Source: Anaerolineae bacterium (GTDB lineage: Bacteria > Chloroflexota > Anaerolineae > UBA3071). From it: a DNA stretch of 64,000 nt. Below are positions 1-64,000 of the stretch, piece by piece (position 1 is the first letter of the stretch; the number at the start of each line of letters is the position of its first letter). The DNA is taken from assembly GCA_029907105.1 (NCBI GenBank), contig JARYMM010000004.1, positions 65,364 through 129,363 of the forward strand. The letters are read 5' to 3'. The notes beneath the pieces were generated by a model. That model had not been told where the DNA came from, did not search any database, and saw nothing but the letters and a program-made list of their open reading frames with translations. The translations under genes were made by a program, and so were the position numbers.

Positions 1-20
1 ATAGGCCAGCCCTACTTGCT

Positions 21-767
21 TCAACGCAGCATGTGCTGCAAGTCTTCAACGTCTGTAACGAAAGTGAGCAAGCGCTGGATTGCTTCTGACACGCTATTGA
101 AGGAATAAACCAGGTGCTCACCTTCACTTGTTCTGATAGACAGTTCAACAGCTTCCACTCGTCTAGGAGCACTCGGATCTGAGCGCAGCGTCGTCTCGAC
201 CGATTGTCTCACAGCTTGACGAACAGGGTTCGTAATAGCGGTTGCCATCTCTGTCTGTTCTTCTTCAGAGAGCTGACAAAACCGTCGCCATGCCGCCGCT
301 GGCGTCAGCTTATCCTTCTCATCCCAGCGGAATGGGATCCTATACCGCTCAAGAACGTCAGCGATGTGATCAAAGGGAATGCGATGAGTCTCCACACCGA
401 AACTTCGTATGAATCTAAGCGACGCATCGGTCCATTCGCCTGCCAGCACGCCGATGGATTTGCGAATGGAGGGATAAGTGCGCCTGAGACTGTAATGAGC
501 AATGCACAAACGGCTCCCCTTGTCCCAGTTGTGCTTTTTGTAGCGCAAATACTTCGGCTCAATCAAGATAACAGGTTGGGCTGCGCTATCGCTGATTACC
601 GTGTCGATCTGGTGCTTGTTCCCCAGGTGATTGCGAAGAGCCGCAGACCGCACTGAATGGTCGAATGATTCAGCAACCTCACGGACAGCAGCAGCCAAAT
701 CTGCTTCAATGAGCTTCCCAATAGCTTCACCCAGCGCACTTCCAGGGTTTGTCACCCATCTCTCCAT
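21..767 (-). CDS. Putative restriction endonuclease, partner of the adjacent DNA methyltransferase; hypothetical
   Basis: 248-aa ORF, co-oriented, 15 bp downstream of the methyltransferase gene, in the same ~48% GC island; I recognise no catalytic motif by eye. Confidence 0.3.
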   Translation of the reverse strand: MERWVTNPGSALGEAIGKLIEADLAAAVREVAESFDHSVRSAALRNHLGNKHQIDTVISDSAAQPVILIEPKYLRYKKHNWDKGSRLCIAHYSLRRTYPSIRKSIGVLAGEWTDASLRFIRSFGVETHRIPFDHIADVLERYRIPFRWDEKDKLTPAAAWRRFCQLSEEEQTEMATAITNPVRQAVRQSVETTLRSDPSAPRRVEAVELSIRTSEGEHLVYSFNSVSEAIQRLLTFVTDVEDLQHMLR

Positions 768-782
768 CAGTTCTTGACCTCC

Positions 783-2168
783 TTATTTGACGAGTGTTAA
801 AAGGCTCTCTTTCAGCATGACTTTGTGGCGCTGGGGATTATGTCCCCACTTTCCACCCCGCTCTCTCAATTCTCGTATGCGGTAACCTCCAAAACCCACT
901 GCCAATCCTAATGCTCCTAAGTATTCTTCGGTCGGAATGTAAACCCCGTATGGTGCTGAGTCACCAAGCACGAGCACGAATTCGCTGCCTTTTTTCATGA
1001 CACGATAGACTTGCTTCAATACCTGAAACATATCGTTGAAGTAGCCCGCCACCATCAGATCATAGCTTTTCTTGCCCCCTTTGTGTAGCCGCATCTTTTC
1101 CAACTGGCGGATCTTGTCACTGAGTTCAGCATGAATTCTTGGGGCCAGTTCCTGTAATTCATGGCTTAGCGGATCATCGGGAAACGCAGAACGGCGGATT
1201 TGCGTTGTGGCCGCAATAATCAATTTGTCACGCACCTGGTCAGTAATGTCTCCCCACGACTGGGCCCACCCCAGAAAGTACATCTCTAACCTCGTCCTGT
1301 CGGCATAGTCGTAGTTATTAAGGTAAGGCGGTGAGGTAATGGCCAGATCCATGCTCTCGGATTCGACAGGATACGGCTGACGGGCATCCATCTGCAGTAA
1401 GCGACATTCGACCCGCTCATACTGCTGGCGTCGCTCTTGAACAACCGACAAGTCCTTGTACATCATCTGAACCTGATGGCAGAAGACTTCAATGGCGTCC
1501 CGTTCCTGCTTTTCATGGTATTTATTGGGGGCGATATACGGCCAACCAGTACCTGCCTTTGAAGCAGTCCGCAACGTATCCGTAAGCGCCAGTAAGAAGA
1601 AATCCCGCTCCTCATCGCTGCAATCCAGCCGCGAGATGGCATCTCGAATGAAATCCAATCTCTGTAGATTGACAGGCGAATAGCACTTGTGCACAAGGGC
1701 CGGATACCTGTCTACCGTCTCCATTTCGCCCAGCCTGGCCTGATGAAGATGGCGAATAAGCGTTAACATCGAACGTTGAAGCGACTGCATGTCATATTCC
1801 CAGAAACACTTGACCCTGGCTACCCACCAGACAAAGGGATGTGCCTCGATGCCAAGAGAATTGATCCCATGCTCTTTGGCGACGACAGAAGTTGTGCCAC
1901 AACCCACAAAAGGGTCAAGCAGCCAGTTGCCGGGAGCTAAGTTCTTGTCATCAATAAGCGCTTCAACCAATCTATAGCTGAATCCAGCGGGATATTTAAA
2001 CCAACGGTGAATCGGCGCCCGCAGATTATCCTGGAAAGTGCCAAGGCGTTCCGGTGAGACTCCAGCGGCAGACATATAAGCTCTGTAGAACTCAAACTTC
2101 AATTGCTCCCGCACGCAGCTCTGCAATTTGTCACTTTCTATCTTGTATTGGTGATCGTTCCCAGACAT
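783..2168 (-). CDS. DNA methyltransferase (amino-MTase, N6-adenine or N4-cytosine)
   Basis: DPFVGCGTT AdoMet-binding motif and SPPY catalytic motif; the start was chosen at MSGNDHQYK, preceded by an AGGAGG RBS; low GC compared with the flanks. Confidence 0.7.
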   Translation of the reverse strand: MSGNDHQYKIESDKLQSCVREQLKFEFYRAYMSAAGVSPERLGTFQDNLRAPIHRWFKYPAGFSYRLVEALIDDKNLAPGNWLLDPFVGCGTTSVVAKEHGINSLGIEAHPFVWWVARVKCFWEYDMQSLQRSMLTLIRHLHQARLGEMETVDRYPALVHKCYSPVNLQRLDFIRDAISRLDCSDEERDFFLLALTDTLRTASKAGTGWPYIAPNKYHEKQERDAIEVFCHQVQMMYKDLSVVQERRQQYERVECRLLQMDARQPYPVESESMDLAITSPPYLNNYDYADRTRLEMYFLGWAQSWGDITDQVRDKLIIAATTQIRRSAFPDDPLSHELQELAPRIHAELSDKIRQLEKMRLHKGGKKSYDLMVAGYFNDMFQVLKQVYRVMKKGSEFVLVLGDSAPYGVYIPTEEYLGALGLAVGFGGYRIRELRERGGKWGHNPQRHKVMLKESLLTLVK

Positions 2169-2239
2169 GGCCTTTCCTCCTGACCTATACCTCATCATGT
2201 GCGGTGCTGCCATTCTACCCGCCGGCAAAACAACACGAA

Positions 2240-2953
2240 CTAAGGCGAAGCGGCACTCTCCCGCCATAACTGCAAACGAAACCGCCACAGTTCGCGGAAG
2301 GCGCGGCTGATGACGTCCCAACGGGCCCCGGTCTGCGCGCCGGCCACACGGGGCAGATGGCTGACCGGCACCTCGGCGATGATGTAGCCGGCGCGTTTAG
2401 CGCGCACCAGGAATTCGGCGCTGAAGGTCGCCCCACGCGACTGGACGGTGGGCCCGACCTGCTCCCAGAGAGCGCGCGGGAAGAGCTTGAAGGCGCAGTC
2501 AATGTCGCGGGCCGTGTAGCCGAAAAGCAGGGTGACCAGCGCGCTCCAGCCCCAACCGTAGAGCACACGCAGGAAGGGATCGCGGCGCGGCGCGCGGTAG
2601 CCGACGACCATGTCCACCCGCTCCTTCTTCGCCAGCAGGCGGTCTATCTCCTCCAACCTGAACTGGCGATCAGAATCGGTGAAGAAGATCAGCTCTTTGC
2701 TGGCGTGGCTGAGGGCGGTGTACACGGCCGCGCCATATCCCTGGTTCACCGGGTGATGCACCGGCCTGACCTGCGCATGCTGCCGGGCCAGTTCCTCCAG
2801 CACCTCACCGGTGCGATCCTTGCTGCCGTCGTTGGCCACCACGATCTCGAAATCGGCGAAACGAGGCTGCATGACGGCCAGGACGTCGGCCACCATGCCG
2901 GCGATGTTCTCTTCCTCGTTATAGGCGGGCATACAAACGGATAAACCGGGCAT
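2240..2953 (-). CDS. Family 2 glycosyltransferase (polyprenol-phosphate sugar transferase-like)
   Basis: MPGLSVCMPAYNEEENI and DGSKDRT are GT2 hallmarks; the start was moved to the internal Met. Confidence 0.7.
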   Translation of the reverse strand: MPGLSVCMPAYNEEENIAGMVADVLAVMQPRFADFEIVVANDGSKDRTGEVLEELARQHAQVRPVHHPVNQGYGAAVYTALSHASKELIFFTDSDRQFRLEEIDRLLAKKERVDMVVGYRAPRRDPFLRVLYGWGWSALVTLLFGYTARDIDCAFKLFPRALWEQVGPTVQSRGATFSAEFLVRAKRAGYIIAEVPVSHLPRVAGAQTGARWDVISRAFRELWRFRLQLWRESAASP

Positions 2954-2954
2954 T

Positions 2955-3236
2955 CTATCGCTCCCCCTTTCCCTCTCCACCCTCTATCCTCACCTGACAG
3001 GCGGCGATGAGGCGCAACCTGGCCGCACGGGAGAGACGGCGCACAGCCGCCTCGCGGCGCCGGGCGCTGTTCCGATCCGGCTGCTGCTCGCAATAGACCA
3101 GGCGCACCGGGCGGCGGCCCCGCGTGTAGCGAGCACCTCGCCCATCATTGTGTGCGGCCAGCCTTTGCTCCACATCCACCGTCCAGCCGGTGTACAGTGT
3201 GCCATCGGCACATTCGACGATGTAGACGAAAGGCAT
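2955..3236 (-). CDS. GIY-YIG nuclease superfamily protein (UPF0213-like)
   Basis: FVYIVECADGTLYTGWTVDVEQRLAAHN motif; the start was chosen at MPFVY, because the annotated ORF extension overlaps tyrA. Confidence 0.6.
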   Translation of the reverse strand: MPFVYIVECADGTLYTGWTVDVEQRLAAHNDGRGARYTRGRRPVRLVYCEQQPDRNSARRREAAVRRLSRAARLRLIAACQVRIEGGEGKGER

Positions 3237-3244
3237 GGGAGGGA

Positions 3245-4204
3245 CTACGGCCTGCTGCGGCCGCCGAGACCGAACAGAGACTGGAAGAAACCGGGCGGCC
3301 TGGGCACCTCCGGCCTCTCCGCCTCCTCCCACAGGCCGCTGCTGCGCTGCCGCAGCCATTGCAGGCGTGCCTGCATCACCTCCTCGAAAGCCGCCTCCAC
3401 CTGTTCCACGCTGCCGGCGATGATCATCTCCTTCCATTCCTGCAACGCCGCCGTGTAGGCATCAATCCAGCGGACGATATTCTGGCGATTGTACAGGCAG
3501 GCATCGCGGAAGACGGCCGGCGTCTCCGAAGCAAACTGTGTGCTGCTCTCGTATTGGCCGCCGGCCAGCTTGCGCATGTCCCGCCAGGAGCCGCCGCCGG
3601 TGGTGCTGCGCAGCAGCACCGCGGCCAGGACGGCCGGCAGATGATCCACCGCCGCCATCAGCCCGTCGTGTTCGGCGGCGTCCAGGAAATAGGGCTGCGC
3701 GCCGAGCCGCTCCACCAGTCCCGAGGCCAGGCGCACGGCATCCGGCGCCGCCCTCGGCGAGGGGCAGAGACAGTAGAGCGCGTTCTTCAGGAGGTCGGCC
3801 GACGCTTCTTCGGCCCCCGCACCGGCAGCGCTGATCACCGGATCGCCACCCACGAAATGGACACCCTCGGGCAGAAGCTCCTCCGCCCACTGCAGGACGG
3901 GCGTCTTCAGGCTGGCTGTGTCGGTGACCAGACAGCCTTCCCTGAGATAGGGCGCGATGACCTGCAACGTGTCCCTGATGGCCGTCACCGGCAGGGCCAG
4001 GATGACGATGCTGGCCCCTTCGCAGGCATTGATGAGGTTCCAGTCGGTGCTGTCCACCGCCTTGCGCCTGCGCGCCTCGCCGGCCGCCTTCGGCTCTTTG
4101 TCGTGCCCAACGATGTCGTAGTTACGGGTGCCCTGGCTCAGCGCCAGGCCCACCGAGGTGCCCACGAGACCCAAACCCACAATGCTTATCTTGGTCTTGG
4201 CCAT
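3245..4204 (-). CDS. tyrA: Prephenate dehydrogenase
   Basis: N-terminal IVGLGLVGTSVGLAL Rossmann motif with the TyrA-like body. Confidence 0.75.
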   Translation of the reverse strand: MAKTKISIVGLGLVGTSVGLALSQGTRNYDIVGHDKEPKAAGEARRRKAVDSTDWNLINACEGASIVILALPVTAIRDTLQVIAPYLREGCLVTDTASLKTPVLQWAEELLPEGVHFVGGDPVISAAGAGAEEASADLLKNALYCLCPSPRAAPDAVRLASGLVERLGAQPYFLDAAEHDGLMAAVDHLPAVLAAVLLRSTTGGGSWRDMRKLAGGQYESSTQFASETPAVFRDACLYNRQNIVRWIDAYTAALQEWKEMIIAGSVEQVEAAFEEVMQARLQWLRQRSSGLWEEAERPEVPRPPGFFQSLFGLGGRSRP

Positions 4205-4280
4205 TGTCTACCTACCTCATTCAAGGTCCACAGCTCAAAACTGTGGGGCATAGCTTCTTTTGGATTTTGAACTTTCATCT

Positions 4281-4796
4281 TTAGCTATCGTCCACCGCCC
4301 GCAGCGCCGCCAGCCAGCCATCCAGCGGCGAAGGCAGGTCCGTCTGCTCCGTCCGCTGGTGGTAGCGGATCAGTTCCACCGTGGCCGGGGCACAGCCGGC
4401 AGCAGCGGCCAGCTCGGCCCCGCGCTGCGGATGGTGCAGTTGCAGCCAGAAGGGATAGCGCCAACTGGCCGGGTCGGGCGAGGCCAGGCGGCCCAGCCAG
4501 GCAGGACACAGCGCCTGCAGCAACACGGTGGCGACCCGATGCCAGAGGCGCACGCCCTCCGCCTTGGCCACGTCGTGCAGCAGGGCTGCCGCCAAAAGCT
4601 CCGGGGTGTCCTGACCCCGTTGCCGCAAGGCATGCAGCAGGTCCAGGCTGTGACGCTGATACTGCCTCGGCATACGCCGGAAGAGCTCCGCTGCCGGGAC
4701 AGGCAGGACATGCGCTGCCAAAGCTTGCTCTTCCGATCCCACCCGCGCCGTCAAAGCCCGCCCAAACTGCCGCACCCGATGCCACACCGCTGACAT
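4281..4796 (-). CDS. HD-domain phosphohydrolase
   Basis: LLHDVAK HD motif. Confidence 0.55.
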   Translation of the reverse strand: MSAVWHRVRQFGRALTARVGSEEQALAAHVLPVPAAELFRRMPRQYQRHSLDLLHALRQRGQDTPELLAAALLHDVAKAEGVRLWHRVATVLLQALCPAWLGRLASPDPASWRYPFWLQLHHPQRGAELAAAAGCAPATVELIRYHQRTEQTDLPSPLDGWLAALRAVDDS

Positions 4797-4799
4797 GCC

Positions 4800-5495
4800 T
4801 CAGGAAGTCAGAATCCGCCAGCAGCCATAGGGGCCGAAAATCCATCGGCACAGGGTGACGATGGGGGGAGACAGGATCCCGCTCAGAATGGAGATGGGCA
4901 GGAAATTGTCGGCGATGATCACCAATATCAGCAGGTTGGGCCCCAGAACCTGCCACCGCGCCCAGAGGTCGGCCCAGCGCTGCGCCCAACGCGTGCCCAC
5001 GGCGGTCAGCGCCCCCAGCAACACGCTATGGCCATCCAGCGGAAAGATGGGCAGCAGATTAAACACGGCCAGCCCGATGTTGATGCGGGCCAAAGCGGTG
5101 AGGATGTCCCAGCCCAATCCTTCGGGCAGCGCTCCCACCGGCAGCAGGCGCAAGGGCAAGGCGATCAGGATGGCCAGGAGGAGATTGGAAACGGGCCCGG
5201 CGACAGCCACCAGGCCGCCGCCCGTGCGCACATCGAGGCGCAGGTTGCGCGGGTTATAGGGCACGGGCTTGCCCCAGCCAATGCCGAAACCGGTCAGCGA
5301 GCTCAAAAGGATCATGATCGTGCCCAGCGGGTCCAGGTGCACCAGCGGGTTCAGAGACAGCCGCCCCATGCGCTGTGCCGTGTCGTCGCCCAGGCGAAAG
5401 GCAGCCCAGGCGTGGGCGAACTCGTGCACGTCAATGCAGATCAGCAGCGCGAGCAAAGAGATGATAATGCCCGGAACATCCAGGTTGGAAAACAT
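4800..5495 (-). CDS. Site-2 protease family (M50) zinc metalloprotease
   Basis: HEFAHA motif within a polytopic membrane protein. Confidence 0.7.
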   Translation of the reverse strand: MFSNLDVPGIIISLLALLICIDVHEFAHAWAAFRLGDDTAQRMGRLSLNPLVHLDPLGTIMILLSSLTGFGIGWGKPVPYNPRNLRLDVRTGGGLVAVAGPVSNLLLAILIALPLRLLPVGALPEGLGWDILTALARINIGLAVFNLLPIFPLDGHSVLLGALTAVGTRWAQRWADLWARWQVLGPNLLILVIIADNFLPISILSGILSPPIVTLCRWIFGPYGCWRILTS

Positions 5496-5535
5496 CCCAC
5501 CTCACCTCAGACGAGTGTGATGATACAACCATGAT

Positions 5536-5544
5536 ATTATAACA
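5536..5544 (-). promoter_or_regulatory. Extended -10 element (TGtTATAAT) upstream of the M50 protease gene
   Basis: The reverse complement of attataaca is TGTTATAAT, about 40 nt upstream of the start codon. Confidence 0.4.
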
Positions 5545-5812
5545 TAGGAAGGCTGTTTGAAGAAAACGGGAACAACAAAGAGGCCAGGCGGGGAAACGCA
5601 CAGGGGGGAGAAACGACAGGAGCGCCAGGGGCTGGCTATCCCCTGGCGCTCGTGGCGACGAGAGAACGCTTACATCTCTCGCCCTTAATTATAGCACGTC
5701 CGGCCCTGCTTTGCTTGACGCTTTTCCTGCGTCTTCCTTACGATTCCCCGCTGTTGGCGGGCAAGAAGTGCGCAACCGGCGGGGGATGTGATTTGCCCAC
5801 CCTGCCGAGATG

Positions 5813-5821
5813 TGCTATAAT
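5813..5821 (+). promoter_or_regulatory. Extended -10 element (TGcTATAAT) upstream of rpsO
   Basis: tgctataat is about 90 nt upstream of the rpsO GTG start. Confidence 0.4.
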
Positions 5822-5910
5822 TTTGTTCGGCAGGCTGGGGCATGCGCCCCGGTATTCCAGCGCTGTCCTGGCTGCCACAGACGAGAAACAGAGAAGAAAG
5901 GAACAAACCT

Positions 5911-6180
5911 GTGTCCCTCTCCAAAGAGGAAAAGGAAAGCATCATTCAGGAATACCGCACCCATCCTGCGGACACCGGCTCGCCGGAGGTCCAGGTAGCC
6001 CTGTTGACCACGCGCATCAACATGCTCACCGAGCACCTGAAGGCACACAAGCACGATGAGCATTCGCGGCGTGGGTTGCTCAAACTGGTAGGCCAGCGCC
6101 GCAGACACCTGGCCTATCTGCGCAAAGTGGATCACCAGCGTTACCTGGGCCTGATCCAGCGTCTGGGCCTGCGGAAGTAG
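5911..6180 (+). CDS. rpsO: 30S ribosomal protein S15
   Basis: [36 protein letters not shown] matches S15; GTG start after a purine-rich RBS. Confidence 0.9.
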
Positions 6181-6194
6181 GGCCATAAAGAATC

Positions 6195-6220
6195 CCGGTT
6201 CTGGAAAGGCCAGAAACCGG
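6195..6220 (+). terminator. Hairpin immediately after rpsO (candidate terminator, weak U-tract)
   Basis: ccggttctgg-aaagg-ccagaaaccgg. Confidence 0.35.
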
Positions 6221-6305
6221 CCACTGGACGGTCTGGCAGACGGCAAGAGGGGCAGGAATTGGAGAGCGGGACCAATTTCAAGGCGCAAAGCTCAAAATCC
6301 AAAGT

Positions 6306-6395
6306 CAGTAGATCACAGCGTGCTCTTGCTGGACTGTCAAGTCCAGCGGGAAGCGGCGGACTTGACAGTCCGCCGTGAGCCTTGGTGATCTACTG
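6306..6395 (+). promoter_or_regulatory. Long imperfect hairpin in the rpsO-pnp intercistronic leader
   Basis: cagtagatcac...ggactgtcaagtcc...ggacttgacagtcc...gtgatctactg forms nested inverted repeats. Confidence 0.4.
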
Positions 6396-6420
6396 AAAGT
6401 GCAAAACTCTGGGCATCGGT

Positions 6421-6476
6421 TCTTTTGGATTTTGAACCCTGATCTTTGGATTTTGGACTTTGATCTTTGGACTTGG
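6421..6476. repeat. Heptanucleotide tandem repeat (TTTTGGA-like, about 8 units)
   Basis: ttttgga ttttgaa ccctgat ctttgga ttttgga ctttgat ctttgga. Confidence 0.6.
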
Positions 6477-6635
6477 TAGTGGTCTCCAGTCCCTGACCTC
6501 TTGCCCGCCAGACACCCGCGACATTTGGTCGCGGGTGTGACGCGTCTGCTGGGCGCAGAGCGTCATCAGATCAGGCGGGGAGCCGGGCCTGGAATACCGG
6601 CTTCTGACTAGAACAAGAGGTAAGAGGACTTTACC

Positions 6636-8849
6636 ATGCAAAAGTACCAATTCCGCGCTCGCATCGGCGAGCATGACATCATCATCGAGACCGGCACGCT
6701 GGCCCAACAGGCTGGCGGTGCGGTCACCGTGCGCACGGGCGATAGCGTCGTTCTGGCCACGGCCACAGCCTCGCAGAAGCCCCGCGAGGAAGCAGACTTA
6801 TTCCCCCTCACTGTGGACTACGAGGAACGGCTCTATGCCGCCGGCCGCATCCCCGGCAGTTTCTTCCGCCGCGAAGGACGCCCCAGCGAGGCAGCCATCC
6901 TGCTTTGCCGCCTGGTGGACCGCCCGCTGCGTCCCCTTTTCCCCAAGGGATTCCGCAACGACGTCCAGATCATCCTCACCGCGCTTTCCGCCGATCAGGA
7001 TAACTACCTGGATATCCCGGCCATCATCGGGGCTTCGGCCGCACTGATGATTTCCGACATCCCCTTCGGCGGGCCCGTGGGGGCTGTGCGCGTGGGCTAC
7101 GTGGACGGCGAGTACATCTTCAACCCCACCGCCCAGCAGATGGAGCACAGCATCCTTGATCTGCGCATGGCGGGGACGGAAGATGCAGTCCTGATGGTGG
7201 AAGCGGGTGCCCACGAAGTGCCCGAGGACATGATCGTTGAGGCGCTCAAGCTGGGCCACCAGCAGATGCAGGACGTCATCCGGGTGCAGAAGCAGATGGC
7301 CGCCGAGGTGGGCAAGCCCAAGCTGCCCTTCGCCTCCGGCTTGCCTTCGGAGAAAGCACGGGCCGCCATGAGCCAGAGGGTGGGGGATCGTCTGGCCGAG
7401 ATCATCGGCAGCGAGGTGTCCAAGGAAGAGCGCAATGCTGCGCTGGACGCCCTGCGGGAGGAGTTAGTGGACGAGTTCGAAGATACCTTCGATCCCGAGG
7501 AGGGCAAGGTTGTCTTCGACGAAGTCCTCAGGCAGACCGTGCGCCGGCGCATCCTGGAGGAGGGGATTCGTCCTGACGGCCGGGACACCAAAACCATTCG
7601 CCCCATATCCTGCCAGGTGGGCATACTGCCGCGCACGCACGGCAGCGGCCTTTTCACCCGCGGGGAGACGCAGGTGCTGACCATCGCCACCCTGGGCACG
7701 CCCAGAGAGGCGCAGACCCTGGATACGCTGGCTCCCGAAGAGAGCAAGCGTTTCCTGCACCATTACAACTTCCCGCCCTATTCCACCGGCGAGACCTGGC
7801 CTCTGCGCGGCCCCAAGCGCCGCGAGATCGGGCACGGCGCGCTGGCAGAACGCGCCCTGGCCCCCATGATCCCGGACATGGACGAGTTCCCCTACACCAT
7901 CCGCCTGGTGTCAGAGGTCCTGTCCTCTAACGGCTCCACCTCGATGGCCTCCGTCTGTGGCAGCACCCTGGCCCTGATGGATGCCGGCGTGCCCATCAAG
8001 CAGCCGGTGGCCGGCATCGCCATGGGCCTGGTCATGGAGAACGGCCGCTACGCCATCCTCAGCGATATCCTGGGCATGGAAGACCACCTGGGGGACATGG
8101 ACTTCAAGGTCGCCGGCTCCCGCTACGGCATCACCGCCCTGCAGATGGATATCAAGGTCAGGGGGTTGAGCTACGAAATCCTGGAGCAGGCCCTGCACCA
8201 GGCACGGGAGGGTCGGTTGTACATCCTGGACAGGATGCTGGAGGTGCTGCCGGCCCCGCGGGCGACGATGTCGCCCTACGCGCCGAGTATCGTGACCATC
8301 CATGTGGACCCGGAAAAGATCGGCAAAATCATCGGCCCCGGAGGCAAGGTCATCCGCTCCATTCAGGAAGAGCACGATGTCAGGATAGACATCGAAGACG
8401 ACGGCTCCGTCTACATCGCCGGCACCAATGCCATCGCCAGCAAGGCGGCTATCGCCGAGATCGAGAAGCTGGTGGAAGAGCCGGAGGTGGGCAAGATTTA
8501 CACGGGCAAGGTGGTGCGCACGGAGAGCTTCGGGGCCTTCGTGGAAATCCTGCCCGGCGTCGAGGGCATGGTGCACATCTCGCAGTTGGCCGACTACCGG
8601 GTGCCCAGTGTAGAAGACGTGGTGCGGGTGGGGGACGAGATCATGGTCATGATCATTGACATTGATCCCGTTACGGGCAAGATTCGCCTCTCCCGCCAGG
8701 CTGTGCTGGAAGGGTGGACAGCAGAGGAAGCGCGTGAACGTGACCGCCGTCCTTCCGCAGGGCCACGCCTGCCCTCCCGTCCCCGCCTGGGCAACTTCTA
8801 CGAGGAAAACTCGAGAGCGGGTGGCCAACGGCCGCGTCGCAGGCGCTGA
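6636..8849 (+). CDS. pnp: Polynucleotide phosphorylase
   Basis: 737 aa; two RNase PH-like domains followed by KH/S1; classic rpsO-pnp linkage. Confidence 0.95.
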
Positions 8850-8857
8850 GATTCCCG

Positions 8858-9442
8858 ATGCCAGACGATAACCTCACGCTCAACGGCACATCGCAAGCCG
8901 GTCCCAAACCCAAATTGACCTGGCGCATGGGGATCATGCTCGTCCTGGGGGAGCTGCTGGAGACGGTCATCCCGGCGGTGCTTATCGCCCTGTTCATCCA
9001 CGCTTTCCTGGCCCAGGCGACGAGAGTGTACGGCCAGAGCATGGAGCCCAACCTGCACACCAACCAGCGGCTGATCGTGGAGAAAGTGTCCTATCACTTC
9101 CATGGCCCGCAGCGAGGCGACATCGTGGTGCTCAGGCGGCCCGACCAGAGCGAGGGCGACCTGCTGATCAAGCGCGTCGTGGGGTTGCCCGGCGAGGAGG
9201 TGAGCATCCGCGACGGCCGGGTGTACGTGGATGGCCTGCCGCTGGAAGAGCCGTATCTGGAATGGGACGGCGGGGGGAACTACGGCCCTGTGCGCGTGCC
9301 TCCCCTGCACGTCTTCGTGCTGGGCGACAACCGCGATGCTTCCAACGACAGCCGCGTCTTCGGCCCCGTGCACCGCGATGAGATCCTCGGCCGAGCCTGG
9401 CTCTCCTACTGGCCTCCAGACGAGATTGGCCTGGTGCAATAG
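8858..9442 (+). CDS. lepB: Signal peptidase I
   Basis: GQSMEP catalytic serine box, GDNRDASNDSR box, N-terminal TM segment. Confidence 0.85.
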   Translation: MPDDNLTLNGTSQAGPKPKLTWRMGIMLVLGELLETVIPAVLIALFIHAFLAQATRVYGQSMEPNLHTNQRLIVEKVSYHFHGPQRGDIVVLRRPDQSEGDLLIKRVVGLPGEEVSIRDGRVYVDGLPLEEPYLEWDGGGNYGPVRVPPLHVFVLGDNRDASNDSRVFGPVHRDEILGRAWLSYWPPDEIGLVQ

Positions 9443-9459
9443 CACAGCAGATCACACAC

Positions 9460-11232
9460 ATGAACACGCGCTGGAGCCCGCTGACCAAAGGCATCGTCGT
9501 CGTGAGCAGCCTGATCGTTGCCGTCTGGGTGCTCTTCCGCTTCAGCCGCCTGCTGCCGCCGTTGATCGTGGCCCTCATGCTGGCCTACCTGGTGAATCTG
9601 CCGGTCTCCTGGATCGTGCGCCGCACGCACTGGCCGCGCACGCCCCTGGCGGCCGGCTTTTTCGTCCTGCTGATCGTGCTGCTGATCCTGGCTCCGGTGC
9701 GCATCACGCCCCGCCTGGTGGAGCTGATCCGGGCGTTCAACGTGAACCTGCAGGGGGTGATCGCCGCCATTCAGCATCTGACGGCCGAACCCATCATCCT
9801 GTTCAATGTGGAGATCCCCACGTCAGACCTGGTGTCACGCGTGGCCAGTGCCCTGGCCGACCTGCTCTCCCCCTTCGCCAGCGGCGCCATCTCCTTTGCC
9901 TTCGGTGTCGCCTCCACCGTCGGCTGGCTGCTCTTCATCTTTGTCGTCTCCTTCTACATAGTCAAGGACGCGAGGAAGCTTGCCCATTATCTGGCGGAGC
10001 GCATCCCCCCGGGCTATGAGGAGGAGTTTCGGCGGCTGGGTCAGGAACTGGCCGAGATCTGGGATGGTTTTTTCCGCGGCAGCCTCATCGTGGGCGTGAT
10101 AGACTTCATCATCTTTTCCATCGTTCTCTCTATCATCGGCATGCCCAACGCCCTGATCCTGGCCTTGATCGCCGGCCTGTTCACCCTGATCCCCAACATC
10201 GGCCCGCTGCTGGCGGCCATTCCCGGCGTGTTGCTGGCCCTCTTCCAGGGCTCCTCCTACCTGCCGCTGAGCAAGTTCTGGTTTGCTTTCCTGGTGGGGA
10301 TGATCTATCTGGCCGTTTTCCAGGTGGAGAACCTCTACACCATCCCGCGAGTGGTCGGGCGGCGGGTGAGGTTGCACCCTGCCCTGGTCATCATCGGTGC
10401 CGTGGGCGGCGCGTTTCTGGGGGGACTGCTGGGGGTCCTCCTCGCCGCACCGGTCATCGGTTCCTTGCGCGTGATCGGCGGCTACATCTACCGCAAGCTC
10501 TTTGACCTGGAGCCTTTTGCCCTGCCTGCCGTGCCCGCCGGGGCATTGGAGGCACAGAAGCTGGGAATGATCGCCGGCCGGCCGGTGGAGGCGGTGCTTT
10601 TCGATCTGGATGGCACGCTGATCGAGACCGATGACGCCCTGGTGGAGCAATGGGCGAGGCGGCTGGACCGCGTGGCCTGGCTCTTCCCCGCGCGCAACAC
10701 CCAGCGGGCCGCCCGCCGCCTGGTGATGGCTGCCGAAAGACCGGTCAACGCCCTGGTCACCCTGCTCGACCGGCTGGGGCTGGACGATGAAGCGTTCAGG
10801 CTGGGCCGTTGGCTGCGCCGCTGGCAGCGCCGCGTGCCCCCCTCCGAGATCCGCCTGGTAGGCGGCGCTGAAGAGACACTGCGCGCCCTGAGCGGTCGCT
10901 ACCGCCTGGGCCTGGTCACCACCCGATCGCAGGCGGAAGTGGACTCGTTTCTGAGCCGCAGCGGGTTGAGCGAGCTGATGGAAGTGGTCGTCGCCGGCGA
11001 TACCAGCCCGCGGCTCAAGCCCCACCCGCAGCCGGTACAGAAGGCCGCCCAGCAACTGGAGGTAGATGTGGCCCGCTGTGTTGTGGTGGGCGATACAGGG
11101 GTAGATGTGCGGGCAGCCAAGGCCGCCGGGGCGCTGGCCGTGGGGGTGCTCAGCGGCTTCGGCGAACGCCGGGACCTGCGCCAGGCCGACCTGATCCTGG
11201 AGAGCGTGCGGGAGTTGGTGGAGTGGTTGTAA
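9460..11232 (+). CDS. AI-2E family transporter (PerM/UPF0118) fused to a C-terminal HAD hydrolase
   Basis: Polytopic N-terminal region; the C-terminus carries the LFDLDGTLIETDD HAD motif I and a GDTGVDV motif. Confidence 0.7.
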   Translation: MNTRWSPLTKGIVVVSSLIVAVWVLFRFSRLLPPLIVALMLAYLVNLPVSWIVRRTHWPRTPLAAGFFVLLIVLLILAPVRITPRLVELIRAFNVNLQGVIAAIQHLTAEPIILFNVEIPTSDLVSRVASALADLLSPFASGAISFAFGVASTVGWLLFIFVVSFYIVKDARKLAHYLAERIPPGYEEEFRRLGQELAEIWDGFFRGSLIVGVIDFIIFSIVLSIIGMPNALILALIAGLFTLIPNIGPLLAAIPGVLLALFQGSSYLPLSKFWFAFLVGMIYLAVFQVENLYTIPRVVGRRVRLHPALVIIGAVGGAFLGGLLGVLLAAPVIGSLRVIGGYIYRKLFDLEPFALPAVPAGALEAQKLGMIAGRPVEAVLFDLDGTLIETDDALVEQWARRLDRVAWLFPARNTQRAARRLVMAAERPVNALVTLLDRLGLDDEAFRLGRWLRRWQRRVPPSEIRLVGGAEETLRALSGRYRLGLVTTRSQAEVDSFLSRSGLSELMEVVVAGDTSPRLKPHPQPVQKAAQQLEVDVARCVVVGDTGVDVRAAKAAGALAVGVLSGFGERRDLRQADLILESVRELVEWL

Positions 11233-11311
11233 GTTCAGGGGAAAAAGGGAAAAGAGGGAAAGAAGGGGACTGAGGGAACTGGGGGTTGAAGTAAGAAGGC
11301 GAGGGATGGAA

Positions 11312-11345
11312 AACGCCGGGGCGAAAGCCTCGGCGTTCTTGATTC
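11312..11345. terminator. Bidirectional hairpin terminator between convergent genes
   Basis: aacgccggggcgaaagcctcggcgtt with a GAAA loop; followed by TTTTCC on the minus strand. Confidence 0.45.
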
Positions 11346-11460
11346 CAGCGGGGCAAAGACTCGAACATTCAGGCCGCAGCCCAAAGGTCCGACCCGAGGA
11401 GTCGAAAGCAGCAGCTCATTCGGAAACCTGGAACCTGCAACCCGGAACCTGGAACCCACA

Positions 11461-12348
11461 CTAGCCGGCCATCCGCTGCAACCATAGCGGCACCCACAGC
11501 TCGCCGATGTCCAGGAGGTTCAGCGTCAGCGCGCCGATCAGGATCAGCAGGCTGAAGGCGATGAGCGCGTAGTCCGCCGGCTTGTACTTCAGCTCCTTCA
11601 GCCAGGTGCGCGGCCCCGTGCCGAAGGCGCGCAGGTCCATGGCGTCAATGACCTCCTCGCCGCCCACCACCGAACCGATGGTGATGGGGATGAGCAAGGG
11701 GGCCATATTGCGTATCTGTCCGATCAGCCCTGCCCCCACCCGCTCCAGCTCGTAGCCGCGAGCCTTCTGCGCGTCCATGGTGACGGAGAAATCCCGCCCC
11801 AAGGAGGGGATGAAGCGGAAGGCCAGGTCCACAGCAAAGGCCAGCTTGTCGGGCAGCCCCAGCCGGCGGAAGGTGATGCCGTACTGCGCCGGGTGGATGG
11901 TGAACGGGATGACCACGGCCAGCAGGGCGAAGCTCATGATGCGCGTGAGCTGGCTGATCAGGTACATCACGCGCTCGGCGCTGAGACGGGGGCGGAGGGT
12001 GAGGCCGAGGACGCGGAAAGGCTCCGGCTGCCAAAGGAAATGCGTATCCACGTACACCCCAGCCTCACCCCGCCCCGTCAGCGCCGTGGCCAACGACAGG
12101 ACGGTGGCGATGATGCCGATCACCAGCCAGAAGCGGCGCGTCTCCCGCCAGCTCAGCCTGGCCAGCACGAACTGCGTGAGACCCAGCAGGAAGAAGAAGG
12201 CGATGAAGCGCAGGTCCCAGAACTGCATGATGGCCACCATGGCGCAGAGCAGGAAGATGATGCGCCCTCGCGGGTCCAGCTTCTGGATGACCGTATTCCG
12301 TTCCCTGTACTTCCAGGTGATCAGCATCCGCAGAACTCCAAAGCTCAA
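11461..12348 (-). CDS. ecfT: ECF transporter transmembrane T component
   Basis: CbiQ/EcfT-like 295-aa membrane protein downstream of the ECF ATPase gene and the putative S component. Confidence 0.75.
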   Translation of the reverse strand: MSFGVLRMLITWKYRERNTVIQKLDPRGRIIFLLCAMVAIMQFWDLRFIAFFFLLGLTQFVLARLSWRETRRFWLVIGIIATVLSLATALTGRGEAGVYVDTHFLWQPEPFRVLGLTLRPRLSAERVMYLISQLTRIMSFALLAVVIPFTIHPAQYGITFRRLGLPDKLAFAVDLAFRFIPSLGRDFSVTMDAQKARGYELERVGAGLIGQIRNMAPLLIPITIGSVVGGEEVIDAMDLRAFGTGPRTWLKELKYKPADYALIAFSLLILIGALTLNLLDIGELWVPLWLQRMAG

Positions 12349-12385
12349 AGTTCAAAGCTCAAAGGTTTGAACTTTGGATTTTGCT

Positions 12386-13498
12386 TTAGCGTCCCGCCCG
12401 TCCTCTGGCCTGCTGCCAGGCGGCGTACAACAGCGGGGTCAGGATGGCCGAGAAGAGGGTGTTGGGGCCGGCCGCCGGGATGAATTCGCCGACGAAGGCG
12501 GTCACGAAGCTGTAGCCGTTGACGAAGATGTCGGCGAAGGCGGCGAAGGCGAAGGCGATGATGATGCCCAGCGTGCCCCAGACGACGATGCGCCGTGTGT
12601 CCTCATCGGCCAGCCAGGCCGTGATCGCCCGCCGCCGGGTATAGAGGAAAGCCACCAGCACGGCTTGCAGCAGCGACCACACGATCAGCAGCCACGAGCC
12701 CCTGACGATGCCCAGGATAAGCATGAGCAGGGTGAGCAGCGCGGCCACGATGGACCAGTACTGCGGGACCAGGGCCAGCACGGCGGTGATGATCAGGATC
12801 ACCAGCATGATCCACCACCAACTGCGGAACTCTGTCGTCGCCTCGCCGGTCCAGGGATGGACGACGTTGGGGAAGACGATGGGCAGCAGCACGGCAATGG
12901 CCAGCACGACGGCGCAGACGAGGAAGATGAGGCGCACGTTGGCCCTGCGCTCGCGGGTGAAGTACATCGCCGCCAGGCCGGGGATGAGGCCCATCAGGCC
13001 ATTGGCCAGGTCCCAGACCGGGTAGACCCCCCAGCCGGTGAGGGCATCGCCCAGGATATTGCCCACGGCGCCGGCGAAGAAGCCCACCGCCGGGCCGAAG
13101 GCTACCCCGAAGAAGATGGGGATGGCCACCACAGGGCGCAGGGCCACCAGGCTCACCGAAGGCACGGGAATGGCATTGAAAGCCCAACTGAGCAACCCGT
13201 ACAGGGCTGCACCCAGGGCCATCATCACCACCTCCCGTGTCCCGATCTTCCAGTACTCGGGATCGGAGAAGAGGACGTAGATGATGTAGACGACGATGGC
13301 ACCGATGATCGTCCACACCAGCCAGCCGCCGAAGAAGCCCGTCTCGCCCCGCAGCGCGCTGTTGCTCACCCCCGCCAGTTGCTCGCCCATCGCCGTGCCC
13401 GTCTTGAGGGCGTTGACCACACCGCCCAGATAGAAGAGTATGGCGACGATGACGATGCCGATGATGAGAGGCAGGATCGGTTTGACGTACCTGTTCAT
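12386..13498 (-). CDS. Putative ECF transporter substrate-capture (S) component, unusually large (about 370 aa)
   Basis: Polytopic membrane protein between the ECF A and T genes; start chosen at MNRYVKP with a GGAGG RBS. Confidence 0.45.
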   Translation of the reverse strand: MNRYVKPILPLIIGIVIVAILFYLGGVVNALKTGTAMGEQLAGVSNSALRGETGFFGGWLVWTIIGAIVVYIIYVLFSDPEYWKIGTREVVMMALGAALYGLLSWAFNAIPVPSVSLVALRPVVAIPIFFGVAFGPAVGFFAGAVGNILGDALTGWGVYPVWDLANGLMGLIPGLAAMYFTRERRANVRLIFLVCAVVLAIAVLLPIVFPNVVHPWTGEATTEFRSWWWIMLVILIITAVLALVPQYWSIVAALLTLLMLILGIVRGSWLLIVWSLLQAVLVAFLYTRRRAITAWLADEDTRRIVVWGTLGIIIAFAFAAFADIFVNGYSFVTAFVGEFIPAAGPNTLFSAILTPLLYAAWQQARGRAGR

Positions 13499-13730
13499 GG
13501 CAATTCCTCCTTTGCCTGTATGAAAGGATAATCCCCTCGCTCCCGATGATCTGGCCACCCGGGCGGGAGCGAAACGCCCCGGTGTCAAGGAAACGGTTGT
13601 GCGATGCGCTATCACCCCCTTTCCGGCGAAGATTGTTCCCTGGGGACAGGAAGACACGGAGAGGGAGTGACAAGGAGTGTCTGCCTGTCTCCTTGCCTCC
13701 TTGTCCCCATGTCGCCCCCAGCGTCTTTGC

Positions 13731-15401
13731 TCACACGAGCGATGCTAAGGCCTCCGCGCGGTGGAAGCGCCCGGCCCTGGGCAGCAGCTTCAGGTTCAGA
13801 TCGAGCAGCGACGTGGGCACGATGCGGCAGCGCTGCAGCAGGGCCCGGTCGGCCAGCACCTGCTCCGGCGGCCCATCGGCGGCAATGCGCCCCTCGGCCA
13901 TCAAGATGACCCGATTGGCATAGCCGACGGCCAGGTCGAGGTCATGGGTGATGAACAGGATGGCCGAGAAGAGGTCCTCCCGCTCCGTCCGCAGGGCCAG
14001 GATGGAGTTCATGAAGTTGGTGTAGTTGCGGTAGTCCTGACCGGCCGTGGGCTCGTCCATGGCCAGGATCCTGGACTGCATGGCCAGAACGGCAGCGATG
14101 GTCACCCGCTTCTGCTGGCCGAAGCTCAGCGCCAGCGGGGGATACTCTTCCAACCCGCGCAGGTTAAGGATATCCATAGCCCGCTCCACGTTGGCCCGCA
14201 CGGTCTGCTCATCGAAGCGCAGGTTGCGTGGCCCGAAGGCCAGCTCCTCACGCACCGTGGGGGCGAAGAGCATATGCGTGGGGCTCTGGAAAACGTAGCC
14301 CAGCGTGCGGGCTACCTGCGCCGTGCTCATCCGCCGTGTGTCCTGCCCTTGCACCCGAACGGTGCCCTCCTGCGGCTTGAGCAGGCCGATGGCCTGCTTG
14401 ACCAGCGTCGTCTTGCCGGCGCCGTTAGGACCCAGCAGGGCGATGATGTCCCCCTGGCGAATGGTCAGCGAGACGTCGTGCAGCACCGGCTGCTCCGGCT
14501 CGTAGCCGAAGGAGACGTGGTCGAACTCCACCAGCGGCGGGCGACCGTCGTCGGGCGCCGGCGGCGGGAGCGGCGGCAGGTCCTCCTGCCTCTCCCGCGC
14601 CTGCTCCAGCACCATTGGCGCCGGCAGCTTCACCTCCCGATAGTCGGCGATGTCCAGAAAACCGGGCATGTCGCCGAAATAGCGTTGCTCCCCCTCGCTG
14701 AGGAAGAGCGCCTTGTCCGGCCTGGCCTTGAGCAAATCCTCCACACGGTGCTCGATAAGCAGCACCGTCTTGCCCTCGTCGGCCAGGCGACGGATGAGGG
14801 CCAGCGCCTCCTGCGAGGAGACCGGATCCAGCGAGGCCAACGGCTCATCCAGCAGAAGGATGTCCGGTTGCATGGCCAACACGCCGGCCAGAGCCACCTT
14901 CTGCTTCTCGCCGCCGGAAAGGTTGAAGGTCTCCCGGTCCCGCAGGTGGCTGAGGCCCAGATAGTCCAGCACCCACTCCACCCGTTCCAGGATCTCCTGG
15001 CGCGGCAGCCCCAGGTTCTCCAGACCGAAGGCCACCTCGTTGAGCACGTAGCTGCCCACGATCTGCTTTTCCGGGTCCTGCAGCACCGTGCCCACCATCT
15101 GCGAGATCTGCGCCAGCGGCAGCGATGCAGGGTCTTTGCCGAACAGGCGGATGGTGCCGGCAAGCTCCCCGCCCCTGTAGCTGCGGGGGATGAGGCCGTT
15201 GATGCAGCGCATGAGGGTCGTCTTGCCGCAGCCGCTGGCCCCGGCCACCAGGATCAGCTCACCCCGCTCCGCCTGGAAGGAAATGCCGCGCAGCGCCATC
15301 TCCTGGCGGGTGCGATATCGAAAGCGGAGGTCTTCAACCTGCAGGGGCAGATGCCCGTTTCTGTTCACCTCTCCCCACCCCAATCGGTTCCATGCCTCCA
15401 A
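13731..15401 (-). CDS. ecfA: ECF transporter ATPase, duplicated A-A' fusion
   Basis: Two Walker A motifs (GASGCGKTT and GPNGAGKTT) and two LSGGE signatures. Confidence 0.85.
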   Translation of the reverse strand: MEAWNRLGWGEVNRNGHLPLQVEDLRFRYRTRQEMALRGISFQAERGELILVAGASGCGKTTLMRCINGLIPRSYRGGELAGTIRLFGKDPASLPLAQISQMVGTVLQDPEKQIVGSYVLNEVAFGLENLGLPRQEILERVEWVLDYLGLSHLRDRETFNLSGGEKQKVALAGVLAMQPDILLLDEPLASLDPVSSQEALALIRRLADEGKTVLLIEHRVEDLLKARPDKALFLSEGEQRYFGDMPGFLDIADYREVKLPAPMVLEQARERQEDLPPLPPPAPDDGRPPLVEFDHVSFGYEPEQPVLHDVSLTIRQGDIIALLGPNGAGKTTLVKQAIGLLKPQEGTVRVQGQDTRRMSTAQVARTLGYVFQSPTHMLFAPTVREELAFGPRNLRFDEQTVRANVERAMDILNLRGLEEYPPLALSFGQQKRVTIAAVLAMQSRILAMDEPTAGQDYRNYTNFMNSILALRTEREDLFSAILFITHDLDLAVGYANRVILMAEGRIAADGPPEQVLADRALLQRCRIVPTSLLDLNLKLLPRAGRFHRAEALASLV

Positions 15402-15499
15402 GTGCTAAAACCCCGCCGGTGTACCGCCGTTGCGCCTCAAGGGTGAGACGGGTCGCCATGTGTCCATCCGGGCACCATAGGCGTGAGAACGGCGTCCTC

Positions 15500-15526
15500 G
15501 TAGGACAAGATGCCATCTTGTCCTAC
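15500..15526. repeat. Palindrome GTAGGACAAGATG-c-CATCTTGTCCTAC (family copy 3)
   Basis: A perfect 13-bp inverted repeat that shares its GTAGGACAA outer half with copies at 24052 and 33085. Confidence 0.5.
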
Positions 15527-16056
15527 GTCTCCAACGTCTTGCCGTAGGCGAAGAGATCGCCCGCCTGGTAGATGTCCATCTGCACGCGGGAGAAAGGCTC
15601 GGCCTGGTACTCCCTCTCGCCGTTGAGGCCGAGCCGCCCGGTCTCGAAGTCCACTTCCAGCTCGTCGCCGCTCTTGAACTCCCCGGCCATCTGCGAAAGC
15701 CCCGGCAGGGTGAGGATGGGGAAGCCGGAGTTGATAGCGTTGCGCTTGTAGATGGCGCCGAAGCTTTCGGCGATGAGGGCGGCGATGCCCAGGGCGCGGA
15801 AGCAGTCCACCGCCTGCTGGCGGCTGGAGCCGGCGCCGAAGTTGGCCCCGGCGAGGATGATGTCGCCGGGGCGGCACTTCTGGGCGAAATCCTCCCAGCC
15901 CTTGAGGTTGCCCAGCGCGTGCTGTCCCATCTCCGCCAGGTTGGTGATGTGCAGGTGGCGATTGTGGAAAATCATATCCGTGTCCACGTCGTTGTACATC
16001 TGGCCGTCAGGGCCGGTCAGCACCCAGATGCGGCCTCGGATTCGGGTGGGTTTCAT
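15523..16056 (-). CDS. leuD: 3-isopropylmalate dehydratase small subunit (LeuD/aconitase swivel family)
   Basis: 177 aa, GDIILAGANFGAGSSRQ motif; start at MKPTRI with a GGAGAG RBS. Confidence 0.75.
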   Translation of the reverse strand: MKPTRIRGRIWVLTGPDGQMYNDVDTDMIFHNRHLHITNLAEMGQHALGNLKGWEDFAQKCRPGDIILAGANFGAGSSRQQAVDCFRALGIAALIAESFGAIYKRNAINSGFPILTLPGLSQMAGEFKSGDELEVDFETGRLGLNGEREYQAEPFSRVQMDIYQAGDLFAYGKTLET

Positions 16057-16175
16057 GCCTAAATCTCTCCTGCAGTTCCCTGCTCGCGGCGGACGGCCAC
16101 GTCCGCCGCCACCCTGCTGGACATGACCGTCCAGCAGGAGCAAAGTCTGAGCCAGGAGCAAAGCCACCACGCAGG

Positions 16176-17420
16176 TCACCCCGGCACCACAATCTCGCCG
16201 CGCAGGGCGGCCCAGGCCGCCGTCAGCGGGCTGGCCAGGTACGTCTCCCCCGCCCCCTGCTTGCCGGGGAAGTTGCGGTTGCTCGTGCTCACCTGCACCT
16301 CCCCCTGCCCGGTCATGCCAATCTGCCCCGAGGCGCAGCCGCCGCAGCCAGGGTTGCTGACGATGAAGCCGGCCTCGAAGAGCGTCTCCAGCACCCCCTC
16401 GCGCAGCAGCCGCGCATACACCTGGCGGGTGGCCGGCACCACCGAGGCTGTGACCCAGGGGGCGATGTGCTCTCCCTTCACCACCTCGGCCACGGCGACG
16501 AAATCCTCAAAACGGCCATTGGTGCAGGAGCCGAGGAAGACGGAGTCGATGCGCGTGCCGGCCAGCTCCCGCACCGGCCGCACATTGGCCGGGCTGGGCG
16601 GACAGGCCACCAGCGGCTCCAGGTTGCTGATGTCCACCTCCACCACCTGGCAGTATTCAGCATCTGGGTCGGCGTACACGCCGCTCACCTCTCGCCCTGC
16701 CCGCTCCCGGCAGAAGGCCAGCACCTCCTTGGAAGGCGGGACGAAGCCGATGATGCCGCCCATCTCCGTGATCTGGCTGGCCAGGGTGATGCGGCCGGCC
16801 AGGTCGAGGGCTTCGATGGCCGGGCCGGTGAACTCGACGGCCTTGCCCAGCGCCCCGCTGGAGCCGAGCTCCCGCAGCACGGCCAGCGTCAGGTCGCGCG
16901 CCGTGCAGGGCGGGTGCAGCTCTCCCTTGATCACCACCTGCATCGTCGGCGGCACCTCGAACCAGGTCTTGCCCGTCTTGAAGGCGAAGGCGATGTCCTG
17001 ATCGCCCATGCCCTGGCCGAAGGCGCCGATAGCGCCCAAAATGTTGAGGTGCGAATCGGTGCCCACGAAGGTGCAGCCGGGATAGGCCAGCCCTTCCTCG
17101 ATGGCCACGTGCGAGCCGATGCCGGCGTCCACGTCGTAGACCCTGATCCCCTGCTCCCGCGCCCAGAGGCGGCAGAGGTGCTGGTTGCTGGCGTAGGGGA
17201 TGGTCTTGGCCGGGACGACGCAGTCGAAGGTGAAGAAGGTCTTGCTGGCGTCGGCGACGGGGCTGTTGCCGTAGTGGGTGCGGTAGTTCTGCACCACGTT
17301 GGCCCCGGCGAAATCGCGCGCCGTGCGCACGTCCAGCTCCATCCAGACGATGCGTCCCGGCGCCGCCTCCTCATCGCTGTGAGCCTGAATGATTTTTTCG
17401 ATGACGGTTTGTCCAGGCAT
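16176..17420 (-). CDS. leuC: 3-isopropylmalate dehydratase large subunit (aconitase family)
   Basis: VGTDSHL and GSCTNGR aconitase motifs, three cluster-ligand cysteines. Confidence 0.85.
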   Translation of the reverse strand: MPGQTVIEKIIQAHSDEEAAPGRIVWMELDVRTARDFAGANVVQNYRTHYGNSPVADASKTFFTFDCVVPAKTIPYASNQHLCRLWAREQGIRVYDVDAGIGSHVAIEEGLAYPGCTFVGTDSHLNILGAIGAFGQGMGDQDIAFAFKTGKTWFEVPPTMQVVIKGELHPPCTARDLTLAVLRELGSSGALGKAVEFTGPAIEALDLAGRITLASQITEMGGIIGFVPPSKEVLAFCRERAGREVSGVYADPDAEYCQVVEVDISNLEPLVACPPSPANVRPVRELAGTRIDSVFLGSCTNGRFEDFVAVAEVVKGEHIAPWVTASVVPATRQVYARLLREGVLETLFEAGFIVSNPGCGGCASGQIGMTGQGEVQVSTSNRNFPGKQGAGETYLASPLTAAWAALRGEIVVPG

Positions 17421-17423
17421 ACT

Positions 17424-17768
17424 TCATCCTTTCTGCGTTGTCTTCTTCCAGCCGCCCAGCAGCCGGCCCATCTCGGCCACCAGGCTGGCGGCATGTTGAT
17501 ATTGGCCGGGCCTGAGCCATCCCCAGCGCGCCGAGAGCCGCAGGTACAGCCGCACCTTGTCCAGGGCTGCGTCGGCCTGCTCGATCTTGGCCAGGCGGGC
17601 TTTGCCCCGGCAGTTGTTCGCCTCGATGATCAGCTCCTGGAAGTCCAGCGCCGCATCCAGCAACCGCCTGGTGACCATGAAGCGCTGGCTGCGGGGGAAA
17701 TTGTTGGTCACCGGCATCAGCCAGGTGATGAAATCGAAGGTGCGCGTGAAGAGCGGCATTTGCTCCAT
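17424..17768 (-). CDS. avd: DGR accessory variability determinant (Avd, four-helix-bundle protein)
   Basis: 114 aa; NFPRSQRFMVTRRLLDAALDFQELIIEANN pattern typical of Avd and TIGR02436; directly downstream of the DGR reverse transcriptase. Confidence 0.7.
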   Translation of the reverse strand: MEQMPLFTRTFDFITWLMPVTNNFPRSQRFMVTRRLLDAALDFQELIIEANNCRGKARLAKIEQADAALDKVRLYLRLSARWGWLRPGQYQHAASLVAEMGRLLGGWKKTTQKG

Positions 17769-17774
17769 GAAACG

Positions 17775-18851
17775 TTATCCTCTTGGCGTCTGGATGACCA
17801 GGCTCCCCAGCACCGCCCGCCGCAGCCCTTTGGTATCGCCGTAGCGGGCGTGGTTAATCCACCCCTGCACCGAAGCTGTCACCCGATCCAGGCTGATCTC
17901 CCCGGCGGCATAATCCTGCAGCAATCCCTTGAGCCGCCGGCGGTAGGCAATCCCTTTGCGCCGCTTCAGCCGTCGCTGCTGGGGGAAAACGACAAAGCCC
18001 AGGAAAGGGATGCCCTGTCCCACCGGCCGAACCTGAGCGCGTGTCTCGTGGATAGTCAGCCGCAGCCGGGCTAGTCGCTCCACGGTGGCTTCTTTCCAGG
18101 CCCACATTTCTCGCTTATCGTCACCGAAGAGCAGGAAATCGTCCACATAGCGCAGATAGGCCGGGCAGCGCAGTTCTCGCTTGACGAAGTGGTCGAAGGG
18201 ATTGAGATAGCAGTTGGCCCAGAACCGGGAGGTGAGGTTGCCGATGGGCAGGCCTCGCGGCCGGTGTATGGCCAGCAGATCGTCGTCGGGAAAGTAAACC
18301 ATCTGGTACTCTTCCGAGAGCACTCCGATGCCGCTTTCCAGGATGCGATCCACGAGCCACATGATGCCGGGGTCGGCGACCTTGTGCGCCAGAAGCTCCC
18401 GTAGGATAGCATGATCTATCGAGGGGAAGAACTGGCGCACGTCGCATTGCAGCACGTAGCGATGGCGGCGGGCGAACTGCTGGCAGCGATCGAGCGCTCG
18501 ATGCGTTCCTTTGCCCACGCGGTTGGCGTAGCTCTCCTCGATGAAGCTGTGCTCGAAGAGCGGTTCGATGACCTGGCACAGGGCATGGTGGACGACGCGG
18601 TCACGAAATGGCGCGGCGGAGATGAGACGGCGCTTGGGTTCGTGGATGTGGAAACTGCGGTAGGGGCCGGGGCGATATGTCTGCGTCGCCAGTTCCTCCT
18701 GCAACTGGATGAGGTTGTCTTCCAGGTGGTACTCGAAGCTGGCGGCAGGAGGCCGGCCTCGCTTGCCTTTGGACGCCCGGCGATAAGCGCACAACAGGTT
18801 GTCCCAGACATAGACCTGGGCCAGACTCGGAGGGAGAAGTGTCGTCGTCAT
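17775..18851 (-). CDS. DGR reverse transcriptase
   Basis: 358 aa from [12 protein letters not shown]; [11 protein letters not shown] (YxDD) catalytic motif and an [14 protein letters not shown] motif; the upstream in-frame extension of the ORF is the TR, not protein. Confidence 0.85.
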
Positions 18852-18977
18852 GGCGCATCTGGTCTTGAACTCAGACGGAGAGAAAACACCGGCGGCCCGT
18901 TCCAGGGACGCGCCCAGGGAACGGGCCGCCGGGCGGGATATGACCCCCGCCCACGTGTATTCGCCCGGCCCTGTAGC

Positions 18978-19050
18978 CCTCACCCTCCCCCCAACCCCCT
19001 CCCTCTCCCAACTTTGGGAGAGGGAGGGGGTTGAGGGGGAGGGAGAGGGG
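18978..19050. repeat. GC-rich imperfect palindrome in the TR-to-RT spacer
   Basis: ccctcaccctccccccaaccccctccctctccca-actt-tgggagagggagggggttgagggggagggagagggg. Confidence 0.55.
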
Positions 19051-19319
19051 CAGGGCGCGGCCAGGGCACGACCGCGCTGACTCTCTGAGCCTCGGTGACG
19101 AAGCGTCTTACCCAGTGCCGCGTCACATTTCCGGCAATCCGACGATGGGCTTATCCTGCTGGCGGCGAGCTGCCAATTCCGCCGGACGTGACCATCCGAC
19201 GAGAGCAGACGAGTACAGCTCACCCACTGCTCCGGCAGGACCGCCAGGTCCCGCCGCCTTTCCGCCGGACGTGGCCGTCCAGCGGGAGCTTGATTAGTGC
19301 GCCAGGAGCCCCCTGCGCT

Positions 19320-19452
19320 GGAGAGCCATGAGACCGCCACCACCCGAAACCCGTTGTTGTCGTTGCGGTTGTTCGGGTTGTTCCTGTTGCGATAGGCGCA
19401 GCGGACGTTTCTGCGATTGTTGTTCCACGTGCCGCCACGTAGCACCCGCGGC
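19320..19452 (-). repeat. DGR template repeat (TR)
   Basis: About 133 bp that match the VR except at template adenines; coding-strand AAC-rich (translates as [37 protein letters not shown]). Confidence 0.85.
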
Positions 19453-19559
19453 AGTTTCCGGTCGGCCCTACGTTCCCCCGTTGGCACGTACCAGGGGAAC
19501 GCACGACCCATGATACCGCAGCTAGCGCCAAAGCGCAAATTTCGCTGCTCGCGCGCGCT

Positions 19560-19580
19560 GAGGGGGGCACAGCCCCCCTC
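19560..19580. repeat. GC hairpin downstream of the VR (gagggggg-cacag-cccccctc)
   Basis: An 8-bp G/C stem about 65 nt 3' of the VR end on the coding strand. Confidence 0.4.
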
Positions 19581-19646
19581 AGACTCCCCCCACAGAGATC
19601 AGGGACTCAGAGTTCCAGAGACCAGAGACTCCAGAGGCCAGAGGGG

Positions 19647-19781
19647 GGAGAGTCAGGAGACCGCCACCACCCGAAACCCGAAGTTGTCGTTGCGGTAGCC
19701 CGGGAAGTACCCGTCGCGAAAGGCGCAGCGGACGTCCCTGCGATCGTCGTACCACGCGCCGCCACGAAGCACGCGCGGCGC
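19647..19781 (-). repeat. DGR variable repeat (VR) at the 3' end of the target gene
   Basis: Aligns to the TR with 18 substitutions, all at TR adenines; the 3'-terminal about 28 nt (IMH-like) is near-identical to the TR. Confidence 0.85.
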
Positions 19782-22529
19782 ATCTCCTTCAACGTCCTGA
19801 AGTTTCCGCTCCTTTTGAACGTAGCCCTGGTAATCGCCCACCCATTGCGTCAGACACCATTCCCAGACGTTGCCGCTCATGTCCAGCACACCATAGGGAC
19901 TGGCTCCGGCGGGAAAGAGGCCCACGGCGCTGGTCGTGCCGATGCCCGTGTCGCCCATGTTGCACTTGCTCTCGTCGAACTCGCCTTTCCAAGGGTAGAT
20001 GCGGCCATCGGTGCCCCGGGCGGCCTTTTCCCACTCTGCTTCCGTCGGCAGGCGGATGACGGTTCCCGGTTTCAGGTTCCAGGTTTCAGGTTTTCCCTCC
20101 CGCCAAATCCGCAATCCGCATTCCGCATTCCGCAATCTCTCCGTGAGCCAGCGACAGAAGGCCAAGGCTTCGTACCAGGTGACGCCGACGACGGGGTGGT
20201 TGGGCAGGTCGAAGACGCCGCCGTATTTCTCCGGCCCGGTGCGCTCACCCCGCCACTGGAGGCCGGCCTGTGTCCACCAGTCTTTGTTGCGGTAGCCATC
20301 GGGATCGTCCACAAACGCCTGGAATTGCTCGTTGGTGATGGGGTAGCGGGAGATGAGGTAGTCGTAGGGCAGGGGGTGCTCGTGCTGCGGCAGTTCATTA
20401 TCCCAGGCCTCCGGGTCGTGCTTCTTGTCGCTGCCCATGGTGAACGGGCCGGCGGGGACGGGGCACCAGAGGATGTCGGGCAACCCCTCCCCCAACCCCT
20501 CCCCGACACGGGGAGGGGAGAAGAGGCCCACGCCAGGACGGGGGTCGTCCAGGCGGGCCAGCACCTGTCCGGCTTCAACCCGCGCCGGCACTGAGACCCC
20601 CTCCAGATGGCGCTCGACAAAATCGGCCAGTTGTCGGGCCAGTTGCTGACGAGCAGTGTCATACCAGCCCACCCGATGCGGGGGGATTTCCAGCAACGCC
20701 CGGCCCGCCCAGGCCAGGCCAAAGGCCCGCCGGTCACCTGCCTCCGCCAATTCAGCTAACTCTTCAAGCAGGAAGCGGCGGGCCTGCTGTGGCCATTGCA
20801 GCAGGTAACCCGCCATCAGCAAGAACACCTCTAGCCACCAACTGCGCCCTGCGTGTTCCCGCAAGAAGCCAGTCCAGGCCTCACCGCGGCCGCGCAGGTT
20901 GTCCACCAGGTAGTTGGCCGCCAGGAACTCCTGCACGGTCAGGTGGTCGCCAAAGCTATATCCACCTTCGTGCTGATAGAGGATCCCGCTGCGCTCGGCC
21001 ATCAGGCTCAGGAACTCTGCCGCTTCCTTCTCCGCATCCCGCCGCCGTTCCAGGTTCAGGTATTCTTGCATGAAGGGGGCCAGGATGCGCCGCACCAGAT
21101 CCTGTTCATCCACCACGACCAGGGCATCTTGCTTCCGACGGGAGGCCTGCTCCGGCTCGGCAAGCTCGTGGGTCTGATAGGCAGCATAGGCCAGGTAGAG
21201 ACGGCGGTCTTCGGCCGGCCAACGGGCGTCGCGCAGGGAAGGCACTGCCTCAGCCCCCTCTTCTTCATGCAGCCGCTCCCCCAGGAGCACACTGACGTAG
21301 GCATGATATAACTCGGCCCGTTGCTCGGGCAATTGCCGGCCGGCATAGTGAATAATGGTCGCTGTCCAGACCATCAATGGGGTCTTGACCATTTCCTGCA
21401 ACAGGTCGGAGCTTTTGATACGCTCGACGAGCAGCCGGGCGCGCTCGGCGGCCACGTCCGGATCGGGCTCCAGGCCGGCATAGAGGCGCCTGGCAATGAA
21501 TTGCCACTGGGCCGGCGTCAGGTCACGCACCGTGGCCAGGTCAAAGCGCTCGTTGAGCTGGGCTCCGGCGTAGGCGGCCACCCGTGCGGTGACCAGGTAA
21601 CGGTTGCCCGGCCAGTCGTCGGCCAGACGTTCGATGATCTGCCGCACGAGGGCGCGGTGATCAGGGTCAGCCACCTCGTCCAGTGCATCGAGCAGCAGCC
21701 AGCAACGGCCAGCCCGGATCTGCGCCGAGAGGAAACCGTGCGGCACCTTGTCCGGGTGCCAGCGTTGGAAGTGATCGTCCACGAAACGCAGCAGGCCCTG
21801 CACATCGCGATGATATGTGTGAGGGCTCGTCTGGCAGGCGTGCTCGAAGTTGCGCAAGGCTACGAAGACCGGCAAGGGCAGGGGCGAGACGGTCAGGCCG
21901 AGTTCAGCTCGAGCCAAATCGGGCTCGGCGCAGGCCAATACGGTGGCCACCAGGCGCAAGACGGTGGTCTTGCCGCAGCCGGCCTGGCCGATGATGGCCA
22001 GGTTGCCACTCAGAGCCAGCATCTCGGCCAGGGAGATGTCGCGGCGGGCCTCGTCTCTGCTCTCTTTCTTCTCCACACCCAGAGGCGAGACCGGGCGGCC
22101 CGGTTGCCAGTCGAAACGCAAAGGGGTATAGATGCCCTCTTCGCCAAGCAAGGGAAAGCGGTCGGCCGCGCCCTTGAACTCGGAAAGCTGCTTGTAAGGC
22201 CTTGTCTCCACCAGACCGCAGGCGGAGCGCATCGTCTCCAGATAGGTGGCGACGATCGCCTCGTCATCTTCAGCAGGGCCACCGGCTGGAGGCAAGACCG
22301 ATTGCTCCAATTCTTTCAAGCGGTCTTCCAACTCTCGAATGGTTGCTTCCTCGTTTTCGATCTGATTCTGCAGGTGCAAAGGCACCATACCGGCTCCGAA
22401 GCGAGCAGCATCCAACTCCAGCTTCCGCAAGTTGCGCTCGTGCTGGGCCAGCAGTCGCTGCAGGTGCTTCTGCTCCTCAGTGATCGGATCTTCGAGGCGC
22501 GATGGTCTGAGAGTGGTCTGTGCAGACAT
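19653..22529 (-). CDS. DGR target protein: N-terminal coiled-coil, STAND (NACHT-like) NTPase, C-terminal FGE-sulfatase/C-type-lectin-fold domain carrying the VR
   Basis: Walker A GQAGCGKTT; FGE-type fold ending in RGGAWYDDRRDVRCAFRDGYFPGYRNDNFGFRVV; start at MSAQTTL with a GGAGAGGG RBS. Confidence 0.8.
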   Translation of the reverse strand: MSAQTTLRPSRLEDPITEEQKHLQRLLAQHERNLRKLELDAARFGAGMVPLHLQNQIENEEATIRELEDRLKELEQSVLPPAGGPAEDDEAIVATYLETMRSACGLVETRPYKQLSEFKGAADRFPLLGEEGIYTPLRFDWQPGRPVSPLGVEKKESRDEARRDISLAEMLALSGNLAIIGQAGCGKTTVLRLVATVLACAEPDLARAELGLTVSPLPLPVFVALRNFEHACQTSPHTYHRDVQGLLRFVDDHFQRWHPDKVPHGFLSAQIRAGRCWLLLDALDEVADPDHRALVRQIIERLADDWPGNRYLVTARVAAYAGAQLNERFDLATVRDLTPAQWQFIARRLYAGLEPDPDVAAERARLLVERIKSSDLLQEMVKTPLMVWTATIIHYAGRQLPEQRAELYHAYVSVLLGERLHEEEGAEAVPSLRDARWPAEDRRLYLAYAAYQTHELAEPEQASRRKQDALVVVDEQDLVRRILAPFMQEYLNLERRRDAEKEAAEFLSLMAERSGILYQHEGGYSFGDHLTVQEFLAANYLVDNLRGRGEAWTGFLREHAGRSWWLEVFLLMAGYLLQWPQQARRFLLEELAELAEAGDRRAFGLAWAGRALLEIPPHRVGWYDTARQQLARQLADFVERHLEGVSVPARVEAGQVLARLDDPRPGVGLFSPPRVGEGLGEGLPDILWCPVPAGPFTMGSDKKHDPEAWDNELPQHEHPLPYDYLISRYPITNEQFQAFVDDPDGYRNKDWWTQAGLQWRGERTGPEKYGGVFDLPNHPVVGVTWYEALAFCRWLTERLRNAECGLRIWREGKPETWNLKPGTVIRLPTEAEWEKAARGTDGRIYPWKGEFDESKCNMGDTGIGTTSAVGLFPAGASPYGVLDMSGNVWEWCLTQWVGDYQGYVQKERKLQDVEGDAPRVLRGGAWYDDRRDVRCAFRDGYFPGYRNDNFGFRVVAVS
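20061..20138. repeat. In-frame heptanucleotide repeat block inside the target gene
   Basis: ggttccc ggtttca ggttcca ggtttca ... cgcaatc cgcattc cgcattc cgcaatc; encodes NAECGLRIWREGKPETWNLKPG within the FGE domain. Confidence 0.6.
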
Positions 22530-22712
22530 GATACCCTCTCCTGCTCGCGGCGGACGGCCACGTCCGCCGCCTCCCTGCTTCCCCTGGTGCATAGCATAGC
22601 CAGAACCCTGAAGCCGTCGGGCTGAAAGAGCAAAGCCCTTCGGGCTAGCTGCTTTCAGCCCCGCAGGGGCTTGGCCCTCTCAGCGCGGGGCTTGCAGCCC
22701 CGCCTTCTTCAG

Positions 22713-23285
22713 CTACCCCAGCTTTGCCGACGGCTGTTTCTTCAGCCGCAAATCGCGCAAGGTCTCGAAGCTCATGAAGTCGGCCTTGTTGATGAGGGTG
22801 GCCTCGGCGGTGCGCGTCATCTTGTCCCCCTCGCCGGCATGGGCGGCGATCATGTGCAGCACTTCCTCAGGCAGGCCGAACTCGGCAGCCAACGCCGCGC
22901 CGGAGAAGGGATGGCGCAGGAACTGGCCGTGGCGAGACTGCACGGTCAGGCCATCCTCGCCGCGCTCGTACTCCAGCAGCTTGCCGATGTCATGCAACAG
23001 GCCCCCAGCCAGCAGATAATCCACATTCAGCGGCACCCGGTCGCCGTAGATTTCATCGAACACCTCCGCCGCCCGCAGCGCCGTCAGCGTCACCGCCCGC
23101 ACATGCTCGATGTAGCTGGCCGGGCAGGGGTTGATGAGCAGGGTGAAGGGCATCTCCGCCAAGGCCGCCAGCGTCCAGCCGCTGCGCGCCAGCGCCGCCT
23201 CCCATACCTGCAACGTCTTCTCCCGCAACCCGGCATCCTGGATGAGATCGAACTCGGGAATCAGGGCCAGCAATTCTTCTCTCAT
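22713..23285 (-). CDS. HD-domain phosphohydrolase
   Basis: GGLLHDIGK HD motif. Confidence 0.6.
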   Translation of the reverse strand: MREELLALIPEFDLIQDAGLREKTLQVWEAALARSGWTLAALAEMPFTLLINPCPASYIEHVRAVTLTALRAAEVFDEIYGDRVPLNVDYLLAGGLLHDIGKLLEYERGEDGLTVQSRHGQFLRHPFSGAALAAEFGLPEEVLHMIAAHAGEGDKMTRTAEATLINKADFMSFETLRDLRLKKQPSAKLG

Positions 23286-23330
23286 ATCATCCTCTCCCTG
23301 GTTTGAAGTTTGGTGTTTGAAGTTGAAGGT

Positions 23331-23708
23331 TTAGCTCCGTCCGACCAGATAGACGCCGGCGCAGATCACCAGCACCCCCAGCCAGCGCAGCAGGGGCACG
23401 TCCTCCTTCAGCACCGCCCAGGAGAGCAGCACCACCAGGACGTAGCCCAGGCTGATGGCCGGATAGACATAGCTCAGCGCCAGGCGGGAGAGCAGCACCA
23501 GCCACAGCAGGGCGCTCAGGCCGTAGGCGGCAATGCCCGCCAGCACGTAGCCATTGCTCAGGGCCCGGCCCATGGTGGCCAGGAAGCGGTCGGACTGGAA
23601 GGTGACGACCCCCACCACGGTCATCCCCTTTTTCATGGCCAGTTGGCCGAGGACGTTGAGCAGCACGGTGATCGCCAGCAGGAGGAGGTCTTTGGCGTCT
23701 GCCTTCAT
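23331..23708 (-). CDS. Small EamA/SMR-like four-TM membrane protein (ArnE/ArnF-like)
   Basis: 125 aa from MKADAKD with four predicted TM helices; the longer ORF needs a TTG start. Confidence 0.5.
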   Translation of the reverse strand: MKADAKDLLLLAITVLLNVLGQLAMKKGMTVVGVVTFQSDRFLATMGRALSNGYVLAGIAAYGLSALLWLVLLSRLALSYVYPAISLGYVLVVLLSWAVLKEDVPLLRWLGVLVICAGVYLVGRS

Positions 23709-23885
23709 ATTCTCTCCCTCATCGAAATTATACCCCACTTCCGGAGCGCAAGCAACTCTCAAACCGCCCAACATCAGCGCCGGCAGTCTTGCTCTTGTTT
23801 TTACCTGCCTTCCTTGGCCCTCTGCAAGGGCCGGCCAGGCCAAGAAAGGGCCAGGACAAGTTCTCGCGCCACCATGCAGGTAGGG

Positions 23886-23950
23886 GATGCTTCGCTGGAG
23901 TCGGCCGGGCAATGAAGTTTGACGCCTGAAACCCGCTCAGCATGACAGGT
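23886..23950. other. Conserved bipartite element, copy 1 (GATGCTTCGCTGG...CAATGA...ACCCGCTCAGCATGACAGGT)
   Basis: The same blocks, in the same order, occur again at 46216-46313. Confidence 0.5.
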
Positions 23951-24051
23951 ACGGTTGTAGTATTAAATGCAGAGCTACCGGGCGCCGAGACCGCAGTCGT
24001 CATAGCCTAACGGGCCACCCTGAAGCATGAAAAAGTCCCACCTGTGCGGTT

Positions 24052-24081
24052 AGTAGGACAACTGCTCGCAGTTGTCCTACT
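24052..24081. repeat. Palindrome AGTAGGACAACTGC-tc-GCAGTTGTCCTACT (family copy 1)
   Basis: Perfect 14-bp inverted repeat, preceded by the shared flank ccacctgtgcggtt. Confidence 0.55.
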
Positions 24082-24210
24082 ACCTCGAAAATAGATGCCT
24101 GGACCATTATTCGTCCCTGGTGGTGTCCGCAGGGACGTGACAACTACTCTGCGCAGTTGACGCCTCGGCCTGAAATGAGTATACTTGTGCTCAGGCGAAG
24201 GAGAGATGTC

Positions 24211-27072
24211 ATGAGCGACCGAACAAGCCGCATGGCGAGATGGCTTCTGGTGATGGCGCTGGTGTGTGGCAGCCTGGGCGCCCCGCGCGCCGCGGCCGCC
24301 CAGGAGAGCACCGACCTCGTCCAGCAGATACTGGCGCAGATGTCCACCGCCGACAGGGTGGGACAGCTTTTCCTGGTCTCCTTCGCCGGCACCGACGTGG
24401 GACCCAACTCCGACATCGCCCAACTCATCCGCGACTACCGTGTGGGCGGCGTGGTGCTTTCGGCTTCCAACGGCAACTACCGCAACGAAGGGGATACGCC
24501 AGCCCAGGTCGCCCAGTTGACGAACGCCCTGCAGACCTGGGCCTTCAGCCAGCCGCTGCCCCCTGCCTCCGCCGAAAGCGAGATAGAAGTGATCACTCCT
24601 ACTCAGGCGGTGGAAAGCCTCCCCATCCCCCTGTTCGTGGCCATCGTCCAGGAAGGCGACGGCTTCCCCTACAGCCAGCTCTTCAACGGCTTCACCCCCC
24701 TGCCCAGCAACATGGCCATCGGCGCCACCTGGAACCCGGCCAACGCCCAGGCCGTGGGCCAGCTCGTGGGCCGCGAGCTGGCCGCCGTGGGCGTCAACCT
24801 GCTCCTGGGCCCATCCCTGGATGTGCTCGACAACCCGCGGCCCGGCGGCAAGGGCGACCTGGGCACCCGCACCTTCGGCGGCGACCCCTACTGGGTGGGC
24901 AAGCTGGGCCAGGCCTACATCCGGGGCGTGCATGAAGGCTCCGGCGGGCGCGTGGCCACGGTGGCCAAACACTTCCCCGGCCAGGGCGGCAGCGACCGCC
25001 GCCCCGACGACGAGGTGGCCACGGTCCAGAAATCCTTGCAGCAACTGCGCTCGGTGGAGCTGGCCCCCTTTGCCGCCGTGGTGCGCGGCGCCGAAAGCGG
25101 CGACTGGTCCGGCAGCGCCGAAGGGCTGATGTCCTCGCATATCCGCTACCGCGGCTTCCAGGGCAACATCCGCCAACTGACCCCGCCCATCAGCCTGGCC
25201 CCGCAGTTGCAGGACCTGATGGCTCTGCCCGAATTCGCTGCCTGGCGCGCTCAGGGCGGCCTGCTGGTCACCGACGGCCTGGGCGTGCCCGCCGTGCGCC
25301 GCCACTACGACCCCCAACTGCAAAAGTTCCCCCACCGGCAGATCGCCCAGGAAGCTTTCCTGGCCGGGAATGACCTGCTGCAGCTAGCGCAGTTCTCCCT
25401 CACCGGTGCCTGGCCCGACCAGTTCACCAACATCAAGGAGACCATCCAGTTCTTCCGCGAGAAGTACGAAAGCGACCCCGACTTCCAGCGGCGGGTGGAC
25501 ACGGCCGTAGCCCGCATCCTCACCCTCAAGCTGCGCCTCTACCCCCAGTTGGATTGGCCGAGCACCCAGGTCTCACTGGAGACGCTGAGCCAGGTGATCA
25601 ACCGGGGCCAGGCGGACATGGCGCGGGTGGCCCGCCAGGCCATCACGCTGATCTATCCCGGGCTGGAGGAACTGGCCGACCGGCTGCCCAGCGCGCCGCT
25701 GGCGGATGAGAACATCCTCATATTCACAGAAGCCCGGCAGGTGAGCGAATGCGCCGACTGCCCCGCCTTCCCCCTCATCCCGCCCACTGCTCTGGAAGAG
25801 ATCATGCTGCGCCTCTACGGGCCGCAGGCCAGCGGCCAGGTGGACCCCGAACGGGTCCGCAGCCTCACCTTCGGCCAGCTCAAAGCCTTTCTGCGCGGCG
25901 AGTTGGACGAGGCCGCCGCCCGGGAGATGGAGACACTGATCGGAGAGGCGGAATGGGTCCTCTTCGCCATGCTCGACCTCAACCAGGAAGAGTATCCCGA
26001 TTCCGATGCCCTGAAGCAGTTCCTGCGCCTGCGCTCCGACAGCCTGCGCGGCAAGAACCTGGTGGCCATGGCTTACAACGCCCCCTATTTCCTGGACACG
26101 ACCGAAATCAGCAAACTGACAGCCTATTACGGCGTCTACGCCAAAACGCCGCCGTTCCTGGAAGCTGCGGTGCGTGCCCTGTTCCGCGAATTCACCCCCG
26201 CCGGCGCACCGCCGGTCAGCGTGGCCGGCATCAATTATGACCTGCTCAAACGCACCGAGCCAAACCCTGACCAGATCATCCAGGTCATGCTGGCCAGCGA
26301 GGTTACAGGTGAGGACCTGACGGCAGCGGTAGACGTGAAAGTGGGGGGCACGTTGCGCCTGCGCACCAGCGTCATCCTCGACCGTAACGGCCATCCGGTA
26401 CCCGATGGCACACCGGTGGAGTTCAAATTGCTCTATCCCGTCGAGGCCCTGGAACTGCCCCGCCAGGTACAGACAACCGTGGAAGGCGTGGCCGAGGTCA
26501 GCGTGACCCTGGAGCGCAGCGGCGAGCTGTGGGTCTCGGCCAGCAGCCCGCCAGCGCAGCAGTCCACGACGCTGGTGGTGAACATCCAGGGCGACGAGCC
26601 GGCCACCATCGCCACCGTGGTGCCCACCGACACGCCCACGCCGACGACCACGCCGACAGCGACACCGACGGCGACGCCGACGGCCACCCCCACGGTAACG
26701 CCTACGCCGACCCTCACGCCCGTGCCCACGCCCGCCTCTGCCGTCGAGCCCCCGCCAGTGCCTCCGCGCCGCGTCAATCTCACTGCCCTCGTGCTCGGCC
26801 TGATGGCCTCGGCCATCGCCGCCGCCATCGGCTACCTGCTGTCCATGAGCATGCAGCTCGCGCCCATCCGCCTGCTGGCTTCTGCCCTGTGGGGGTTGAT
26901 CGGGGGACTGGCCGCCTACGTGCTGTATGGCCTGGGCTGGCTGCCCGGCGCGAGCTGGCTGCAACGGGGAATGGGGCCGTGGGGGGCAGCGGTCGTCGCC
27001 TTTATCGGCGGCTCGTTGCCCTTGCTCGTGCGTGGCTTCCAGGCCGCCCGCGCGGCGACGAAACGTTCGTGA
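24211..27072 (+). CDS. Glycoside hydrolase family 3 (beta-N-acetylhexosaminidase-like) with a Pro/Thr linker and a C-terminal membrane anchor
   Basis: Signal peptide, KHFPGQGGSDRRPDD GH3 motif, TPTPTTTPTATPTATPTATP linker, C-terminal TM helices; AAGGAGAG RBS. Confidence 0.7.
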   Translation: MSDRTSRMARWLLVMALVCGSLGAPRAAAAQESTDLVQQILAQMSTADRVGQLFLVSFAGTDVGPNSDIAQLIRDYRVGGVVLSASNGNYRNEGDTPAQVAQLTNALQTWAFSQPLPPASAESEIEVITPTQAVESLPIPLFVAIVQEGDGFPYSQLFNGFTPLPSNMAIGATWNPANAQAVGQLVGRELAAVGVNLLLGPSLDVLDNPRPGGKGDLGTRTFGGDPYWVGKLGQAYIRGVHEGSGGRVATVAKHFPGQGGSDRRPDDEVATVQKSLQQLRSVELAPFAAVVRGAESGDWSGSAEGLMSSHIRYRGFQGNIRQLTPPISLAPQLQDLMALPEFAAWRAQGGLLVTDGLGVPAVRRHYDPQLQKFPHRQIAQEAFLAGNDLLQLAQFSLTGAWPDQFTNIKETIQFFREKYESDPDFQRRVDTAVARILTLKLRLYPQLDWPSTQVSLETLSQVINRGQADMARVARQAITLIYPGLEELADRLPSAPLADENILIFTEARQVSECADCPAFPLIPPTALEEIMLRLYGPQASGQVDPERVRSLTFGQLKAFLRGELDEAAAREMETLIGEAEWVLFAMLDLNQEEYPDSDALKQFLRLRSDSLRGKNLVAMAYNAPYFLDTTEISKLTAYYGVYAKTPPFLEAAVRALFREFTPAGAPPVSVAGINYDLLKRTEPNPDQIIQVMLASEVTGEDLTAAVDVKVGGTLRLRTSVILDRNGHPVPDGTPVEFKLLYPVEALELPRQVQTTVEGVAEVSVTLERSGELWVSASSPPAQQSTTLVVNIQGDEPATIATVVPTDTPTPTTTPTATPTATPTATPTVTPTPTLTPVPTPASAVEPPPVPPRRVNLTALVLGLMASAIAAAIGYLLSMSMQLAPIRLLASALWGLIGGLAAYVLYGLGWLPGASWLQRGMGPWGAAVVAFIGGSLPLLVRGFQAARAATKRS

Positions 27073-27073
27073 T

Positions 27074-28147
27074 TCAGGGGGAAGCAGGCGGCGTCTGCGT
27101 GGCCAGCACCGCCGGAGGATTGATTTCCACCCCCGGAGAAGATTCCGGGGACAAGGGGGGCGCGAAGAGGGTGACCAGGAGGGCCACGGCGGCCAGGCCG
27201 ACGGTGACGGCGATCAGCCAGCGGTTGGCCTGCACCGCCTGGGCCCACTCGCCGCGGCCGAACACGGCAAGTTCAGCGCCGGGTGACGAGGGCGGCGCAC
27301 TGAACAGCATGGCCTCCCATTCGGCCACCGAGGACGGGCGCTGATCCGGGTGCATGGCCATGGCCTGCAACAGGGCTCGCTCGGTCTGGGGGGAGATGTC
27401 GGGATTCAGCTCCCGCGGCGGGATGAGGCTGCCGGGGCGGAGGAAACGCTCCCGGGCATCGGCCGGCGGCGTGCCGGTTAACAGATGATAGAGGGTCGCC
27501 CCCAGGGAGTAGATGTCGGAGCGGACATCTGTGTGGCCGGTATCGCCGCCATATTGCTCCAGGGGCGTGTACTGTGCCGTGCCTCGCCCCTGCACCACGG
27601 TCACCGTGCGGCTGTCGTCGGGCAACAACAGCTTGACCAGCCCGAAGTCCACCAGCTTGAGCTGGCCGCGGGGCGTCAATTTGATGTTGGAAGGCTTGAT
27701 GTCGCGGTGCAGGACCGGCGGCTCCTGGCTGTGCAGGTATTGCAGCGCATCGCTCAGTTGCCGGGCCCATTCCAGCACCGTCTTTTCGGCCAGGAACTTG
27801 CCCTGCCGGCGGGCTTCGTTCAGGATCTCCCGCAGGTCGGGGCCGGGCACGTAATCCATCACCAGGTATTCGCGGCCCTCGTGGGAGAAATAGTCGGAGA
27901 CCTTGGGCAGCGTGGGGTGATCGAGACGGGCCAGGATGCTGGCCTCACGATAAAATTGCTCGCGGGTCTGCTCCAATATCTCAGGGGTGGCGCTCAGGTC
28001 GGGCAGGATCTCTTTCAGAGCGCATTCCCGCCCTTTGAGGCGCAGGTCCTCGGCCCGGTACACCGCCCCCATGCCCCCCTGGCCGATCAATTCGATGATT
28101 TTGTAGCGAGATCGCAGCACGGTTCCGCTGGGCAATGGTGTGTTCAT
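27074..28147 (-). CDS. Ser/Thr protein kinase with a C-terminal TM segment
   Basis: [11 protein letters not shown] glycine loop, HRDIKPSNI catalytic loop, DFG motif. Confidence 0.85.
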
Positions 28148-28200
28148 GGTAGCGAATTATGACCCAGGTTTGGCTTCTTGTCAAATGGAGGTGAAAACCC

Positions 28201-28851
28201 ATGGCGCAGGTTCGTGAGAGCGCGATGTTGATTTTGCAGCAGGGCGCAGGCACCGGGCGGCGCTGGTCGTTGGGACAGGGGACGCTCACCATTGGCCGCG
28301 GCGAGGATTGCGACATCACCCTGCCCGATCGGCACGTCTCCCGCCACCACGCCCGCATCTCCTGGGCCGATGGCCGTTACGTGGTGGAGGACCTGGGCAG
28401 CAAGAACGGCACCCACGTCAACGGCCGCGAACTGAAAGCGGCGCGGGTTCTGGAAGACGGCGACGAGATCCAGATCGCCCTGCGCTTCAAGCTGGCCTTC
28501 GTGGATGCCGGAGCCACAGCCCCGCTGACCTTCTCCGAGGCCGAAGCCAGGGGGCTGCGCCTGGACGAGCCCACACACCAGGTCTACGTCGGCAGCCACC
28601 TGCTGGACCCGCCCCTCTCTCCTGCCCAGTACCGGCTGCTCAAACTTCTGGTAGACGCCAGAGGGGGCATCGTCAGCCGCGAGGCGGTCGTGCACGCCGT
28701 CTGGCCGGAAGCCCTGGAAGAGGGGGTATCGGAGCAGGCCATTGACGCCCTGGTGCGCCGCCTGCGCGAGCGGCTGGCCGAACTGGACGACGAGCATCAG
28801 TACGTGGTCACCGTACGCGGCCATGGCTTCCGCTTCGAGCAGGCCCCTTAG
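28201..28851 (+). CDS. FHA-domain protein fused to an OmpR/PhoB-type winged-helix DNA-binding domain
   Basis: N-terminal FHA ([22 protein letters not shown]...[10 protein letters not shown]); C-terminal trans_reg_C-like ([10 protein letters not shown]...[11 protein letters not shown]). Confidence 0.7.
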
Positions 28852-28862
28852 CGAGGACACCG

Positions 28863-31800
28863 ATGGCCCGCACCCAAACCCTGATCCGCTCCCTGCTCAC
28901 GGCCCTGGGCGTGGCCCTGGCCATTGCCGGTCAGTGGGCCCTGCTCCAGGCCCGGCAGCCGGGGAGCCGCCTGACCTGGCCCCTGGGCGCCGCCCTCCTG
29001 GCCCTGGGTGCGCTGCTCTTCGCCTTCACCGCGACGGATATTCCCCTGGGTGAGCAGAGGAAGCGGAAGGGACAAAAACCTTCCGCTTTTCCGCTGACGA
29101 TCCGCCTTCCGCACCTGCCCTCCTCGTGGGCCCTGCCGGCCGACCTCCTGGCCGTGCTCCTCATCACGGCCATCGCCGCCGCCGCCCGCTTCTACCGCAT
29201 CGCCGAAACCCCGGCCGGCCTGTGGCTGGACGAGACCGACATCGCCAAACAGGCCCTGGAAATCGTCAACGGCCTGCGCCCCAGGCCGTGGCAGGTGGCC
29301 CGCCTGGAGGTGCCCTGGCTGTACCACTACTACGTCGCCCTCTTCTACAAACTGCTCGGCCCCGGCTATCTCACGGTCAAGCTCCCCCATCTTATCAGCA
29401 GCACCCTCACCGCGCCGGTGCTCTACCTGCTGGCCCGCCAGTTCCTCGACCGGCCCATCGCCTTTCTCAGCGCTCTGCTCTGGGCCACCATGCGCTGGTC
29501 GGTCAACATGAGCCGCTGGGGGCACGCCAACACCCTCACCCTCTTCTGGATCTGCACCGTGTTCTTCCTGCTGTGGCGAGCCCAGGCCACCGGCAAGTGG
29601 CGCTGGTGGGTCCTCGGCGGCCTGGCCCTGGGGCTGAGCCAGTACGCCTACCAGAGCACGCGCGCCCTCGTCGCCATCGTCGCCGTCTTCCTGATCTACC
29701 GCGCCCTGTGCCCACGCCGCTACTTCCGCCGCCTCTGGCCGCAGATCCTGCTCTTCTGGCTGCTCTTCGCCCTCGTCTATGCCCCTCTGGCCTGGACCTA
29801 CATCCAGAATCCCGAGCTGTTCCTGGAGCGCAGCCGGGCCATCAGCATCTTCAACCCCCTCTTCACCCGCGACCCGTGGGCGACGCTCAAAGAAAACATC
29901 GGCAAATATGCCGGCGTCTTCCACTTCCGTGGCGATCACAATGGCCGGCACAACATCCCCGGCCAACCCATGCTCGACCCCATCACCGGCGTGCTGGCCG
30001 TCCTGGGCCTGGCCCTGACCCTGCGCCGCCCGCAGCGCCCGCACCACGCGCTGCTGCTGCTCTGGGTCCTGCCCTTCCTTGCCGTGGGCATCCTCACCAC
30101 CGAAGCGCCCAACACCTTCCGCATCTACGCCCTCACCCCGGCCATCGCCCTCCTGGCCGGCCTGGCCCTGCAAGCAATCAGAGATTGGATACTGGGTATC
30201 GGGCATTGGTCATTGGAGGATGTCGCCTCGATATCCAATATCCGATACCTGCCACTGGCCATCCTGCTCACCGTCGCTATTGCCGCTGCCGCCTACCTGA
30301 ATCTCGCCCTGTACTTCAACGTCCAGGCCACCCACCCGGCCGTCGTCGGCATGTTCAACGTCGGCCCCACCCGCGTCGGCCAGTACATCGCCACCCTGCC
30401 CGACGACACCACCATTTACCTGGACCGCGAGTTCTGGGCCTTCTCGCCCATCGAGGTCATCAACCCCGGCCGCCCGCTCACCCGCCTCAAGGCCCCCGAT
30501 CATGTCCCGCCACCGCCCGCCCAGAACGCTCCCGTCGCCTACATCCTGGGCACCTATGGCCAGTTGCTCGTGCCTTGCCTCCAGAGCCTCTATCCCGACG
30601 CCCTGGTGGAACCCGGCCTGGGCCCTAACGATCAACCCATCTTCACCGGCGTGCGGCTGAGCGGCGAGACAGTTGCCCGCAAGGGGCTGCGCGGCACCTG
30701 GTGGGCCGGCCTGGAACCTGGCGGCCAGCCCGCCGCGAGCGGGGTGACGCCGCTCGATCCCCTGCCCATCACCCCGCCGGCCACCGCTGACCTGCGCGGC
30801 GGCCTCTACCTGCCGAAGCCCGGAACCTATGGCCTGCGCATGGAAGGAGCCGACCGCCTGCGCCTGACCCTTGCCGGCCGCACGGCGCTGGAGGCCCCCG
30901 CCCAGCCCGTCTCCCTCACCCTGCCCGGCGGGCTCGTTTCCGCCCATCTCGAGCTCACCGTCGCCGGTCCGGCGGCCCCGCGCCTCCTCTGGCGCCCGCC
31001 CGGCGCCGGCGATTGGGAACCCATCCCCGGGCAGAACTGGTATCCCCTGGACATCCCCGAAGGCGGCCTGCTGGCGCTCTCCTTCGAAGGCGGCGGCCTG
31101 CGCACGCCGCCCGTGCGCATCACGTCCGATGCCTGGCTCTACGCCGACAACGCCGGCGACCTGGCCACGGCAGCCATGCGCTGGCTCGGCCGCCTGCATA
31201 TCCCCGAGGCCGGCCTCTACCAGTTCGGCCTGTCGTCCGATGATGCCTCGCGGCTGTGGATAGATGACCAGCTCGTCGTGGACAACTGGGGACTGCACGG
31301 GGCTGGCTGGATGGACCGCCCGGCCGAGCTCACCGCCGGCTGGCACGGGGTGCGCATAGACTACATTGACAACGGCGGCAGCCACTGGTTCGAGGTCCGC
31401 TGGACGCCGCCGGGGCAGTCGCCCGGCCGCCTGCCGGCGGAACTCCTGAGCTGGAGCGAGGACGACCTGGCCCAGGCCCTGACGCCGCCGGAGAACCCGC
31501 CCCCTGTGCTGCGCGTCCTCAATGCTGCAGGTGAACCCGTGGGCACCGTGCCCATCGCCGCCGCCCGCCTGGGCGACCCCAAGTTCAATCAACCCATCGG
31601 CGACGCCAACTTCCAGAGCTGGCCCATGAAGCTGCAGAGCACGATGTACGACCACGGCATCGGCGTCTACGGGCCGGGGGAAATGGACTTCGACCTGGGA
31701 GGGGGCTACCTGCGCTTCCAGGGCCTGGTGGGGGTGGATACCGATACCTACGGCGACGCCCACACCCAGGTGCAGATCATCGGCGACGGCCGCGTCCTCT

Positions 31801-31964
31801 GGGACAGCGGCCAGATCCACCCCTGGGACCCTCCCACCCCCTTCGACGTGGATGTGAGCGGCGTGCAGCGCCTGACCCTGAAACAGATCGAGGAGGGGCA
31901 CTTCGAGGGTCGCGGCGACGCCGTGGATTGGGTGAACCCCGTCCTACGCAAACCTGAAACCTGA
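28863..31964 (+). CDS. GT-C family glycosyltransferase (PMT/ArnT-like) with C-terminal PA14 and NPCBM-like domains
   Basis: Polytopic N-terminal half with a WLDETD DE motif; a PA14-like segment (GLYQFGLSSDDASRLWIDDQLVVDNWG); an NPCBM-like C-terminus (DHGIGVYGPGEMDFDLGGGY...VQIIGDGRVLWDSGQI). Confidence 0.65.
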   Translation: MARTQTLIRSLLTALGVALAIAGQWALLQARQPGSRLTWPLGAALLALGALLFAFTATDIPLGEQRKRKGQKPSAFPLTIRLPHLPSSWALPADLLAVLLITAIAAAARFYRIAETPAGLWLDETDIAKQALEIVNGLRPRPWQVARLEVPWLYHYYVALFYKLLGPGYLTVKLPHLISSTLTAPVLYLLARQFLDRPIAFLSALLWATMRWSVNMSRWGHANTLTLFWICTVFFLLWRAQATGKWRWWVLGGLALGLSQYAYQSTRALVAIVAVFLIYRALCPRRYFRRLWPQILLFWLLFALVYAPLAWTYIQNPELFLERSRAISIFNPLFTRDPWATLKENIGKYAGVFHFRGDHNGRHNIPGQPMLDPITGVLAVLGLALTLRRPQRPHHALLLLWVLPFLAVGILTTEAPNTFRIYALTPAIALLAGLALQAIRDWILGIGHWSLEDVASISNIRYLPLAILLTVAIAAAAYLNLALYFNVQATHPAVVGMFNVGPTRVGQYIATLPDDTTIYLDREFWAFSPIEVINPGRPLTRLKAPDHVPPPPAQNAPVAYILGTYGQLLVPCLQSLYPDALVEPGLGPNDQPIFTGVRLSGETVARKGLRGTWWAGLEPGGQPAASGVTPLDPLPITPPATADLRGGLYLPKPGTYGLRMEGADRLRLTLAGRTALEAPAQPVSLTLPGGLVSAHLELTVAGPAAPRLLWRPPGAGDWEPIPGQNWYPLDIPEGGLLALSFEGGGLRTPPVRITSDAWLYADNAGDLATAAMRWLGRLHIPEAGLYQFGLSSDDASRLWIDDQLVVDNWGLHGAGWMDRPAELTAGWHGVRIDYIDNGGSHWFEVRWTPPGQSPGRLPAELLSWSEDDLAQALTPPENPPPVLRVLNAAGEPVGTVPIAAARLGDPKFNQPIGDANFQSWPMKLQSTMYDHGIGVYGPGEMDFDLGGGYLRFQGLVGVDTDTYGDAHTQVQIIGDGRVLWDSGQIHPWDPPTPFDVDVSGVQRLTLKQIEEGHFEGRGDAVDWVNPVLRKPET

Positions 31965-31986
31965 AACCTGGAACCCGAAACCCGTC

Positions 31987-33012
31987 TCACCGTCGCCGTC
32001 CGCGCAACGAGGCGGCCAGCTCCCGCAGCGGGGCCAGGGCCTCTTCGCTCAGCCCGGTATCCGCCAACGCCGCCAGCGCCTGCTGGTGTGCTTCTTCGGC
32101 CATGCGCCGGGCAGTGCCTTCGGCGTCCACCTCTGCCAGCAACGCCAGCACGGAGGGAACGTCCTCCGCCGTGAGCTGTGGTTGGCGATAGAGGGTGCGC
32201 AGCCGCTCGCCTGCCGCGCTGCCCAGGGCGTAGACCACGGGCAGCGTTTTCTTTTTCTCCACGATGTCGCTGGCCGCCGGCTTGCCGGTGAGCGCCTCGT
32301 CGCCCCAGATGCCCAGGATGTCGTCCTCGATCTGGAAGGCGATGCCCAGCCTCTGGCCAAAGCGCTGAAAGCTCTCCACTGTATGCGCTGGCGCACCGGC
32401 CAGCAGCGCCCCCAGCCCGGTGGAAAGCCCCATCAGCGCCGCTGTCTTGCCCTCGATCATGGCCAGATACTCGTCCACGCTCACATCCAGCCGCGCCTCG
32501 AAGCTCATGTCCAGGTATTGCCCTTCGGTCAGCGCCACGCACGTGTCGTCGAAGGCGCGCATCGCCGCCAGCACACGCTCAGGGGGCACATCGTGCTCGG
32601 CCAGCCGTCCCAGCGTGCGGTGGGCCAGGGCGAAGAGGGCATCCCCCACGTTCACCGCCTGGGGCACGCCCCACAGCGCCCAGACGGTTGGCCGGCCGCG
32701 CCGCGTGGGGCTGCGGTCCTCGATGTCGTCGTGCACCAGCGAGAAGTTGTGCAGGATCTCGATGGCTGCCGCCGCCGGCAACGCCACCTGCACATCCCCC
32801 CTGGCCGCCGCGCAGGCCAGCAGGCAGAGCAGAGGCCGCAGCCGCTTGCCGCCCTCTCCCACCCGCGGCCGAAACCCCTCGTCCAACCAGCCCAGGTGAT
32901 ACTGCATCATGCCGTGGTGTCCGGCCAGCGCCACGCAGGGCGTCTGCAATGCTCGCTGCAATGTCTCTTCGATCAACGGCAAGTAGCGGGCCATTCTCTC
33001 TTGAATGCTCAT
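31987..33012 (-). CDS. Polyprenyl diphosphate synthase (trans-isoprenyl diphosphate synthase)
   Basis: LVHDDIED and DDILGIWGDE aspartate-rich motifs; start at MSIQERMARYLP. Confidence 0.8.
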   Translation of the reverse strand: MSIQERMARYLPLIEETLQRALQTPCVALAGHHGMMQYHLGWLDEGFRPRVGEGGKRLRPLLCLLACAAARGDVQVALPAAAAIEILHNFSLVHDDIEDRSPTRRGRPTVWALWGVPQAVNVGDALFALAHRTLGRLAEHDVPPERVLAAMRAFDDTCVALTEGQYLDMSFEARLDVSVDEYLAMIEGKTAALMGLSTGLGALLAGAPAHTVESFQRFGQRLGIAFQIEDDILGIWGDEALTGKPAASDIVEKKKTLPVVYALGSAAGERLRTLYRQPQLTAEDVPSVLALLAEVDAEGTARRMAEEAHQQALAALADTGLSEEALAPLRELAASLRGRRR

Positions 33013-33084
33013 CCTGTGTGCTCCCAGGCATCCTTTAGTACCTGACCAGTGAAATTCTTGCCACCTGTGCGGTTGGCAGGCAGT

Positions 33085-33114
33085 AGTAGGACAACTGCGA
33101 GCAGTTGTCCTACT
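33085..33114. repeat. Palindrome AGTAGGACAACTGC-ga-GCAGTTGTCCTACT (family copy 2)
   Basis: Same palindrome and ccacctgtgcggtt flank as at 24038-24081. Confidence 0.55.
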
Positions 33115-33271
33115 CTGGCACATTGTAGCACGATGCAGCACAGAAGCCAAGTTGCCGTTTTCTCTTTTGCCCCAAAGCAGGTATAATGAGAGAGGGTTCC
33201 AGGTTCCAGGTTGACAGGTTTCAGGGTGGCTTCGAGCCGGCAGCCTTGAGCCACCCGTGGAGGTAGGGAAC

Positions 33272-34891
33272 ATGCGAACGATTGAACTCGACGGCGAGTC
33301 GCTGACCATCGAGGACGTGGTGATGGTAGCACGGGCAGCGCCGGGGACGGTGGCCTTGCGCCTGACCGACGAGGCACAAGGAAAAGTGCAACGGGCGCGG
33401 GAGGCCGTGGAGCATTTCGTCGCCCGCGGCGACGTGATCTACGGCATCACCACCGGCTTCGGCGCCTTCCAGGACAAGGTCATCCCCCCCGATCAGGTGC
33501 GCCAATTGCAGCGCAACATCCTTATGAGCCACGCCGTGGGCGTGGGCGAGCCTTTCTCTACGGAGGTGGTGCGGGCGATGATGCTGGTGCGGGCCAACAC
33601 GCTGGCCAAGGGGCATTCCGGCATCCGCCTGACCACGTTGCAGACGTTATTGGCCATGCTGGAGCGCGGCGTGCATCCGGTCGTGCCCACGCAGGGCTCC
33701 CTGGGGGCCAGCGGCGACCTGGCTCCCCTGGCCCACATGGCCCTGGTGCTCATCGGCGAGGGAGAGGCTGACTACGAAGGGGAACGGTTGCCGGGACGGG
33801 AGGCACTGCGGCGCGCCGGGCTGGAGCCGGTCACCCTGGAGGCCAAGGAGGGATTGGCGCTGACCAACGGCACGGCGCTGATGGCCGGCCTGGGCGCGCT
33901 GCTGGTGGTGGAGGCAGAGCGGACAGCACGGGTGGCGGACATCGCCGGCTGTCTCAGCCTGGAGGCGCTCTACGGCACCACGGTGGCCTTCGACCCCCGC
34001 ATCCACGCCGCCCGCCCCCATCCGCGCCAGGTGGAATGCGCCGAACGGCTGCGCCGCCTGCTGGCAGGATCCACTTTTGTGCGGGATGGCCAACTCGTCA
34101 CGCATCACGCATCACGCATCACGCCTGGCGGCAGCAGGCCACGAAGTGACGAGGCTCCCCGCGATCCCCAGGACGCCTACACCCTCCGCTGCATTCCTCA
34201 GGTGCACGGGGCCTGTCACGATGCCATCAAGTACGCCCGCTGGGTGGTGGACATCGAACTGAACAGCGCCACCGATAACCCCCTCATCTTCTTCGACGAC
34301 GAGGGAAGGCCAGAGTGTCTTTCCGGCGGCAACTTCCACGGCGAGCCGCTGGCCATCGCCTTCGACTACCTGAGCCTGGCGCTGACCGAGCTGGGCAACA
34401 TGGCCGAACGCCGCCTGACCCGTCTGACCGACGGCAGCAGCAACCGCCACGTGCTGCCCGACTTTCTGACCCGGCACGGCGGCCTCAACTCCGGCTTCAT
34501 GCTCACGCAGTACACGGCCGCCGCGCTGGCCTCGGAGAACAAAGCCCTGGTGCATCCGGCCAGCGCCGACACCATCCCCACCTCGGCCAACATGGAGGAT
34601 CACGTCTCCAACGGGCCGGCGGCGGCCCGTCAGGCACGGCGCATCCTGCGCAACCTGAACTACATCCTGGCCATCGAGCTGTTGGCCGCCGCCCAGGGCA
34701 TTGACTTCCGCCGCCAGGTGCTGGGCGCGCAGGCGCGATTGGGTCAAGGCACGGCCGCCGCCTACCAACTCGTGCGCCAGCGTGTGCCATTTCTGGAACG
34801 GGACGCCATCATGTACCCCTACATCGAAGCGGTGCACGACCTGGTCGTCAGCGGCGAACTGGTGGCCGCGGTGGAAGCAGCGCTGGCATAG
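33272..34891 (+). CDS. hutH: Histidine ammonia-lyase
   Basis: GSLGASGDLAPLAH MIO-forming motif; GGAGG RBS. Confidence 0.85.
   Translation: MRTIELDGESLTIEDVVMVARAAPGTVALRLTDEAQGKVQRAREAVEHFVARGDVIYGITTGFGAFQDKVIPPDQVRQLQRNILMSHAVGVGEPFSTEVVRAMMLVRANTLAKGHSGIRLTTLQTLLAMLERGVHPVVPTQGSLGASGDLAPLAHMALVLIGEGEADYEGERLPGREALRRAGLEPVTLEAKEGLALTNGTALMAGLGALLVVEAERTARVADIAGCLSLEALYGTTVAFDPRIHAARPHPRQVECAERLRRLLAGSTFVRDGQLVTHHASRITPGGSRPRSDEAPRDPQDAYTLRCIPQVHGACHDAIKYARWVVDIELNSATDNPLIFFDDEGRPECLSGGNFHGEPLAIAFDYLSLALTELGNMAERRLTRLTDGSSNRHVLPDFLTRHGGLNSGFMLTQYTAAALASENKALVHPASADTIPTSANMEDHVSNGPAAARQARRILRNLNYILAIELLAAAQGIDFRRQVLGAQARLGQGTAAAYQLVRQRVPFLERDAIMYPYIEAVHDLVVSGELVAAVEAALA
34098..34124. repeat. 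Heptanucleotide tandem repeat (TCACGCA, about 3.9 units) inside the hutH coding sequence
   Basis: tcacgca tcacgca tcacgca tcacgcc, encoding THHASRITP. Confidence 0.6.
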
Positions 34892-34918
34892 TCGGCGATT
34901 GCCTGGCCTGACAAAAAG

Positions 34919-34927
34919 TGGTATAAT
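34919..34927 (+). promoter_or_regulatory. Extended -10 (TGgTATAAT) upstream of the coiled-coil protein gene
   Basis: gtggtataatc; followed by a ccgtc-gaaa-gacgg hairpin. Confidence 0.4.
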
Positions 34928-35042
34928 CACCCGTCGAAAGACGGCTGGGCAGCACCGCACTTATGAGAGCCTATCCGAAAACGTTCCTGGCCAGTCTCCT
35001 GACCGGCCAGGGTTGGGAGACCGTGCCCAACAGCTTTGAAAG

Positions 35043-36281
35043 ATGGCTTCTACTATAGCTCACACAAGGAATACGGACATGGACACAACACAATTGACCC
35101 AGATGGTCACCTGGCTGGACGAGGAACTGCGCCGCGAGCGGGCCGAGGTCACCAAACTGCAGCAACTGGTGGAGCGGCAGTTGGGCGAACTTGCCGAACA
35201 GTCGCGGCAGATCAAAGAGCTGGAGGGCCGTCTGGCCAGCACCCAGGCCCAACTCGTCAAGTTCAGCCAACTGGAACAGGCCCTGCAGCAGCTCAAGACC
35301 GAAGTGGTGCTCATGCTGGACAGCCAAAGCGAGGAGCAACTCAAGGCCCAGCGGGAGCTGGAGCAGCGCCGCCTGGCCGACCGCGAGGCGCTGTCGAAAG
35401 GGATTGCCGAAATACGTAAGGAACTGCCGCGCATCGCTCGCCTGGAAGAAGCACTCTCCGTGCGGGAAGCAGAAGACCGCCGCCTGGGCGAACTGCTGAT
35501 GGCCCTGCGCCACGAGGTGACGGCCATGGGCAAGGATTTCGACGAACGTGCCCGCAACCTGACCTACCTGGCGGAACAGCGCGCCTACGACAACAAGCGC
35601 ATCGCCGGCTTGCAGGAGGAGAGCCTGACCCTGCTCAAGCGCACGGAGGAGCACGACAGCAAGCTCACGTCGCTGGAGGATGCCGCCCAGCGCCACGAGC
35701 GCCACATCCAGGAACTCCTGCAGCTCGCCCAGGAACTGAAACGGCAACAGGCCCAGTGGCTGGAGAGCCAGTTGCTGGCCGAAGAGCAGCGAAAACGGGA
35801 GATGCAGGAGTGGCGGCAGGAAGTGAGTGTGCAGCGCGAGGACATGAAGCGTCTGTTGGCCCGCACGGAGGAGTTCGGCAAGGTCGCCGAAGCCGGGCGA
35901 CAGGCCCTGGCCACCCTGGATACCTTCAAGGAACAATTGCGGCGCGATCAGAACCAGGTGGCAGAGTTGCAGCGGCTGGCCGAGGAGCGGCAGCGCAAAG
36001 AGTTGGAGGAATGGCAGGCGGAGGAAGAGAAGCGTTGGAAGAAGCACGAATTGCAGTGGGAGCATCAGTGGAAGGAGCAATATCAACGACACAATGCGCT
36101 GCTGACACGCATCGCCGCGCTGGAAGAGGAGATCAAGGGCCTGTATCCTCAGTTGGCCGGTCTCTGGCGCTTGCAGGAGGTGTACGGTGCCCATCGCCTG
36201 GCCGAGGTGCAGCGCTGGCAAAGCGAGCTGGAGAAGGCCGTTGACGAAAGGAACAAGTTGACGCGCCAGCGCGGCAAGTAG
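35043..36281 (+). CDS. Hypothetical coiled-coil protein
   Basis: 412 aa, almost entirely heptad-like E/Q/R/L-rich sequence, no TM; the start may be the internal MDTTQL. Confidence 0.5.
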   Translation: MASTIAHTRNTDMDTTQLTQMVTWLDEELRRERAEVTKLQQLVERQLGELAEQSRQIKELEGRLASTQAQLVKFSQLEQALQQLKTEVVLMLDSQSEEQLKAQRELEQRRLADREALSKGIAEIRKELPRIARLEEALSVREAEDRRLGELLMALRHEVTAMGKDFDERARNLTYLAEQRAYDNKRIAGLQEESLTLLKRTEEHDSKLTSLEDAAQRHERHIQELLQLAQELKRQQAQWLESQLLAEEQRKREMQEWRQEVSVQREDMKRLLARTEEFGKVAEAGRQALATLDTFKEQLRRDQNQVAELQRLAEERQRKELEEWQAEEEKRWKKHELQWEHQWKEQYQRHNALLTRIAALEEEIKGLYPQLAGLWRLQEVYGAHRLAEVQRWQSELEKAVDERNKLTRQRGK

Positions 36282-36380
36282 AGCAAGAATCACAGGCTCA
36301 GAAACCCGCCTTCTCGGAGAAATGAGACTCTGACCAATCTCATCAGTTGGCTTGCCTTGAGCCGGGTTTGGAAGGAGAAT

Positions 36381-36600
36381 ATGTGGATGGAACGCTTTGA
36401 GGAATTCCGCGACCAGATCCTGCCCATACTGTTGCCCTGTGGGGTCAGGAAGAATGATGCCATATACCTGCACCACATCCTGGACGCCATAGATCGGATA
36501 AGGGAATACACCGCAGGTGTCTCAGCGGTCTGATCTTCCGCTTTTAAGACAGCAGTTGACGCGCGTTCTGGCAATGCTGGAAAAATGGGAGTGAACCATC
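36381..36600 (+). pseudogene. Degraded MntA/HepT (nucleotidyltransferase/DUF86) toxin-antitoxin remnant
   Basis: 50-codon ORF with an AGGAG RBS; ILPILLPCGV resembles an MntA N-terminus and IYLHHILDAIDRIREYTAG a HepT N-terminus; a HepT-like C-terminal end (DLPLLRQQLTRVLAMLEKWE) sits in another frame; about 52% GC. Confidence 0.4.
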
Positions 36601-36601
36601 G

Positions 36602-38524
36602 GTGCGCGTTATCGGCACGGCAGGACACGTAGATCACGGCAAATCAAGCCTGGTGCTGGCCCTCACGGGCATTGACCCCGACCGCCTGCCCGAGGAAAAA
36701 GCCCGCGAGATGACCATTGACCTGGGCTTTGCCTGGCTGACGCTGCCCGGCGGCGAGGCCGTGGGCATCGTGGACGTGCCGGGCCATATTGACTTCATCA
36801 AGAACATGCTGGCCGGCGTCGGCTCCATTGACGCGGCCCTCTTCGTCGTCGCCGCCGACGAAGGGGTCATGCCCCAGACGCGGGAGCACCTGGCCATCCT
36901 CGACCTCATGCAGGTGCCCGCCGGCGTGGTGGCCCTCACCAAGACAGACCTGATCCGGGAGCCCGAGTGGCTGGAACTGGTGGCCGAAGAGGTGAGCGAC
37001 CTGCTGGCCTCCACGCCGCTGGCCGGGGCGCCCATCGTGCCGGTGTCCGCCCGCACGGGAGAGGGCCTGCCGCAGTTGCTGCAGGCGCTGGAAGACGTGC
37101 TGCAGAACGCTCCCCCGCGCCGCGACCTGGGGCGGCCGCGCCTGCCCATAGACCGCGTCTTCACCGTGGCCGGCTTCGGCACCGTGGTCACCGGCACCCT
37201 CAGCGACGGCTGCCTGGAGTTGGGCCAGGAAGTAGAGATCGTGCCCGGCGACCTGCGGGCGCGCATCCGCGGCCTGCAGACGCACAAGCAGCAGATCGAG
37301 CGCGCCGTGCCCGGCAGCCGCGTGGCCATCAACCTCAGCGGCGTGCGCACCGAGCAACTCCAACGCGGCCAGGTGGTCACCCTGCCCGGCCTGCTGCGCC
37401 CTACACAGCTTGTGGACCTGCGCCTGCGCCTGCTGGCCGACTCTCCCGCTCCGTTCAAACACAACCAGGAGGTGGACTTCTTCTCCGGCGCGGCGGAGGT
37501 GGTGGCCCGCGCCCGCCTGCTCGATGCCGAGGCCATCCCGCCCGGCGGCCAGGGCTGGGTGCAACTCCGCCTGCGCCAGCCGGTGGCCGTGGCTGCCGGC
37601 GACCGCTTCATCCTGCGGCAACCTTCGCCCAGCCGCACGCTGGGCGGCGGCCAGGTGGTCAACCCTCACCCCAGACGACGGCATCGCCGCTTCCGCCCTG
37701 AGGTCATCGCCCACCTGGAAACCCTGGCCCGCGGCCAGCCCACGGACATCCTGCTGCAAAGGTTACAGGAGCGCGAACCGGCCGGCGCACGGGAGATCGT
37801 CTCCGCCAGCGGCCTGGAGGAAGACGTTGCCCTGGCTGCCCTGGACGAACTGCTGTCCACAGGGCAGGCCTTCTTCCTGAGCCCGAATGAGGCAGCGGTG
37901 TCGGCGGCGCAGGCTGTGGCCGGCAACCGCTACCTGGTCTCGGCGGCCGGGTGGCGACGGTTTACGGAGCAACTGCAAGGCGTGCTGGCCGATTATCACC
38001 GCCAATACCCCCTGCGCCTGGGCATGCCGCGCGAGGAACTGAAGAGCCGTTTGCAGCCCCGTCGTCCCTGGCCTGGCCGCCTGTTCAACGAGGCGATGAG
38101 CCGGGCCGCAGCCGAGGGGCTCATCGCCGAAACGGAAGGCGCGGTGCGCATGGCTGAGCACGCGGTGCGCTTCACGCCAGAGCAACAGCGAGAGGCGGAT
38201 GCACTGCTCGCCCGCTTCCGTGCCCAGCCCTACGCGCCCCCCACCGTGGCCGAGGCCACGGCCAGCGTCGGCCCCGAGGTGTTGCAGGCCCTGATCGAAT
38301 CGAACACCCTCACTCGCATCAGCGAAGAGGTGCTCTTCCTGACCGAGACCTACGAGAAGATGGTGGCGCGGATCATGGCCCATCTGCAAAGCGAGGGGAG
38401 CATCACCGTGGCCCAGGTGCGGGACATGTTCGGCACCAGCCGCAAGTACGCGCTGCCGCTCATGGAGCACCTGGACGAACGGCGGCTGACACGGCGGGTC
38501 GGCGACCAACGAGTGTTGCGTTGA
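36602..38524 (+). CDS. selB: Selenocysteine-specific elongation factor
   Basis: GHVDHGKSSL G1 motif, EF-Tu-like domains and a C-terminal winged-helix extension (640 aa); GTG start. Confidence 0.8.
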   Translation: MRVIGTAGHVDHGKSSLVLALTGIDPDRLPEEKAREMTIDLGFAWLTLPGGEAVGIVDVPGHIDFIKNMLAGVGSIDAALFVVAADEGVMPQTREHLAILDLMQVPAGVVALTKTDLIREPEWLELVAEEVSDLLASTPLAGAPIVPVSARTGEGLPQLLQALEDVLQNAPPRRDLGRPRLPIDRVFTVAGFGTVVTGTLSDGCLELGQEVEIVPGDLRARIRGLQTHKQQIERAVPGSRVAINLSGVRTEQLQRGQVVTLPGLLRPTQLVDLRLRLLADSPAPFKHNQEVDFFSGAAEVVARARLLDAEAIPPGGQGWVQLRLRQPVAVAAGDRFILRQPSPSRTLGGGQVVNPHPRRRHRRFRPEVIAHLETLARGQPTDILLQRLQEREPAGAREIVSASGLEEDVALAALDELLSTGQAFFLSPNEAAVSAAQAVAGNRYLVSAAGWRRFTEQLQGVLADYHRQYPLRLGMPREELKSRLQPRRPWPGRLFNEAMSRAAAEGLIAETEGAVRMAEHAVRFTPEQQREADALLARFRAQPYAPPTVAEATASVGPEVLQALIESNTLTRISEEVLFLTETYEKMVARIMAHLQSEGSITVAQVRDMFGTSRKYALPLMEHLDERRLTRRVGDQRVLR

Positions 38525-39339
38525 GCGAACTCTCGGCGGCGGCGATTGAGAGCGCCCTGACCACTGCCTGGCTGGGGCGGCCGGTGCATCACTTCATCCA
38601 ACTCGGCTCGACCAACGACCTGGCCCGCGAGCTGGCCCGCCGCGGCGCAGCCGAGGGCACGCTGGTCATCGCTGAGGAGCAAACGGCCGGCAAAGGCCGG
38701 CTGGGGCGAAGCTGGTGGGCGCCGCCGGGCTCCTGCCTGCTGCTTTCGCTGATCTTCCGCCCGCCGCTGGCCCCGGCGCAGGCGCAGCGGCTGACCATGA
38801 TCGCCGGGCTGGCCTGCGCGGAGGCGGTGGAGGCACAGACGGGCCTGCGCCCCGGCCTCAAGTGGCCCAATGACCTGGTGCTGGCGGAGCGCAAGCTGGC
38901 CGGCATCCTGACTGAACTGGAGACAGCCGGGGAACGGCTGGACTTCGCCGTGGTGGGCCTGGGCCTGAACGTCAACGTGGATTTTCGGCAACAGGCCACG
39001 GATGCGGAACTGCGAGATAGTGCCATCGGCCTCCTGCAGGTACTGGGGCGGCCGGTGGACCGCCTGGCCTTGCTCAACGAGCTGCTGGTGCGGCTGGAGC
39101 AGCGTTACGAACGGCTGCGCGCCGGGCAGTCGCCGCATGCCGAGTGGGCGGCGTGCCTGGTCACGCTGGGCCAGGCCGTGCGAGTTGTAACCCCCTCCCC
39201 AGCCCTCCCCCCTACAGGGGGAGGCGTACTGGAGGGTCAGGCGGTGGGCGTGGACGCCGACGGCGCGTTGCTGCTGCGCCTGGCCGATGGGCGCACGGAG
39301 CGGGTGCTGGCCGGGGATGTAACGTTGCACCGGGGTTGA
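38521..39339 (+). CDS. birA: Biotin--protein ligase, group I (no DNA-binding domain)
   Basis: GKGRLGRSWWAPPGSCLLLS motif; the start codon is uncertain (TTG). Confidence 0.7.
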   Translation: MSELSAAAIESALTTAWLGRPVHHFIQLGSTNDLARELARRGAAEGTLVIAEEQTAGKGRLGRSWWAPPGSCLLLSLIFRPPLAPAQAQRLTMIAGLACAEAVEAQTGLRPGLKWPNDLVLAERKLAGILTELETAGERLDFAVVGLGLNVNVDFRQQATDAELRDSAIGLLQVLGRPVDRLALLNELLVRLEQRYERLRAGQSPHAEWAACLVTLGQAVRVVTPSPALPPTGGGVLEGQAVGVDADGALLLRLADGRTERVLAGDVTLHRG

Positions 39340-39342
39340 GAG

Positions 39343-40569
39343 ATGGGTGTCGAGTTTCGCTGGGAAGAAGGGGAATATCGGACGCCGCTGGTGTCGCCTC
39401 CGCCACCGCGGCGGTGGCCGCGCCGCCTGCTGTTGATCGTCGGCTGCCTCCTGCTGCTGGCCCTGGCCGTCGCCGGGGTGGTCCTCTGGAACCGCGCCCA
39501 GGCTGGCCTGCGCGCCGCCCGCTCCGACCTGCAGGCCGTCGTGGACGCCGAACTGGCCGCGCTGCAGCGCGGCGACCAGGAAGTCTACCTCTCCCTGCAG
39601 GATTTCAACAACCGGCAATGGTACCGCTTCCAGGAAATTTACCTGAAGGGCCTGCAGCAGGCCGGGGAGGATGAGGTCAGCAAGCAGATCGGTGCCCTGC
39701 GCATCGTGGACCTGGACCTGGCCGGGGACTCGGCCTGGGTGGAAGTCGAGTACGAACTGGAGGGCGTGCCCTACCGCCGCGTGCAGTTCTACCGCCTGAC
39801 CGCCGGCCACTGGCGGCGCACGGCCCCCGACGAGCGCTATTGGGGCGAGCGTAGAGAAGCGGAGACCACGCATGTGCGCTTCATCTACCGTCAGCGGGAA
39901 GAGGAGATCATACAGTCGGTGCGCGAGGAGGCGGAGCGCTTCTACCAGCAGGCCTGTGCCGACTTTGGCCTTCCCGTCTACGGGCAGCAGGTGACCTTCG
40001 AGTTCCAACCGGTGGCTAAGACGAGCCCGGCGTTGACCTCGCGGGGGTATTTCTTCGTTCCCTCGCCCTTGCTGCTGGGGGTGCGCGCCGACGGTCAGCC
40101 GGACGGCGAATTGCTGGCCGGCCTGGCCCACAGCATAGCGCTGCACCTGGCCGTCGAAAAGTCCGGCTTCTACGTGCAGCAGCCCGGCCCTGGCGGCAAC
40201 TGGGTGCTGCTCAACGGCATCGTGGCCAGGGAGGTGGAGCAGCGGTATTCAGGCGCGGCGCTGCCGGCCCAATGGCAGCAATGGCTGCAGGAGGCGGCCG
40301 CCCAGAACGATCTGCCACCGCTGAGTTCGCTCTGGCCGCCATACGAGTTTGACAGCGAGCGCGAGGGCGGTCTGGCCTTCGCCCAGGCAGAGAGCGCCGT
40401 GGCCTACGCCGTGGAGCGGGGCGGCCGCACGGTGCTGCCCGCCCTGCTGGACGCCCTGGGCCGCAAGCTGCCGGCCGAAGAGACCTTCCAGGCCGCCTTG
40501 GACATGAGCCTGGCCGACTTCGAGGCCGGCTGGCGGGAATTCGTGCTGAATAGTTACCCAACGAGGTGA
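39343..40569 (+). CDS. Hypothetical membrane-anchored protein
   Basis: N-terminal TM segment followed by a 350-aa soluble region with no motif I recognise. Confidence 0.4.
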   Translation: MGVEFRWEEGEYRTPLVSPPPPRRWPRRLLLIVGCLLLLALAVAGVVLWNRAQAGLRAARSDLQAVVDAELAALQRGDQEVYLSLQDFNNRQWYRFQEIYLKGLQQAGEDEVSKQIGALRIVDLDLAGDSAWVEVEYELEGVPYRRVQFYRLTAGHWRRTAPDERYWGERREAETTHVRFIYRQREEEIIQSVREEAERFYQQACADFGLPVYGQQVTFEFQPVAKTSPALTSRGYFFVPSPLLLGVRADGQPDGELLAGLAHSIALHLAVEKSGFYVQQPGPGGNWVLLNGIVAREVEQRYSGAALPAQWQQWLQEAAAQNDLPPLSSLWPPYEFDSEREGGLAFAQAESAVAYAVERGGRTVLPALLDALGRKLPAEETFQAALDMSLADFEAGWREFVLNSYPTR

Positions 40570-40576
40570 AAACGTA

Positions 40577-41140
40577 TTGAGGCGAGAAGAGGCCTGGCAG
40601 CTCGTGAACGAGCACACGCACAACCAAAACCTCGTTCGCCACATGCTGGCGGTGGAGGCGGCGATGCGCGCCTACGCCCGCCACTTCGGCGAGGACGAGG
40701 AACTGTGGGGCATCGTCGGCCTGGTGCACGATTTCGACTACGAACAACACCCCACGGCCGAGGAGCATCCCTACGTCGGCGCGGCCATCCTGCGCCAGCG
40801 CGGCTGGCCCGAGGAGATCGTGAACGCCGTGTTGTCGCATGGCAGCTACACCCAGGTCCCCCGCGACACTCCGCTCAAGAAGGCGCTGTTCGCCGTGGAC
40901 GAGCTGACCGGCCTGATCACGGCCGTGGCCCTGGTGCGCCCCAGCAAAGACATCCGCGACGTCACCGTCAAGTCGGTGCGCAACAAGTGGAAGGACAAAG
41001 CCTTCGCTGCCGCCGTCAACCGCCAGGAGATCGAAGAGGGCGCGGCCGAGCTGGGCGTCGAACTGTGGGAGCACGTGGGCATCGTTCTGGAGGCCATGAA
41101 GGGCATCGCCGAGGAGTTGGGACTGGCCGGCGCGGGCTGA
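40577..41140 (+). CDS. HD/HDIG-domain phosphohydrolase
   Basis: LVHDFDYEQHP HD motif. Confidence 0.6.
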   Translation: MRREEAWQLVNEHTHNQNLVRHMLAVEAAMRAYARHFGEDEELWGIVGLVHDFDYEQHPTAEEHPYVGAAILRQRGWPEEIVNAVLSHGSYTQVPRDTPLKKALFAVDELTGLITAVALVRPSKDIRDVTVKSVRNKWKDKAFAAAVNRQEIEEGAAELGVELWEHVGIVLEAMKGIAEELGLAGAG

Positions 41141-41201
41141 CGAGCGTGCGCCCGGTGTCAGCCTGCCGTCAGATGATGGTCATGCATCTCCAGCCGCCGC
41201 A

Positions 41202-41210
41202 TGGTATGAT
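41202..41210 (+). promoter_or_regulatory. Extended -10 (TGgTATGAT) for the small membrane protein gene
   Basis: catggtatgatg; the transcript would start with a ggaagtc-cgctga-gacttcc hairpin. Confidence 0.35.
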
Positions 41211-41265
41211 GCGTGTGGAAGTCCGCTGAGACTTCCGCAATTCATCCGTGAGGAGGCAAGGCACG

Positions 41266-41469
41266 ATGAGACAACGTCAGGGGTGTTTGCAAGGGCTGCT
41301 GGAGATGTTCATGCTGACCGCCGCCTTCGACTGGCTGGAGAAGCGCTTTGGCTTCGGGCGAGGCTGCTCGTGCACCGGCTTCGGCTGCGGGATCATCCTC
41401 CTGATCGCCTTCCTGGTGCTGGCCTGCGGCATCATCACCGGCACCGACTGGTTCCACCTCGGCTTCTAG
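41266..41469 (+). CDS. Small Cys-rich membrane protein (hypothetical, 67 aa)
   Basis: GAGGAGG RBS 9 nt upstream of the ATG; GRGCSCTGFGCG followed by a TM helix. Confidence 0.45.
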   Translation: MRQRQGCLQGLLEMFMLTAAFDWLEKRFGFGRGCSCTGFGCGIILLIAFLVLACGIITGTDWFHLGF

Positions 41470-41498
41470 CAGACGCATGACACCTGGGAGGGCAGGTT

Positions 41499-43085
41499 AT
41501 GCAGCTCGGCCAACTGATCGCCGCCCTGCCCGACGTGGGCCAGGCCCTCGTCACCGACGAGGCACTGGCCATGGACATCACCGCCATCACCGCCGACTCG
41601 CGCCGGGCACAGCCCGGCGCTCTGTTCGTCGCCTACGCCGGCGTCAGCGTTGACGGACACGATTTCATAGACCAGGCGGTGGCGGCAGGGGCAGCGGCTG
41701 TTGTGGGAGAGAGGGAATGGAAGGAAATAAGGGGAATGAGGGGGGGCACCTCTTTTCCCTCGTTTCCTTCCTTCCCTTACGTTCGCGTCGGCGACGGCCG
41801 CCAGGCGCTGGCCTATCTTTGCGCCGCCTGGCATGGCTTCCCGGCTCGCCGTCTGAAGGTGATCGGCGTCACCGGCACCGATGGCAAGACGACGGTGACC
41901 TTTCTCATCCACGCTGTGCTCACCGCCGCCGGTCACCGCACGGGCATGATCAGCACCGTCAGCGCGCGCATCGGCGAGCGGAGCCTGGATACGGGCCTGC
42001 ACACCACCACCCCTGATGCGCCGGAGGTGCAGGCTTACCTGGCGCAGATGGTCGCCGCCGCCAGCGAGTACGCCGTGCTGGAAGCGACATCGCACGGGCT
42101 GGCGCAGCAGCGGGTGGCCGCCTGTGACTTCGATGTCGCCGTGGTCACCAACATCACCCACGAGCATCTGGACTTCCACGGCTCGCCCGAGGCCTATCTC
42201 GCGGCCAAGGCCATGCTCTTCGAGAGCCTGAGCCGCAGCCAGCGCAAGCCGGGCGTGCCCAAAGTCGCCATCCTCAATGCCGACGACAGCTCCTTCCAGC
42301 GGCTGCGCCGCATCCCCGCCGATGTCCAGATCACCTATGGCTTAAGCGAAAGCGCCGATGTCCGGGCCACTGATATCCGCTATAGCCCCTCCGCTACTCG
42401 CTTCACCGTCCAGGCGCACTCGGCAGTGAGCAAGATACGCGCCTCCAGCTTCCAGCTTCAGACATCGCTTATAGGTGAATATAACGTCTACAACTGTCTG
42501 GCCGCGGCGGCCGTGGGGCTCTCGCAGGGCCTCACAGCGGAGGCCATCCAAAACGGCATCGCCAGCGTCAAAGGTGTCGTCGGGCGCATGGAGCGTATTG
42601 ACGAAGGGCAGGATTTCCTGGCCATCGTGGACTTCGCCCACACGCCGCGGGCGCTGGAGGTGGCCCTGGAGACTGTGCGCCGCCTGGCCGAAGGGCGGGT
42701 GATCGTCGTCTTTGGCTGCGCGGGGTTGCGGGACGTGCAGAAGCGCCCCTGGATGGGGCGCATCGCCGGGCGGCTGGCCGACCGGGTGGTCATCACGGCC
42801 GAGGACCCTCGCACGGAGCCGCTGGAGGAGATCATGGCCCAGATTGCCGCCGGCTGCCAGGAGGCGGGAAGGCGGGAAAGCCAGGACTACTGGCGTATCG
42901 GCAACCGGGCGGAGGCCATCCGCTTTGCTGTCCACATGGCCCGGCCCGGCGATGTGCTCCTCGTCACCGGCAAAGGGCACGAGCAGTCCATGTGTCTGGG
43001 CAACACCGAGTATCCCTGGAGCGACCACGCCGCCCTGGGCGCCGCGCTGCGCGGGGAAAGGCTTCCTGAGTCTCTGGCCTGGTAG
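41499..43085 (+). CDS. murE: UDP-N-acetylmuramoyl-L-alanyl-D-glutamate--2,6-diaminopimelate ligase
   Basis: VIGVTGTDGKTT P-loop and Mur ligase body. Confidence 0.9.
   Translation: MQLGQLIAALPDVGQALVTDEALAMDITAITADSRRAQPGALFVAYAGVSVDGHDFIDQAVAAGAAAVVGEREWKEIRGMRGGTSFPSFPSFPYVRVGDGRQALAYLCAAWHGFPARRLKVIGVTGTDGKTTVTFLIHAVLTAAGHRTGMISTVSARIGERSLDTGLHTTTPDAPEVQAYLAQMVAAASEYAVLEATSHGLAQQRVAACDFDVAVVTNITHEHLDFHGSPEAYLAAKAMLFESLSRSQRKPGVPKVAILNADDSSFQRLRRIPADVQITYGLSESADVRATDIRYSPSATRFTVQAHSAVSKIRASSFQLQTSLIGEYNVYNCLAAAAVGLSQGLTAEAIQNGIASVKGVVGRMERIDEGQDFLAIVDFAHTPRALEVALETVRRLAEGRVIVVFGCAGLRDVQKRPWMGRIAGRLADRVVITAEDPRTEPLEEIMAQIAAGCQEAGRRESQDYWRIGNRAEAIRFAVHMARPGDVLLVTGKGHEQSMCLGNTEYPWSDHAALGAALRGERLPESLAW
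41709..41787. repeat. Palindromic purine/pyrimidine-rich insertion inside murE, in frame
   Basis: gggaatggaaggaaataagggg...cctcttttccctcgtttccttccttccc encodes EREWKEIRGMRGGTSFPSFPSFP; a related string occurs at 49190-49245. Confidence 0.55.
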
Positions 43086-43107
43086 GGCAACAGGCGCCAA
43101 ACGCGAT

Positions 43108-43136
43108 TTGACAAAAAGCCCAAATGGTGGTAGACT
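43108..43136 (+). promoter_or_regulatory. Sigma70-type promoter for tRNA-Leu (TTGACA, 17-nt spacer, TGgTAGACT)
   Basis: Perfect -35 hexamer, 17-nt spacer, extended -10; the tRNA begins 10 nt downstream. Confidence 0.55.
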
Positions 43137-43146
43137 ATGGATGCGA

Positions 43147-43233
43147 GCCGAAGTGGCGGAATTGGCAGACGCGCACGGTTCAGGGCCGTGTGGGCTTACG
43201 CCCATGTGGGTTCAACTCCCACCTTCGGCACCA
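43147..43233 (+). tRNA. tRNA-Leu (anticodon CAG), CCA encoded
   Basis: Cloverleaf with a long variable arm; anticodon loop ttCAGgg; close to the E. coli tRNA-Leu(CAG) pattern. Confidence 0.85.
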
Positions 43234-43239
43234 GGTCAG

Positions 43240-43275
43240 AAATCCCAGGTCGGTCAGCGAGCTGGGATTTGTTGT
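43240..43275 (+). terminator. Hairpin after tRNA-Leu
   Basis: agaaatcccag-loop-ctgggattt followed by gttgtc. Confidence 0.4.
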
Positions 43276-43340
43276 CATAGGGCCAGGGGCGAGGAGCGGC
43301 ACGGCCCGCCGATTCGCCTGTGCATTGCGGAGACAGCCTG

Positions 43341-43760
43341 ATGACTCCACCCGGGCGCCGGTACCAGTCACTTCCGAGGGCATCACAGCTTATCTTGCTG
43401 GTGTCTCTGGCGCTTTGTCTGCTCTTTGCTCTGCAGATCATCGGCCAGGTTCGTGACCGCCGGCAGATGCAGGCCGCGTTGCAAGAAGCGGAACAGGAAC
43501 TGGCGCAGGCCCAGGAAATAGAGAGACGGCTGCTCGAAGAAGCGCAGAACAGGGAGATCGAACTGGAGCGTGCGGCACGTGAGGAAGTCTCCGGGGCCCT
43601 CTCCGATGAAACGATCATCGCCCCCCAATCGGCCCCGGCTCAGCGGCCAGAAAATGCCGAACCGCCCCGGCCACAGGCCGAACTGACTCCCTGGCAGCAG
43701 TGGTGGAACCTCTTCTTCCCGGCTGCCGAAGGAGAGCCCCTCGGAAAACCCTCGCCGTGA
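43341..43760 (+). CDS. Septum-formation-initiator-like protein (FtsB/DivIC-like)
   Basis: N-terminal TM followed by a coiled-coil (QMQAALQEAEQELAQAQEIERRLLEE) and a Pro-rich tail; placed downstream of murE. Confidence 0.45.
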   Translation: MTPPGRRYQSLPRASQLILLVSLALCLLFALQIIGQVRDRRQMQAALQEAEQELAQAQEIERRLLEEAQNREIELERAAREEVSGALSDETIIAPQSAPAQRPENAEPPRPQAELTPWQQWWNLFFPAAEGEPLGKPSP

Positions 43761-43859
43761 ACAGGGGCAGGCCGGCCAGAAGCAGCGGCACTGTCCTGTG
43801 CACACCTGGCAGGCGGGTGTATTTCACTTTAGTGGCGAGAGCGAGAGCCAGCCTGGCCT

Positions 43860-43992
43860 GTGTCATTGCGAGGCGCGCCCCCATTCGCTGCGCTCAGGGC
43901 ATGGTTTGCGCCGAAGCCTGCCCTGAGCTTTGCCGAAGGGCAATCTCCCACTGGCTGGCAGGAGATTGCTTCGCCTTCGGCTCGCAATGACA
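43860..43992. other. Candidate structured element with a three-stem fold, flanked by 12-bp inverted repeats TGTCATTGCGAG/CTCGCAATGACA
   Basis: Closing inverted repeat, then gctcagggca/tgccctgagc (10 bp), then a long irregular hairpin gccgaagggcaatctcc...ggagattgcttcgccttcggc; direct repeats tgcacacctggcag lie about 50 nt on either side. Confidence 0.4.
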
Positions 43993-44030
43993 TTTCCAAA
44001 AAACTGAAATGCACACCTGGCAGCCGCCGT

Positions 44031-44059
44031 TTGACGAGCAGCGGCAATCGGAGTATAAT
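44031..44059 (+). promoter_or_regulatory. Sigma70 consensus promoter for the tRNA-fMet/tRNA-Met pair (TTGACG, 17-nt spacer, TATAAT)
   Basis: ttgacgagcagcggcaatcggagtataat. Confidence 0.6.
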
Positions 44060-44069
44060 TGAATAACAA

Positions 44070-44141
<72 letters not shown>

Positions 44142-44146
44142 TCAAT

Positions 44147-44219
44147 GGCGGCGTAGCTCAGTTGGTAGAGCACGGAGCTCATAATTCCGGTGTCCCCAGT
44201 TCGAGCCTGGGCGCCGCCA
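44147..44219 (+). tRNA. Elongator tRNA-Met (anticodon CAT)
   Basis: GGCGGCGTAGCTCAGTTGGTAGAGCAC... elongator Met pattern; CCA not encoded. Confidence 0.75.
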
Positions 44220-44328
44220 TGCTACATTGAAGAGCCCCTCCATACAGCGGAGGGGCTTTCTCTTTGCCATTTGACGAAGAAGGCAGTTCGTGGCATACTG
44301 GGTTACACCATACGGGGAGAGACGGAGG

Positions 44329-45177
44329 ATGTCCAGGTTTCTGACCCAGGTACATCGGGCGACGGCGGCCGATGTCCCGCGTGTGCTGATGCTGCTGGAA
44401 AGTGCGCTGCGGCAGTACCTCTCCTTCGGCCGAGAGGACCTGCCCTACTTTCTGGCCCAAAACAAGGTGTGGCTGGCCGATGCCGCCGATACCCTGTGGG
44501 GGTTTGTGTGTATCACCTCCCGTGCTTCATCCCTGGCCGACCTGCGCGCTTTGGCCCTGATCAACGGCTGGCGGGTGGATACGGGACTGCAAACGCTGCT
44601 GACACCGGCCATCGGCGACCTGCGCGTCCAGGGCACAACTGCCCTGGTTTGCCTGGGCAGCGCAGCCTGGCTCGTGCCGCCGCTGCAGCGGGCCGGCTTT
44701 CGCCTGGTGGACAGAATCGTCTACCTGGAACGGCCGGCGGCAACCGCCTGGCCTCCCTCCGAGCCTCGGGCATCGCTACGTCCCATCGGCCAGGCCGACC
44801 TGGACACGCTCATCGCTCTGGACCACAGCGCTTTCACCACCCTGTGGCATTTCGATCGCGGCCACTTCATGGAGCTGCTGGTCACCTCCAGCCGTTCGGT
44901 GATCGCCGAGAGCGCAGGCCAGGCCGTGGGCTACGCCATCAGCTACGTGCTGGGAGAGATCGGCTTCATCGTCCGGCTGGCCGTGCACCCCGATTATCAG
45001 GGACAGGGGGTCGGCAGCCAGCTCCTCGCCGATGCCCTGCACCACTGCCGGCAGGCCGGCGCAGTCACCATCAGGCTGAACACCCAGGAGAGCAATATCG
45101 CCTCCCACCGTCTCTACGGCCACTTCGGCTTCCAGCGCACGGGACGGCGCGTGCCCGTTCTGGTGAAAGAGCTGTGA
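44329..45177 (+). CDS. GNAT family N-acetyltransferase (tandem GNAT folds)
   Basis: QGQGVGSQLL acetyl-CoA-binding motif; GGAGG RBS; the listed longer ORF runs through the tRNA genes and was rejected. Confidence 0.65.
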   Translation: MSRFLTQVHRATAADVPRVLMLLESALRQYLSFGREDLPYFLAQNKVWLADAADTLWGFVCITSRASSLADLRALALINGWRVDTGLQTLLTPAIGDLRVQGTTALVCLGSAAWLVPPLQRAGFRLVDRIVYLERPAATAWPPSEPRASLRPIGQADLDTLIALDHSAFTTLWHFDRGHFMELLVTSSRSVIAESAGQAVGYAISYVLGEIGFIVRLAVHPDYQGQGVGSQLLADALHHCRQAGAVTIRLNTQESNIASHRLYGHFGFQRTGRRVPVLVKEL

Positions 45178-45782
45178 TTGAGGCCATCGTCTTTGACTTC
45201 GGAGGGGTCTTCACCCGCAATGAGCGCTCGCAAGCGCGGTTGCGAGAGTTTGATGCCCTGCTGGGCTGGCCACCGGGGACGATGCAGCAGCGTCTTTTCG
45301 CCGGCGAAGCCTGGGAACTGGCCTCCATTGGCGCCATCTCGCCGGAAGAGCACTGGGCACGCGTGGGCCGCGAGCTGGAAAGCCGCCTGCCGCCGGATTT
45401 CCGTCACTTCCGGGGCAATCCCTTCCACCTGGAAGAGATCAACGACCAGGTCGTCGCCCTGGCCCAACGGCTGCGCCGCCGCTATCGCCTGGCCCTTTGC
45501 TCCAACGCCCTGGCCAGCCTGGCCGACCTGCTGGAGGCGATGCCGCAGATCAAGGCCCTGTTCGAGGTCATCGTCATCTCGGCGCTGGTAGGGCTGCGCA
45601 AACCCGACCCGCGCATCCTTGAGCTGACCGCCGAGCTCCTGGGACTGCCGCTCGGTGCCTGCCTGCTCGTGGATGACAGGGAACGCAACGTGCGCGCCGC
45701 CGAAGCGGCGGGCATGCCTGCCGTGCTCTTCCAATCGGCCACCCAGCTAGAGGCAGCTCTGCGCATTCACCTGCAGCTTTGA
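45174..45782 (+). CDS. HAD family hydrolase (subfamily IA)
   Basis: IVFDFGGV motif I and LLVDDRERNV motif; GTG start overlaps the GNAT stop (GTGA). Confidence 0.65.
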   Translation: MIEAIVFDFGGVFTRNERSQARLREFDALLGWPPGTMQQRLFAGEAWELASIGAISPEEHWARVGRELESRLPPDFRHFRGNPFHLEEINDQVVALAQRLRRRYRLALCSNALASLADLLEAMPQIKALFEVIVISALVGLRKPDPRILELTAELLGLPLGACLLVDDRERNVRAAEAAGMPAVLFQSATQLEAALRIHLQL

Positions 45783-45847
45783 AAGTCTCAAGTTCCAGGG
45801 TTCCAGGTTTCTACCGAATCGTGTGCTTGTTTCCCAAGGAGGTTGGC

Positions 45848-46036
45848 ATGCGCCCGCGCTATCGCAGTTTGCTCTTCACCATCGCCCTGGTCATCGCCCT
45901 CTATCTCGTCTGGCGCAAAGTGCACTTCGTATTCATCATACCTTTGACCCCCTGGCAGTTCGCCCTGTTGCTGTTGGTCATCGCCGTAGTCATCTTCCTG
46001 CTGCTGGATCACCTCGTCAACCGCACGCGAAGGTGA
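45848..46036 (+). CDS. Small two-TM hypothetical membrane protein
   Basis: AGGAGG RBS followed by ATG; 62 aa. Confidence 0.4.
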   Translation: MRPRYRSLLFTIALVIALYLVWRKVHFVFIIPLTPWQFALLLLVIAVVIFLLLDHLVNRTRR

Positions 46037-46215
46037 CTATCTCATGGGTTTCCTTGGGCTGTGAGAACTGGCAAGTATCCCGTGTTCACCCCCTGGCTGT
46101 CATGCTGAACGGGTCTTACACCCCGTCTCGCCGGCGGGCATACCCTGGGCAGCAGCCCCGTACGCATACAAGCGCAGACCACCAGTGAAGCATCTGGGCC
46201 CTTATAGACGCAGGA

Positions 46216-46313
46216 GATGCTTCGCTGGCCAACGCACTCCAATGACTGTCAGGCGCCAGAGATGGTTACCTGTCAGCAAGGTTGGCTCCCAGACCCGCTC
46301 AGCATGACCAGGT
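46216..46313. other. Conserved bipartite element, copy 2
   Basis: GATGCTTCGCTGG, CAATGA-N7-GCGCC and ACCCGCTCAGCATGACCAGGT blocks, as at 23886-23950. Confidence 0.5.
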
Positions 46314-46405
46314 GAGGCTCCCGGATACTTGCCAATTCGGTCAGCCAAGGGGCAGCGCGGGGGAAAACAATGTGTCACCTGACTGACTCGAGTAGAGAAC
46401 ATCCC

Positions 46406-47752
46406 ATGACCCCATTGCGCCTCACAGACGAAGAACAGGCCCTGCTCGATGGCGCCGAAGGCCCCGGCGTGCAGCGGGCTATGGGCATCGTAATCACCCT
46501 GGGCCGCATCTACGGCGCGGCGGAGCTCGTGCCCATCGCCAGCGCCCACATTTCCGGCGTCAGCTACAAGAACCTGGGCCAGGCGGGCCTGGAATTCCTC
46601 CATCGCTGGGCCGAGGAGGGGGCACAGGCGCGGGTGGACACCTGGCTTAACCCCATGGGCATGGAGGCCGCTCGCTGGCGCGAGCTGGGCTTCCCCGCCG
46701 ATTTCGCCGAGCCGCAGCTTGCCGTCGTCGAGGCTTTTCGCCGTATGGGTGTGACGCCCACGCTGAGCTGCACGCCCTACCTGCTGCCGGGACATGTGCC
46801 GCGGCGCGGGCAGCATCTGGCCTGGGCCGAGTCTTCCGCCGTCGTCTTCGCCAACAGCGTCCTCGGCGCACGCACCAACCGCGAGGGCGGCCCCAGCGCC
46901 CTGGCGGCGGCCATCGTCGGGCGCACGGCCAGCTACAGCTATCACCTGGAGGAAAATCGGCGGGCGACGCATGTGGTGGAGGTGTGCTGCCCGCTGCACG
47001 ACCCGGCCGACTTCGGCGCTCTGGGCCAGATCGTCGGCCAACGGGTGGGCGACGGTGTGCCCTATTTCGCCGACCTGGCCCGCTGGCTGCCCCCGCTGCC
47101 CCAGGACATCACCGCAGGCGGCGAGGCCGTGGACCGGCTGAAGACATTGGGCGCTGCGCTGGCCGCTTATGGCGCGGTGGCGCTTTTCCACATCGCCGGA
47201 TACACGCCAGAAGCGGCGGAGACAGGCGAAGCGTTGCTGCGCGCCGAGGCCGAACGGATCGTCGTGGACGGTTTGGAAGAGGCTTACGCGGCCATGAATG
47301 AGGCGAGCGTGCTGGAGATTGACCTGGTGAGCATTGGCTGCCCGCACGCCAGCCTGGCCGAGATCGCCCAGGTAGCCGAGTTCGTGCGCGGCCGGCAGTT
47401 GCGGACGCGCCTGTGGGTGACCACAGCCCGCCAGACGCAGGAGCAGGCGGCGGCCGAAGGCTGGGTGCAAGTCATCGAAGCGGCAGGCGGCCGCGTGGTG
47501 GCCGACACCTGTACCGTCGTCGCCCCCTTGCAGACTCTGGGCATCCGCAGCCTGGCCACCAACGCCGCCAAAACCGCCTGTTATGCGCCATCCCACTCCG
47601 GCGTGCGGGTGCGTTTCGGCTCGCTGGAGCAGTGCCTGGAAGCCGCGCTCACGGGGCAGTGGAAGAAAACCGCGCCTATGACTGCGTCTGGGGATTATGG
47701 CCCTGCCAGGCGCAGTGGCTCCCCTAATCGCTCCATCGAAGGCTGCCGATAG
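46406..47752 (+). CDS. Aconitase X catalytic subunit family (DUF521)
   Basis: Start at MTPLRLTDEEQALLDG; long AcnX-like body; the 3' end overlaps the convergent gene by about 58 bp. Confidence 0.6.
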   Translation: MTPLRLTDEEQALLDGAEGPGVQRAMGIVITLGRIYGAAELVPIASAHISGVSYKNLGQAGLEFLHRWAEEGAQARVDTWLNPMGMEAARWRELGFPADFAEPQLAVVEAFRRMGVTPTLSCTPYLLPGHVPRRGQHLAWAESSAVVFANSVLGARTNREGGPSALAAAIVGRTASYSYHLEENRRATHVVEVCCPLHDPADFGALGQIVGQRVGDGVPYFADLARWLPPLPQDITAGGEAVDRLKTLGAALAAYGAVALFHIAGYTPEAAETGEALLRAEAERIVVDGLEEAYAAMNEASVLEIDLVSIGCPHASLAEIAQVAEFVRGRQLRTRLWVTTARQTQEQAAAEGWVQVIEAAGGRVVADTCTVVAPLQTLGIRSLATNAAKTACYAPSHSGVRVRFGSLEQCLEAALTGQWKKTAPMTASGDYGPARRSGSPNRSIEGCR

Positions 47753-49704
47753 AAGCCGACGAGCAAGGTATACGGCGCGGGCCCCAGCGCTGCTGGCAAT
47801 TCCAGCCGATGGACGTCCAACAGCGTCTCGCCCGGCTGCCAGAGCGACGTGGGGTAGTACACACCGCCGGGCAGGTGATCGGACTGCGCCACCTTCTCCC
47901 CCTGCGCATCCAGCAGATGCACGAAGCTGGTGTAATCCCCGTCCAGGGGGCGCAGCGGCTGCCAGTGCAGCGCCACCTCCAGCACGCTGCCCCCCTCCAG
48001 AGGCGAGCGCAGATCGTAGCCCAGCAACTGTATGGCCCCGCCCACGGCCAGCCCCGATGATCTGCCAGGCGGCCCGCTGGCGGCAGGCCCCACCACCTCT
48101 ACCAGATTCCGCACCGGCCGCAGGGCGAACTTCACCTCCAGCCCCGGCATGGGCTTGATGAGATACACCGGCCGGCCGGTCGAAAGCGCCCGCTCTACCA
48201 CCTGTCCCACGTTAGCCCACCCCGGCTCGCCCACGATGCGCGGGAACAGGCCCGTGATGTCGGGCCGCACGCCCTCCACCTGCTGCAGGTACCAGAGGGG
48301 CATCATCTCATCGCGGTCGTTGCTGATCAAGATAGCCTCCGCCGGCGGTGGCGCAGCCAGGATGGCCTGCCAGCGGTCACGCCCGGCGCTGTCCCCACTG
48401 CGGTCAACGAGGGAAAGGTTGTGCAGCAGCAGGGCGATGGGCAGGGTCAGCGATAGCAAGACAATCGCTGCAGATAGCACACTCGGAATTGTATATTTGA
48501 GATGGCGACCTGCGACCTGCGACCTGCCACCTGCCCCCACCGCTTCAGCTATCGCACCAATGCCGACGCCCATCCAGCAGGCCCAGATGAGCGCGGGAGC
48601 GATGAAGAACACATGGATGTCGCCGATGCCATAGAAGAGATTGAAGAGCAACAGGGCCAGGAAGCTGAGGCCGGTGAGCGCTAATAGCTGTCCGCGTCGT
48701 CCGGCGACCAGGCGCGCCAGCCCTACGAGGCCCAGGACGATGCCCGCCCAGCCGAACTGGCGCCACAGGAGCTCCCCGGCCAGCGCGAGCCGCGCCGCTG
48801 CGGCCGCGGGAGGGAGCAACTCGCCGACGAAGACGCGGCCCAGGACGAAGTCCAGGAAGCCACGCAGTCTGTGATCGTAAAGCTGTAAGGAATGCCCGGC
48901 GCTGAGCGGCACGGTGAGGTATGGCGTGTGCGGGGCACGCAGGGGGATGTACAGGTAGAGCAGCAGGGGCAAGAGACAGGAGGCAAGAAGCAAGAGGCAA
49001 GAAGCAGGAGGCAAGAGGCAAGAAGCAAGGGAGGAGGGGCGAGAGGCAAGGGATGAAGGGCGAGAAGCGAGGCGCCGCCGGGTCAGCCAGAGGAAAAGCA
49101 GGACTGCGGGAGCCAGTAACAACATGGTGCGATGGTGCGTCAGCCCCAAACCGTATATCAAGGCCACCACGGCCAGACGGCCCAATGCCCCCTCAGCCCC
49201 CTCCTTTCCCTCGTTTCCTCTGTCTCCTTCCTTCCACCACAGCAACAGCCAGAGCCCCCCGGCCACAAATGCCGCGTGCAGCGTGTAGATCTCGGCAATC
49301 ACCGCCTGCGACCAGAAAGTCTCGGAGCAGGCGAAAGCCAGGGCGGCGACAGCCGCGGCCAGGAGGCGAGGCAATGTGGGCAGTCTGGGCGTCGCCTCTC
49401 GCAGCAGCCGCCTGGCCAGCAGGTAGGTCAGCGCCACGGCCACGCCGCCCCACAGCGCCGAGAAGAGGTTCATTCGCCAGGCCACGTCGCCCCAGGGGAT
49501 GATGTGCGTCCACAGCCAGCCCAACATGAGGTAGAGGGGGTAGCCGGTGGGGTGGGCGATGCCGCCCAGGTAGGCAGCGAACTGCAGTTCTCCGCTGTCG
49601 CCGCCCAGCAGGCCAGGGGCCAGCGTGCGCAGGTAGAGGCCGAAGGCGGCCAGGCCCAGCAGAGCGGCAAGGGTTCGGTTCAAACGAGATATGGGATTGA
49701 CCAT
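47695..49704 (-). CDS. DUF2723/TMEM260-like GT-C family membrane glycosyltransferase
   Basis: GGDSGE and PTGYPLY motifs near the N-terminus; polytopic; contains repeat-encoded low-complexity inserts. Confidence 0.6.
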   Translation of the reverse strand: MVNPISRLNRTLAALLGLAAFGLYLRTLAPGLLGGDSGELQFAAYLGGIAHPTGYPLYLMLGWLWTHIIPWGDVAWRMNLFSALWGGVAVALTYLLARRLLREATPRLPTLPRLLAAAVAALAFACSETFWSQAVIAEIYTLHAAFVAGGLWLLLWWKEGDRGNEGKEGAEGALGRLAVVALIYGLGLTHHRTMLLLAPAVLLFLWLTRRRLASRPSSLASRPSSLASCLLPPASCLLLLASCLLPLLLYLYIPLRAPHTPYLTVPLSAGHSLQLYDHRLRGFLDFVLGRVFVGELLPPAAAAARLALAGELLWRQFGWAGIVLGLVGLARLVAGRRGQLLALTGLSFLALLLFNLFYGIGDIHVFFIAPALIWACWMGVGIGAIAEAVGAGGRSQVAGRHLKYTIPSVLSAAIVLLSLTLPIALLLHNLSLVDRSGDSAGRDRWQAILAAPPPAEAILISNDRDEMMPLWYLQQVEGVRPDITGLFPRIVGEPGWANVGQVVERALSTGRPVYLIKPMPGLEVKFALRPVRNLVEVVGPAASGPPGRSSGLAVGGAIQLLGYDLRSPLEGGSVLEVALHWQPLRPLDGDYTSFVHLLDAQGEKVAQSDHLPGGVYYPTSLWQPGETLLDVHRLELPAALGPAPYTLLVGFYRQPSMERLGEPLRLAGP
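48505..48532. repeat. Heptanucleotide tandem repeat (GCGACCT, 4 units) in a coding region
   Basis: gcgacct gcgacct gcgacct gccacct. Confidence 0.55.
48965..49070. repeat. Purine-rich tandem repeat (GGCAAGARG-like units) encoding a LASRPSSLASRPSSLASCLL low-complexity segment
   Basis: ggcaagaagcaagag gcaagaagcaggag gcaagaggcaagaag ... Confidence 0.55.
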
Positions 49705-49827
49705 AGTGGCGCTTTTGGACGCTTTGCTGCATCTCGGTATATCGGTACATTGGTAGATGGTAAATTGGGAACAGATTCGCGAACTTGCCAGTCCCTATAC
49801 CAAGTCACCAGTCTACCAATCTACCAA

Positions 49828-52743
49828 CTACCTCTCCACCCTCACCCAATCCACCGCTGCGGCCAGCGGACGGCGGTCCGGGTTGCGGCCCAGCCGCAGC
49901 CAGGCATTGGGGGCAGCTACCAGCTCCAGCGCTGTGCCCGGCGCGGCGCCCTTGACGCCGATAAGGGCATGGGCCTGTCCCACAGCGCCGCGCAGGTCAC
50001 CCTGCGCGCCCAGGCTGTGCAGGGCGGCGACGGCCTCGGCGGTGACATGCTGACCGGCATCGTCCTTCGTGGCCACGACGACGATGCGCCCCTCGGGGAT
50101 CTGGGCCACGAACTCCGCCAGCCGCTGTGCCTCGTACTCGTTGGCCCAGGTGTCGAAGCCCCGCTTGTCCAACAGGCGGCCCGTGCGGGCGTCGAGCACA
50201 GCCACGTTGTAGCCCCGCCGTCCCGCCGAACCGTCGGTCTTGGCCCCGGCCTCGTCGTAGAGGGAGATGTAGGCGTGATCGGCGGCGGCCTCGATCTCGA
50301 TGTCCACCGGCGTCGCCACCCCCGTGGCGCCGATGGCCGTCTGGCCCGGAAGCACGTCCCGCGGGCGTTCCACCCGACCAAAGCGCAGCTTCAGCCGGTT
50401 GAGGCCCGATCGCACAGCCGCTGCCGGCAGCGGCACGTCCAGCACCTGCCAGCCCTCGGACAGAAGCTGCGGCTGGTCCAGCGGCTGGCCGTTCAGGAAT
50501 ACCTGCAGCGATTGCGGTGTGGCCCCAGGGTAACTGAAGGGAGCGATGCGCAGGCCCAGGCGGTAGTCGGCAAGCTCCCGCAGGGGGAAGAAAATCTCCG
50601 CCTCTGCGGCCGCCCAGTTGGCCGTCTCGCCGAAGATAACCTCGTCGTCGTGCCAGCCGGCGCCGCGATTCGGCCAGGCCGCCTGCGTGCCCAGGTCTAT
50701 CTCCAGCGGAAAGGTGAGCATCGGCTGTAGCACGCGGTAGGCGCGCACGCCGTCCTGGTCGTAGAAGGGCTCGCTCTCCAGCGGCAGCACCTGGCGGGCG
50801 TACTGCCAGGTGCGGGCGTAGGTGTCCTGATAGGGCCAGCGGCCGGGGATGGGCGGCAGCACGACCAGATAGCGCACGTCGTAAAGCTGCATCAACCCGG
50901 CGGCCTGGGCGCGGGCCGCCGCATCGGTCTCCGCATCGGGCTCACGATACATCTCCACATCGGCCAGCGCCCGGAAGAGCGGGACGCGGCGGAAATACTC
51001 CATTTTGAACGAGGGGGCGCGGGCGATGTTGCCGCCGATGATGGGCTTGCCGTGCACGGTCTGATATATCTGGAGTTGCGTGCGCTCGGAGCCGAGGGGG
51101 CCGAAAGAAGTACGCCAGCCCAGCGGCAGGTGCATCACGGCGAATTCCCCCGGCTCGGCGGCGATCTGCTCGTACACCGGGGGCACGCGGGCGTCGGTCA
51201 GCGGCGTTGGAACGGCTGCGTGCTCGAACAGGATGACAAGGGAAAAGAGGGACACGAAGAGTGCCCTCCGCCTCCCTGTTCTCCCCGTCGCCTCAGCCCC
51301 CGGTGCCTTAGCCCTAAGCAATTGCAGCAGGAAGTATGTGCCGAAGCCCGCAAGTACTGCTAACCCCAACATCAAGAGCACGCTGTTGCGATTGGGGGCG
51401 CGGTTGGCCTGCACGATGGGAATATAGTGCAGCAGGGCATAGGGCAAGGGGAAGGTGGCCTCCAGCCCGTCCAGGTCGAAACGATAGCGGCCGTTGATCT
51501 GGAGAAGCGGCCCCAGGCAAAAGAGCCCGAAGAGAAGCGCTGTCCAGCCCCAGACCCGCACCTGCTGCCGGTAGCGGAGCAGGCCCAGCAAGGCCAGCGC
51601 CAGCGTGGCGTAGCCCAGAAAGACCGTGTTGACGTCGGCAAAACGCGCCGTGCCCTCTTCCACAGCCCGCAGCTCGCGCACCCAATCGCCGCCCCACAGC
51701 GGATGCAACGCCGTCGGCGTGACCATCCCCACCAGGTCAGCCGACAGCTTGACCGCCTCGCCCCACCCTTCCAGCGCATATTCCCCTGTGGCGAACTGGC
51801 GCACGATGGGAACCAGCACAGGCGCCCAAAGCACGGCCACAGTCACGCCAATGACCATCAGCCCCCAAACGGGCTTCAGGTTCCATCGCCGAACGCCGAA
51901 CGCCAAACGCCGAACGTTGAACGCCAGCACAAGCAGGGTGAAGATGCCCAGGAAGACGCCGAAGATCATCTCTGCCAGGACGGCCAGGGTGAAAAAGAGT
52001 CCGGCCAGCAATGCGTTGCGCACCAGGCACTGGCGCTTGTCAGCGCGGACGGTCTTGAGCAAATAGAGGGCATAGAAGGGCAGCCACTGGGTGGTCACCA
52101 TGTCGTAATGGCCCAGCGCAGCGTAGACGGCGCGGTTGGCGGCGAAGGCATAAACCAAACCGGCCGTCATAGCTGCCAGACTGCTGATCAAGGGGTTAAG
52201 GGATAAGGGATAGGGGGCAGGCGCTGCCCTACACGCCGTTTCCCCTGGCCCATAACCCCTAACCCTTAGCCCATAACCCCTATCCCCTGCCACAAGAAGA
52301 TAGCGGACAAGCAGGAAAGCCCCATAGCCGCTGAGCACGGTGGACAGGATGAGGGTGGCGTTGCTCGCCGCCGGCAGGCTCATCACCATCTGCAGGGGCA
52401 AGGCAATAAGGGCATTGAAGAAGTTATAGGTATGCAGGATCAGGTCAATGCCCAGGGGGAAGAAGAGCAGGTCCGTGTGCAAGGGGCTGGTGTGCAGGTC
52501 AATCACCGCCCGTTTGAACCACCAGATGTTCCAGACGAAGGTGTATTCGTCGAAGGCCCAGGTGGCACTGCCGGGCACATGGGTGGCGAAATGGGCGATC
52601 AGAGGGTAGCTGAGAAGCAGGGCCAGGACCAGAAAGAGGGCCAGGACAGCGAGGTGAAGCACTTTGCCGTCGGCCAGAGTTAACGCCTGCTTCCCCCGCC
52701 CTGTCCCAGCGAAGGGGGGACAATCATCTTTGCGCTCGGGCAT
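49828..52743 (-). CDS. Large GT-C-like polytopic membrane protein with a C-terminal soluble domain (putative glycosyltransferase)
   Basis: AFDEY DE-type motif in the first loop; more than 10 TM helices; a 500-aa extracytoplasmic C-terminal region. Confidence 0.5.
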   Translation of the reverse strand: MPERKDDCPPFAGTGRGKQALTLADGKVLHLAVLALFLVLALLLSYPLIAHFATHVPGSATWAFDEYTFVWNIWWFKRAVIDLHTSPLHTDLLFFPLGIDLILHTYNFFNALIALPLQMVMSLPAASNATLILSTVLSGYGAFLLVRYLLVAGDRGYGLRVRGYGPGETACRAAPAPYPLSLNPLISSLAAMTAGLVYAFAANRAVYAALGHYDMVTTQWLPFYALYLLKTVRADKRQCLVRNALLAGLFFTLAVLAEMIFGVFLGIFTLLVLAFNVRRLAFGVRRWNLKPVWGLMVIGVTVAVLWAPVLVPIVRQFATGEYALEGWGEAVKLSADLVGMVTPTALHPLWGGDWVRELRAVEEGTARFADVNTVFLGYATLALALLGLLRYRQQVRVWGWTALLFGLFCLGPLLQINGRYRFDLDGLEATFPLPYALLHYIPIVQANRAPNRNSVLLMLGLAVLAGFGTYFLLQLLRAKAPGAEATGRTGRRRALFVSLFSLVILFEHAAVPTPLTDARVPPVYEQIAAEPGEFAVMHLPLGWRTSFGPLGSERTQLQIYQTVHGKPIIGGNIARAPSFKMEYFRRVPLFRALADVEMYREPDAETDAAARAQAAGLMQLYDVRYLVVLPPIPGRWPYQDTYARTWQYARQVLPLESEPFYDQDGVRAYRVLQPMLTFPLEIDLGTQAAWPNRGAGWHDDEVIFGETANWAAAEAEIFFPLRELADYRLGLRIAPFSYPGATPQSLQVFLNGQPLDQPQLLSEGWQVLDVPLPAAAVRSGLNRLKLRFGRVERPRDVLPGQTAIGATGVATPVDIEIEAAADHAYISLYDEAGAKTDGSAGRRGYNVAVLDARTGRLLDKRGFDTWANEYEAQRLAEFVAQIPEGRIVVVATKDDAGQHVTAEAVAALHSLGAQGDLRGAVGQAHALIGVKGAAPGTALELVAAPNAWLRLGRNPDRRPLAAAVDWVRVER
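52192..52288. repeat. Palindromic insertion (gggttaagggataagggataggggg ... cccataacccctaaccc ... cccataacccctatcccc), in frame in the GT-C gene
   Basis: Inverted repeat arms with tandem 18-bp subunits; encodes GYGLRVRGYGPGETACRAAPAPYPLSLNP. Confidence 0.5.
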
Positions 52744-53455
52744 AGCGCCTCCTCAGCCGCCACACGGCGGCAAAGGCATCTACGATCTCGGACAGGGTGG
52801 TGTTAGACTGGCCTCGCTTGCGGTTGACGAATACCGTGGGGATTTCAGCAAAGCGCGCCCCCGCCTTGTGCAGCCGCAGGGCCGTCTCGCTGAGCACGAT
52901 GTATCCCGTCGTCTGAATGCTATCCAGGTCCAGGGCCTCCAACACCTCCCGCCGGTAACAGCGAAAGCCGTTGGTGTAGTCAGCGATGGGCACGCCCAGC
53001 ATCGTCCGGGCGAAGAGATTGGCCAGCCGGCTGAAGATGCGCCGCCGCAGCCCCCAGTCCACGATCCGGCTGTCCCGCAGGTAACGCGAACCGATCACCA
53101 CGTCCGCCTGCCGGGCTTTGTCCAAGAGCTCCGGGATGTAGCGCGGATGGTGCGAGAAGTCAGCATCCATCTCCAAGATCAGCGGGGCCTCCGTCTCCTG
53201 CAGGGCGTATCTGAAGCCGGCAAGGCAGGCCGAGCCGCGCCCGCCTTTGCCCGAGCGATGGATGACCTGCACCTCCGCCATCTGCGCGGCCAGCTCATCG
53301 GCCACCTGCCCGGTGCCGTCGGGGGAGTTGTCGTCCACGATGACGATGCGCAGCCGGCGCGGCAGGCGCAGGATCTCCTCGACCAGCGGCCGCAGGTTGT
53401 CTTTTTCATTGTAGGTGGGGATGACGATGACCGCCTCTGTTCCTTCTCCGCCCAT
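52724..53455 (-). CDS. Polyprenol-phosphate mannose synthase-like GT2 (Ppm1/DPM1-like)
   Basis: VIVIPTYNEKDN and VDDNSPDGT motifs. Confidence 0.75.
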   Translation of the reverse strand: MGGEGTEAVIVIPTYNEKDNLRPLVEEILRLPRRLRIVIVDDNSPDGTGQVADELAAQMAEVQVIHRSGKGGRGSACLAGFRYALQETEAPLILEMDADFSHHPRYIPELLDKARQADVVIGSRYLRDSRIVDWGLRRRIFSRLANLFARTMLGVPIADYTNGFRCYRREVLEALDLDSIQTTGYIVLSETALRLHKAGARFAEIPTVFVNRKRGQSNTTLSEIVDAFAAVWRLRRRYARAQR

Positions 53456-53458
53456 TTA

Positions 53459-54682
53459 TCACTTGCCGCCAAGAATCGTATGAAAGGCTTCCACCATGCG
53501 TTCCAGGTCTTCCTGGCTCAGGTACTGATGACAGCCCACATAGAAGGCATGAAGCCCCAGATAGTCAGCATGGGGCAATTTGCCCTCATATTGGCTCTTC
53601 AGATGGGCGTAAGCACGCTGCTGCGTAGGGATGGAGCCGAAGAGCGGCCTGGTTTCCACCCCCAGGGCCTCCAGCGCGGCGCGCAGATAGCGGCGAGAGA
53701 TGAGGTCGGGCCTCTTGATCACGATGGGGTAGGCCAGATAGGAGACATCCTCAGAGTAAGGCGGCAGTTGCAGCACGTCTTCATGCACGGCCAGATGTTC
53801 GTTCAGGAACCTCACGTTCTCCTGCCGCCTCTGAATGATCCAATCTGCCTTCTTCAGTTGAACCAACCCCAAAGCCGCCTGGAACTCCATCAGCTTGAAA
53901 TTGTAGCCGATCAGATCGTGGGCGAAGCGGGGATCGTAGTCTTCCGTCCCCTCATACCCGGCAAGCTGCGGGCAGTACCCCTGATCGCGGGTACACACCA
54001 GGCAGTCGCAGGCCCGGCCCTGTGCTTTGATCTGCCGCACCAGACGGTTGATCTCCGCATCATCGGTGGTCAGAGCGCCCATCTCCCCGGCCTGGATGTT
54101 GTGGGCGATGTAGAAAGAAAACGCCGCGGCCAGGGAAAGCGCGCCCGTGCGCCGGCCACCGTACCAACTGCCGTGAGCCTGTGCCGAATCCTCCAAGACA
54201 ATCAGACCGTATTCTGCGGCAATCTGATTGATCTCGTCCATATGTGCCGGAAAGCCCATCAGGTGCACCGGCAAAATGATGGCGTACTGCTCCCGGTCGG
54301 CAGCATGCTGCAGAAGGACGTGGATATTCTCTGGCGTGATGTTGAACGTATGCGGATCCACGTCCACGTACACCGGCTCGAAGCCCACGTTGCTGATGGC
54401 GCTGCTGGTGGCGATATAGGTCAGCGGCGAGGTGATCACCCTGGTGCCTGCGGGCAGCCCTTTCAGATGTTTGAGGGCAACCAAACCGGCCATCAGTGCA
54501 CCCGAACCGGAACTGGTGGCCACACTGAATTTCGTGCCCACGTAACGAGCCCATTCCCTCTCGAAATGAGCGACCTTGGGACCTTCAGAGAGCCTGTCCG
54601 AGGCCAGGACTTCCAGGATAGACTCTCTCTCCTCCTCTCCCAACTGAAAATCGCCCACGCGAATCAGCTTTGGCTTTTCCAT
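53459..54682 (-). CDS. DegT/DnrJ/EryC1/StrS family PLP-dependent sugar aminotransferase
   Basis: Start at MEKPKLIRVG; ATSSGSGAL and related motifs; 407 aa. Confidence 0.75.
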   Translation of the reverse strand: MEKPKLIRVGDFQLGEEERESILEVLASDRLSEGPKVAHFEREWARYVGTKFSVATSSGSGALMAGLVALKHLKGLPAGTRVITSPLTYIATSSAISNVGFEPVYVDVDPHTFNITPENIHVLLQHAADREQYAIILPVHLMGFPAHMDEINQIAAEYGLIVLEDSAQAHGSWYGGRRTGALSLAAAFSFYIAHNIQAGEMGALTTDDAEINRLVRQIKAQGRACDCLVCTRDQGYCPQLAGYEGTEDYDPRFAHDLIGYNFKLMEFQAALGLVQLKKADWIIQRRQENVRFLNEHLAVHEDVLQLPPYSEDVSYLAYPIVIKRPDLISRRYLRAALEALGVETRPLFGSIPTQQRAYAHLKSQYEGKLPHADYLGLHAFYVGCHQYLSQEDLERMVEAFHTILGGK

Positions 54683-54976
54683 ATCCTCTCCTGGAGTGCT
54701 TTCACTGCCGTAGTATACACCCGAACAGCACACAAAGCAAGCCCGCCACCAGCGGCCAAAAGCTGCTCCTTCCCCGGTAGTTCGGTCACCATGCTTGAAA
54801 AAAGAAACGTCAAGGTGTGACATACCACCTTGACGTTTGCGCCCAGATGAACGCAGGCGACGGACACCAACGCACATGCAAGGCACACACCTCACCGCGT
54901 CGCCCGCAAAACGGAGTAACAGGCTGCTGGAAGCTATGGACCTGTCGGCAGTTGACGCCTGCAGGTTTTCCCTTTT

Positions 54977-55297
54977 CTAGGCAGGAGGTTCTTCTTCCTG
55001 CTCCTCAGAGAACAGGAAGAGCCGGAACTTATTGAGCAGACCGATGACCAGACTTCCCACTAGGGCAATCGCCAGGAGGTACACCTCAAAGGTCAGCCTA
55101 GGAGTGAATTCCAGGCCCAGCACAGGGATGAGTTGCGTTCCAACCCAATGGATTGGTACGCTGAAGATCAGGCTCCAAGCACCTCTTTCGAAGGCCGGGC
55201 GTTCGCGAGCCACACCGAGGGAATAGAGCACTTGCACGAACAGAAAACCTGGAACAACGTATTGGGCTACGTTAAGCGCTTGGCTCACATCTGACAT
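54977..55297 (-). CDS. Small hypothetical membrane protein
   Basis: 106 aa, 3 TM, in a low-GC segment. Confidence 0.35.
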   Translation of the reverse strand: MSDVSQALNVAQYVVPGFLFVQVLYSLGVARERPAFERGAWSLIFSVPIHWVGTQLIPVLGLEFTPRLTFEVYLLAIALVGSLVIGLLNKFRLFLFSEEQEEEPPA

Positions 55298-55401
55298 TCC
55301 GTTCTCCTCCTAATGCTCACACCGAGAACAATCAGGGCCTACCTCAGTGCTTTCAGTACCATCTGGCGCTTTCAGCGATTGAATCCTGCGCTCCAAGTAA
55401 G

Positions 55402-55905
55402 CTACCTACGCTCCTCAAAAACGGCCCGTAAGTGCTCCTCGAGGGCAGCCAGTTTCCCGGCCAGGCTGCCATCAATGAACTGGTCTTTGGCCTCGACCAC
55501 AAAGCCACCAATGAGCGAGGGGTCAACCTCCAGATGCAAGAGAAACTCCTGGCCGAAACGTTCCCTGAGCCGCTCTTTGAGGATAGCTCGCTCCTCTTGG
55601 CTCAGGGGCACAGCGCTCCTGACGCGGGCCACCGTCCCGGCTGCCTGTGCTTGCTGCCTGGCTATCCGCTGGAACTCCATAGCCGAGAAGACTATCGAAA
55701 GCACGGGCAACGTTGCGGCTGGTTCCTCACGTGCTACCCGTCTGAGTTCTCTGGCCAAGCCGTCCAGCAGTTCCACCTGCTCCAAGGACACCAGATCCTG
55801 TTCACGCAACCGCCGGCCGATAGCCTCCAAATGGTCAAGCCAGGCCTCCGTGCCCATGGAACTACCTGACGGCTTCGGCACTTCCGTCAGCATTGCTTCT
55901 CTCAT
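55402..55905 (-). CDS. atpH: F-type ATP synthase subunit delta
   Basis: OSCP/delta-like 167 aa directly after the b subunit gene. Confidence 0.7.
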   Translation of the reverse strand: MREAMLTEVPKPSGSSMGTEAWLDHLEAIGRRLREQDLVSLEQVELLDGLARELRRVAREEPAATLPVLSIVFSAMEFQRIARQQAQAAGTVARVRSAVPLSQEERAILKERLRERFGQEFLLHLEVDPSLIGGFVVEAKDQFIDGSLAGKLAALEEHLRAVFEERR

Positions 55906-56438
55906 TCGAGTTCACCCACCTCTGCCAGCTCTGCCAGAAACTCGCTGATCAAGCGACGCTGCGTCGCTTCATCCACCATGGTCTGCGCAACCATCTTGCG
56001 CGTAGCCAGCATAACCAGGTCCACCGCCTGTCTGGACAACTCGGCCATAGCTTGCTGGCGCTGGGCCTCGAACTCCTCGCGCTCCTTGGCTATGCATTGG
56101 CGTGCTTCTTCCTCCGCCTTAGCCAAGATACCCTCCTTGAGTTCTTCGGCTTCCTGCGCTGCCCTATTGAGGATCGCCCGCCTTTCCCTCTCTGCGTACT
56201 CGATCCTCTGTTGATATACTGCCTCGGCTTCCGTCGCCCTCTTGTCAGCTATTTGGGCATCCTCTATGCCTTTCTTGATGCGTGCCGAACGCTCATCAAG
56301 CATCGCCAGAAAGCGCTTGAAGAGGAACTTGTAAAGCGCGGCGAACAGAATGATGAGATTAAGGAGTTGGGCTAACAGATACGTAAAGTTGATACCTAAC
56401 GGTGCTCCTCCCTCCAAGCTGCCACCTCCCTCATCCAA
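55902..56438 (-). CDS. atpF: F-type ATP synthase subunit b
   Basis: N-terminal TM followed by a long charged helix. Confidence 0.75.
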   Translation of the reverse strand: MDEGGGSLEGGAPLGINFTYLLAQLLNLIILFAALYKFLFKRFLAMLDERSARIKKGIEDAQIADKRATEAEAVYQQRIEYAERERRAILNRAAQEAEELKEGILAKAEEEARQCIAKEREEFEAQRQQAMAELSRQAVDLVMLATRKMVAQTMVDEATQRRLISEFLAELAEVGELE

Positions 56439-56649
56439 CGAACTTGATGGCTAAGGCCACAACCAGGGCATAGATAGCGATAGCCTCGGTCAGAGCCAAC
56501 GCCAGGATCAGGTTAGCGCTGATTGACGGCCCGGCCTCAGGGTTGCGCCCCAGCGATCTCATTGCCTCGGTCGAGAACCGACCGATCATTGCCGCTGGCA
56601 CCATGGCTCCCAAGACAATGGTGATCGCTGCCAGTAAGTTTCTGTCCAT
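56431..56649 (-). CDS. atpE: F-type ATP synthase subunit c
   Basis: Two-helix hairpin with LTEAIAIYALVVAL ion-binding glutamate. Confidence 0.85.
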   Translation of the reverse strand: MDRNLLAAITIVLGAMVPAAMIGRFSTEAMRSLGRNPEAGPSISANLILALALTEAIAIYALVVALAIKFVG

Positions 56650-56702
56650 TCTTTCATTCTCCTTTCATAGCTTATCATAAATGGCTTATGACCTGCCGCT
56701 TG

Positions 56703-57569
56703 TTAATGGTGAGTGGTGGCCATCCTCAGAAAGACCAGTGTCAGTGTGGCGAAGATAAAGGCCTGAATGAAGCCAACGAAGAGCTCCAGGAACACAAAAA
56801 TCAAGGTGACAGGATAGGGAATGATGGCCAATTGCCTGAAGATTTGGAAGAAGAGCATGGCGGTGACGATGAGCAGCACTTCGCCAGCGAAGATGTTCCC
56901 GAAGAGCCGGAAGGAAAAGGAAAGCAGCTTGGTCAATTCATCGAAGATCTCCAGCACTCCGATGAAGGCATCAATGACCGCATTCATCAACGTTATGAGC
57001 AGACCCTTGCGCGGTCGCAAACCCACCAGGCTCTTGAAGAAGTCCACAAAGCCGCTCACCCTGACAAACCGACTAACGTAGCGGAAGAAACCCTGGAGCC
57101 TGATGCCATAGATCTGAGTACCAAACACGGAGAACAGGGCCAGAGCAAGCGTGGTATTCAGATCAGTGTTGGCGGAACGAAGGAGGGGAACATAGACCTC
57201 CTCGCCATGATGGTGACCCAAGATGAAGATGCTGCCGAAGCCCGGCAAGATGGCTCCTAACCAGTTGGACAACAGGATGAAGAAGAAAATAGTGGCAGAA
57301 AAAGGGAAGAAAATGCGAGCCTTGTCGCCGGTCCTGGCTTGAGCCACGCTCTTGTAAAACATCTCCAGGACCGTCTCGACAACGTTCTGAAAGCCAGTGG
57401 GGATAAGCTTCATTCTCCTACCGGCAAGGATCGATACGACAATGAGAATGATCATTGTCAGCCAACTGGCGATCATGGAGTTGGTCACAGGGAAACCCAG
57501 GATCTGGAAGACCTTCTCCGCCTCAAGGGTGATCCCAGGCGTGTCCGTTATTGACCCGATTCCAAACAT
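56703..57569 (-). CDS. atpB: F-type ATP synthase subunit a
   Basis: Conserved LSFSFRLFGNIFAGE arginine region; start chosen at MFGIG. Confidence 0.8.
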   Translation of the reverse strand: MFGIGSITDTPGITLEAEKVFQILGFPVTNSMIASWLTMIILIVVSILAGRRMKLIPTGFQNVVETVLEMFYKSVAQARTGDKARIFFPFSATIFFFILLSNWLGAILPGFGSIFILGHHHGEEVYVPLLRSANTDLNTTLALALFSVFGTQIYGIRLQGFFRYVSRFVRVSGFVDFFKSLVGLRPRKGLLITLMNAVIDAFIGVLEIFDELTKLLSFSFRLFGNIFAGEVLLIVTAMLFFQIFRQLAIIPYPVTLIFVFLELFVGFIQAFIFATLTLVFLRMATTHH

Positions 57570-58039
57570 CACGAATCCCCCTTCTTGCCTTCCTCCCTCA
57601 GTTGCCTCGCAAGCAAAAAAGACAAACGATGGATGCCCACCAAGCCAACTACAATCCCAAGAACCGTAAGGAACAGGGTGACCCAGGGGCGAGTCTGCAA
57701 TCTGCCATCGAGCCACAGGCCTAGGAAGAGACCCATCAGGACCGGAGCGACCACCATTAGCCCGGAGCAGGTGACGAACGCCAGAGAACGCAGGATGGCC
57801 CTCGTGGGTATCTCCGCCTTCTGTTTGGCAGCCTCCTGCTCCGCAACTGGGGAAACCAAACGATAACTGCCTACGATAGCAACCAGAGTCCCGACAGCTA
57901 TGAGAACCAGGGTGGCCACAGGAGTGATCCCTAGCCTGCTATCAACCCACAAGCCCAGGAAGAGACAAGCAAGGATCGAGGCGACCACCATCACCCCCAC
58001 CTGTGTAGCGAGGCTTACAGAGCGGAGAATCTCGTACAT
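57569..58039 (-). CDS. atpZ: ATP synthase protein I-like (AtpZ/AtpI), tandemly duplicated
   Basis: Two roughly 70-aa repeats (ILACLFLGLWVDSRLG... and VLMGLFLGLWLDGRLQ...); first gene of the atp cluster. Confidence 0.55.
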   Translation of the reverse strand: MYEILRSVSLATQVGVMVVASILACLFLGLWVDSRLGITPVATLVLIAVGTLVAIVGSYRLVSPVAEQEAAKQKAEIPTRAILRSLAFVTCSGLMVVAPVLMGLFLGLWLDGRLQTRPWVTLFLTVLGIVVGLVGIHRLSFLLARQLREEGKKGDS

Positions 58040-58113
58040 CAGGGTTCCCCAGTCAACTCACCATTCAAGAACAGTATACCACATCCACCTTTGGGAGGCA
58101 AATGAACGATGCC

Positions 58114-59583
58114 TCAAATTGCAAGCAGCCGGGCCACACCTTGCGCCAACTGGATGAATGGCTGCGGGAAGACTCCTATCCCCAGTACCACAGCCATGCA
58201 GACCAGCAGTGCCACGCGCAACTCCGGCGCGGCAGGGATAGGGGCCGCCTCCTTGGGAGGAAGGAAGAACCCCTGCCGCACGACGTTAAAGTAGTAGTAC
58301 AGCGAGATGACGCCATTGAGCACCCCAATGGCGGCCAGCAGGTAGGACTGCGTGCGGATGGCTGAGGCAAAGATGAGCACTTTGCCGAAGAAGCCGGCGG
58401 TGGGCGGGATGCCCACCAGTGACAGGAAGAAGACCACCATTCCTGCCGCCAGCCACGGCGAGCGGCGCATCAATCCCGCATAATCCTCGATCTCATCGGA
58501 GCCGGTGGCATTGGAAAAGGCAATGACCACGGCGAACAGCCCCAGGTTGGCGAACAGGTAGACCAACAGGTAGAGCAGCACACCCTGCAGGCCGTAGTTG
58601 TCGGCCCCCAGGCAAGCCAAACCGATAAGGATGTATCCCGCCTGGGCGATGCTGGAGTAGGCGATCATGCGCTTGATGTTCTTCTGCACGATGGCCACCA
58701 CGTTGCCCAGAGTCATGGTCACGATGGAGATAGCCGCCAGCAGCGCTGTCCAGTCAGCCTCGAACTGCGGCAAACCGATGATCAGTACGCGCAGCAACAC
58801 GGCGAAGCCGGCCGCCTTCGGCCCGACGGACAGGAAGGCGGTGACCGGCGTGGGAGCGCCCTCGTAGGCGTCGGGTGCCCACTGGTGGAAGGGCACGGCG
58901 GCGATCTTGAAGCCCAGGCCGGCGAAGAGCAAAACCATGGCCGCAAACACTACCCAGTGCAGCTCGCTCATGCTCGCCGGATCGCTGAAGAACTCGGCGA
59001 TGCCGCGCAGGTCTGTCGTGCCGGTGATGCCGTAGAACAACGACATGCCATAAAGCATCGCCGCCGAGACGATGGCCCCGTATAGGAAGTATTTGATGGC
59101 CGCCTCGTTGGACTTGGCATCGCCTCGCAGGTAACCGGTGAGCACGTACGAAGTGACGCTTAGCAGCTCGACGGAGATGTAGATGAGCACCAGGTTGGTG
59201 GCGGCCGCCATCAAGGCGATACCTAGCGCGGCAAAAAGCAGGAAAGCGTAAAACTCGCCGCGATACGGGGTCTTGCCGCGCACAAACTCCACCGAGAAAA
59301 CGACCACCAGGGCGGCGACCAGGACGGCCATAAGGCAGATGAACATCGCCAGAGCGTCCACATCGAGCATGGTCGCCAGCGCCGAAACGCCACCGCCCAG
59401 CCCCCTCCAGACGACGATCACCGCCGCCAGCGCACCACCGAGCCCGACCAGGGTCAGATAAGGCAGCCAGTCTTTCTTGCCCTCGTCATCCTTCCAGATC
59501 ATGTCCAGGAGCAGGATACCCAGACCTCCGGCCAAGAGGACGAGTTCCGGTGAAAGCAAGGCGAGCGTCTTTGCAAGCGTCAA
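58114..59583 (-). CDS. nuoN: NADH-quinone oxidoreductase subunit N
   Basis: 489-aa antiporter-like subunit; last gene of the nuoKLMN run. Confidence 0.8.
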   Translation of the reverse strand: MTLAKTLALLSPELVLLAGGLGILLLDMIWKDDEGKKDWLPYLTLVGLGGALAAVIVVWRGLGGGVSALATMLDVDALAMFICLMAVLVAALVVVFSVEFVRGKTPYRGEFYAFLLFAALGIALMAAATNLVLIYISVELLSVTSYVLTGYLRGDAKSNEAAIKYFLYGAIVSAAMLYGMSLFYGITGTTDLRGIAEFFSDPASMSELHWVVFAAMVLLFAGLGFKIAAVPFHQWAPDAYEGAPTPVTAFLSVGPKAAGFAVLLRVLIIGLPQFEADWTALLAAISIVTMTLGNVVAIVQKNIKRMIAYSSIAQAGYILIGLACLGADNYGLQGVLLYLLVYLFANLGLFAVVIAFSNATGSDEIEDYAGLMRRSPWLAAGMVVFFLSLVGIPPTAGFFGKVLIFASAIRTQSYLLAAIGVLNGVISLYYYFNVVRQGFFLPPKEAAPIPAAPELRVALLVCMAVVLGIGVFPQPFIQLAQGVARLLAI

Positions 59584-59771
59584 GGGCTAACCTCCGAAAT
59601 CAAACGAATGACCAATGACCAACGCCATCCACTACATCCCGCTCGTCTTTTGTCCTTGGTCGTTGGTCACCAGCCAGTTTGCGGTGCAAACGTGGGGCAG
59701 ATTTCCCAGTCTGTCCTTGAAGCAGGCTAGAAAGCCTGCTCCACATCCCATTACGCACCGCCGCGTACGGG

Positions 59772-61292
59772 CTACAGTTTGGCCAACAACGCAGTCGTGG
59801 CGTCGTTGAGCAGGTTGACGATGAAGGCGGGGTAGACGCCAATGGCAAACATAAAAAGCACCAACGGCCACATGGTCACTTTCTCGAAGGTGGCCATGTC
59901 CACCAGCTTGCCGCCCCAGCGTTCCTCGTTGAACGTGCCCAGGAACATGTACTGGATGATCTTCCACAGGATGTAGCCGGCCGTCACCACGATGCCCACA
60001 GCGCCGATGACAGCGTAGATAGGAATGATATCGAAGGCCCCGCGGAAGACCATGAACTCCGCCCAGAAGCCGGCCAGCCCCGGCAGACCCAAGGAGGCGA
60101 AGCCAGTCACGGCGAAGATGCCGTAGTAGGTGGGCAGTTTGCTGGCCAGCCCGCCGAAGGCTTTCAACTCTCGCGTGTGCGCCTGTTCGTAGATGATGCC
60201 CACGAGGAAGAACAAGCCGCCGGTGATGATACCGTGGTTGAACATCTGCAAAACCGCCCCATTCAAAGCGATGGCCGCGCTCGTTTCCTTCCCCGGCATC
60301 CGCAGCGCAAAGGCCGCCGCGGCGATACCCAACATCACGTAGCCCATGTGGCTCACCGAGGAATAGGCGATGAGACGCTTGAGGTCCCATTGGGCCATGC
60401 AAACGAAGGCCCCGTAGACAATGCTGATCACAGCCAGGATGCCGACGACCCAGGCATAGTAACTGAAGGCTTCGGAGAAGATTGGCAAGGCGATACGTAC
60501 CATACCGTAGGCCCCCAGCTTCAGCAGGATGCCCGCCAGGATCACACTGCCGGCTGTGGGGGCCTCCGTATGGGCATCAGGCAGCCAGGTGTGGAAGGGG
60601 AAGGAAGGCACCTTGATAGCGAAGCCGACGAAGAAGGCCCAAAAGGCCAGGCTCACCGGGACAATGTTGGCGGCGAAGGGACGTATCAGATGAAACTTCT
60701 CTGTGGCTTCGAGGATATCGAAACTGCCCACATTGAAGTAGACGTAGAGAATGGCCAGCAGCATGGCAACGCTGCCGATCAGCGTGTAGAGGAAGAACTT
60801 GATCGCCGCGTATTCCCGTCGCGCCCCGCCCCAGATGCCGATGAGAAAATACATGGGCACCAGGCCGATCTCCCAGAAAACGTAGAAGAGCACGAAGTCC
60901 AGAGACATGAAGACGCCGTACATGCCCATCTGCAGCAGCAGAAAGAACAGGTAGTACTCTTTGACCTGCTTCTTGATGGTGTAGGCGGAGTAGAAGTGAG
61001 ACAGCGTGCTCAAGAGCGAGGTCAGGAAGACCAGGGGCACGCTGATTCCGTCCACCCCCACATGGTAGCGGATCTTCAGTACGGGGATCCAGTTGTAGAT
61101 CTCCTCGAACTGCATCCCGCCTGCCGAGCGCGTGTAAGCGATCCACAGGTAGATGGATAGCGCCAGGGGAATGAAGCTGAGGACAATGGAAAACCAGCGG
61201 ATCAGTTGCTCCTTCTCCTTGGGTATGAGCCAAACGACGATTGCTCCCAGCAAGGGAAAGAATAGGATCACGGTCAGAAGCGGAAAGCCCAT
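59772..61292 (-). CDS. nuoM: NADH-quinone oxidoreductase subunit M
   Basis: 506-aa antiporter-like subunit. Confidence 0.85.
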   Translation of the reverse strand: MGFPLLTVILFFPLLGAIVVWLIPKEKEQLIRWFSIVLSFIPLALSIYLWIAYTRSAGGMQFEEIYNWIPVLKIRYHVGVDGISVPLVFLTSLLSTLSHFYSAYTIKKQVKEYYLFFLLLQMGMYGVFMSLDFVLFYVFWEIGLVPMYFLIGIWGGARREYAAIKFFLYTLIGSVAMLLAILYVYFNVGSFDILEATEKFHLIRPFAANIVPVSLAFWAFFVGFAIKVPSFPFHTWLPDAHTEAPTAGSVILAGILLKLGAYGMVRIALPIFSEAFSYYAWVVGILAVISIVYGAFVCMAQWDLKRLIAYSSVSHMGYVMLGIAAAAFALRMPGKETSAAIALNGAVLQMFNHGIITGGLFFLVGIIYEQAHTRELKAFGGLASKLPTYYGIFAVTGFASLGLPGLAGFWAEFMVFRGAFDIIPIYAVIGAVGIVVTAGYILWKIIQYMFLGTFNEERWGGKLVDMATFEKVTMWPLVLFMFAIGVYPAFIVNLLNDATTALLAKL

Positions 61293-61343
61293 GTTGTTTC
61301 CTCCTTGGAACTTAGTTCTATGTCTTCTTCTCGCTATCGCCTG

Positions 61344-63578
61344 TTACCGCAGCAGATACACGGCCACCAACAGGATCAAGGCCGCGACAACCACCAGGGC
61401 GTAGTTCTGCACCCGGCCGGTCTGGATGAGCCGGAAGGCCCGGCCCACCCGTTCGGTGAACCAGCCGCTGAAGTTCACCAACCCGTCTACGATGTGCAGG
61501 TCAATCCAATCCCAGGCCGCTGACAGCGCCGCGCCGGTCCGTCCGACCAGGTTCACCGCGCTGTCAATGATGGGCATGTCCACGAAGTGGAAAAGGGCGA
61601 CGGACAGGGCCACTCCCACCTTCCCTGCCAGGTTGACTGCTCCATCAATGACTGGCAGATCAAAGAAACGATATAGCCCAGAAGCGAGAGCTGCGCCCCC
61701 TCTGCCCACAGCGTTGACCAGGGGATCAATCACCCAGCGGTTGTCGAACTTAAAGAAAAGCTCGGCCAGGCCAATGGCACCCCGCACCACGGTAGCCTGG
61801 TACAATTCGTCGAAGTAGTACTTGTTCTTGAGCACCGTGTGCACCGGCCCCAGCGCTTTCACCAGCGGATCGGGCTGGCCTTTGGCCAACGGTTTGCGCC
61901 CGTACACCAGCCAGCCGAAGAAGAGGCCGGACACGGCCAGCACTGCCGAGAGCAACATCACCGGCACACTGAGCGGCGTGGCCGCAAACTCGTGCCCCAC
62001 GAAGTGATGGAACCAGTTGCGCCCGTGGCCGATGATCTCCTCCGGAATGCCGGCAAAGCCCAGCGTCAGGGCGAAGAAAGCCAGCAGCATCAGCGGCACA
62101 GTCATGCTGTGCGGCGTCTCATGAGCGTGCTCAGCGTGGTGGCTGCGCGGCTGGCCCAGGAAGGTCAGACTGATCTGCCGGCCGGTATAGAAAGCAGTCA
62201 AGAAAGCAGCAATGGTCAGCAGCAGCCAGACGTAGAAAGGCCAGGAGACCACGCCCTCGTGCATGAACCCTTCCCAGGCGTGGGCCAGGATCTCATCTTT
62301 GCTCCAGAAGCCGGCAGTGATGAGAGGGAAGCCGGAAAGGGCAAAGGCGCCGGCGACAAAGGTCCAGAAGGTGATAGGCATCTTCTGGCGCAAGCCGCCC
62401 ATGTGCATCATGTCCTGCTCGTGATGGCAGCCGATGATCACCGAGCCGGAGCCCAGAAAGAGCAGCGCCTTGAAGAAGGAATGGGTGATCAGGTGAAAGG
62501 CGCCGGCCACGTAGGCGCCAATGCCCAACGCGGCGATCATGTAGCCGAGCTGGCTGATGGTGGAGTAGGCCAGCACCTTCTTGATGTCGTTCTGGGCCAC
62601 GGCGATGGTGGAGGCAAACAAGGCCGTGAAGGCCCCGATGAAGGCCACCACACCGACCTGCGGCCCATGCTCCACCGCAGCGAACAGCGGGAACATGCGC
62701 GCCACCAGGTACACACCAGCCGAGACCATGGTCGCCGCATGGATGAGCGCCGAGACGGGGGTGGGGCCCTCCATGGCGTCAGGAAGCCAGACGTGCAGCG
62801 GGAACTGCGCCGACTTGCCCACCGCCCCGCCGAAGATGAGGATGGCGATAACCGTGGCCACCGGCAACGTCCCCACCAGCGGCAGCGTTACCTGCGCCTC
62901 CGCCAGCATGTGCAAGGTCTCGTGCGAGAAAATGTGCTCGAAGGTCAGGTTGCCCACGCGGGAATAGAGGAAAAGCATGCCCAGCAGCATGATCACGTCG
63001 CCAATGCGGGTGGTGATGAAGGCCTTCAGCCCCGCCTGCTTGGGCGTGATCTGCCTGGGGTCGGGGTATTTCTTCTCAAACCAGAAGCCGATGAGCAGGT
63101 ACGAACAGAGCCCCATGATTTCCCAGAAAATAAAGAGCAACAGCAGGTTATCGGCGAGGATCAGCCCCAGCATCCCCGTGGCGAAGAGGGAGATGTAGGC
63201 GAAGAAACGGGAGTAGCGGGGATCCACGTGCTCAGTGCCGTACCCCATGTAGCCCACGGAGTAGATGAAGATCATCAGGCAGACAAAGGGCACCATGAAG
63301 AGCATGATCGCCGTCAGCGGGTCAATCATCACCCCCGTCTCGAACCAGGTGTTCCCCGTGGGGAACCAATCAAAGGTCAGCCGGACGGGATGTTCGCCGA
63401 AGTGCGGCGTGAAGACAGCAGTAAAGAAGGTAAGCCAGCCGAGGATCCAGGAGAGGCCAATGCCGCCGATGGCCAGGCTGTGGCTCAGTTTCTTGTTGGG
63501 ATTGGCCCCCAGCACGATAAGCACGAAGGCCGTGAAAGGAAACAGAGGGATGAGCCAGAGAAGATTGAACATGAACAT
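61344..63578 (-). CDS. nuoL: NADH-quinone oxidoreductase subunit L, unusually long (744 aa) with a repeated lateral-helix motif
   Basis: Antiporter-like core plus a C-terminus with four ID-x2-VN-x2-G units and then the RLIQTGRVQNYAL terminal motif. Confidence 0.85.
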   Translation of the reverse strand: MFMFNLLWLIPLFPFTAFVLIVLGANPNKKLSHSLAIGGIGLSWILGWLTFFTAVFTPHFGEHPVRLTFDWFPTGNTWFETGVMIDPLTAIMLFMVPFVCLMIFIYSVGYMGYGTEHVDPRYSRFFAYISLFATGMLGLILADNLLLLFIFWEIMGLCSYLLIGFWFEKKYPDPRQITPKQAGLKAFITTRIGDVIMLLGMLFLYSRVGNLTFEHIFSHETLHMLAEAQVTLPLVGTLPVATVIAILIFGGAVGKSAQFPLHVWLPDAMEGPTPVSALIHAATMVSAGVYLVARMFPLFAAVEHGPQVGVVAFIGAFTALFASTIAVAQNDIKKVLAYSTISQLGYMIAALGIGAYVAGAFHLITHSFFKALLFLGSGSVIIGCHHEQDMMHMGGLRQKMPITFWTFVAGAFALSGFPLITAGFWSKDEILAHAWEGFMHEGVVSWPFYVWLLLTIAAFLTAFYTGRQISLTFLGQPRSHHAEHAHETPHSMTVPLMLLAFFALTLGFAGIPEEIIGHGRNWFHHFVGHEFAATPLSVPVMLLSAVLAVSGLFFGWLVYGRKPLAKGQPDPLVKALGPVHTVLKNKYYFDELYQATVVRGAIGLAELFFKFDNRWVIDPLVNAVGRGGAALASGLYRFFDLPVIDGAVNLAGKVGVALSVALFHFVDMPIIDSAVNLVGRTGAALSAAWDWIDLHIVDGLVNFSGWFTERVGRAFRLIQTGRVQNYALVVVAALILLVAVYLLR

Positions 63579-63579
63579 C

Positions 63580-63897
63580 CTATCCTCTCAACAAATCAAT
63601 TTCCTCGACGTTCACGGTGTCCCGCGAGCGGTAGATGGCAATGACCAAAGCCAGGCCGACGGCCACCTCGGCGGCGGCCACGGTCATCACGAAGATGGCG
63701 AAGAGCTGCCCGGTCAGCATCTGCGGCCGGACATAGCGCCAGAAGGCCACCAGGTTGATGTTCACGGCGTTGAGCATGAGCTCGATGCCCATCAGGATGC
63801 CGATGGCATTGCGCCGCGCCAGCGCCCCGTACAGGCCGATACAGAACAAGGCGGCGGCGACGATAAGATACCACGCTAAGGGGATTACCATTTCCAT
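63580..63897 (-). CDS. nuoK: NADH-quinone oxidoreductase subunit K
   Basis: 105 aa, 3 TM, conserved EVAVGLAL. Confidence 0.85.
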
Positions 63898-64000
63898 CCG
63901 CTCCCATTTGACAAATGCGATTTTCTGTGCTATACTTTTGTTTGGAACCGGGTGACCTGGTGAATCCCTGGCACACCACCAGGGTGTAAGCAGGTTGTGT

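Follow-up and report, generated by a model that had tools for sequence, protein, structure and literature searches.

The spacer between rpsO and pnp in an uncultured Anaerolineae-like member of the Chloroflexota (a MAG whose best relatives are Anaerolineae, Caldilineae and other Chloroflexota MAGs) contains a run of heptamers at positions 6421–6476, and the question it raises is whether this run belongs to a broader style of repeat and, if so, how such repeats arise and what becomes of them. An earlier note on this DNA had likened the run, and others nearby, to the STRR sequences of heterocystous cyanobacteria, which were reportedly described by Mazel et al. in 1990 and whose canonical units are CCCCAGT (STRR1), TTGGTCA (STRR2) and CAACAGT (STRR3). 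We examined the whole 64-kb stretch of DNA (the window) together with about 90 kb of sequence from close relatives. Exact look-ups of the PNPase and histidine ammonia-lyase proteins encoded in the window matched no record, and contig scans with PNPase yielded relatives at no more than 69% identity; the close relatives came from protein searches and contig look-ups.

Tandem heptanucleotide arrays are a real and strongly non-random style of repeat in this DNA. When TRF was applied to the window and an array was defined as period 7 with at least 3 copies and a score of at least 30, there were 15 arrays, against a mean of 0.22 and a maximum of 2 in 100 dinucleotide-preserving shuffles of the window, an excess of about 68-fold. 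The claim that 7-bp tandem repeats recur at many sites is thus borne out, and the finding named beforehand as fatal to it, a period-7 count no higher than in shuffled sequence, is the opposite of what the 64 kb contain. Other periods are sparse (none for period 5, 5 for period 6, 1 for period 8 and 3 for period 9), and within arrays there are higher-order periods of 14, 21 and 28. Manual curation gives about 18 array sites, with a mean unit GC of 0.49 in a genome of about 65% GC. Some units form families, GGTT[C/T]CA at 5–6 sites and TTTG[G/A]AN at 4–5, and roughly 10 of 17 are singletons. Identical units are shared by five pairs of unlinked sites where 0.21 would be expected, a number reached in none of 2,000 permutations.

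All of the sites first pointed out do contain 7-nt periodic sequence, with caveats for several of them. The arrays at 4245–4290 and 23295–23335 are degenerate and lie under the period-7 TRF threshold; 45790–45815 is 7-nt periodic, although TRF assigned period 8 to 45792–45811; and the CCAGAGR run at 19590–19650 is periodic with only 70% matches over 19593–19643. The array at 6421–6476, first read as a run of TTTTGGA, is likewise periodic but is better described as 2.3 copies (88% matches) of a 21-nt unit in which three diverged heptamers follow one another (TTTGGAT TTTGAAC CCTGATC), since scoring it as pure period 7 gives only 3.9 copies with 76% matches.

The description of these arrays as lying at gene boundaries is correct in part. 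Intergenic sequence makes up about 8% of the window, yet it holds 11 of the 18 curated arrays, mostly directly after stop codons; the other 7 are in frame inside real genes. Most of the intergenic arrays begin at +1, the first base past the stop codon, and the native C-termini are conserved. Among the intergenic arrays (plus strand), a direct GGAACCT array of 4.6 copies (11420–11460) lies between convergent genes and abuts the CbiQ stop codon at 11461; the same site carries it in the related locus L166 and lacks it in L168 and L169. AAACCTG in 4.7 copies (31950–31985) fills another gap between convergent genes and encodes the final residues and stop (KPET*) of a PMT-like gene at 28863–31964. 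Similarly, a TTTGAAG-type array (23295–23335) provides or abuts the TAA stop of the minus-strand gene 23331–23912, a degenerate CAGAGAC-type array (19590–19650) lies directly past the stop codon (19653) of a NACHT-FGE gene, and a short GTTCCAGG/GGTTTC array (45790–45815) lies just past the stop codon of the ORF at 44190–45782. GGTTCCA in 4.3 copies (33191–33225) occupies a divergent spacer upstream of the histidine ammonia-lyase gene, the corresponding place in L081 reading GGTTYCAGGTTYCA.

Complementary arrays often stand as inverted pairs that fold into hairpins. One such pair, CAAAGCT in 3.7 copies with a TTTGAAC-type partner (12339–12395, plus strand), forms an intercistronic hairpin between the ECF-S stop (12386) and the CbiQ start, with a folding z of −3.95. 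An inverted heptamer pair is found in this spacer in all four genomes compared, the units differing, and co-evolution of the arms is clear in only one of the four. A second, small pair, AATGACC in 2.3 copies (59606–59624) and GGTCRTT (59654–59671), spans 59606–59671 on the plus strand and folds with z = −2.7. This is the TGACCAA/TTGGTCA pair of the earlier note; it is present, but about 20 nt to the left of 59629–59684 and with only 2.3 copies per arm. The match that had been drawn from it to the TTGGTCA-type unit of cyanobacteria does not hold up: this pair alone corresponds to STRR2, no array has the STRR1 or STRR3 unit, and one match is within chance because about 20 arrays are being compared with three STRR units among approximately 1,170 canonical heptamer classes.

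The genes that contain arrays in frame encode an FGE-sulfatase domain, histidine ammonia-lyase (HAL), a Mur ligase and two membrane glycosyltransferase-like proteins, and in each the arrays occupy variable loops. In the FGE-sulfatase domain, five copies of GGTT[C/T]CA and 4.6 of AATCCGC lie side by side on the minus strand (20061–20140) and lengthen by about 20 residues a loop that has 7–8 residues in 28 of 30 homologs. A perfect TCACGCA array of 3.9 copies (34098–34124, plus strand) is in a variable loop of HAL, and TCCAGCT in 2.3 copies (42444–42459, plus strand) is in the Mur ligase. On the minus strand, the TMEM260-like glycosyltransferase ORF 47695–49704 holds GCGACCT in 4.3 copies (48505–48534) and, just after its PF11028 domain, a 111-nt composite GCAAGAA-type array with periods of 7, 14, 21 and 28 (48962–49072). 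The 971-aa membrane protein 49828–52743 has, also on the minus strand, GGYTTCA GGTTCCA followed by CGCCGAA in 5.6 copies in an inter-helix loop (51872–51926) and the inverted pair GGGATAA (3.4 copies)/CCCCTAA (5.7 copies) in a variable loop (52193–52290). All three would-be in-frame stops within intragenic arrays are removed by single substitutions: TGA has become TGG at the one in-frame position of 20061–20140, and two would-be TAG codons in 52193–52290 are TAT. Arrays survive only where they are tolerated, that is, in intergenic spacers and in variable protein loops where they are read in frame without stops. Seven intragenic arrays (20106, 34098, 48505, 48962–49072, 51887, 52193 and 52249) had escaped the first reading of the sequence.

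The trait is specific to this clade and lineage. The clade has 37 arrays in 152.5 kb (2.4 per 10 kb), compared with 8 in 376 kb (0.2 per 10 kb) of more distant Chloroflexota-like loci; across approximately 2.9 Mb of sampled PNPase loci, period 7 is the commonest tandem period, and inverted heptamer pairs are common in other phyla as well as in the window. A sharing of units between phyla (AATCCGC/ATTCCGC and GTTTCA-type units in an acidobacterium) was considered and discarded as not significant, with about 23 of 300 permutations doing as well.

Over moderate divergence, arrays keep their sites as units are replaced in concert, copy numbers shift and whole arrays are gained or lost. At the HAL loop, the perfect array of the window corresponds to a decayed form of the same array in L083, to a TTACGAA-type array of equal copy number in L082, and to no array in L081. 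At the same residue of the Mur ligase where the window has TCCAGCT, L083 and L084 have about 13–15 copies of a CCTCCAA-type unit, and the array-encoded insert in L084 amounts to 28 extra residues. In the gap between convergent genes, AAACCTG of the window is replaced in the same place by AAACCCG in 3.9 copies in L081. These changes of unit and copy number are seen between relatives at 85–93% protein identity. On a shorter timescale the arrays are quiet: between two contigs that carry about 7 arrays and are 99.5% identical over 16.5 kb there are 43 substitutions and 5 indels (11, 1, 11, 6 and 4 nt), and none of the indels is a multiple of 7 or falls inside an array. Over such short times, therefore, the arrays are not hypermutable. 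Phase-variable contingency loci were considered and rejected, the intragenic arrays being fixed in frame in housekeeping-type enzymes and near-identical strains lacking polymorphism.

These comparisons also bear on whether the arrays are chance low-complexity sequence or artefacts of metagenome assembly. The window does come from a MAG, and short-read assemblers can mishandle repeats. However, neither chance nor assembly accounts for so large an excess over shuffles with so sharp a peak at period 7, for homologous arrays that occupy orthologous sites in assemblies made independently, from different samples and by different pipelines (Logan, ENA, JGI and NCBI), or for intragenic arrays that keep the frame and carry stop-avoiding substitutions. 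We regard this explanation as refuted and give it practically no credence.

Returning to the array that raised the question, 6421–6476 (plus strand; heptamers of the TTCTTTT GGATTTT GAAC... type) supplies the 3′ arm of a hairpin that lies in the rpsO-pnp leader and whose sequence is conserved in relatives. The 5′ arm, at 6274–6304 on the same strand, consists of complementary heptamers (..CAAGGCG CAAAGCT CAAAATC CAAAG, with an inverted match at 6290–6303), and the complete stem-loop extends over 6250–6498 (plus strand) in the leader between rpsO (5911–6180) and pnp (6636–8849). The RNA of 6240–6510 has a predicted folding energy of −141.5 kcal/mol (z = −10.5), and none of 200 shuffles was as stable. 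The hairpin core is conserved in L166–L169 and folds identically in these relatives (z = −5.4); both arms are nearly invariant among relatives with 83–93% PNPase identity, while the remainder of the leader diverges, and more distant relatives also have structured pnp leaders. The alignment contains no compensatory pairs, the sequences being too conserved for covariation to be informative, and the structure thus rests on conservation and folding energy only. Two features are peculiar to the window: a 21-nt (3 × 7) duplication in the 3′ arm, visible as 18–21 extra columns in the alignment to relatives, and a palindromic, non-heptameric insertion of 92 nt in the apex (6305–6396, plus strand) with 12-nt perfect terminal inverted repeats, which is missing in four of four relatives and has no second copy in the window or the retrieved loci. 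That the array forms one arm of a long conserved hairpin had gone unnoticed in the earlier note.

In E. coli, the rpsO-pnp region is said, from the work of Portier and co-workers, to contain an autoregulatory leader hairpin processed by RNase III, the decay of the leader depending on PNPase. Like it, the hairpin described here is long, highly stable, situated between rpsO and pnp and conserved among relatives, and it may be a functional RNA structure of the type that RNase III cleaves in the E. coli leader, with heptamer arrays probably forming its distal stem. The present hairpin has no sequence similarity to that of E. coli and no Rfam match (an Rfam search of the pnp leader and the arrays returned no family and three tRNAs only), and its predicted distal stem is made of heptamer repeats.

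The conservation of this leader invites a second explanation, in which arrays are selected multi-site binding platforms, for a regulator or for cold-shock-domain proteins, each domain of which binds about 7 nt of T-rich single-stranded RNA, and the pnp-leader array modulates a cold-responsive RNA structure. In E. coli, pnp is a cold-shock gene. The near-invariance of the arms amid a diverging leader speaks for such a role, and the 3′ arm contains the heptamers TTCTTTT, ATCTTTG and AACTTTG; according to the summary in PMC4679880, CspB has been reported on heptamer repeats with one protein per heptamer, binding TTCTTTT more strongly than TTTTTT. On the other hand, the units are highly diverse and include the GC-rich GCGACCT and CGCCGAA, the same unit is found in both orientations relative to transcription, seven arrays lie in coding loops that vary freely among orthologs, and close relatives differ by the gain or loss of arrays; at most a subset could function in this way. 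We consider binding a rather improbable explanation of the arrays.

A third explanation would have the arrays belong to small, non-autonomous mobile elements, MITE-, REP- or RPE-like hairpins with heptamer arms, that inserted at many places (in frame in some cases) and then decayed, slippage being secondary. One indication is a paralogue of the pnp-hairpin apex, in part decayed and comprising loop and 3′ heptamer arm, at 4232–4283 (plus strand), which starts directly past the TAA stop (4281–4283, minus strand) of gene 4281–4796. The region 4222–4292 aligns to the pnp apex over about 60 nt at roughly 80% identity, the non-repeat loop included, and is missing from the orthologous spacers of L166 and L168. 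The recurrence of unit families at unlinked sites and the abundance of inverted pairs here and in other phyla fit as well, and in-frame insertion into conserved genes recalls the Rickettsia palindromic elements (RPE), which Ogata et al. reportedly found inserted in frame into genes in 2000, a resemblance in behaviour only. RPE and REP/BIME are dispersed elements of defined length without internal 7-nt periodicity; the arrays share with them a small, repeated, hairpin-forming intergenic character and the tolerance of in-frame insertions in surface loops, but most have no common ends or flanks. Most arrays are single and direct, without partner arm, terminal inverted repeats or target duplications, and no associated transposase was seen. 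Rather than many copies with defined ends, the window and retrieved loci contain one paralogous pair, with no further copy of the apex outside pnp leaders in 169 loci; a scan of viral contigs also gave no match to the apex. Furthermore, units vary widely by site, more than half of them singletons, and orthologous arrays alter unit and copy number in place. Mobile elements appear to us an unlikely, though not negligible, source of the arrays.

We consider it probable that these are STRR-like families of heptanucleotide simple sequence repeats (SSRs) that owe their existence to slippage, with occasional copying, sifting by selection and, in some cases, recruitment into hairpin stems. Arrays would be created and remodelled through strand slippage or unequal exchange, 7 nt or 14, 21 and 28 nt at a time; arrays or array-bearing hairpins would now and then be copied to new loci, which would explain unit families common to unlinked sites; and selection would keep arrays in tolerated sites, in frame and without stop codons. 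Slippage is suggested by the concerted changes of unit and copy number at HAL, the Mur ligase and the convergent gap, by the duplication found only in the window and by the 14-, 21- and 28-nt periods, and dispersal by the shared units and by the apex copy with its non-repeat loop. Against slippage stand the lack of 7n indels in the near-identical contig pair and pnp-leader arrays that are conserved rather than variable, and simple slippage explains neither why 7 is so sharply preferred to 6 or 8 nor why the same units recur at unlinked sites.

It is also worth considering a more speculative source, namely a dedicated and possibly horizontally transferable activity that writes 7-nt duplications and copies them among sites, some products being co-opted as regulated RNA hairpins. 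A polymerase, a primase, a repair enzyme or a tiny mobile hairpin might be candidates. The sharp 7-nt register, genome-specific unit families at unlinked loci, frequent inverted pairs and a patchy spread over phyla (this Anaerolineae clade, Pyrinomonadaceae and other Acidobacteriota, cyanobacteria, Xanthomonas and Beggiatoaceae) may reflect such an activity, but we hold it to be a doubtful proposition. Were it true, cold-shock proteins or RNase III might, for instance, act on the pnp-leader hairpin.

It is informative to set these arrays beside the heptamer repeats of other bacteria. The STRR-like architecture stands insofar as the arrays are tandem 7-nt units in families at dispersed loci (the five identical pairs noted above); the units and the host set them apart. 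As in STRRs, heptanucleotides are arranged head to tail in a few to about 15 copies, a few unit families occupy many unlinked loci, the arrays are mostly intergenic and in both orientations, and they may sit within a functional gene where added length is tolerated, as appears from the title of Vioque (1997), cited in PMC2858038, on STRRs within an RNase P RNA gene. In contrast, the host here is a Chloroflexota member of about 65% GC and not a heterocystous cyanobacterium, the units differ, many arrays are singletons and a large fraction is in frame in protein genes. To call such arrays unexpected in a high-GC genome was an overstatement, for heptanucleotide long SSRs are the commonest class in scattered genomes that include high-GC Burkholderia, Xanthomonas and actinobacteria (Mrazek 2007, as summarised in PMC4679880 and PMC4692102). 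The likeness to the long SSRs of Mrazek, Guo & Shah (2007), as given in the same two summaries, extends to the dominance of period 7, a scattered phylogeny, intergenic enrichment and a proposed origin by slippage, and the counts by period in the window agree with that class, which is marked by significantly over-represented SSRs with units of 5–11 nt and a dominant period 7. Intragenic repeats there tend, in those summaries, to unit lengths that are multiples of three, whereas 7-nt arrays in frame are common in genes here. Neither PMC4679880 nor PMC4692102 mentions heptamer arrays in Chloroflexota.

The GGGAATC and GGGGA(T/C)T repeats of Xanthomonas and Nostoc (Rehm et al. 2015, PMC4692102) are also intergenic heptamer arrays, include inverted pairs able to form stem-loops, and are kept between the same genes in related species with varying length and sequence; the GGGATAA/GGGTTAA pair of the window (52193–52290) is likewise G-rich. 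Those genomes, however, are dominated by a single such unit that could form quadruplexes, while the window has many units that are mostly not G-rich. The TAACTGA repeats of marine Beggiatoaceae, some cyanobacteria and Bacteroidetes (MacGregor 2015, PMC4679880) resemble the present arrays in lying near gene ends, in their patchy phylogeny and in occurring occasionally in ORFs, where they are read as heptapeptide repeats; they differ in having a single dominant unit, found mainly upstream of start codons, as opposed to multiple units mainly right after stops.

That heptanucleotides are over-represented in scattered bacteria has been on record since the STRRs of 1990 and the genome surveys of 2007. 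The present lineage contributes a Chloroflexota example of high GC with graded relatives, from 99.5% DNA identity to 83% protein identity, which let the same sites be traced as arrays are gained, change their units in concert, expand and decay. For annotation, peptides encoded by arrays and stop codons supplied by them shift the predicted lengths and termini of proteins in these MAGs. For the biology of the clade, the arrays appear from their reading frames to be translated within conserved enzymes and purged of stop codons, and paired arrays can turn into conserved RNA hairpin stems.

Tandem Repeats Finder (TRF) lists many period-7 arrays across the window, whose G+C content is ~65%. When only arrays with at least 3 copies and a score of at least 30 are counted, there are 15 at period 7 and 0, 5, 1 and 3 at periods 5, 6, 8 and 9, respectively, while 100 dinucleotide-preserving shuffles yielded a mean of 0.22 and a maximum of 2 period-7 arrays, a large surplus, then, and one particular to seven bases. 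This bears out the earlier note's observation of a style of heptamer arrays in this DNA, and all of the sites it named are periodic at 7 nt. The arrays at 4245, 19593 and 23295 are degenerate, the one at 45792 is assigned period 8 by TRF, the TGACCAA pair lies at 59606-59624 and 59654-59671 (~20 nt to the left of its earlier coordinates), and the flagged stretch at 6421-6476 is best described as 2.3 copies of a 21-nt unit made of three diverged heptamers. A period-8 array (TACCAATC x4.5; 49798-49832) follows directly on the stop of gene 49828-52743; it is placed like the heptamer arrays but has an 8-nt unit. G+C content is ~0.65 except at 1-2000 (0.51) and 54000-58000 (0.54-0.58), segments that may be acquired DNA; heptamer arrays are almost absent from the second.

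According to an approximate gene map built from codon-position GC, Pfam hits and the gene calls of orthologs, 11 of ~18 arrays fall in intergenic DNA, which makes up only ~8% of the window. Most of these start at base +1 past the stop codon of the upstream gene, and native C-termini (for example AGR* in the ECF-S protein, AG* in CbiQ, and that of a 172-aa protein) are conserved in orthologs that carry other arrays or none. At 28863-31964, a gene referred to as PMT after its PMT_2, PA14 and NPCBM domain-containing ortholog on L081 (the contig of the closest relative), the last residues and stop codon (KPET*) are array-encoded in both genomes. Separately, the minus-strand genes 22713-23285 and 23331-23912 share one reading frame and are separated only by a TTTGAAG-type array carrying the upstream gene's stop codon, an arrangement that may be a coincidence or a single gene split by the array. 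Other small elements also occupy the spacers. Gene 9460-11232 has, directly past its stop codon, G/A-rich 8-9-mers in a run (GGGAAAAA, GGGAAAGA, GGGGACTGA; 11239-11285) that is conserved in two relatives (L166 and L169); after this run comes a terminator-like hairpin (AAACGCCGGGGCGAAAGCCTCGGCGTT; 11311-11337) conserved in all relatives. A G6/C6 palindrome (CTGAGGGGGGCACAGCCCCCCTCAG; 19558-19582) adjoins the array at 19590, and similar G/C-run palindromes lengthen the biotin-protein-ligase (BPL) gene of L084 and L082, two relatives' contigs, by in-frame inserts of 13-22 residues. They make up a second type of small insert that genes in this clade tolerate. The window's only Rfam matches are tRNA genes at 43147-43230, 44070-44141 and 44147-44219.

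The arrays had been described as a feature of gene boundaries, but seven of the ~18 sit inside real genes, with strand and frame unchanged across both flanks. In the FGE-sulfatase domain, nothing in the solved homolog EgtB corresponds to query residues 121-145; the loop is 7-8 residues long in 28 of 30 aligned homologs and ~20 residues longer in the window, the extra residues being encoded by GGTT[C/T]CA x5 and AATCCGC x4.6. The histidine ammonia-lyase (HAL) gene repeats TCACGCA 3.9 times without a mismatch; the loop concerned has 6 residues in relatives that are 72-74% identical. A 971-aa membrane protein (49828-52743), a single real gene with full-length homologs, carries three arrays, all in inter-helix loops of variable length; for the arrays in a TMEM260-like ORF and a Mur ligase, intragenic status is based on frame continuity and Pfam hits. 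The units of six of nine intragenic arrays are stop-free in every frame, and in the remainder a perfect repeat would give an in-frame stop at three positions, each of which has a single substitution: the FGE array has TGG in place of TGA, and the array at 52249 has TAT in place of TAG at two codons. Judged from these sequence patterns, the intragenic arrays are translated and kept open. Another 971-aa gene (24157-27072) has, at 26631-26733, a period-6/12/24 repeat encoding a Pro/Thr-rich linker (TPTATPTATPTATPTVTPTP); its unit length, in contrast to that of the heptamers, is divisible by three, as is ordinary for coding repeats. On L081, an inverted heptamer pair (ATTGGGT x3.7 and CAATATC x5.7; 2029-2113) within the PMT-like gene lengthens the protein by 7 residues compared with its ortholog in the window. 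Many Chloroflexota NACHT-FGE homologs (among P0122-P0150) have a variable low-complexity insert just past the motif EAEWERAARGP, such as LPSPSEGEGPGVR, that resembles a translation of repeat or palindromic DNA; it is lacking in the window's protein.

The flagged array belongs to a predicted RNA structure. Between rpsO (5911-6180) and pnp (start at 6636) lies a nested inverted repeat. Its outer arms span 6250-6304 and 6444-6498, inside them 6305-6316 pairs perfectly with 6385-6396 over 12 bp, and a further stem measures 23 nt. The 5′ arm contains CAAAGCT CAAAATC CAAAG, which is complementary to the flagged TTTGGAT-type array, and positions 6240-6510 have a predicted folding energy of -141.5 kcal/mol (z = -10.5), matched by 0 of 200 shuffles. 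Four relatives (PNPase identity 93, 88, 85 and 83%) have the same hairpin, which reads GGAGAGCGGGACCAA, (YYCAAAR)x5, the loop CTCTGGGGCACAGG, then TTCTTTT GGATTTT GAACTTT GATTTTG GATTTGG and TAGTGGTCTCC. Their hairpins are near-invariant and fold with z ~-5.4, in leaders that can otherwise hardly be aligned; the 44 pairs of the consensus contain no compensatory change, and so the hairpin is backed by conservation, without covariation evidence. Two differences are confined to the window. One is a 92-nt palindromic insertion at the apex (6305-6396), absent from all four relatives, with 12-nt perfect terminal inverted repeats (TCAGTAGATCAC and GTGATCTACTGA) and an inner 23-nt stem; no further copies were found in the window or the other loci examined, and it may represent a different kind of small mobile hairpin. 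The other is 21 extra nucleotides (3x7) in the 3′ arm, and this duplication is why the site stands out. In more distant relatives the pnp leader is also strongly structured but has no heptamers, and no Rfam family matches the leader. In E. coli, pnp is autoregulated through a leader hairpin cleaved by RNase III. By analogy, we infer that the hairpin probably serves as a functional structure of the leader, with paired heptamer arrays that happen to make up its distal stem.

Contigs of relatives, obtained through exact-protein look-ups, reveal how arrays change at orthologous sites. The HAL loop of the window reads TCACGCA TCACGCA TCACGCA TCACGC; L083 and L084 (HAL 87% identical) have the same array in decayed form (TCATGCA CCACGCA TCACACA CCACGC), L082 (89%) has an array of the same place and copy number with the unit changed in concert (TTACGGA TTACGAA TTACGCT TTACGAA), and L081 (93%) has none at the site, only ATCAGGC x2.3 nearby. 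The Mur ligase site has TCCAGCT x2.3 in the window versus a CCTCCAA/CTTCCAA array encoding 28 extra residues in L084; a gap between convergent genes has AAACCTG x4.7 versus AAACCCG x3.9 in L081; and the GGAACCT array at 11420 is common to the window and L166 (PNPase 88%) and absent in L168 and L169. Against these changes stand two contigs 99.5% identical over 16.5 kb with ~seven arrays: they differ by 43 substitutions and five indels (11, 1, 11, 6 and 4 nt), none of the indels being within an array. The arrays turn over at the species to genus scale and are not hypermutable contingency loci.

Some arrays form inverted pairs, at 12339-12395 (intercistronic; fold z = -3.95), 52193-52290 (inside a gene) and 59606-59671. 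The ECF-S/CbiQ spacer has such a pair in 4 of 4 genomes, with differing units. The L169 arms pair together at -20.5 kcal/mol versus -6.8 to -11.3 with other genomes' arms; the remaining three genomes have one unit family and cross-pair freely, so that co-evolution of arms is shown just once. Units at unlinked sites of the window resemble each other far beyond chance: 5 pairs are identical (0.21 expected) and 11 are at most one mismatch apart (3.1 expected, P = 0.001). Furthermore, 4222-4292 aligns to the pnp hairpin apex over ~60 nt, including the non-repetitive loop, and is in places closer to the relatives' apex than the window's own leader is. The orthologous spacers in L166 and L168 lack it. 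Taken together, the alignment and this absence suggest that sequence containing arrays is now and then copied to new sites; no more copies turned up in the loci examined or in viral contigs. We consider it moderately probable, and the likeliest mechanism, that arrays would expand and contract by slippage-type steps of 7 nt and would rarely be copied between sites, with strong selective filtering following.

The survey of the window's clade gave 37 period-7 arrays in 152.5 kb, compared with 8 in 376 kb of more distant Chloroflexota-like PNPase loci. In ~2.9 Mb around the PNPase genes of many phyla, no tandem period has more arrays than period 7 (94 arrays; 77 at period 6 and 63 at period 9). 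These cluster in a few lineages, among which a Pyrinomonadaceae locus (L073) stands out: its 22 kb contain 12 arrays, which begin no more than a few bases from stop codons and include inverted pairs. Directly after stop codons there, at 5574-5649 and 6685-6748, are the exact pairs GTTTCAA/TTGAAAC and GAATGCG/CGCATTC, the former of which, with its T-run, looks like a long-stem intrinsic terminator made of heptamers. Unit sharing between phyla was not significant.

The suggested likeness to cyanobacterial STRRs holds for architecture and dispersed unit families and fails for the units and the host. PNPase, HAL and the NACHT-FGE protein have their best relatives in uncultured Anaerolineae, Caldilineae and other Chloroflexota MAGs, and HAL is 100% identical to a protein from an NCBI ‘Anaerolineae bacterium’ MAG; by these protein matches, the host is not a cyanobacterium. 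Nor are such arrays as unexpected as was claimed: in Mrazek 2007, as PMC4679880 and PMC4692102 summarise it, heptanucleotide SSRs already outnumber every other class of long SSR in scattered genomes, and polymerase slippage is offered as the explanation. GGGAATC and GGGGATT arrays occur in Xanthomonas and Nostoc, some as inverted pairs, with constant gene neighbours and variable length (PMC4692102); Beggiatoaceae have TAACTGA arrays, now and then within ORFs (PMC4679880); and STRRs occur even inside the gene for RNase P RNA, to go by the title of Vioque 1997 (cited in PMC2858038). No published account of such arrays in Chloroflexota was found in the literature searched, and every single feature of the window's arrays has precedent. 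Real potential for novelty lies only in the origin of the 7-nt register and that of the genome-specific unit families; what is new here is an additional phylum and unusually clear evidence of the translation of arrays and of their co-option as hairpin stems.

Follow-up and report, generated by a model that had tools for sequence, protein, structure and literature searches.

A complete chromosomal DGR in an Anaerolineae bacterium with its variable repeat at the end of a NACHT-domain protein

The prototype DGR, that of Bordetella phage BPP-1, is phage-borne in the order target-avd-TR-brt (mtd-avd-TR-brt) and has a tail-fibre protein as its target. Its variable repeat (VR) lies at the 3′ end of the gene for a C-type-lectin-fold domain and differs from an AAC-rich template repeat (TR) specifically at adenines, while a 3′ block is identical in both; a hairpin with a GRNA tetraloop stands immediately downstream of the VR, and a structured RNA immediately 3′ of the TR. 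In the Bordetella system, cryo-EM and survey work describes this downstream RNA as an Avd-binding stem-loop, a single-stranded ‘Thumb Ring’ and an RT-binding stem-loop, and similar RNA elements have been reported in 207 of 278 DGRs (bioRxiv 10.1101/2023.10.23.563531).

TvpA of Treponema denticola (2y3c), a lipoprotein without an NTPase domain, also carries its VR at the C terminus of an FGE-type C-type-lectin fold. In multicellular bacteria, filamentous Chloroflexi included, DGRs diversify STAND(NACHT/nSTAND1)-CLec ‘antigen sensor’ proteins (Dore et al., PNAS 2024, PMC10907252), which combine an N-terminal extension without a known domain, a central NACHT domain and a DGR-diversified C-terminal FGE/CLec domain. 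Thiohalocapsa PB-PSB1 DGR 3 is an example of clade 5D of that study (PMC10907252), whose members often have two targets, and the same class of system has been treated by Kaur et al. (eLife 2020, PMC7159879).

Here we describe a locus on a 64-kb stretch of DNA (the window, whose numbering is used throughout) that is a complete chromosomal DGR of an Anaerolineae (Chloroflexota) bacterium, of a kind already described. With BPP-1 it has in common a homologous reverse transcriptase (RT) and Avd, adenine-specific differences between an AAC-rich TR and the VR, an identical 3′ block, a VR at the 3′ end of a gene for a C-type-lectin-fold domain, a structured RNA 3′ of the TR and, as a candidate target-side hairpin, an inverted repeat downstream of the VR. 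It differs from BPP-1 in its chromosomal setting, in its order (target-TR-RT-Avd), in its target (a NACHT NTPase with an FGE-type lectin domain), in motif 4 of the RT, which ends SR where that of BPP-1 ends SQ, in the 183 nt that separate the TR from the structured RNA, and in an inverted repeat with a 3-nt loop, 64 nt away. The VR-bearing C-terminal domain is of the type seen in TvpA, whose organism and gene context are unlike those of the window, and the arrangement around a central NACHT domain is that of the STAND-CLec proteins.

Adenine-specific differences between the repeats

Two segments of the window form a direct repeat of 133 nt, gap-free and in register at an offset of 327 nt, with 84% identity; the mismatch count given below is thus no artefact of the alignment. 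The coding strand, for both repeats and for every gene of the element, is minus.

19320-19452, minus strand: template repeat (TR), non-coding and intergenic, with 32 adenines and, in the VR frame, 11 AAC codons and 1 AAT codon
19647-19779, minus strand: variable repeat (VR), comprising the last ~40 codons of the target gene, its stop codon (19653-19655) and 6 nt beyond

The TR follows the VR after 194 nt and precedes the RT start by 468 nt; in the window, its sole strong match is the VR copy (blastn E 9e-38).

A pairwise alignment counted by template base on the minus strand gave 21 mismatches over the 133 nt, 19 of them at an A of the TR (hypergeometric p = 1.2e-12). In the core (19354-19440), where 31 of 87 nt of the TR are A, all 18 mismatches fall at adenines (hypergeometric p = 1.1e-10), and between 19330 and 19445 none is found at the 85 non-adenine sites. 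The recount agrees, for the core, with the claim in the initial annotation that 18 of 18 substitutions fall at template adenines, read there on the plus strand as T in the TR wherever the VR differs; the differences are adenine-specific and not spread over the four bases. That annotation allowed a single non-adenine mismatch at the extreme 5′ edge. One is indeed located near this edge, at 19446 (G in the TR, C in the VR), but a second lies at 19326 (G/A), in the VR stop codon; the remaining mismatch outside the core, an A/C difference at 19329, is 3′ of the identical block. The translations quoted for the two repeats proved correct on checking.

Thirteen of the TR adenines are left unchanged in the VR. 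The further claim that every AAC codon is diversified holds for 9 of the 11, together with the single AAT, whereas two AAC codons, and one GAC, are unchanged. Nearly all of the changes are at codon positions 1 and 2, and one AGA codon of the TR frame is mutable to a stop. The 31 core adenines have a coding capacity of 4.6e18 DNA variants, or about 1.2e17 protein variants.

In principle, a 133-nt direct repeat 327 nt apart could be the product of plain segmental duplication or gene conversion affecting the 3′ end of the gene, with an adenine bias from chance or mutation pressure. The hypergeometric p values of 1e-10 to 1e-12 speak against this origin, as do the direction of the bias, which concerns the A's of one copy only, and the adjacent DGR-type RT and Avd. 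The same pattern also recurs elsewhere: in a scan of relatives with one genome per species, which yielded 80 related RT loci at 57-77% amino-acid identity, 57 of these 80 closest loci carry an adenine-biased repeat pair on the RT strand (a pair with 7 or more mismatches, of which 80% or more lie at A of one copy). A simple duplication, to which we give a negligible probability, is effectively refuted by the base-specific count together with the gene content. The reading of the repeat as a TR/VR pair, already proposed in the initial annotation, is upheld, with RT, Avd and target all present on the same strand.

The reverse transcriptase and Avd

17775-18851, minus strand: DGR reverse transcriptase, 358 aa, an exact NCBI match (MDH7485141.1), with YVDD (aa 235-238) intact
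17424-17768, minus strand: Avd accessory protein, 114 aa (MDH7485140.1), starting 6 nt after the RT stop

The closest solved relative of the RT is the Bordetella phage enzyme bRT (8ub7, E 1.7e-51), followed by group II intron RTs (6ar1, E 1.8e-23), its nearest relatives outside the DGRs, with which it has the fingers-palm-thumb architecture in common. The small protein encoded next to it scores 96.5 bits against NF033474 DivGenRetAVD (equivalog cut-off 80) and 68.6 bits against PF22296 bAvd (cut-off 40), and already bears the name DGR protein Avd at NCBI.

Matches below threshold to TIGR04416 group II maturase (147 bits; cut-off 300) and to retron and DRT models could be read as assigning the enzyme to the group II introns, the retrons or the defence-associated RTs (DRTs), with the repeat unconnected to it. 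All of these scores are far below the curated cut-offs, however, and among solved structures a DGR RT comes first, with an E-value lower by 28 orders of magnitude; motif 4 begins IG, in contrast to the QG of group II RTs, Rfam detects no intron RNA, and the enzyme is partnered with an Avd equivalog and with a TR/VR pair. Membership of one of these other families is exceedingly improbable.

Within the DGR assignment, motif 4 of the RT has one deviation. It reads IGNLTSR, so that of the DGR signature [I/V/L]GxxxSQ (as opposed to QGxxxSP) the I, G and S match and the final Q does not; the codon of R209 (18225-18227, CGG) is one transition from CAG. A Q ends motif 4 in 80 of 80 related loci and in 119 of 119 database homologues, which makes the R unique among ~200 relatives. 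We treat R209 as a private substitution inside the DGR clade and not as the sign of another family, and do not take the mismatch against DGR membership, because the motif is a diagnostic signature whereas the properties that define a DGR (a TR/VR pair, a VR in the target gene and an RT of the DGR clade) are all present.

The equivalent residue in bRT, Q187, contacts the base of the incoming dNTP, and a bRT Q187P mutant keeps its adenine misincorporation frequency in vitro (PMC7826257). The changes in the window VR comprise 9 A-to-T, 9 A-to-G and 0 A-to-C, and in 65 related pairs the A-to-C share averages 21% and is nil in only one of the 65; the zero in the window has p = 0.015, a value that is uncorrected and comes from one allele under selection. 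Were Q209R a functional natural variant that altered the spectrum of adenine mutagenesis by suppressing dGTP misincorporation, the missing A-to-C changes would be explained. We regard this as improbable; if true, Q209R would offer DGR-based mutagenesis tools an existing means of tuning their output.

The target protein and its variable domain

19653-22592, minus strand: target (variable-protein) gene, 979 aa in the open reading frame list, with its ATG at 22592
21486-21998, minus strand: NACHT (STAND NTPase) domain, aa 199-369, Walker A GQAGCGKTT (PF05729, 35.4 bits; gathering cut-off 26.7)
19665-20462, minus strand: FGE-sulfatase/C-type-lectin-fold domain, aa 711-976 (PF03781, E 2.9e-56), with the VR as its C-terminal end

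At NCBI the target is given as a protein of 958 aa starting from the ATG at 22529 (MDH7485142.1, an exact protein match), and the ~190 N-terminal residues counted from that start have no Pfam hit. An AlphaFold2 model of the last 289 residues (pLDDT 94.9, pTM 0.93) is matched by Foldseek to EgtB, FGE and Treponema TvpA (2y3c, E 2.8e-16), the last of which is also detected at the sequence level (phmmer E 1.6e-12); on this evidence, the variable domain is an FGE-type C-type-lectin fold like that of TvpA.

By domain architecture and host, the protein resembles the STAND-CLec targets described in PMC10907252: a central NACHT domain, a diversified C-terminal FGE/CLec domain and an N-terminal extension without a known domain are all found, and filamentous Chloroflexi, to which the host of the window belongs, are among the hosts of that class. 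Levilinea saccharolytica (L042), whose species description that study cites for filamentous Chloroflexi, is among the relatives of the window RT. In contrast to clade 5D, with its frequent pairs of targets (PMC10907252), the window has one target in 64 kb; in the N terminus of the target and in the neighbouring genes no effector or peptidase was identified, and PADLOC gave no hit to the target protein. By analogy with these systems, we hypothesize that the NACHT protein is a putative intracellular sensor with a role in sensing or defence.

Genomic context and relatives

On the minus strand the genes and elements follow each other as target with VR, TR, structured RNA, RT and Avd, and the window holds one VR, one RT and one Avd. 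Among the 80 related RT loci, which are nearly all from Anaerolineae or other Chloroflexota MAGs, 78 have an Avd homologue and 74 an FGE-domain homologue, with a NACHT-region homologue also in 52. Two gene orders occur in these relatives, target-TR-RT-Avd, as in the window, and target-RT-Avd-TR.

The classic setting of a DGR is a phage, and the RT is homologous to a phage enzyme, so that a phage or prophage DGR serving tropism switching, as in BPP-1, has to be considered. The neighbours of the locus are housekeeping genes (aconitase-family LeuC/LeuD-like genes, an ABC ATPase, an HD-domain protein, an EamA transporter and a GH3 hydrolase), its G+C content is the same as that of the flanks, synteny is conserved in a sister lineage (L082) and a NACHT NTPase takes the place of a tail fibre as the target. 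On these grounds a phage origin of this kind is very unlikely, and the locus is a cellular element, not a phage-borne one.

A structured RNA module downstream of the template repeat

The spacer between the TR and the RT gene contains the following elements.

19137-19319, minus strand: segment between the TR and the RNA module, 183 nt, predicted to form four ~10-bp GC hairpins closed by the segment's own ends
19055-19136, minus strand: 5′ half of the module 3′ of the TR (covariance model R1: 60 bits, E 2.4e-11, full length), the sole strong match in 64 kb
18977-19049, minus strand: long GGGAGG/CCCTCC palindrome, at the site of a variable module hairpin; shorter hairpins in L027, L063, L025 and L077
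18894-18973, minus strand: 3′ half of the module, with single-stranded GCCGGGCGAATAC (18955-18973), an extra 22-nt hairpin and a terminal co-varying hairpin (18894-18927)

The module was defined from an alignment of the TR-to-RT spacers of 16 relatives, with the window left out. RNAalifold proposes 38 pairs in these spacers, 27 of them with compensatory changes. Pairing is realized in 92.7% of cells, compared with 75% in shuffled alignments and 39-51% with the partners slid, and the covariation score is 0.54, compared with 0.21 and 0.10-0.17 in the controls. Covariance models R1 and R2, one for each half of the module and built from the relatives only, each find one match in the window, on the minus strand and within the TR-RT spacer; R2 reaches 34.6 bits (E 1.4e-7) for the hairpin 18927-18894, plus 10 bits for the 5′ part. 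At all loci examined the module follows the TR closely on its 3′ side, whichever of the two gene orders is present and hence also where the TR is downstream of Avd, which assigns it to the TR RNA and not to a leader of the RT gene. We infer that it is an analogue of the Bordetella ‘Sp’ RNA, the individual helices of which may have counterparts in role here.

Rfam gives nothing above gathering scores in the locus, with no family matching the module; its miRNA-precursor matches on the long palindrome are below those scores and spurious. That palindrome was also considered as an insertion disrupting the RNA, an idea we rejected because relatives have shorter, variable hairpins at the same position, and it is not counted as a defect.

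The distance from the TR to the module sets the window apart: 183 nt as against 2-58 nt (median 14) in 29 relatives, that is, three times the family maximum. The intervening segment has a computed fold of -100.5 kcal/mol (z -4.0) and, if folded as modelled, could keep TR and module together; hairpin insertions occur at the same place in the relatives L001 and L031. A multicopy REP or MITE nature of the segment was not established, as it has only a 15-nt core in common with two other palindromes of the window, at 16086 and 22547.

A scan for sigma-70 promoters that might serve the TR RNA found none. Upstream of the TR, the motif TTTGCG-N18-TATCAT (19539-19510, minus strand) is conserved in L082 and fails the criteria of that scan.

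The identical 3′ block and a hairpin downstream of the variable repeat

19657-19680, minus strand: 24-nt block, candidate IMH region, CGGGTTTCGGGTGGTGGCGGTCTC, identical to TR 19330-19353
19558-19582, minus strand: GC-rich hairpin (inverted repeat) with an 11-bp perfect stem and a 3-nt loop, 64 nt downstream of the end of the VR/TR homology

The identical 3′ block had been put at ~28 nt in the initial annotation, and taken there as consistent with IMH/IMH* directionality; measured, it is 24 nt long. Exactly 2 copies are present in the window, compared with 0 expected from shuffles, and this GC-rich block is plausible as a candidate IMH. An identical block alone cannot give IMH/IMH* directionality, because directionality needs differences between the copies. 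Its source would have to be the divergence that sets in immediately on the 3′ side of the block, with two mismatches within 7 nt (19329 and 19326) before the homology ends at 19320/19647.

Further downstream, the inverted repeat (19558-19582) may represent a hairpin or cruciform on the target side. Folded as DNA, the region gives -30.2 kcal/mol (z -3.9), and the hairpin is conserved in L082; a weaker stem precedes it, in which 19643-19657 pairs with 19577-19591 and encloses 7-nt tandem repeats. Compared with the consensus of phage DGRs, which have a stem of 7-10 bp and a GRNA tetraloop at 4-34 bp from the VR, the window hairpin has a longer stem, a shorter loop and a greater distance.

Sister lineages and the question of present activity

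Close relatives of the locus are found in two assembled sequences, L082 (ENA) and L083 (Logan), in which synteny is conserved at 84-91% DNA identity with the window. Missing from both is the stretch corresponding to window 19495-19030, and with it the TR and the module's 5′ half. A second deletion, of 18466-18131, is in frame and removes RT residues ~130-240 from both, motif 4 and YVDD among them. The two deletion junctions have short microhomology only (3-5 nt, for example CCCTG), and the target gene has gained 57 nt by insertion and is frameshifted by 1 nt. The breaks in L081 and L084, which stem from a different sample, coincide with these points. The loss of the TR and the RT core in L082 and L083 indicates that the locus is prone to decay in this lineage.

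The VR left behind in L082 departs from both window repeats preferentially at the TR-adenine columns: in these, 37 of 140, fall 29 of its 38 mismatches with the window TR and 19 of its 29 mismatches with the window VR. About 10% of the non-adenine columns differ between the VRs of the window and of L082. Against this background, the 0 of 85 non-adenine mismatches between the window's own TR and VR indicate that the two were last homogenized well after the split from L082.

For further alleles, exact-sequence look-ups of the RT and Avd products returned no other contigs, and the three related Logan/ENA contigs returned by a cluster look-up all belong to other species. The 34-nt 3′ end shared by VR and TR had no match in a metagenome scan, and a protein search with the C-terminal 180 aa gave no near-identical alleles, the best matches having 65% identity across the full query or, in the L082 fragment, 75% across 64% of the query.

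That the locus is a DGR that wrote the VR is, in our judgement, very probable. Whether it still does so is a separate matter, and the main rival to a working element is a recently inactivated relic, in which the repeat pattern stems from past mutagenic retrohoming and the system has since been broken by the Q-to-R substitution, by the 183-nt insertion or by both. R209, unique as it is at a position where bRT contacts the incoming nucleotide, would fit such a history, as would a TR-to-module gap beyond the family range and the outright decay of the same locus in the sister lineages. Yet all three open reading frames (target, RT and Avd) are intact, the non-adenine sites of TR and VR are free of mismatches, and the Q187P mutant of bRT retains adenine misincorporation in vitro; the 183 nt, moreover, are predicted to fold as a closed unit that leaves TR and module adjacent, and hairpin insertions are tolerated in L001 and L031. 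We consider a relic possible but on balance unlikely. For the DGR being active today we have a slight preference: the intact reading frames and the mismatch-free non-adenine sites speak for activity, and R209, the 183-nt gap, the missing A-to-C changes, the decay in the sister lineages, the lack of a sigma-70-like promoter for the TR RNA in our scan and a hairpin off the phage consensus speak against it.

Discussion

Taken together with what is known of the Bordetella phage system and with the literature, the parts of the locus suggest the following course of events. An RNA containing the TR and the structured module on its 3′ side would be bound by a complex of RT and Avd, which would reverse-transcribe the TR with fidelity at C, G and U and with any nucleotide incorporated opposite A. 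The mutagenized cDNA would then take the place of the VR in the target gene's 3′ end, presumably guided by the common 24-nt block and the downstream hairpin. This would allow up to ~1e17 variants of the face with which the C-terminal FGE/C-type-lectin domain of a NACHT (STAND) NTPase binds its ligand. In this scheme cDNA synthesis and retrohoming, the part played by the RNA elements and the function as a sensor are carried over from those systems, whereas the adenine-specific repeat pattern, the identities of the three proteins, the fold of the variable domain, the co-varying module beside the TR and the recurrence of these features in most close RT relatives come from the analysis of the locus and its relatives.

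For specialists, the locus may offer three points of use. The RT clade has in common a co-varying RNA module, without a family in Rfam, that accompanies the TR whichever gene order is present. The RT itself contains a natural substitution in the otherwise invariant SQ signature of its nucleotide pocket. The sister lineages provide a snapshot of cassette decay, in which microhomology deletions took the TR and the RT core and left a frozen VR.

More generally, with the sensor function of the target still putative, the locus would add a further filamentous Chloroflexota bacterium that hypermutates the tip of a NACHT (NLR-like) sensor, a strategy proposed to be a bacterial counterpart of adaptive antigen sensing.

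Reading frame of the RT gene and loci of the RT clade

The RT reading frame remains open upstream of the gene, across the entire spacer and on across the TR (window 17775-19538, minus strand), giving a 587-residue ORF from a TTG codon. Gene-calling programs could accordingly report an RT that is too long and 'contains' the TR peptide; the 358-residue NCBI prediction is the sensible RT call. Across the clade of 80 related RT loci, the genes occur in two orders, target-TR-RT-Avd and target-RT-Avd-TR, and at several loci (for example, L008, L015, L016, L034, L044 and L050) one TR is matched by two or three VRs.

Palindromes bracketing the cassette

A GC-rich palindrome flanks a 6.4-kb block comprising the LeuC-like gene, Avd, RT, TR and target on both sides.

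16079-16118 and 22540-22579: GC-rich palindrome GCGGCGGACGGCCACGTCCGCCGC, two 40-nt copies, 98% identical

A start codon follows closely 3' of each copy: in one case it belongs to the LeuD-like gene, and in the other it is where NCBI begins the DGR target. The spacer between TR and RT also holds a 15-nt core of the palindrome, and in L082, a sister-lineage contig, further copies are found 3' of the LeuC-like gene (positions 4221-4326). Possible identities for the palindrome are a REP-like element and a shared regulatory hairpin.

Repeats within and beyond the target gene

Additional repeats are located in the target gene and immediately after it.

19593-19643: tandem repeat with 7-nt (CAGAGAC) and 23-nt units, directly 3' of the target's stop codon
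20061-20093: 7-nt tandem array, GGTTTCA x3.7 (plus strand), within the FGE-domain coding sequence of the target
20106-20137: 7-nt tandem array, AATCCGC x4.6 (plus strand), within the FGE-domain coding sequence of the target
20481-20525: in-frame palindrome CCCCTCCCC...GGGGAGGGG, in the NACHT-FGE linker of the target gene

The repeat beyond the stop codon is enclosed by a weak stem, the 5' arm of which overlaps the end of the VR. The two FGE-domain arrays encode the peptide RNAECGLRIWREGKPETWNLKPG, which forms a confident β-hairpin insertion in the AlphaFold2 model of the last 289 residues of the target (model residues 136-149); the arrays are conserved in L082 and are therefore not a recent insertion. 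The linker palindrome encodes SPPRVGEGLGEGL; in sequence type it matches the long palindrome between TR and RT (18977-19049), and its counterpart in L082 is similar, though diverged.

In the whole window, only tRNA genes match Rfam models above their gathering scores.

43147-44220: one tRNA-Leu(CAG) gene and two adjacent tRNA-Met(CAT) genes

Cassette decay in sister lineages, and gene spacing

The same cassette is decaying in a sister lineage represented by L082 (1-2460) and L083, both related to window 20954-17768. This lineage has lost the TR together with half of the RNA module; its RT carries an in-frame deletion of residues ~130-240, and its target shows a 1-nt frameshift as well as 57 nt of inserted low-complexity sequence. 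In L081 (1780-1830; Logan ERR14790957), a contig from another sample, window position 20767 in mid-target is joined directly to 18663 inside the RT, reflecting either a 2.1-kb deletion, with loss of the FGE domain, VR, TR and RT N terminus, or an assembly chimera. The RT-deletion breakpoints of L082 recur, with L081 ending at window 18466 and L084, also from that other sample, starting at 18131.

Avd and the LeuC-like gene are still intact in the sister lineage. In the window, 6 nt separate the RT stop from the Avd start (17768-17777) and 3 nt the Avd stop from the LeuC-like start (17420-17426), an arrangement that is the same in L082. Given these short gaps, the DGR genes may share a transcript with the aconitase-family LeuC/LeuD-like genes.

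Follow-up and report, generated by a model that had tools for sequence, protein, structure and literature searches.

The closest described relatives of the locus analyzed here are the targets diversified by diversity-generating retroelements (DGRs) in multicellular bacteria, known as STAND/NACHT-CLec 'antigen sensors' (Doré et al. 2024, PMC10907252; Kaur et al. 2020, PMC7159879). As far as the relevant passages of these papers go, our locus shares with them a central NACHT domain, an FGE-type CLec domain at the C-terminus with the variable repeat (VR) in it, a predicted cytoplasmic location, adjacent reverse transcriptase (RT) and Avd genes, and a host from a filamentous Chloroflexota lineage. 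The N-terminal extension is without a characterized domain, as the authors state for many targets. In contrast to the published clade, which commonly has two target genes, one is found here, and neither an effector or adaptor domain nor a neighboring peptidase was recognized. The same passages make no mention of a heptamer-encoded loop.

Among long SSRs, those with a heptanucleotide unit show the strongest over-representation in many large genomes of high GC content (Mrázek 2007, cited in PMC4679880 and PMC4692102). Examples in the passages of these two papers that we compared are GGGAATC in Xanthomonas, where inverted heptamer pairs are common, GGGGAYT in Nostoc and TAACTGA in Beggiatoaceae. 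The arrays described below resemble the SSRs reported there for large high-GC or filamentous genomes in their excess of period 7, in arrays of ∼4 units, in frequent pairing, convergent or inverted, that allows stem-loops to form, in their position at gene ends and in a copy number that varies between relatives. They differ in that several lie in frame within genes, while the published repeats are reported to be rarer than expected in coding regions, in that many units are used instead of one being favored, and in that one protein loop is hit recurrently across lineages. Cyanobacterial STRR are further heptanucleotide repeats.

Two kinds of protein insert also invite comparison. In the part of PMC10969869 relevant here, Rickettsia palindromic elements (RPEs) are short palindromic DNAs translated in frame as an extra, fold-compatible surface segment, and in this respect our block is alike. 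However, those elements are about 150 bp, dispersed and have a family consensus, while only a 7-nt unit, built in tandem, is shared here, and the two arms in the target gene are not complementary. Inserts 1′ and 2 of TaqVP/TvpA, as presented in the relevant part of PMC6328139, are extra structured segments between core helices of an FGE-type CLec fold. A segment of this kind is predicted here as well, but it has only about 15–23 residues and is encoded by tandem repeats.

RESULTS

A DGR with a NACHT-FGE target gene

The DNA analyzed, 64,000 nt from an Anaerolineae bacterium, is called the window, and all positions are counted in it; features lie on the minus strand unless stated otherwise. The locus was confirmed as a chromosomal DGR of this bacterium, and the NACHT-CLec class to which its target belongs has already been published (Doré 2024; Kaur 2020). 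The template repeat (TR, 19320–19452) and the VR (19647–19779) form a direct repeat of 133 nt. When the two were aligned, 19 of the 21 mismatches fell at TR adenines, of which there are 32. The VR consists of the last 42 codons of the target gene, its stop codon and 6 nt, and it is the C-terminus of the domain with the FGE-sulfatase/C-type-lectin fold, as judged by Pfam, the alignment, AlphaFold2 and Foldseek. Genes for the RT (17775–18851; 358 aa from the ATG at 18851; Pfam RVT_1, 2e-15; PADLOC RT, 1.3e-50) and the accessory protein bAvd (17424–17768; Pfam PF22296, 68.6 bits versus a cut-off of 40) are located 3′ of the target gene. An identical bAvd protein is titled 'diversity-generating retroelement protein Avd' at NCBI. 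The adenine pattern of the mismatches and the adjacent RT and bAvd genes uphold the DGR assignment made in an earlier note on this DNA.

Directly 3′ of the stop codon, inside the VR–TR spacer, is a degenerate heptamer-like array of CAGAGAC (19593–19643; TRF period 7, 6.7 copies, 70% matches). DGRs often have a hairpin just after the VR. About 75 nt past the stop codon the sequence reads as a GC-rich hairpin with an 8-bp stem and a 4-nt loop (19560–19580; coding strand GAGGGGGGCTGTGCCCCCCTC), which by its place alone is a candidate for this element. The TR–RT spacer contains a near-perfect G/C-rich palindrome of 73 nt (18977–19049, no strand assigned; inverted repeats I2 and I11), and it was only here that an Rfam scan gave matches, all of them sub-threshold and to generic hairpins.

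The target gene (19653–22529; 958 aa) was delimited using the list of open reading frames, Pfam and a full-length AlphaFold2 model. The ATG at 22529 is the likelier start, judging from a Shine-Dalgarno-like motif, GGAGAGG, 7 nt 5′ of it; an alternative in-frame ATG further upstream, at 22592, would give a product of 979 aa. The protein begins with a coiled-coil-like pair of long helices (22299–22478; pLDDT about 86–89) spanning residues 18–42 and 51–77, counted from the methionine at 22529. No effector domain was recognized in the N-terminus, where the Pfam matches were all sub-threshold and all to coiled-coil families. An HMM search with Pfam then places a NACHT NTPase at 21486–21998 (PF05729, residues 199–369; 35.4 bits, cut-off 26.7). 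Its motifs read as Walker A, GQAGCGKT (21966–21989, residue 202), and Walker B, WLLLDALDE (21675–21701, residue 298), the latter fitting the NACHT form hhhhD[GA]hDE, and the NTPase fold is modeled at high confidence. The following region is all-helical in the model to about residue 660. The same search identifies a C-type-lectin domain of the FGE-sulfatase type at 19665–20462 (PF03781, residues 711–976; 191 bits), and the C-terminus of this domain contains the VR. The AlphaFold2 model of this domain has a pLDDT of 93.9 and a pTM of 0.93, and in Foldseek it resembles EgtB, OvsA, FGE and TvpA (2y3c). Pfam, motifs and model thus bear out the domain order that had been claimed, i.e. a helical N-terminus, NACHT, a helical region and the FGE domain.

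No membrane helix was found in the target, the highest Kyte-Doolittle mean over 19-residue windows being 1.31, which is too low. From hydropathy, Pfam and the model, the protein looks cytoplasmic and of a signaling type, in agreement with the intracellular receptor proposed earlier. Of the expected layout, the C-terminal CLec sensor and the NTPase are present, and the N-terminus offers only a helical hairpin without a recognized effector. PADLOC recognizes neither the target protein nor Avd. About 50 homologues combining NACHT and FGE were found in Chloroflexota MAGs. An FGE-type enzymatic activity appears unlikely, because the segment equivalent to the catalytic cysteine pair and copper site is the hypervariable VR (cf. 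the relevant part of PMC6328139).

Two heptamer arrays flank the core of a structured connector

Within the FGE domain, the heptamer block of the earlier note is real and in frame, as determined by TRF and translation. Array 1 (20106–20137) reads ATTGCGG AATGCGG AATGCGG ATTGCGG on the coding strand and encodes RLRNAECGLR; TRF reports period 7, 4.6 copies of AATCCGC and 92% matches, and the identity of this arm at lag 7 is 0.75. Array 2 (20061–20095) reads AAAACCT GAAACCT GGAACCT GAAACCG GGAACCG and encodes KPETWNLKPGT; TRF reports it at 20061–20092 as the unit pair GGTTCCA/GGTTTCA with 94% matches, and its lag-7 identity is 0.78. Between them is a conserved core, LRIWREG (20094–20114; ttg cgg att tgg cgg gag gga), the first codons of which overlap the last unit of array 1. 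The minus-strand translation of the block, ...LTERLRNAECGLRIWREGKPETWNLKPGTVIRLPTE..., agrees with the earlier reading. Four near-identical 7-nt units amount to ∼9 codons in all three phases, and a 7-residue protein repeat was therefore ruled out as the source of the period-7 signal. At its in-frame junction array 2 reads TGG, where a pure array of GAAACCT would produce TGA.

Arrays and core belong to a long connector (20052–20144; TERLRNAECGLRIWREGKPETWNLKPGTVIR) that runs from the WYEA...CRWL helix to the RLPTEAEWE helix. The VR follows the heptamer loop some 280 nt further downstream. In the AlphaFold2 model the connector extends the helix and adds a β-hairpin, LRIWR/KPETW, with a pLDDT of about 91. 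The block had been taken for an extra loop. In the model it is surface-type and ordered, and instead of an unstructured addition it forms the C-terminal end of a helix and a β-hairpin.

The connector recurs among FGE domains

Connectors in metagenomic FGE domains fall into length classes of about 28, 36 and 51 residues, and that of the target is in the class of ∼51. A core of the form h-x-h-W-[RQ]-x-G-[KQ] is common to the long loops of many FGE domains from unrelated metagenomes. The block can no longer be considered an insertion specific to this gene, since a segment of the same length with the same core is found in these domains. The closest FGE relatives, L091, L092 and L012 (about 60–63% identity), all have the long loop, and the loop is therefore old in the lineage.

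Five of the homologues, L001 (a Ktedonobacterales MAG), L023, L026, L031 and L032, have the segment without repeats at the DNA level, which speaks in part against the earlier view of a repeat-built insert. Most other long-loop relatives have arms of period 7, with units that differ between lineages, and because of this the repeat character belongs to the family rather than to the target gene. Lag 7 was the best period in 17/25 upstream and 14/25 downstream arms. A lag-7 identity of ≥0.6 was reached in 8 upstream and 6 downstream arms, compared with 0/2172 control windows from the same genes. Eleven of 40 arrays sit in the loop segments, which account for 1.6% of the DNA; relative to flanking DNA, arrays are enriched about 23-fold. 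This enrichment, together with the persistence of clean arrays at a single site in homologues that are only 40–60% identical, goes beyond what one would obviously expect under pure neutrality.

Length changes respect the reading frame in the pairs compared. The loops of L024 and L019 on the one hand and of L025 and L064 on the other are set apart by exactly 7 aa, equal to 3 units. L010 and L021, a pair picked from a neighbor-joining tree of FGE domains that is poorly resolved and was used for this purpose only, have flanks that are about 94% identical and loops, of 85 and 46 nt, that cannot be aligned. No near-identical copy of the loop or VR of the target was found, the best match being 50% in a scan of contigs and 63% identity in a protein search with the FGE domain. 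Exact look-ups matched NCBI MAG proteins only, a look-up with the Avd protein yielded no contig, and a Logan contig with 92% identity (L090) is without the FGE region. Of the 'repeat-mediated variability' suggested for this domain, what stands is change over evolutionary time between homologues, such as the difference of 3 units that separates L024 from L025. For the target loop itself, neither a changed copy number nor a frameshift was found.

Period-7 arrays are genome-wide

Under a strict criterion the whole window contains 6 period-7 arrays, compared with 0.0 in 20 Markov-1 randomizations. When periods 5 to 15 were examined in the same window, arrays were obtained only for 7 and 14 (2 × 7), and about 18 TRF rows have one of these two periods. 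In 599 kb comprising the window and related loci, there were 29 arrays of period 7, one of period 8 and none of periods 9–11. In-frame period-7 arrays are also present in the window in genes for an aromatic-amino-acid ammonia-lyase, a TMEM260-like transferase and an ILEI-domain membrane protein, the array in the ammonia-lyase falling within an insertion of roughly 25 aa relative to solved enzymes. The repeat (GRAACCY)n was also found at 11423, 31950, 33195 and 45811, and inverted pairs of heptamer arrays, some of them intergenic, occur elsewhere in the window. Period-7 arrays are genome-wide here, and nothing ties them to the DGR.

DISCUSSION

We consider it probable, at roughly 60%, that the locus encodes a DGR-diversified NACHT sensor in which the heptamer arrays are a tolerated by-product of slippage in a shared structured loop, and not a second programmed system of variability. 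The gene content and the adenine pattern of the DGR are as observed. The TR would be transcribed and then reverse-transcribed by the RT with the bAvd accessory protein, with errors at adenines, and the cDNA would replace the VR, so that about 19 positions are rewritten in the putative ligand-binding surface at the C-terminus of the FGE-type C-type-lectin domain. This domain would act as the sensor at one end of a soluble NLR-like NTPase of the NACHT/STAND type, the N-terminus of which is coiled-coil-like. From the published class we infer that the target senses a ligand, oligomerizes and signals.

In a connector of the ∼51-residue class, the two heptanucleotide SSR arrays on either side of the conserved core would most likely arise and stay homogeneous through replication slippage and intra-array conversion. 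Slippage is presumably ongoing, and the period-7 arrays throughout the window and related contigs, often in inverted pairs, suggest that the process is very active in this lineage. The arrays would persist in the loop because nothing but its core and its length is under constraint. Selection would keep the frame, as suggested by length steps of 3 units and by the TGG that stands where an in-frame TGA would otherwise fall. The loop can apparently move as a cassette between paralogous FGE genes, probably by gene conversion via the highly conserved flanks.

Alternatively, the block could be an adaptive second means of diversification, in which repeat turnover rewrites or resizes a loop that takes part in ligand binding, as a complement to the DGR mutagenesis of the VR within the same domain. 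The arm residues do differ wholesale between homologues around a conserved core, steps of 3 units occur, the site is strongly enriched for arrays, and the loop is modeled as ordered and surface-type. In solved DGR variable proteins, inserts between the core helices can buttress the VR, according to the relevant part of PMC6328139. We nevertheless regard this reading as unlikely, since like arrays are present in housekeeping genes of the window, several family members have the loop without repeats, its length is nearly fixed at about 51 residues, and no variants of the target gene were found. A more elaborate proposal, which we find about equally unlikely, treats arms and core as a convertible cassette that has been repeatedly installed and re-homogenized in FGE/CLec sensors diversified by DGRs, at the connector between their two core helices. 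The cassette would form a second, slippage-driven layer that rewrites arms in blocks of 7 residues, changes length in 3-unit steps and possibly silences, by reversible frameshift, a sensor that the DGR has made self-reactive, with inverted arms promoting their own turnover.

A function at the level of nucleic acid was also considered, in which the inverted arms form a hairpin in mRNA or DNA that could pause transcription or translation, stabilize the mRNA or assist DGR retrohoming. About one long loop in three has arms that are reverse complements of each other, and strong hairpins are predicted for them (z from −4.5 to −6). Strong hairpins, at z from −3 to −6, were obtained for L010/L011, L012, L013, L058, L093 and L034. 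The arms of L034 are inverted even though its unit is a different one (TGGCGAA/TTCGCCA). Arms are more complementary to their partner in the same locus than to arms of other loci (mean rank 6.8 of 21), and intergenic arrays of the window likewise form inverted pairs. The inverted arms thus hint at a mechanism, or at selection on the nucleic acid. However, the arms of the target gene are not complementary (fold z = −0.66), RNAalifold predicts 0 pairs as a consensus over 20 long loops, and no Rfam family matches the loop element. The L093 hairpin, when imposed on the alignment, gave 56.4% paired cells versus 54.0% after shuffling, and its covariation score was equaled in 34/500 shuffles. A hairpin common to the family was rejected on the RNAalifold result and the near-shuffled level of the L093 hairpin. 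We know of no element upstream of the VR that is needed for DGR homing. This function is very unlikely to account for the block.

Even less probable is a contingency (phase-variation) switch, by which gain or loss of units upstream of the VR would reversibly silence a potentially self-reactive sensor. As in SSR contingency loci of host-adapted pathogens, the tandem repeats are inside an ORF and their unit is not a multiple of 3, so that gain or loss of one unit produces a frameshift. The presence of two arrays allows for compensating shifts, the process that generates heptamers is evidently at work in this lineage, and two homologues show disrupted frames (an in-frame stop beside the loop in L071, a split NACHT/FGE reading frame in L092). 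In contrast to those loci, the arrays are short, with 4–5 imperfect units, and slippage rates should therefore be low. Frameshifted loops numbered 0/83 among assembled sequences, a weak test since minority alleles are invisible in consensus assemblies. Since identical arrays occur in housekeeping enzymes, a role as a switch is unlikely in general.

Just as improbable is that a mobile palindromic element (MITE- or RPE-like) was recently inserted into the target gene: inverted arms in some homologues, the cassette-like swap in L010/L021, the dispersal of the GRAACCY unit to at least four other sites of the window and the precedent of RPEs for in-frame palindromic elements (relevant part of PMC10969869) would fit it, but the dispersed copies have the heptamer unit in common and not an element with ends, the long loop of all three closest relatives (L091, L092 and L012) marks it as old, the core is a protein motif that is conserved family-wide, and no target-site duplication is visible at the L010/L021 loop boundaries.

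The architecture is one more Anaerolineae example of the published DGR-diversified NLR-like sensors and is routine. What the relevant literature passages do not describe is one FGE/CLec connector as the recurrent home of heptanucleotide arrays in many uncultured lineages. At this connector the protein core is conserved and the sequences of the units drift. Inverted arms occur in some pairs, and at least one swap of recent date looks cassette-like. If only mutational noise is at work, the family would be a clean natural example of slippage-prone DNA filtered by reading frame and fold, with 3-unit steps, an avoided stop codon and a fixed loop length as signs of the filter, and a caution that an intragenic repeat need not be a device for variability. 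If selection is involved, two modes of hypermutation would be linked in one immune-like receptor, and the arrays may have adaptive or phase-variable roles.

Architecture of the target gene and its retroelement

The minus-strand ORF that ends at 19653 contains 979 uninterrupted codons when counted, as in the ORF listing, from the ATG at 22592. The ATG at 22529, taken as the start in the earlier note, is preceded at 7 nt by a GGAGAGG motif and is the likelier one. A Pfam search of the protein identified NACHT at residues 199-369 (35.4 bits against a cut-off of 26.7) and FGE-sulfatase at residues 711-976 (191 bits). Walker A (GQAGCGKT) and NACHT-type Walker B (WLLLDALDE) motifs are both present. 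At the N-terminus all Pfam matches were below threshold, every one to coiled-coil families. The full-length AlphaFold2 model (pTM 0.65) contains two long N-terminal helices (residues 18-42 and 51-77), then an NTPase module modelled with confidence, and helical structure as far as about residue 660. A separate model of the FGE domain, built on an alignment of its own subfamily, was very confident (pLDDT 93.9, pTM 0.93), and in a structure search it resembled EgtB, OvsA, FGE and TvpA, a DGR protein of Treponema. No membrane segment is expected, as the Kyte-Doolittle mean of 19-residue windows peaks at only 1.31.

The 3′ end of the gene contains the variable repeat (VR, 19647-19779) of a 133-nt direct repeat whose template (TR) lies at 19320-19452; 19 of the 21 mismatches between them fall at TR adenines. 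Downstream on the same strand are the reverse transcriptase (17775-18851; RVT_1, PADLOC RT 1.3e-50) and a bAvd protein (17424-17768, Pfam). An identical Avd at NCBI, from a 134.7-kb MAG contig, is named 'diversity-generating retroelement protein Avd [Anaerolineae bacterium]'; the MAG is represented at NCBI by proteins MDH7485139.1 and MDH7485140.1. Right after the target stop, at 19560-19643, a degenerate heptamer array (CAGAGAC) is followed by a GC-rich 8-bp hairpin, at the site where a post-VR hairpin is often seen in DGRs. A near-perfect G/C-rich palindrome of 73 nt (18977-19049) occupies part of the TR-RT spacer.

MAGs of Chloroflexota, Anaerolineae and Caldilineaceae contain about 50 proteins, roughly 50% identical, in which the NACHT and FGE layout recurs. 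A DGR-diversified CLec/FGE domain joined to a central NACHT or nSTAND1 NTPase defines a class described by Doré et al. 2024 (PMC10907252) as often cytoplasmic, with N-terminal extensions that are often uncharacterised and with hosts that include filamentous Chloroflexi; the target matches the class exactly as it is described there. Conflict systems that combine FGS domains and DGRs appear in Kaur et al. 2020 (PMC7159879). The best-supported reading places the target in a known group of DGR-diversified NLR-like sensors, and its architecture is not new. The first half of the earlier note, which proposed a DGR target with coiled-coil, NTPase and FGE-fold domains in that order, is thus correct and already known.

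Two relatives are arranged differently. In L090, a 92% identical Logan contig from ERR14790957, window position 20767 is joined straight to 18663, so that 2.1 kb are missing (FGE domain, VR, TR and the first part of the RT); the contig represents a natural deletion or else a chimeric assembly. In L092 (1-2361, 63% identical) the NACHT and FGE parts are called as two ORFs with an 11-nt overlap, which is a frameshift or a split gene.

Heptamer arrays in the target and its homologues

The heptamer block reported in the earlier note is real. TRF found array 1 (AATCCGC x4.6) at 20106-20137 and array 2 (GGTTCCA/GGTTTCA) at 20061-20092, both assigned to the minus strand. On the coding strand array 1 reads ATTGCGG AATGCGG AATGCGG ATTGCGG, followed by atttggcgggaggg and then by array 2, AAAACCT GAAACCT GGAACCT GAAACCG GGAACCG; the block is translated as RLRNAECGLRIWREGKPETWNLKPGT. 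Under a strict criterion the 64-kb window contains six period-7 arrays, compared with none in randomised sequence, and it showed no enrichment at any other period from 5 to 15.

The earlier note described the block as encoding an extra loop in the FGE domain. Next to most NACHT-FGE homologues, the target has about 20 additional residues following the WYEA..CRWL helix; the FGE domains of those homologues are of another subtype. Among the closest FGE domains, the connector from this helix to RLPTEAEWE falls into length classes of about 28, 36 and 51 residues, and the target belongs to the long class. A core, h-x-h-W-[RQ]-x-G-[KQ], is conserved in the long class, for example LRIWREGK in the target, LRVWRAGQ in L002 and FQVWRDGQ in L013. 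On these comparisons the heptamer segment is a loop common to the family rather than an insertion private to the target. As modelled, it lengthens the helix (to ...ERLRNA) and then forms a β-hairpin, LRIWR / KPETW, with a pLDDT of about 91. Inserts at this general position are described as buttressing the VR in TaqVP (PMC6328139), so the target loop (LRIWREGKPETW) may possibly lie near the binding surface.

In most long loops the core is flanked on either side by period-7 DNA, whose units vary by lineage: GGTTTCA / TGAAACC in L012, L013, L058 and L093, CAGGTTG in L010, TGGCGAA in L019 and L034, GCAAATC in L024, TTCGACA in L049, TCAGCGAA (period 8) plus CTTCGTC in L002, and AGGATGC plus AAATCGG in L091, the closest relative (63% identical). 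Some long loops, those of L001 (a Ktedonobacterales MAG), L023, L026, L031 and L032, have no DNA repeats, the kind of finding that the earlier note said would refute its reading. Clean arrays are also absent from L018, L042 and L045, yet at least one arm of each gives a weak lag-7 signal. Among 25 upstream and 25 downstream arms, lag 7 was the best period in 17 and 14, respectively. Lag-7 identity reached at least 0.6 in 8 upstream and 6 downstream arms, a level that none of 2172 control windows taken from these genes attained. Loop segments, 1.6% of the DNA examined, contain 11 of the 40 arrays.

A second class of in-frame repeat looks to be represented by a related (GGGGAGGGGTTG)x2 at 20481-20504 (TRF), which encodes GEGLGEGL just ahead of the target's FGE domain; GEGxGVRA-like stretches occur at the same spot in homologues, and in another loop.

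Period-7 arrays across the window and lineage

Heptamer arrays are a genome-wide habit and are not peculiar to the target gene. About 18 TRF rows over the whole window have a period of 7 or 14, and several arrays are intergenic or mark the end of a gene. The TGA stop of a PMT_2/PA14/NPCBM gene (28863-31964) falls within a (GAAACCT)n array (31950-31982), and its C-terminus (...RKPET*) is therefore dictated by the repeat. In-frame arrays occur in three unrelated genes: an aromatic-amino-acid ammonia-lyase (TCACGCA x4, 34098-34124), where the array sits in an insertion of about 25 residues that solved enzymes lack; a TMEM260-like transferase (48505-48534 and 48962-49072; LASRPSSLASRPSS...); and an ILEI-domain membrane protein (51887-51925, plus an inverted pair at 52191-52281). 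The array 2 unit, GRAACCY, is found again at 11423, 31950, 33195 and 45811. In 599 kb comprising the window and related contigs there are 29 period-7 arrays, compared with one of period 8 and none of periods 9-11. Related Anaerolineae/Chloroflexota contigs have very long heptamer arrays of up to about 160 nt in their flanks (L003:4924-5397, L003:958-1013, L030:1-44 and L082:387-438), which makes the habit lineage-wide. In many large high-GC genomes, heptanucleotide repeats are reported to show the strongest over-representation of all long SSRs, with slippage as the proposed cause and convergent pairs common in Xanthomonas (PMC4679880, PMC4692102).

Origin of the arrays and alternative explanations

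The size of the array enrichment and the inverted arms leave some room for three other readings. One is that the nucleic acid itself is functional in the heptamer arms. In L010/L011, L012, L013, L058, L093 and L034 the arms are reverse-complementary and strong hairpins are predicted (z from -3 to -6), and the two arms of a locus match each other better than they match arms of other loci (mean rank 6.8 of 21). RNAalifold, however, predicted no consensus structure over 20 long loops. When the L093 hairpin was forced on the alignment, 56.4% of cells were paired, barely above the 54.0% in shuffled alignments, and its covariation score was reached by 34 of 500 shuffles. The target's own arms are not complementary (fold z = -0.66). 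A family-wide hairpin was rejected on these grounds, and a functional nucleic acid is improbable.

A second reading, that loop variation is adaptive, draws on the same enrichment and is unlikely as well; the arrays recur well outside this loop. The third, a frameshift switch, is also improbable. No frameshifted loop was found among 83 assembled loops, in which minority alleles would be invisible.

The long loops keep their reading frame throughout: selection for frame, three-unit steps and stop avoidance are all seen directly. Between L024 and L019 on one side and L025 and L064 on the other, the difference is exactly 7 residues, or three units, and in array 2 the sole junction that would give an in-frame TGA reads TGG. 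An in-frame TAG lies just ahead of the loop in L071 (3241-3387).

Exchange between loci is suggested by L010 and L021, which share 84% protein identity outside the loop and about 94% flanking-DNA identity. Their loops differ completely: an 85-nt heptamer hairpin in L010 (2209-2304) and 46 nt in L021 (aligned 3313-3540), the latter of the 36-residue class found in the rest of their clade. The pattern points to a recent cassette-like replacement, most plausibly by gene conversion from a paralogue via the highly conserved flanks. Tandem paralogous FGE targets with identical loops in L002 (15400-15640) and L013 (151 / 3358) could serve as donors, and they fit the two-target DGR loci described in the literature.

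We infer that slippage and conversion lie behind the arrays. Slippage would generate the target's arrays, of a repeat kind rife in the lineage, and the connector would tolerate them because the fold needs only the core and its length. This three-part account, a known DGR-diversified NLR-like sensor, slippage-derived repeats and their persistence in a permissive connector, is the best supported. The earlier note's observation is confirmed, and its interpretation, that one domain combines programmed and repeat-mediated variability, is only partly supported. The DGR architecture is not new, and the heptamer-encoded loop that recurs in the family is a variant of known phenomena, of modest interest.
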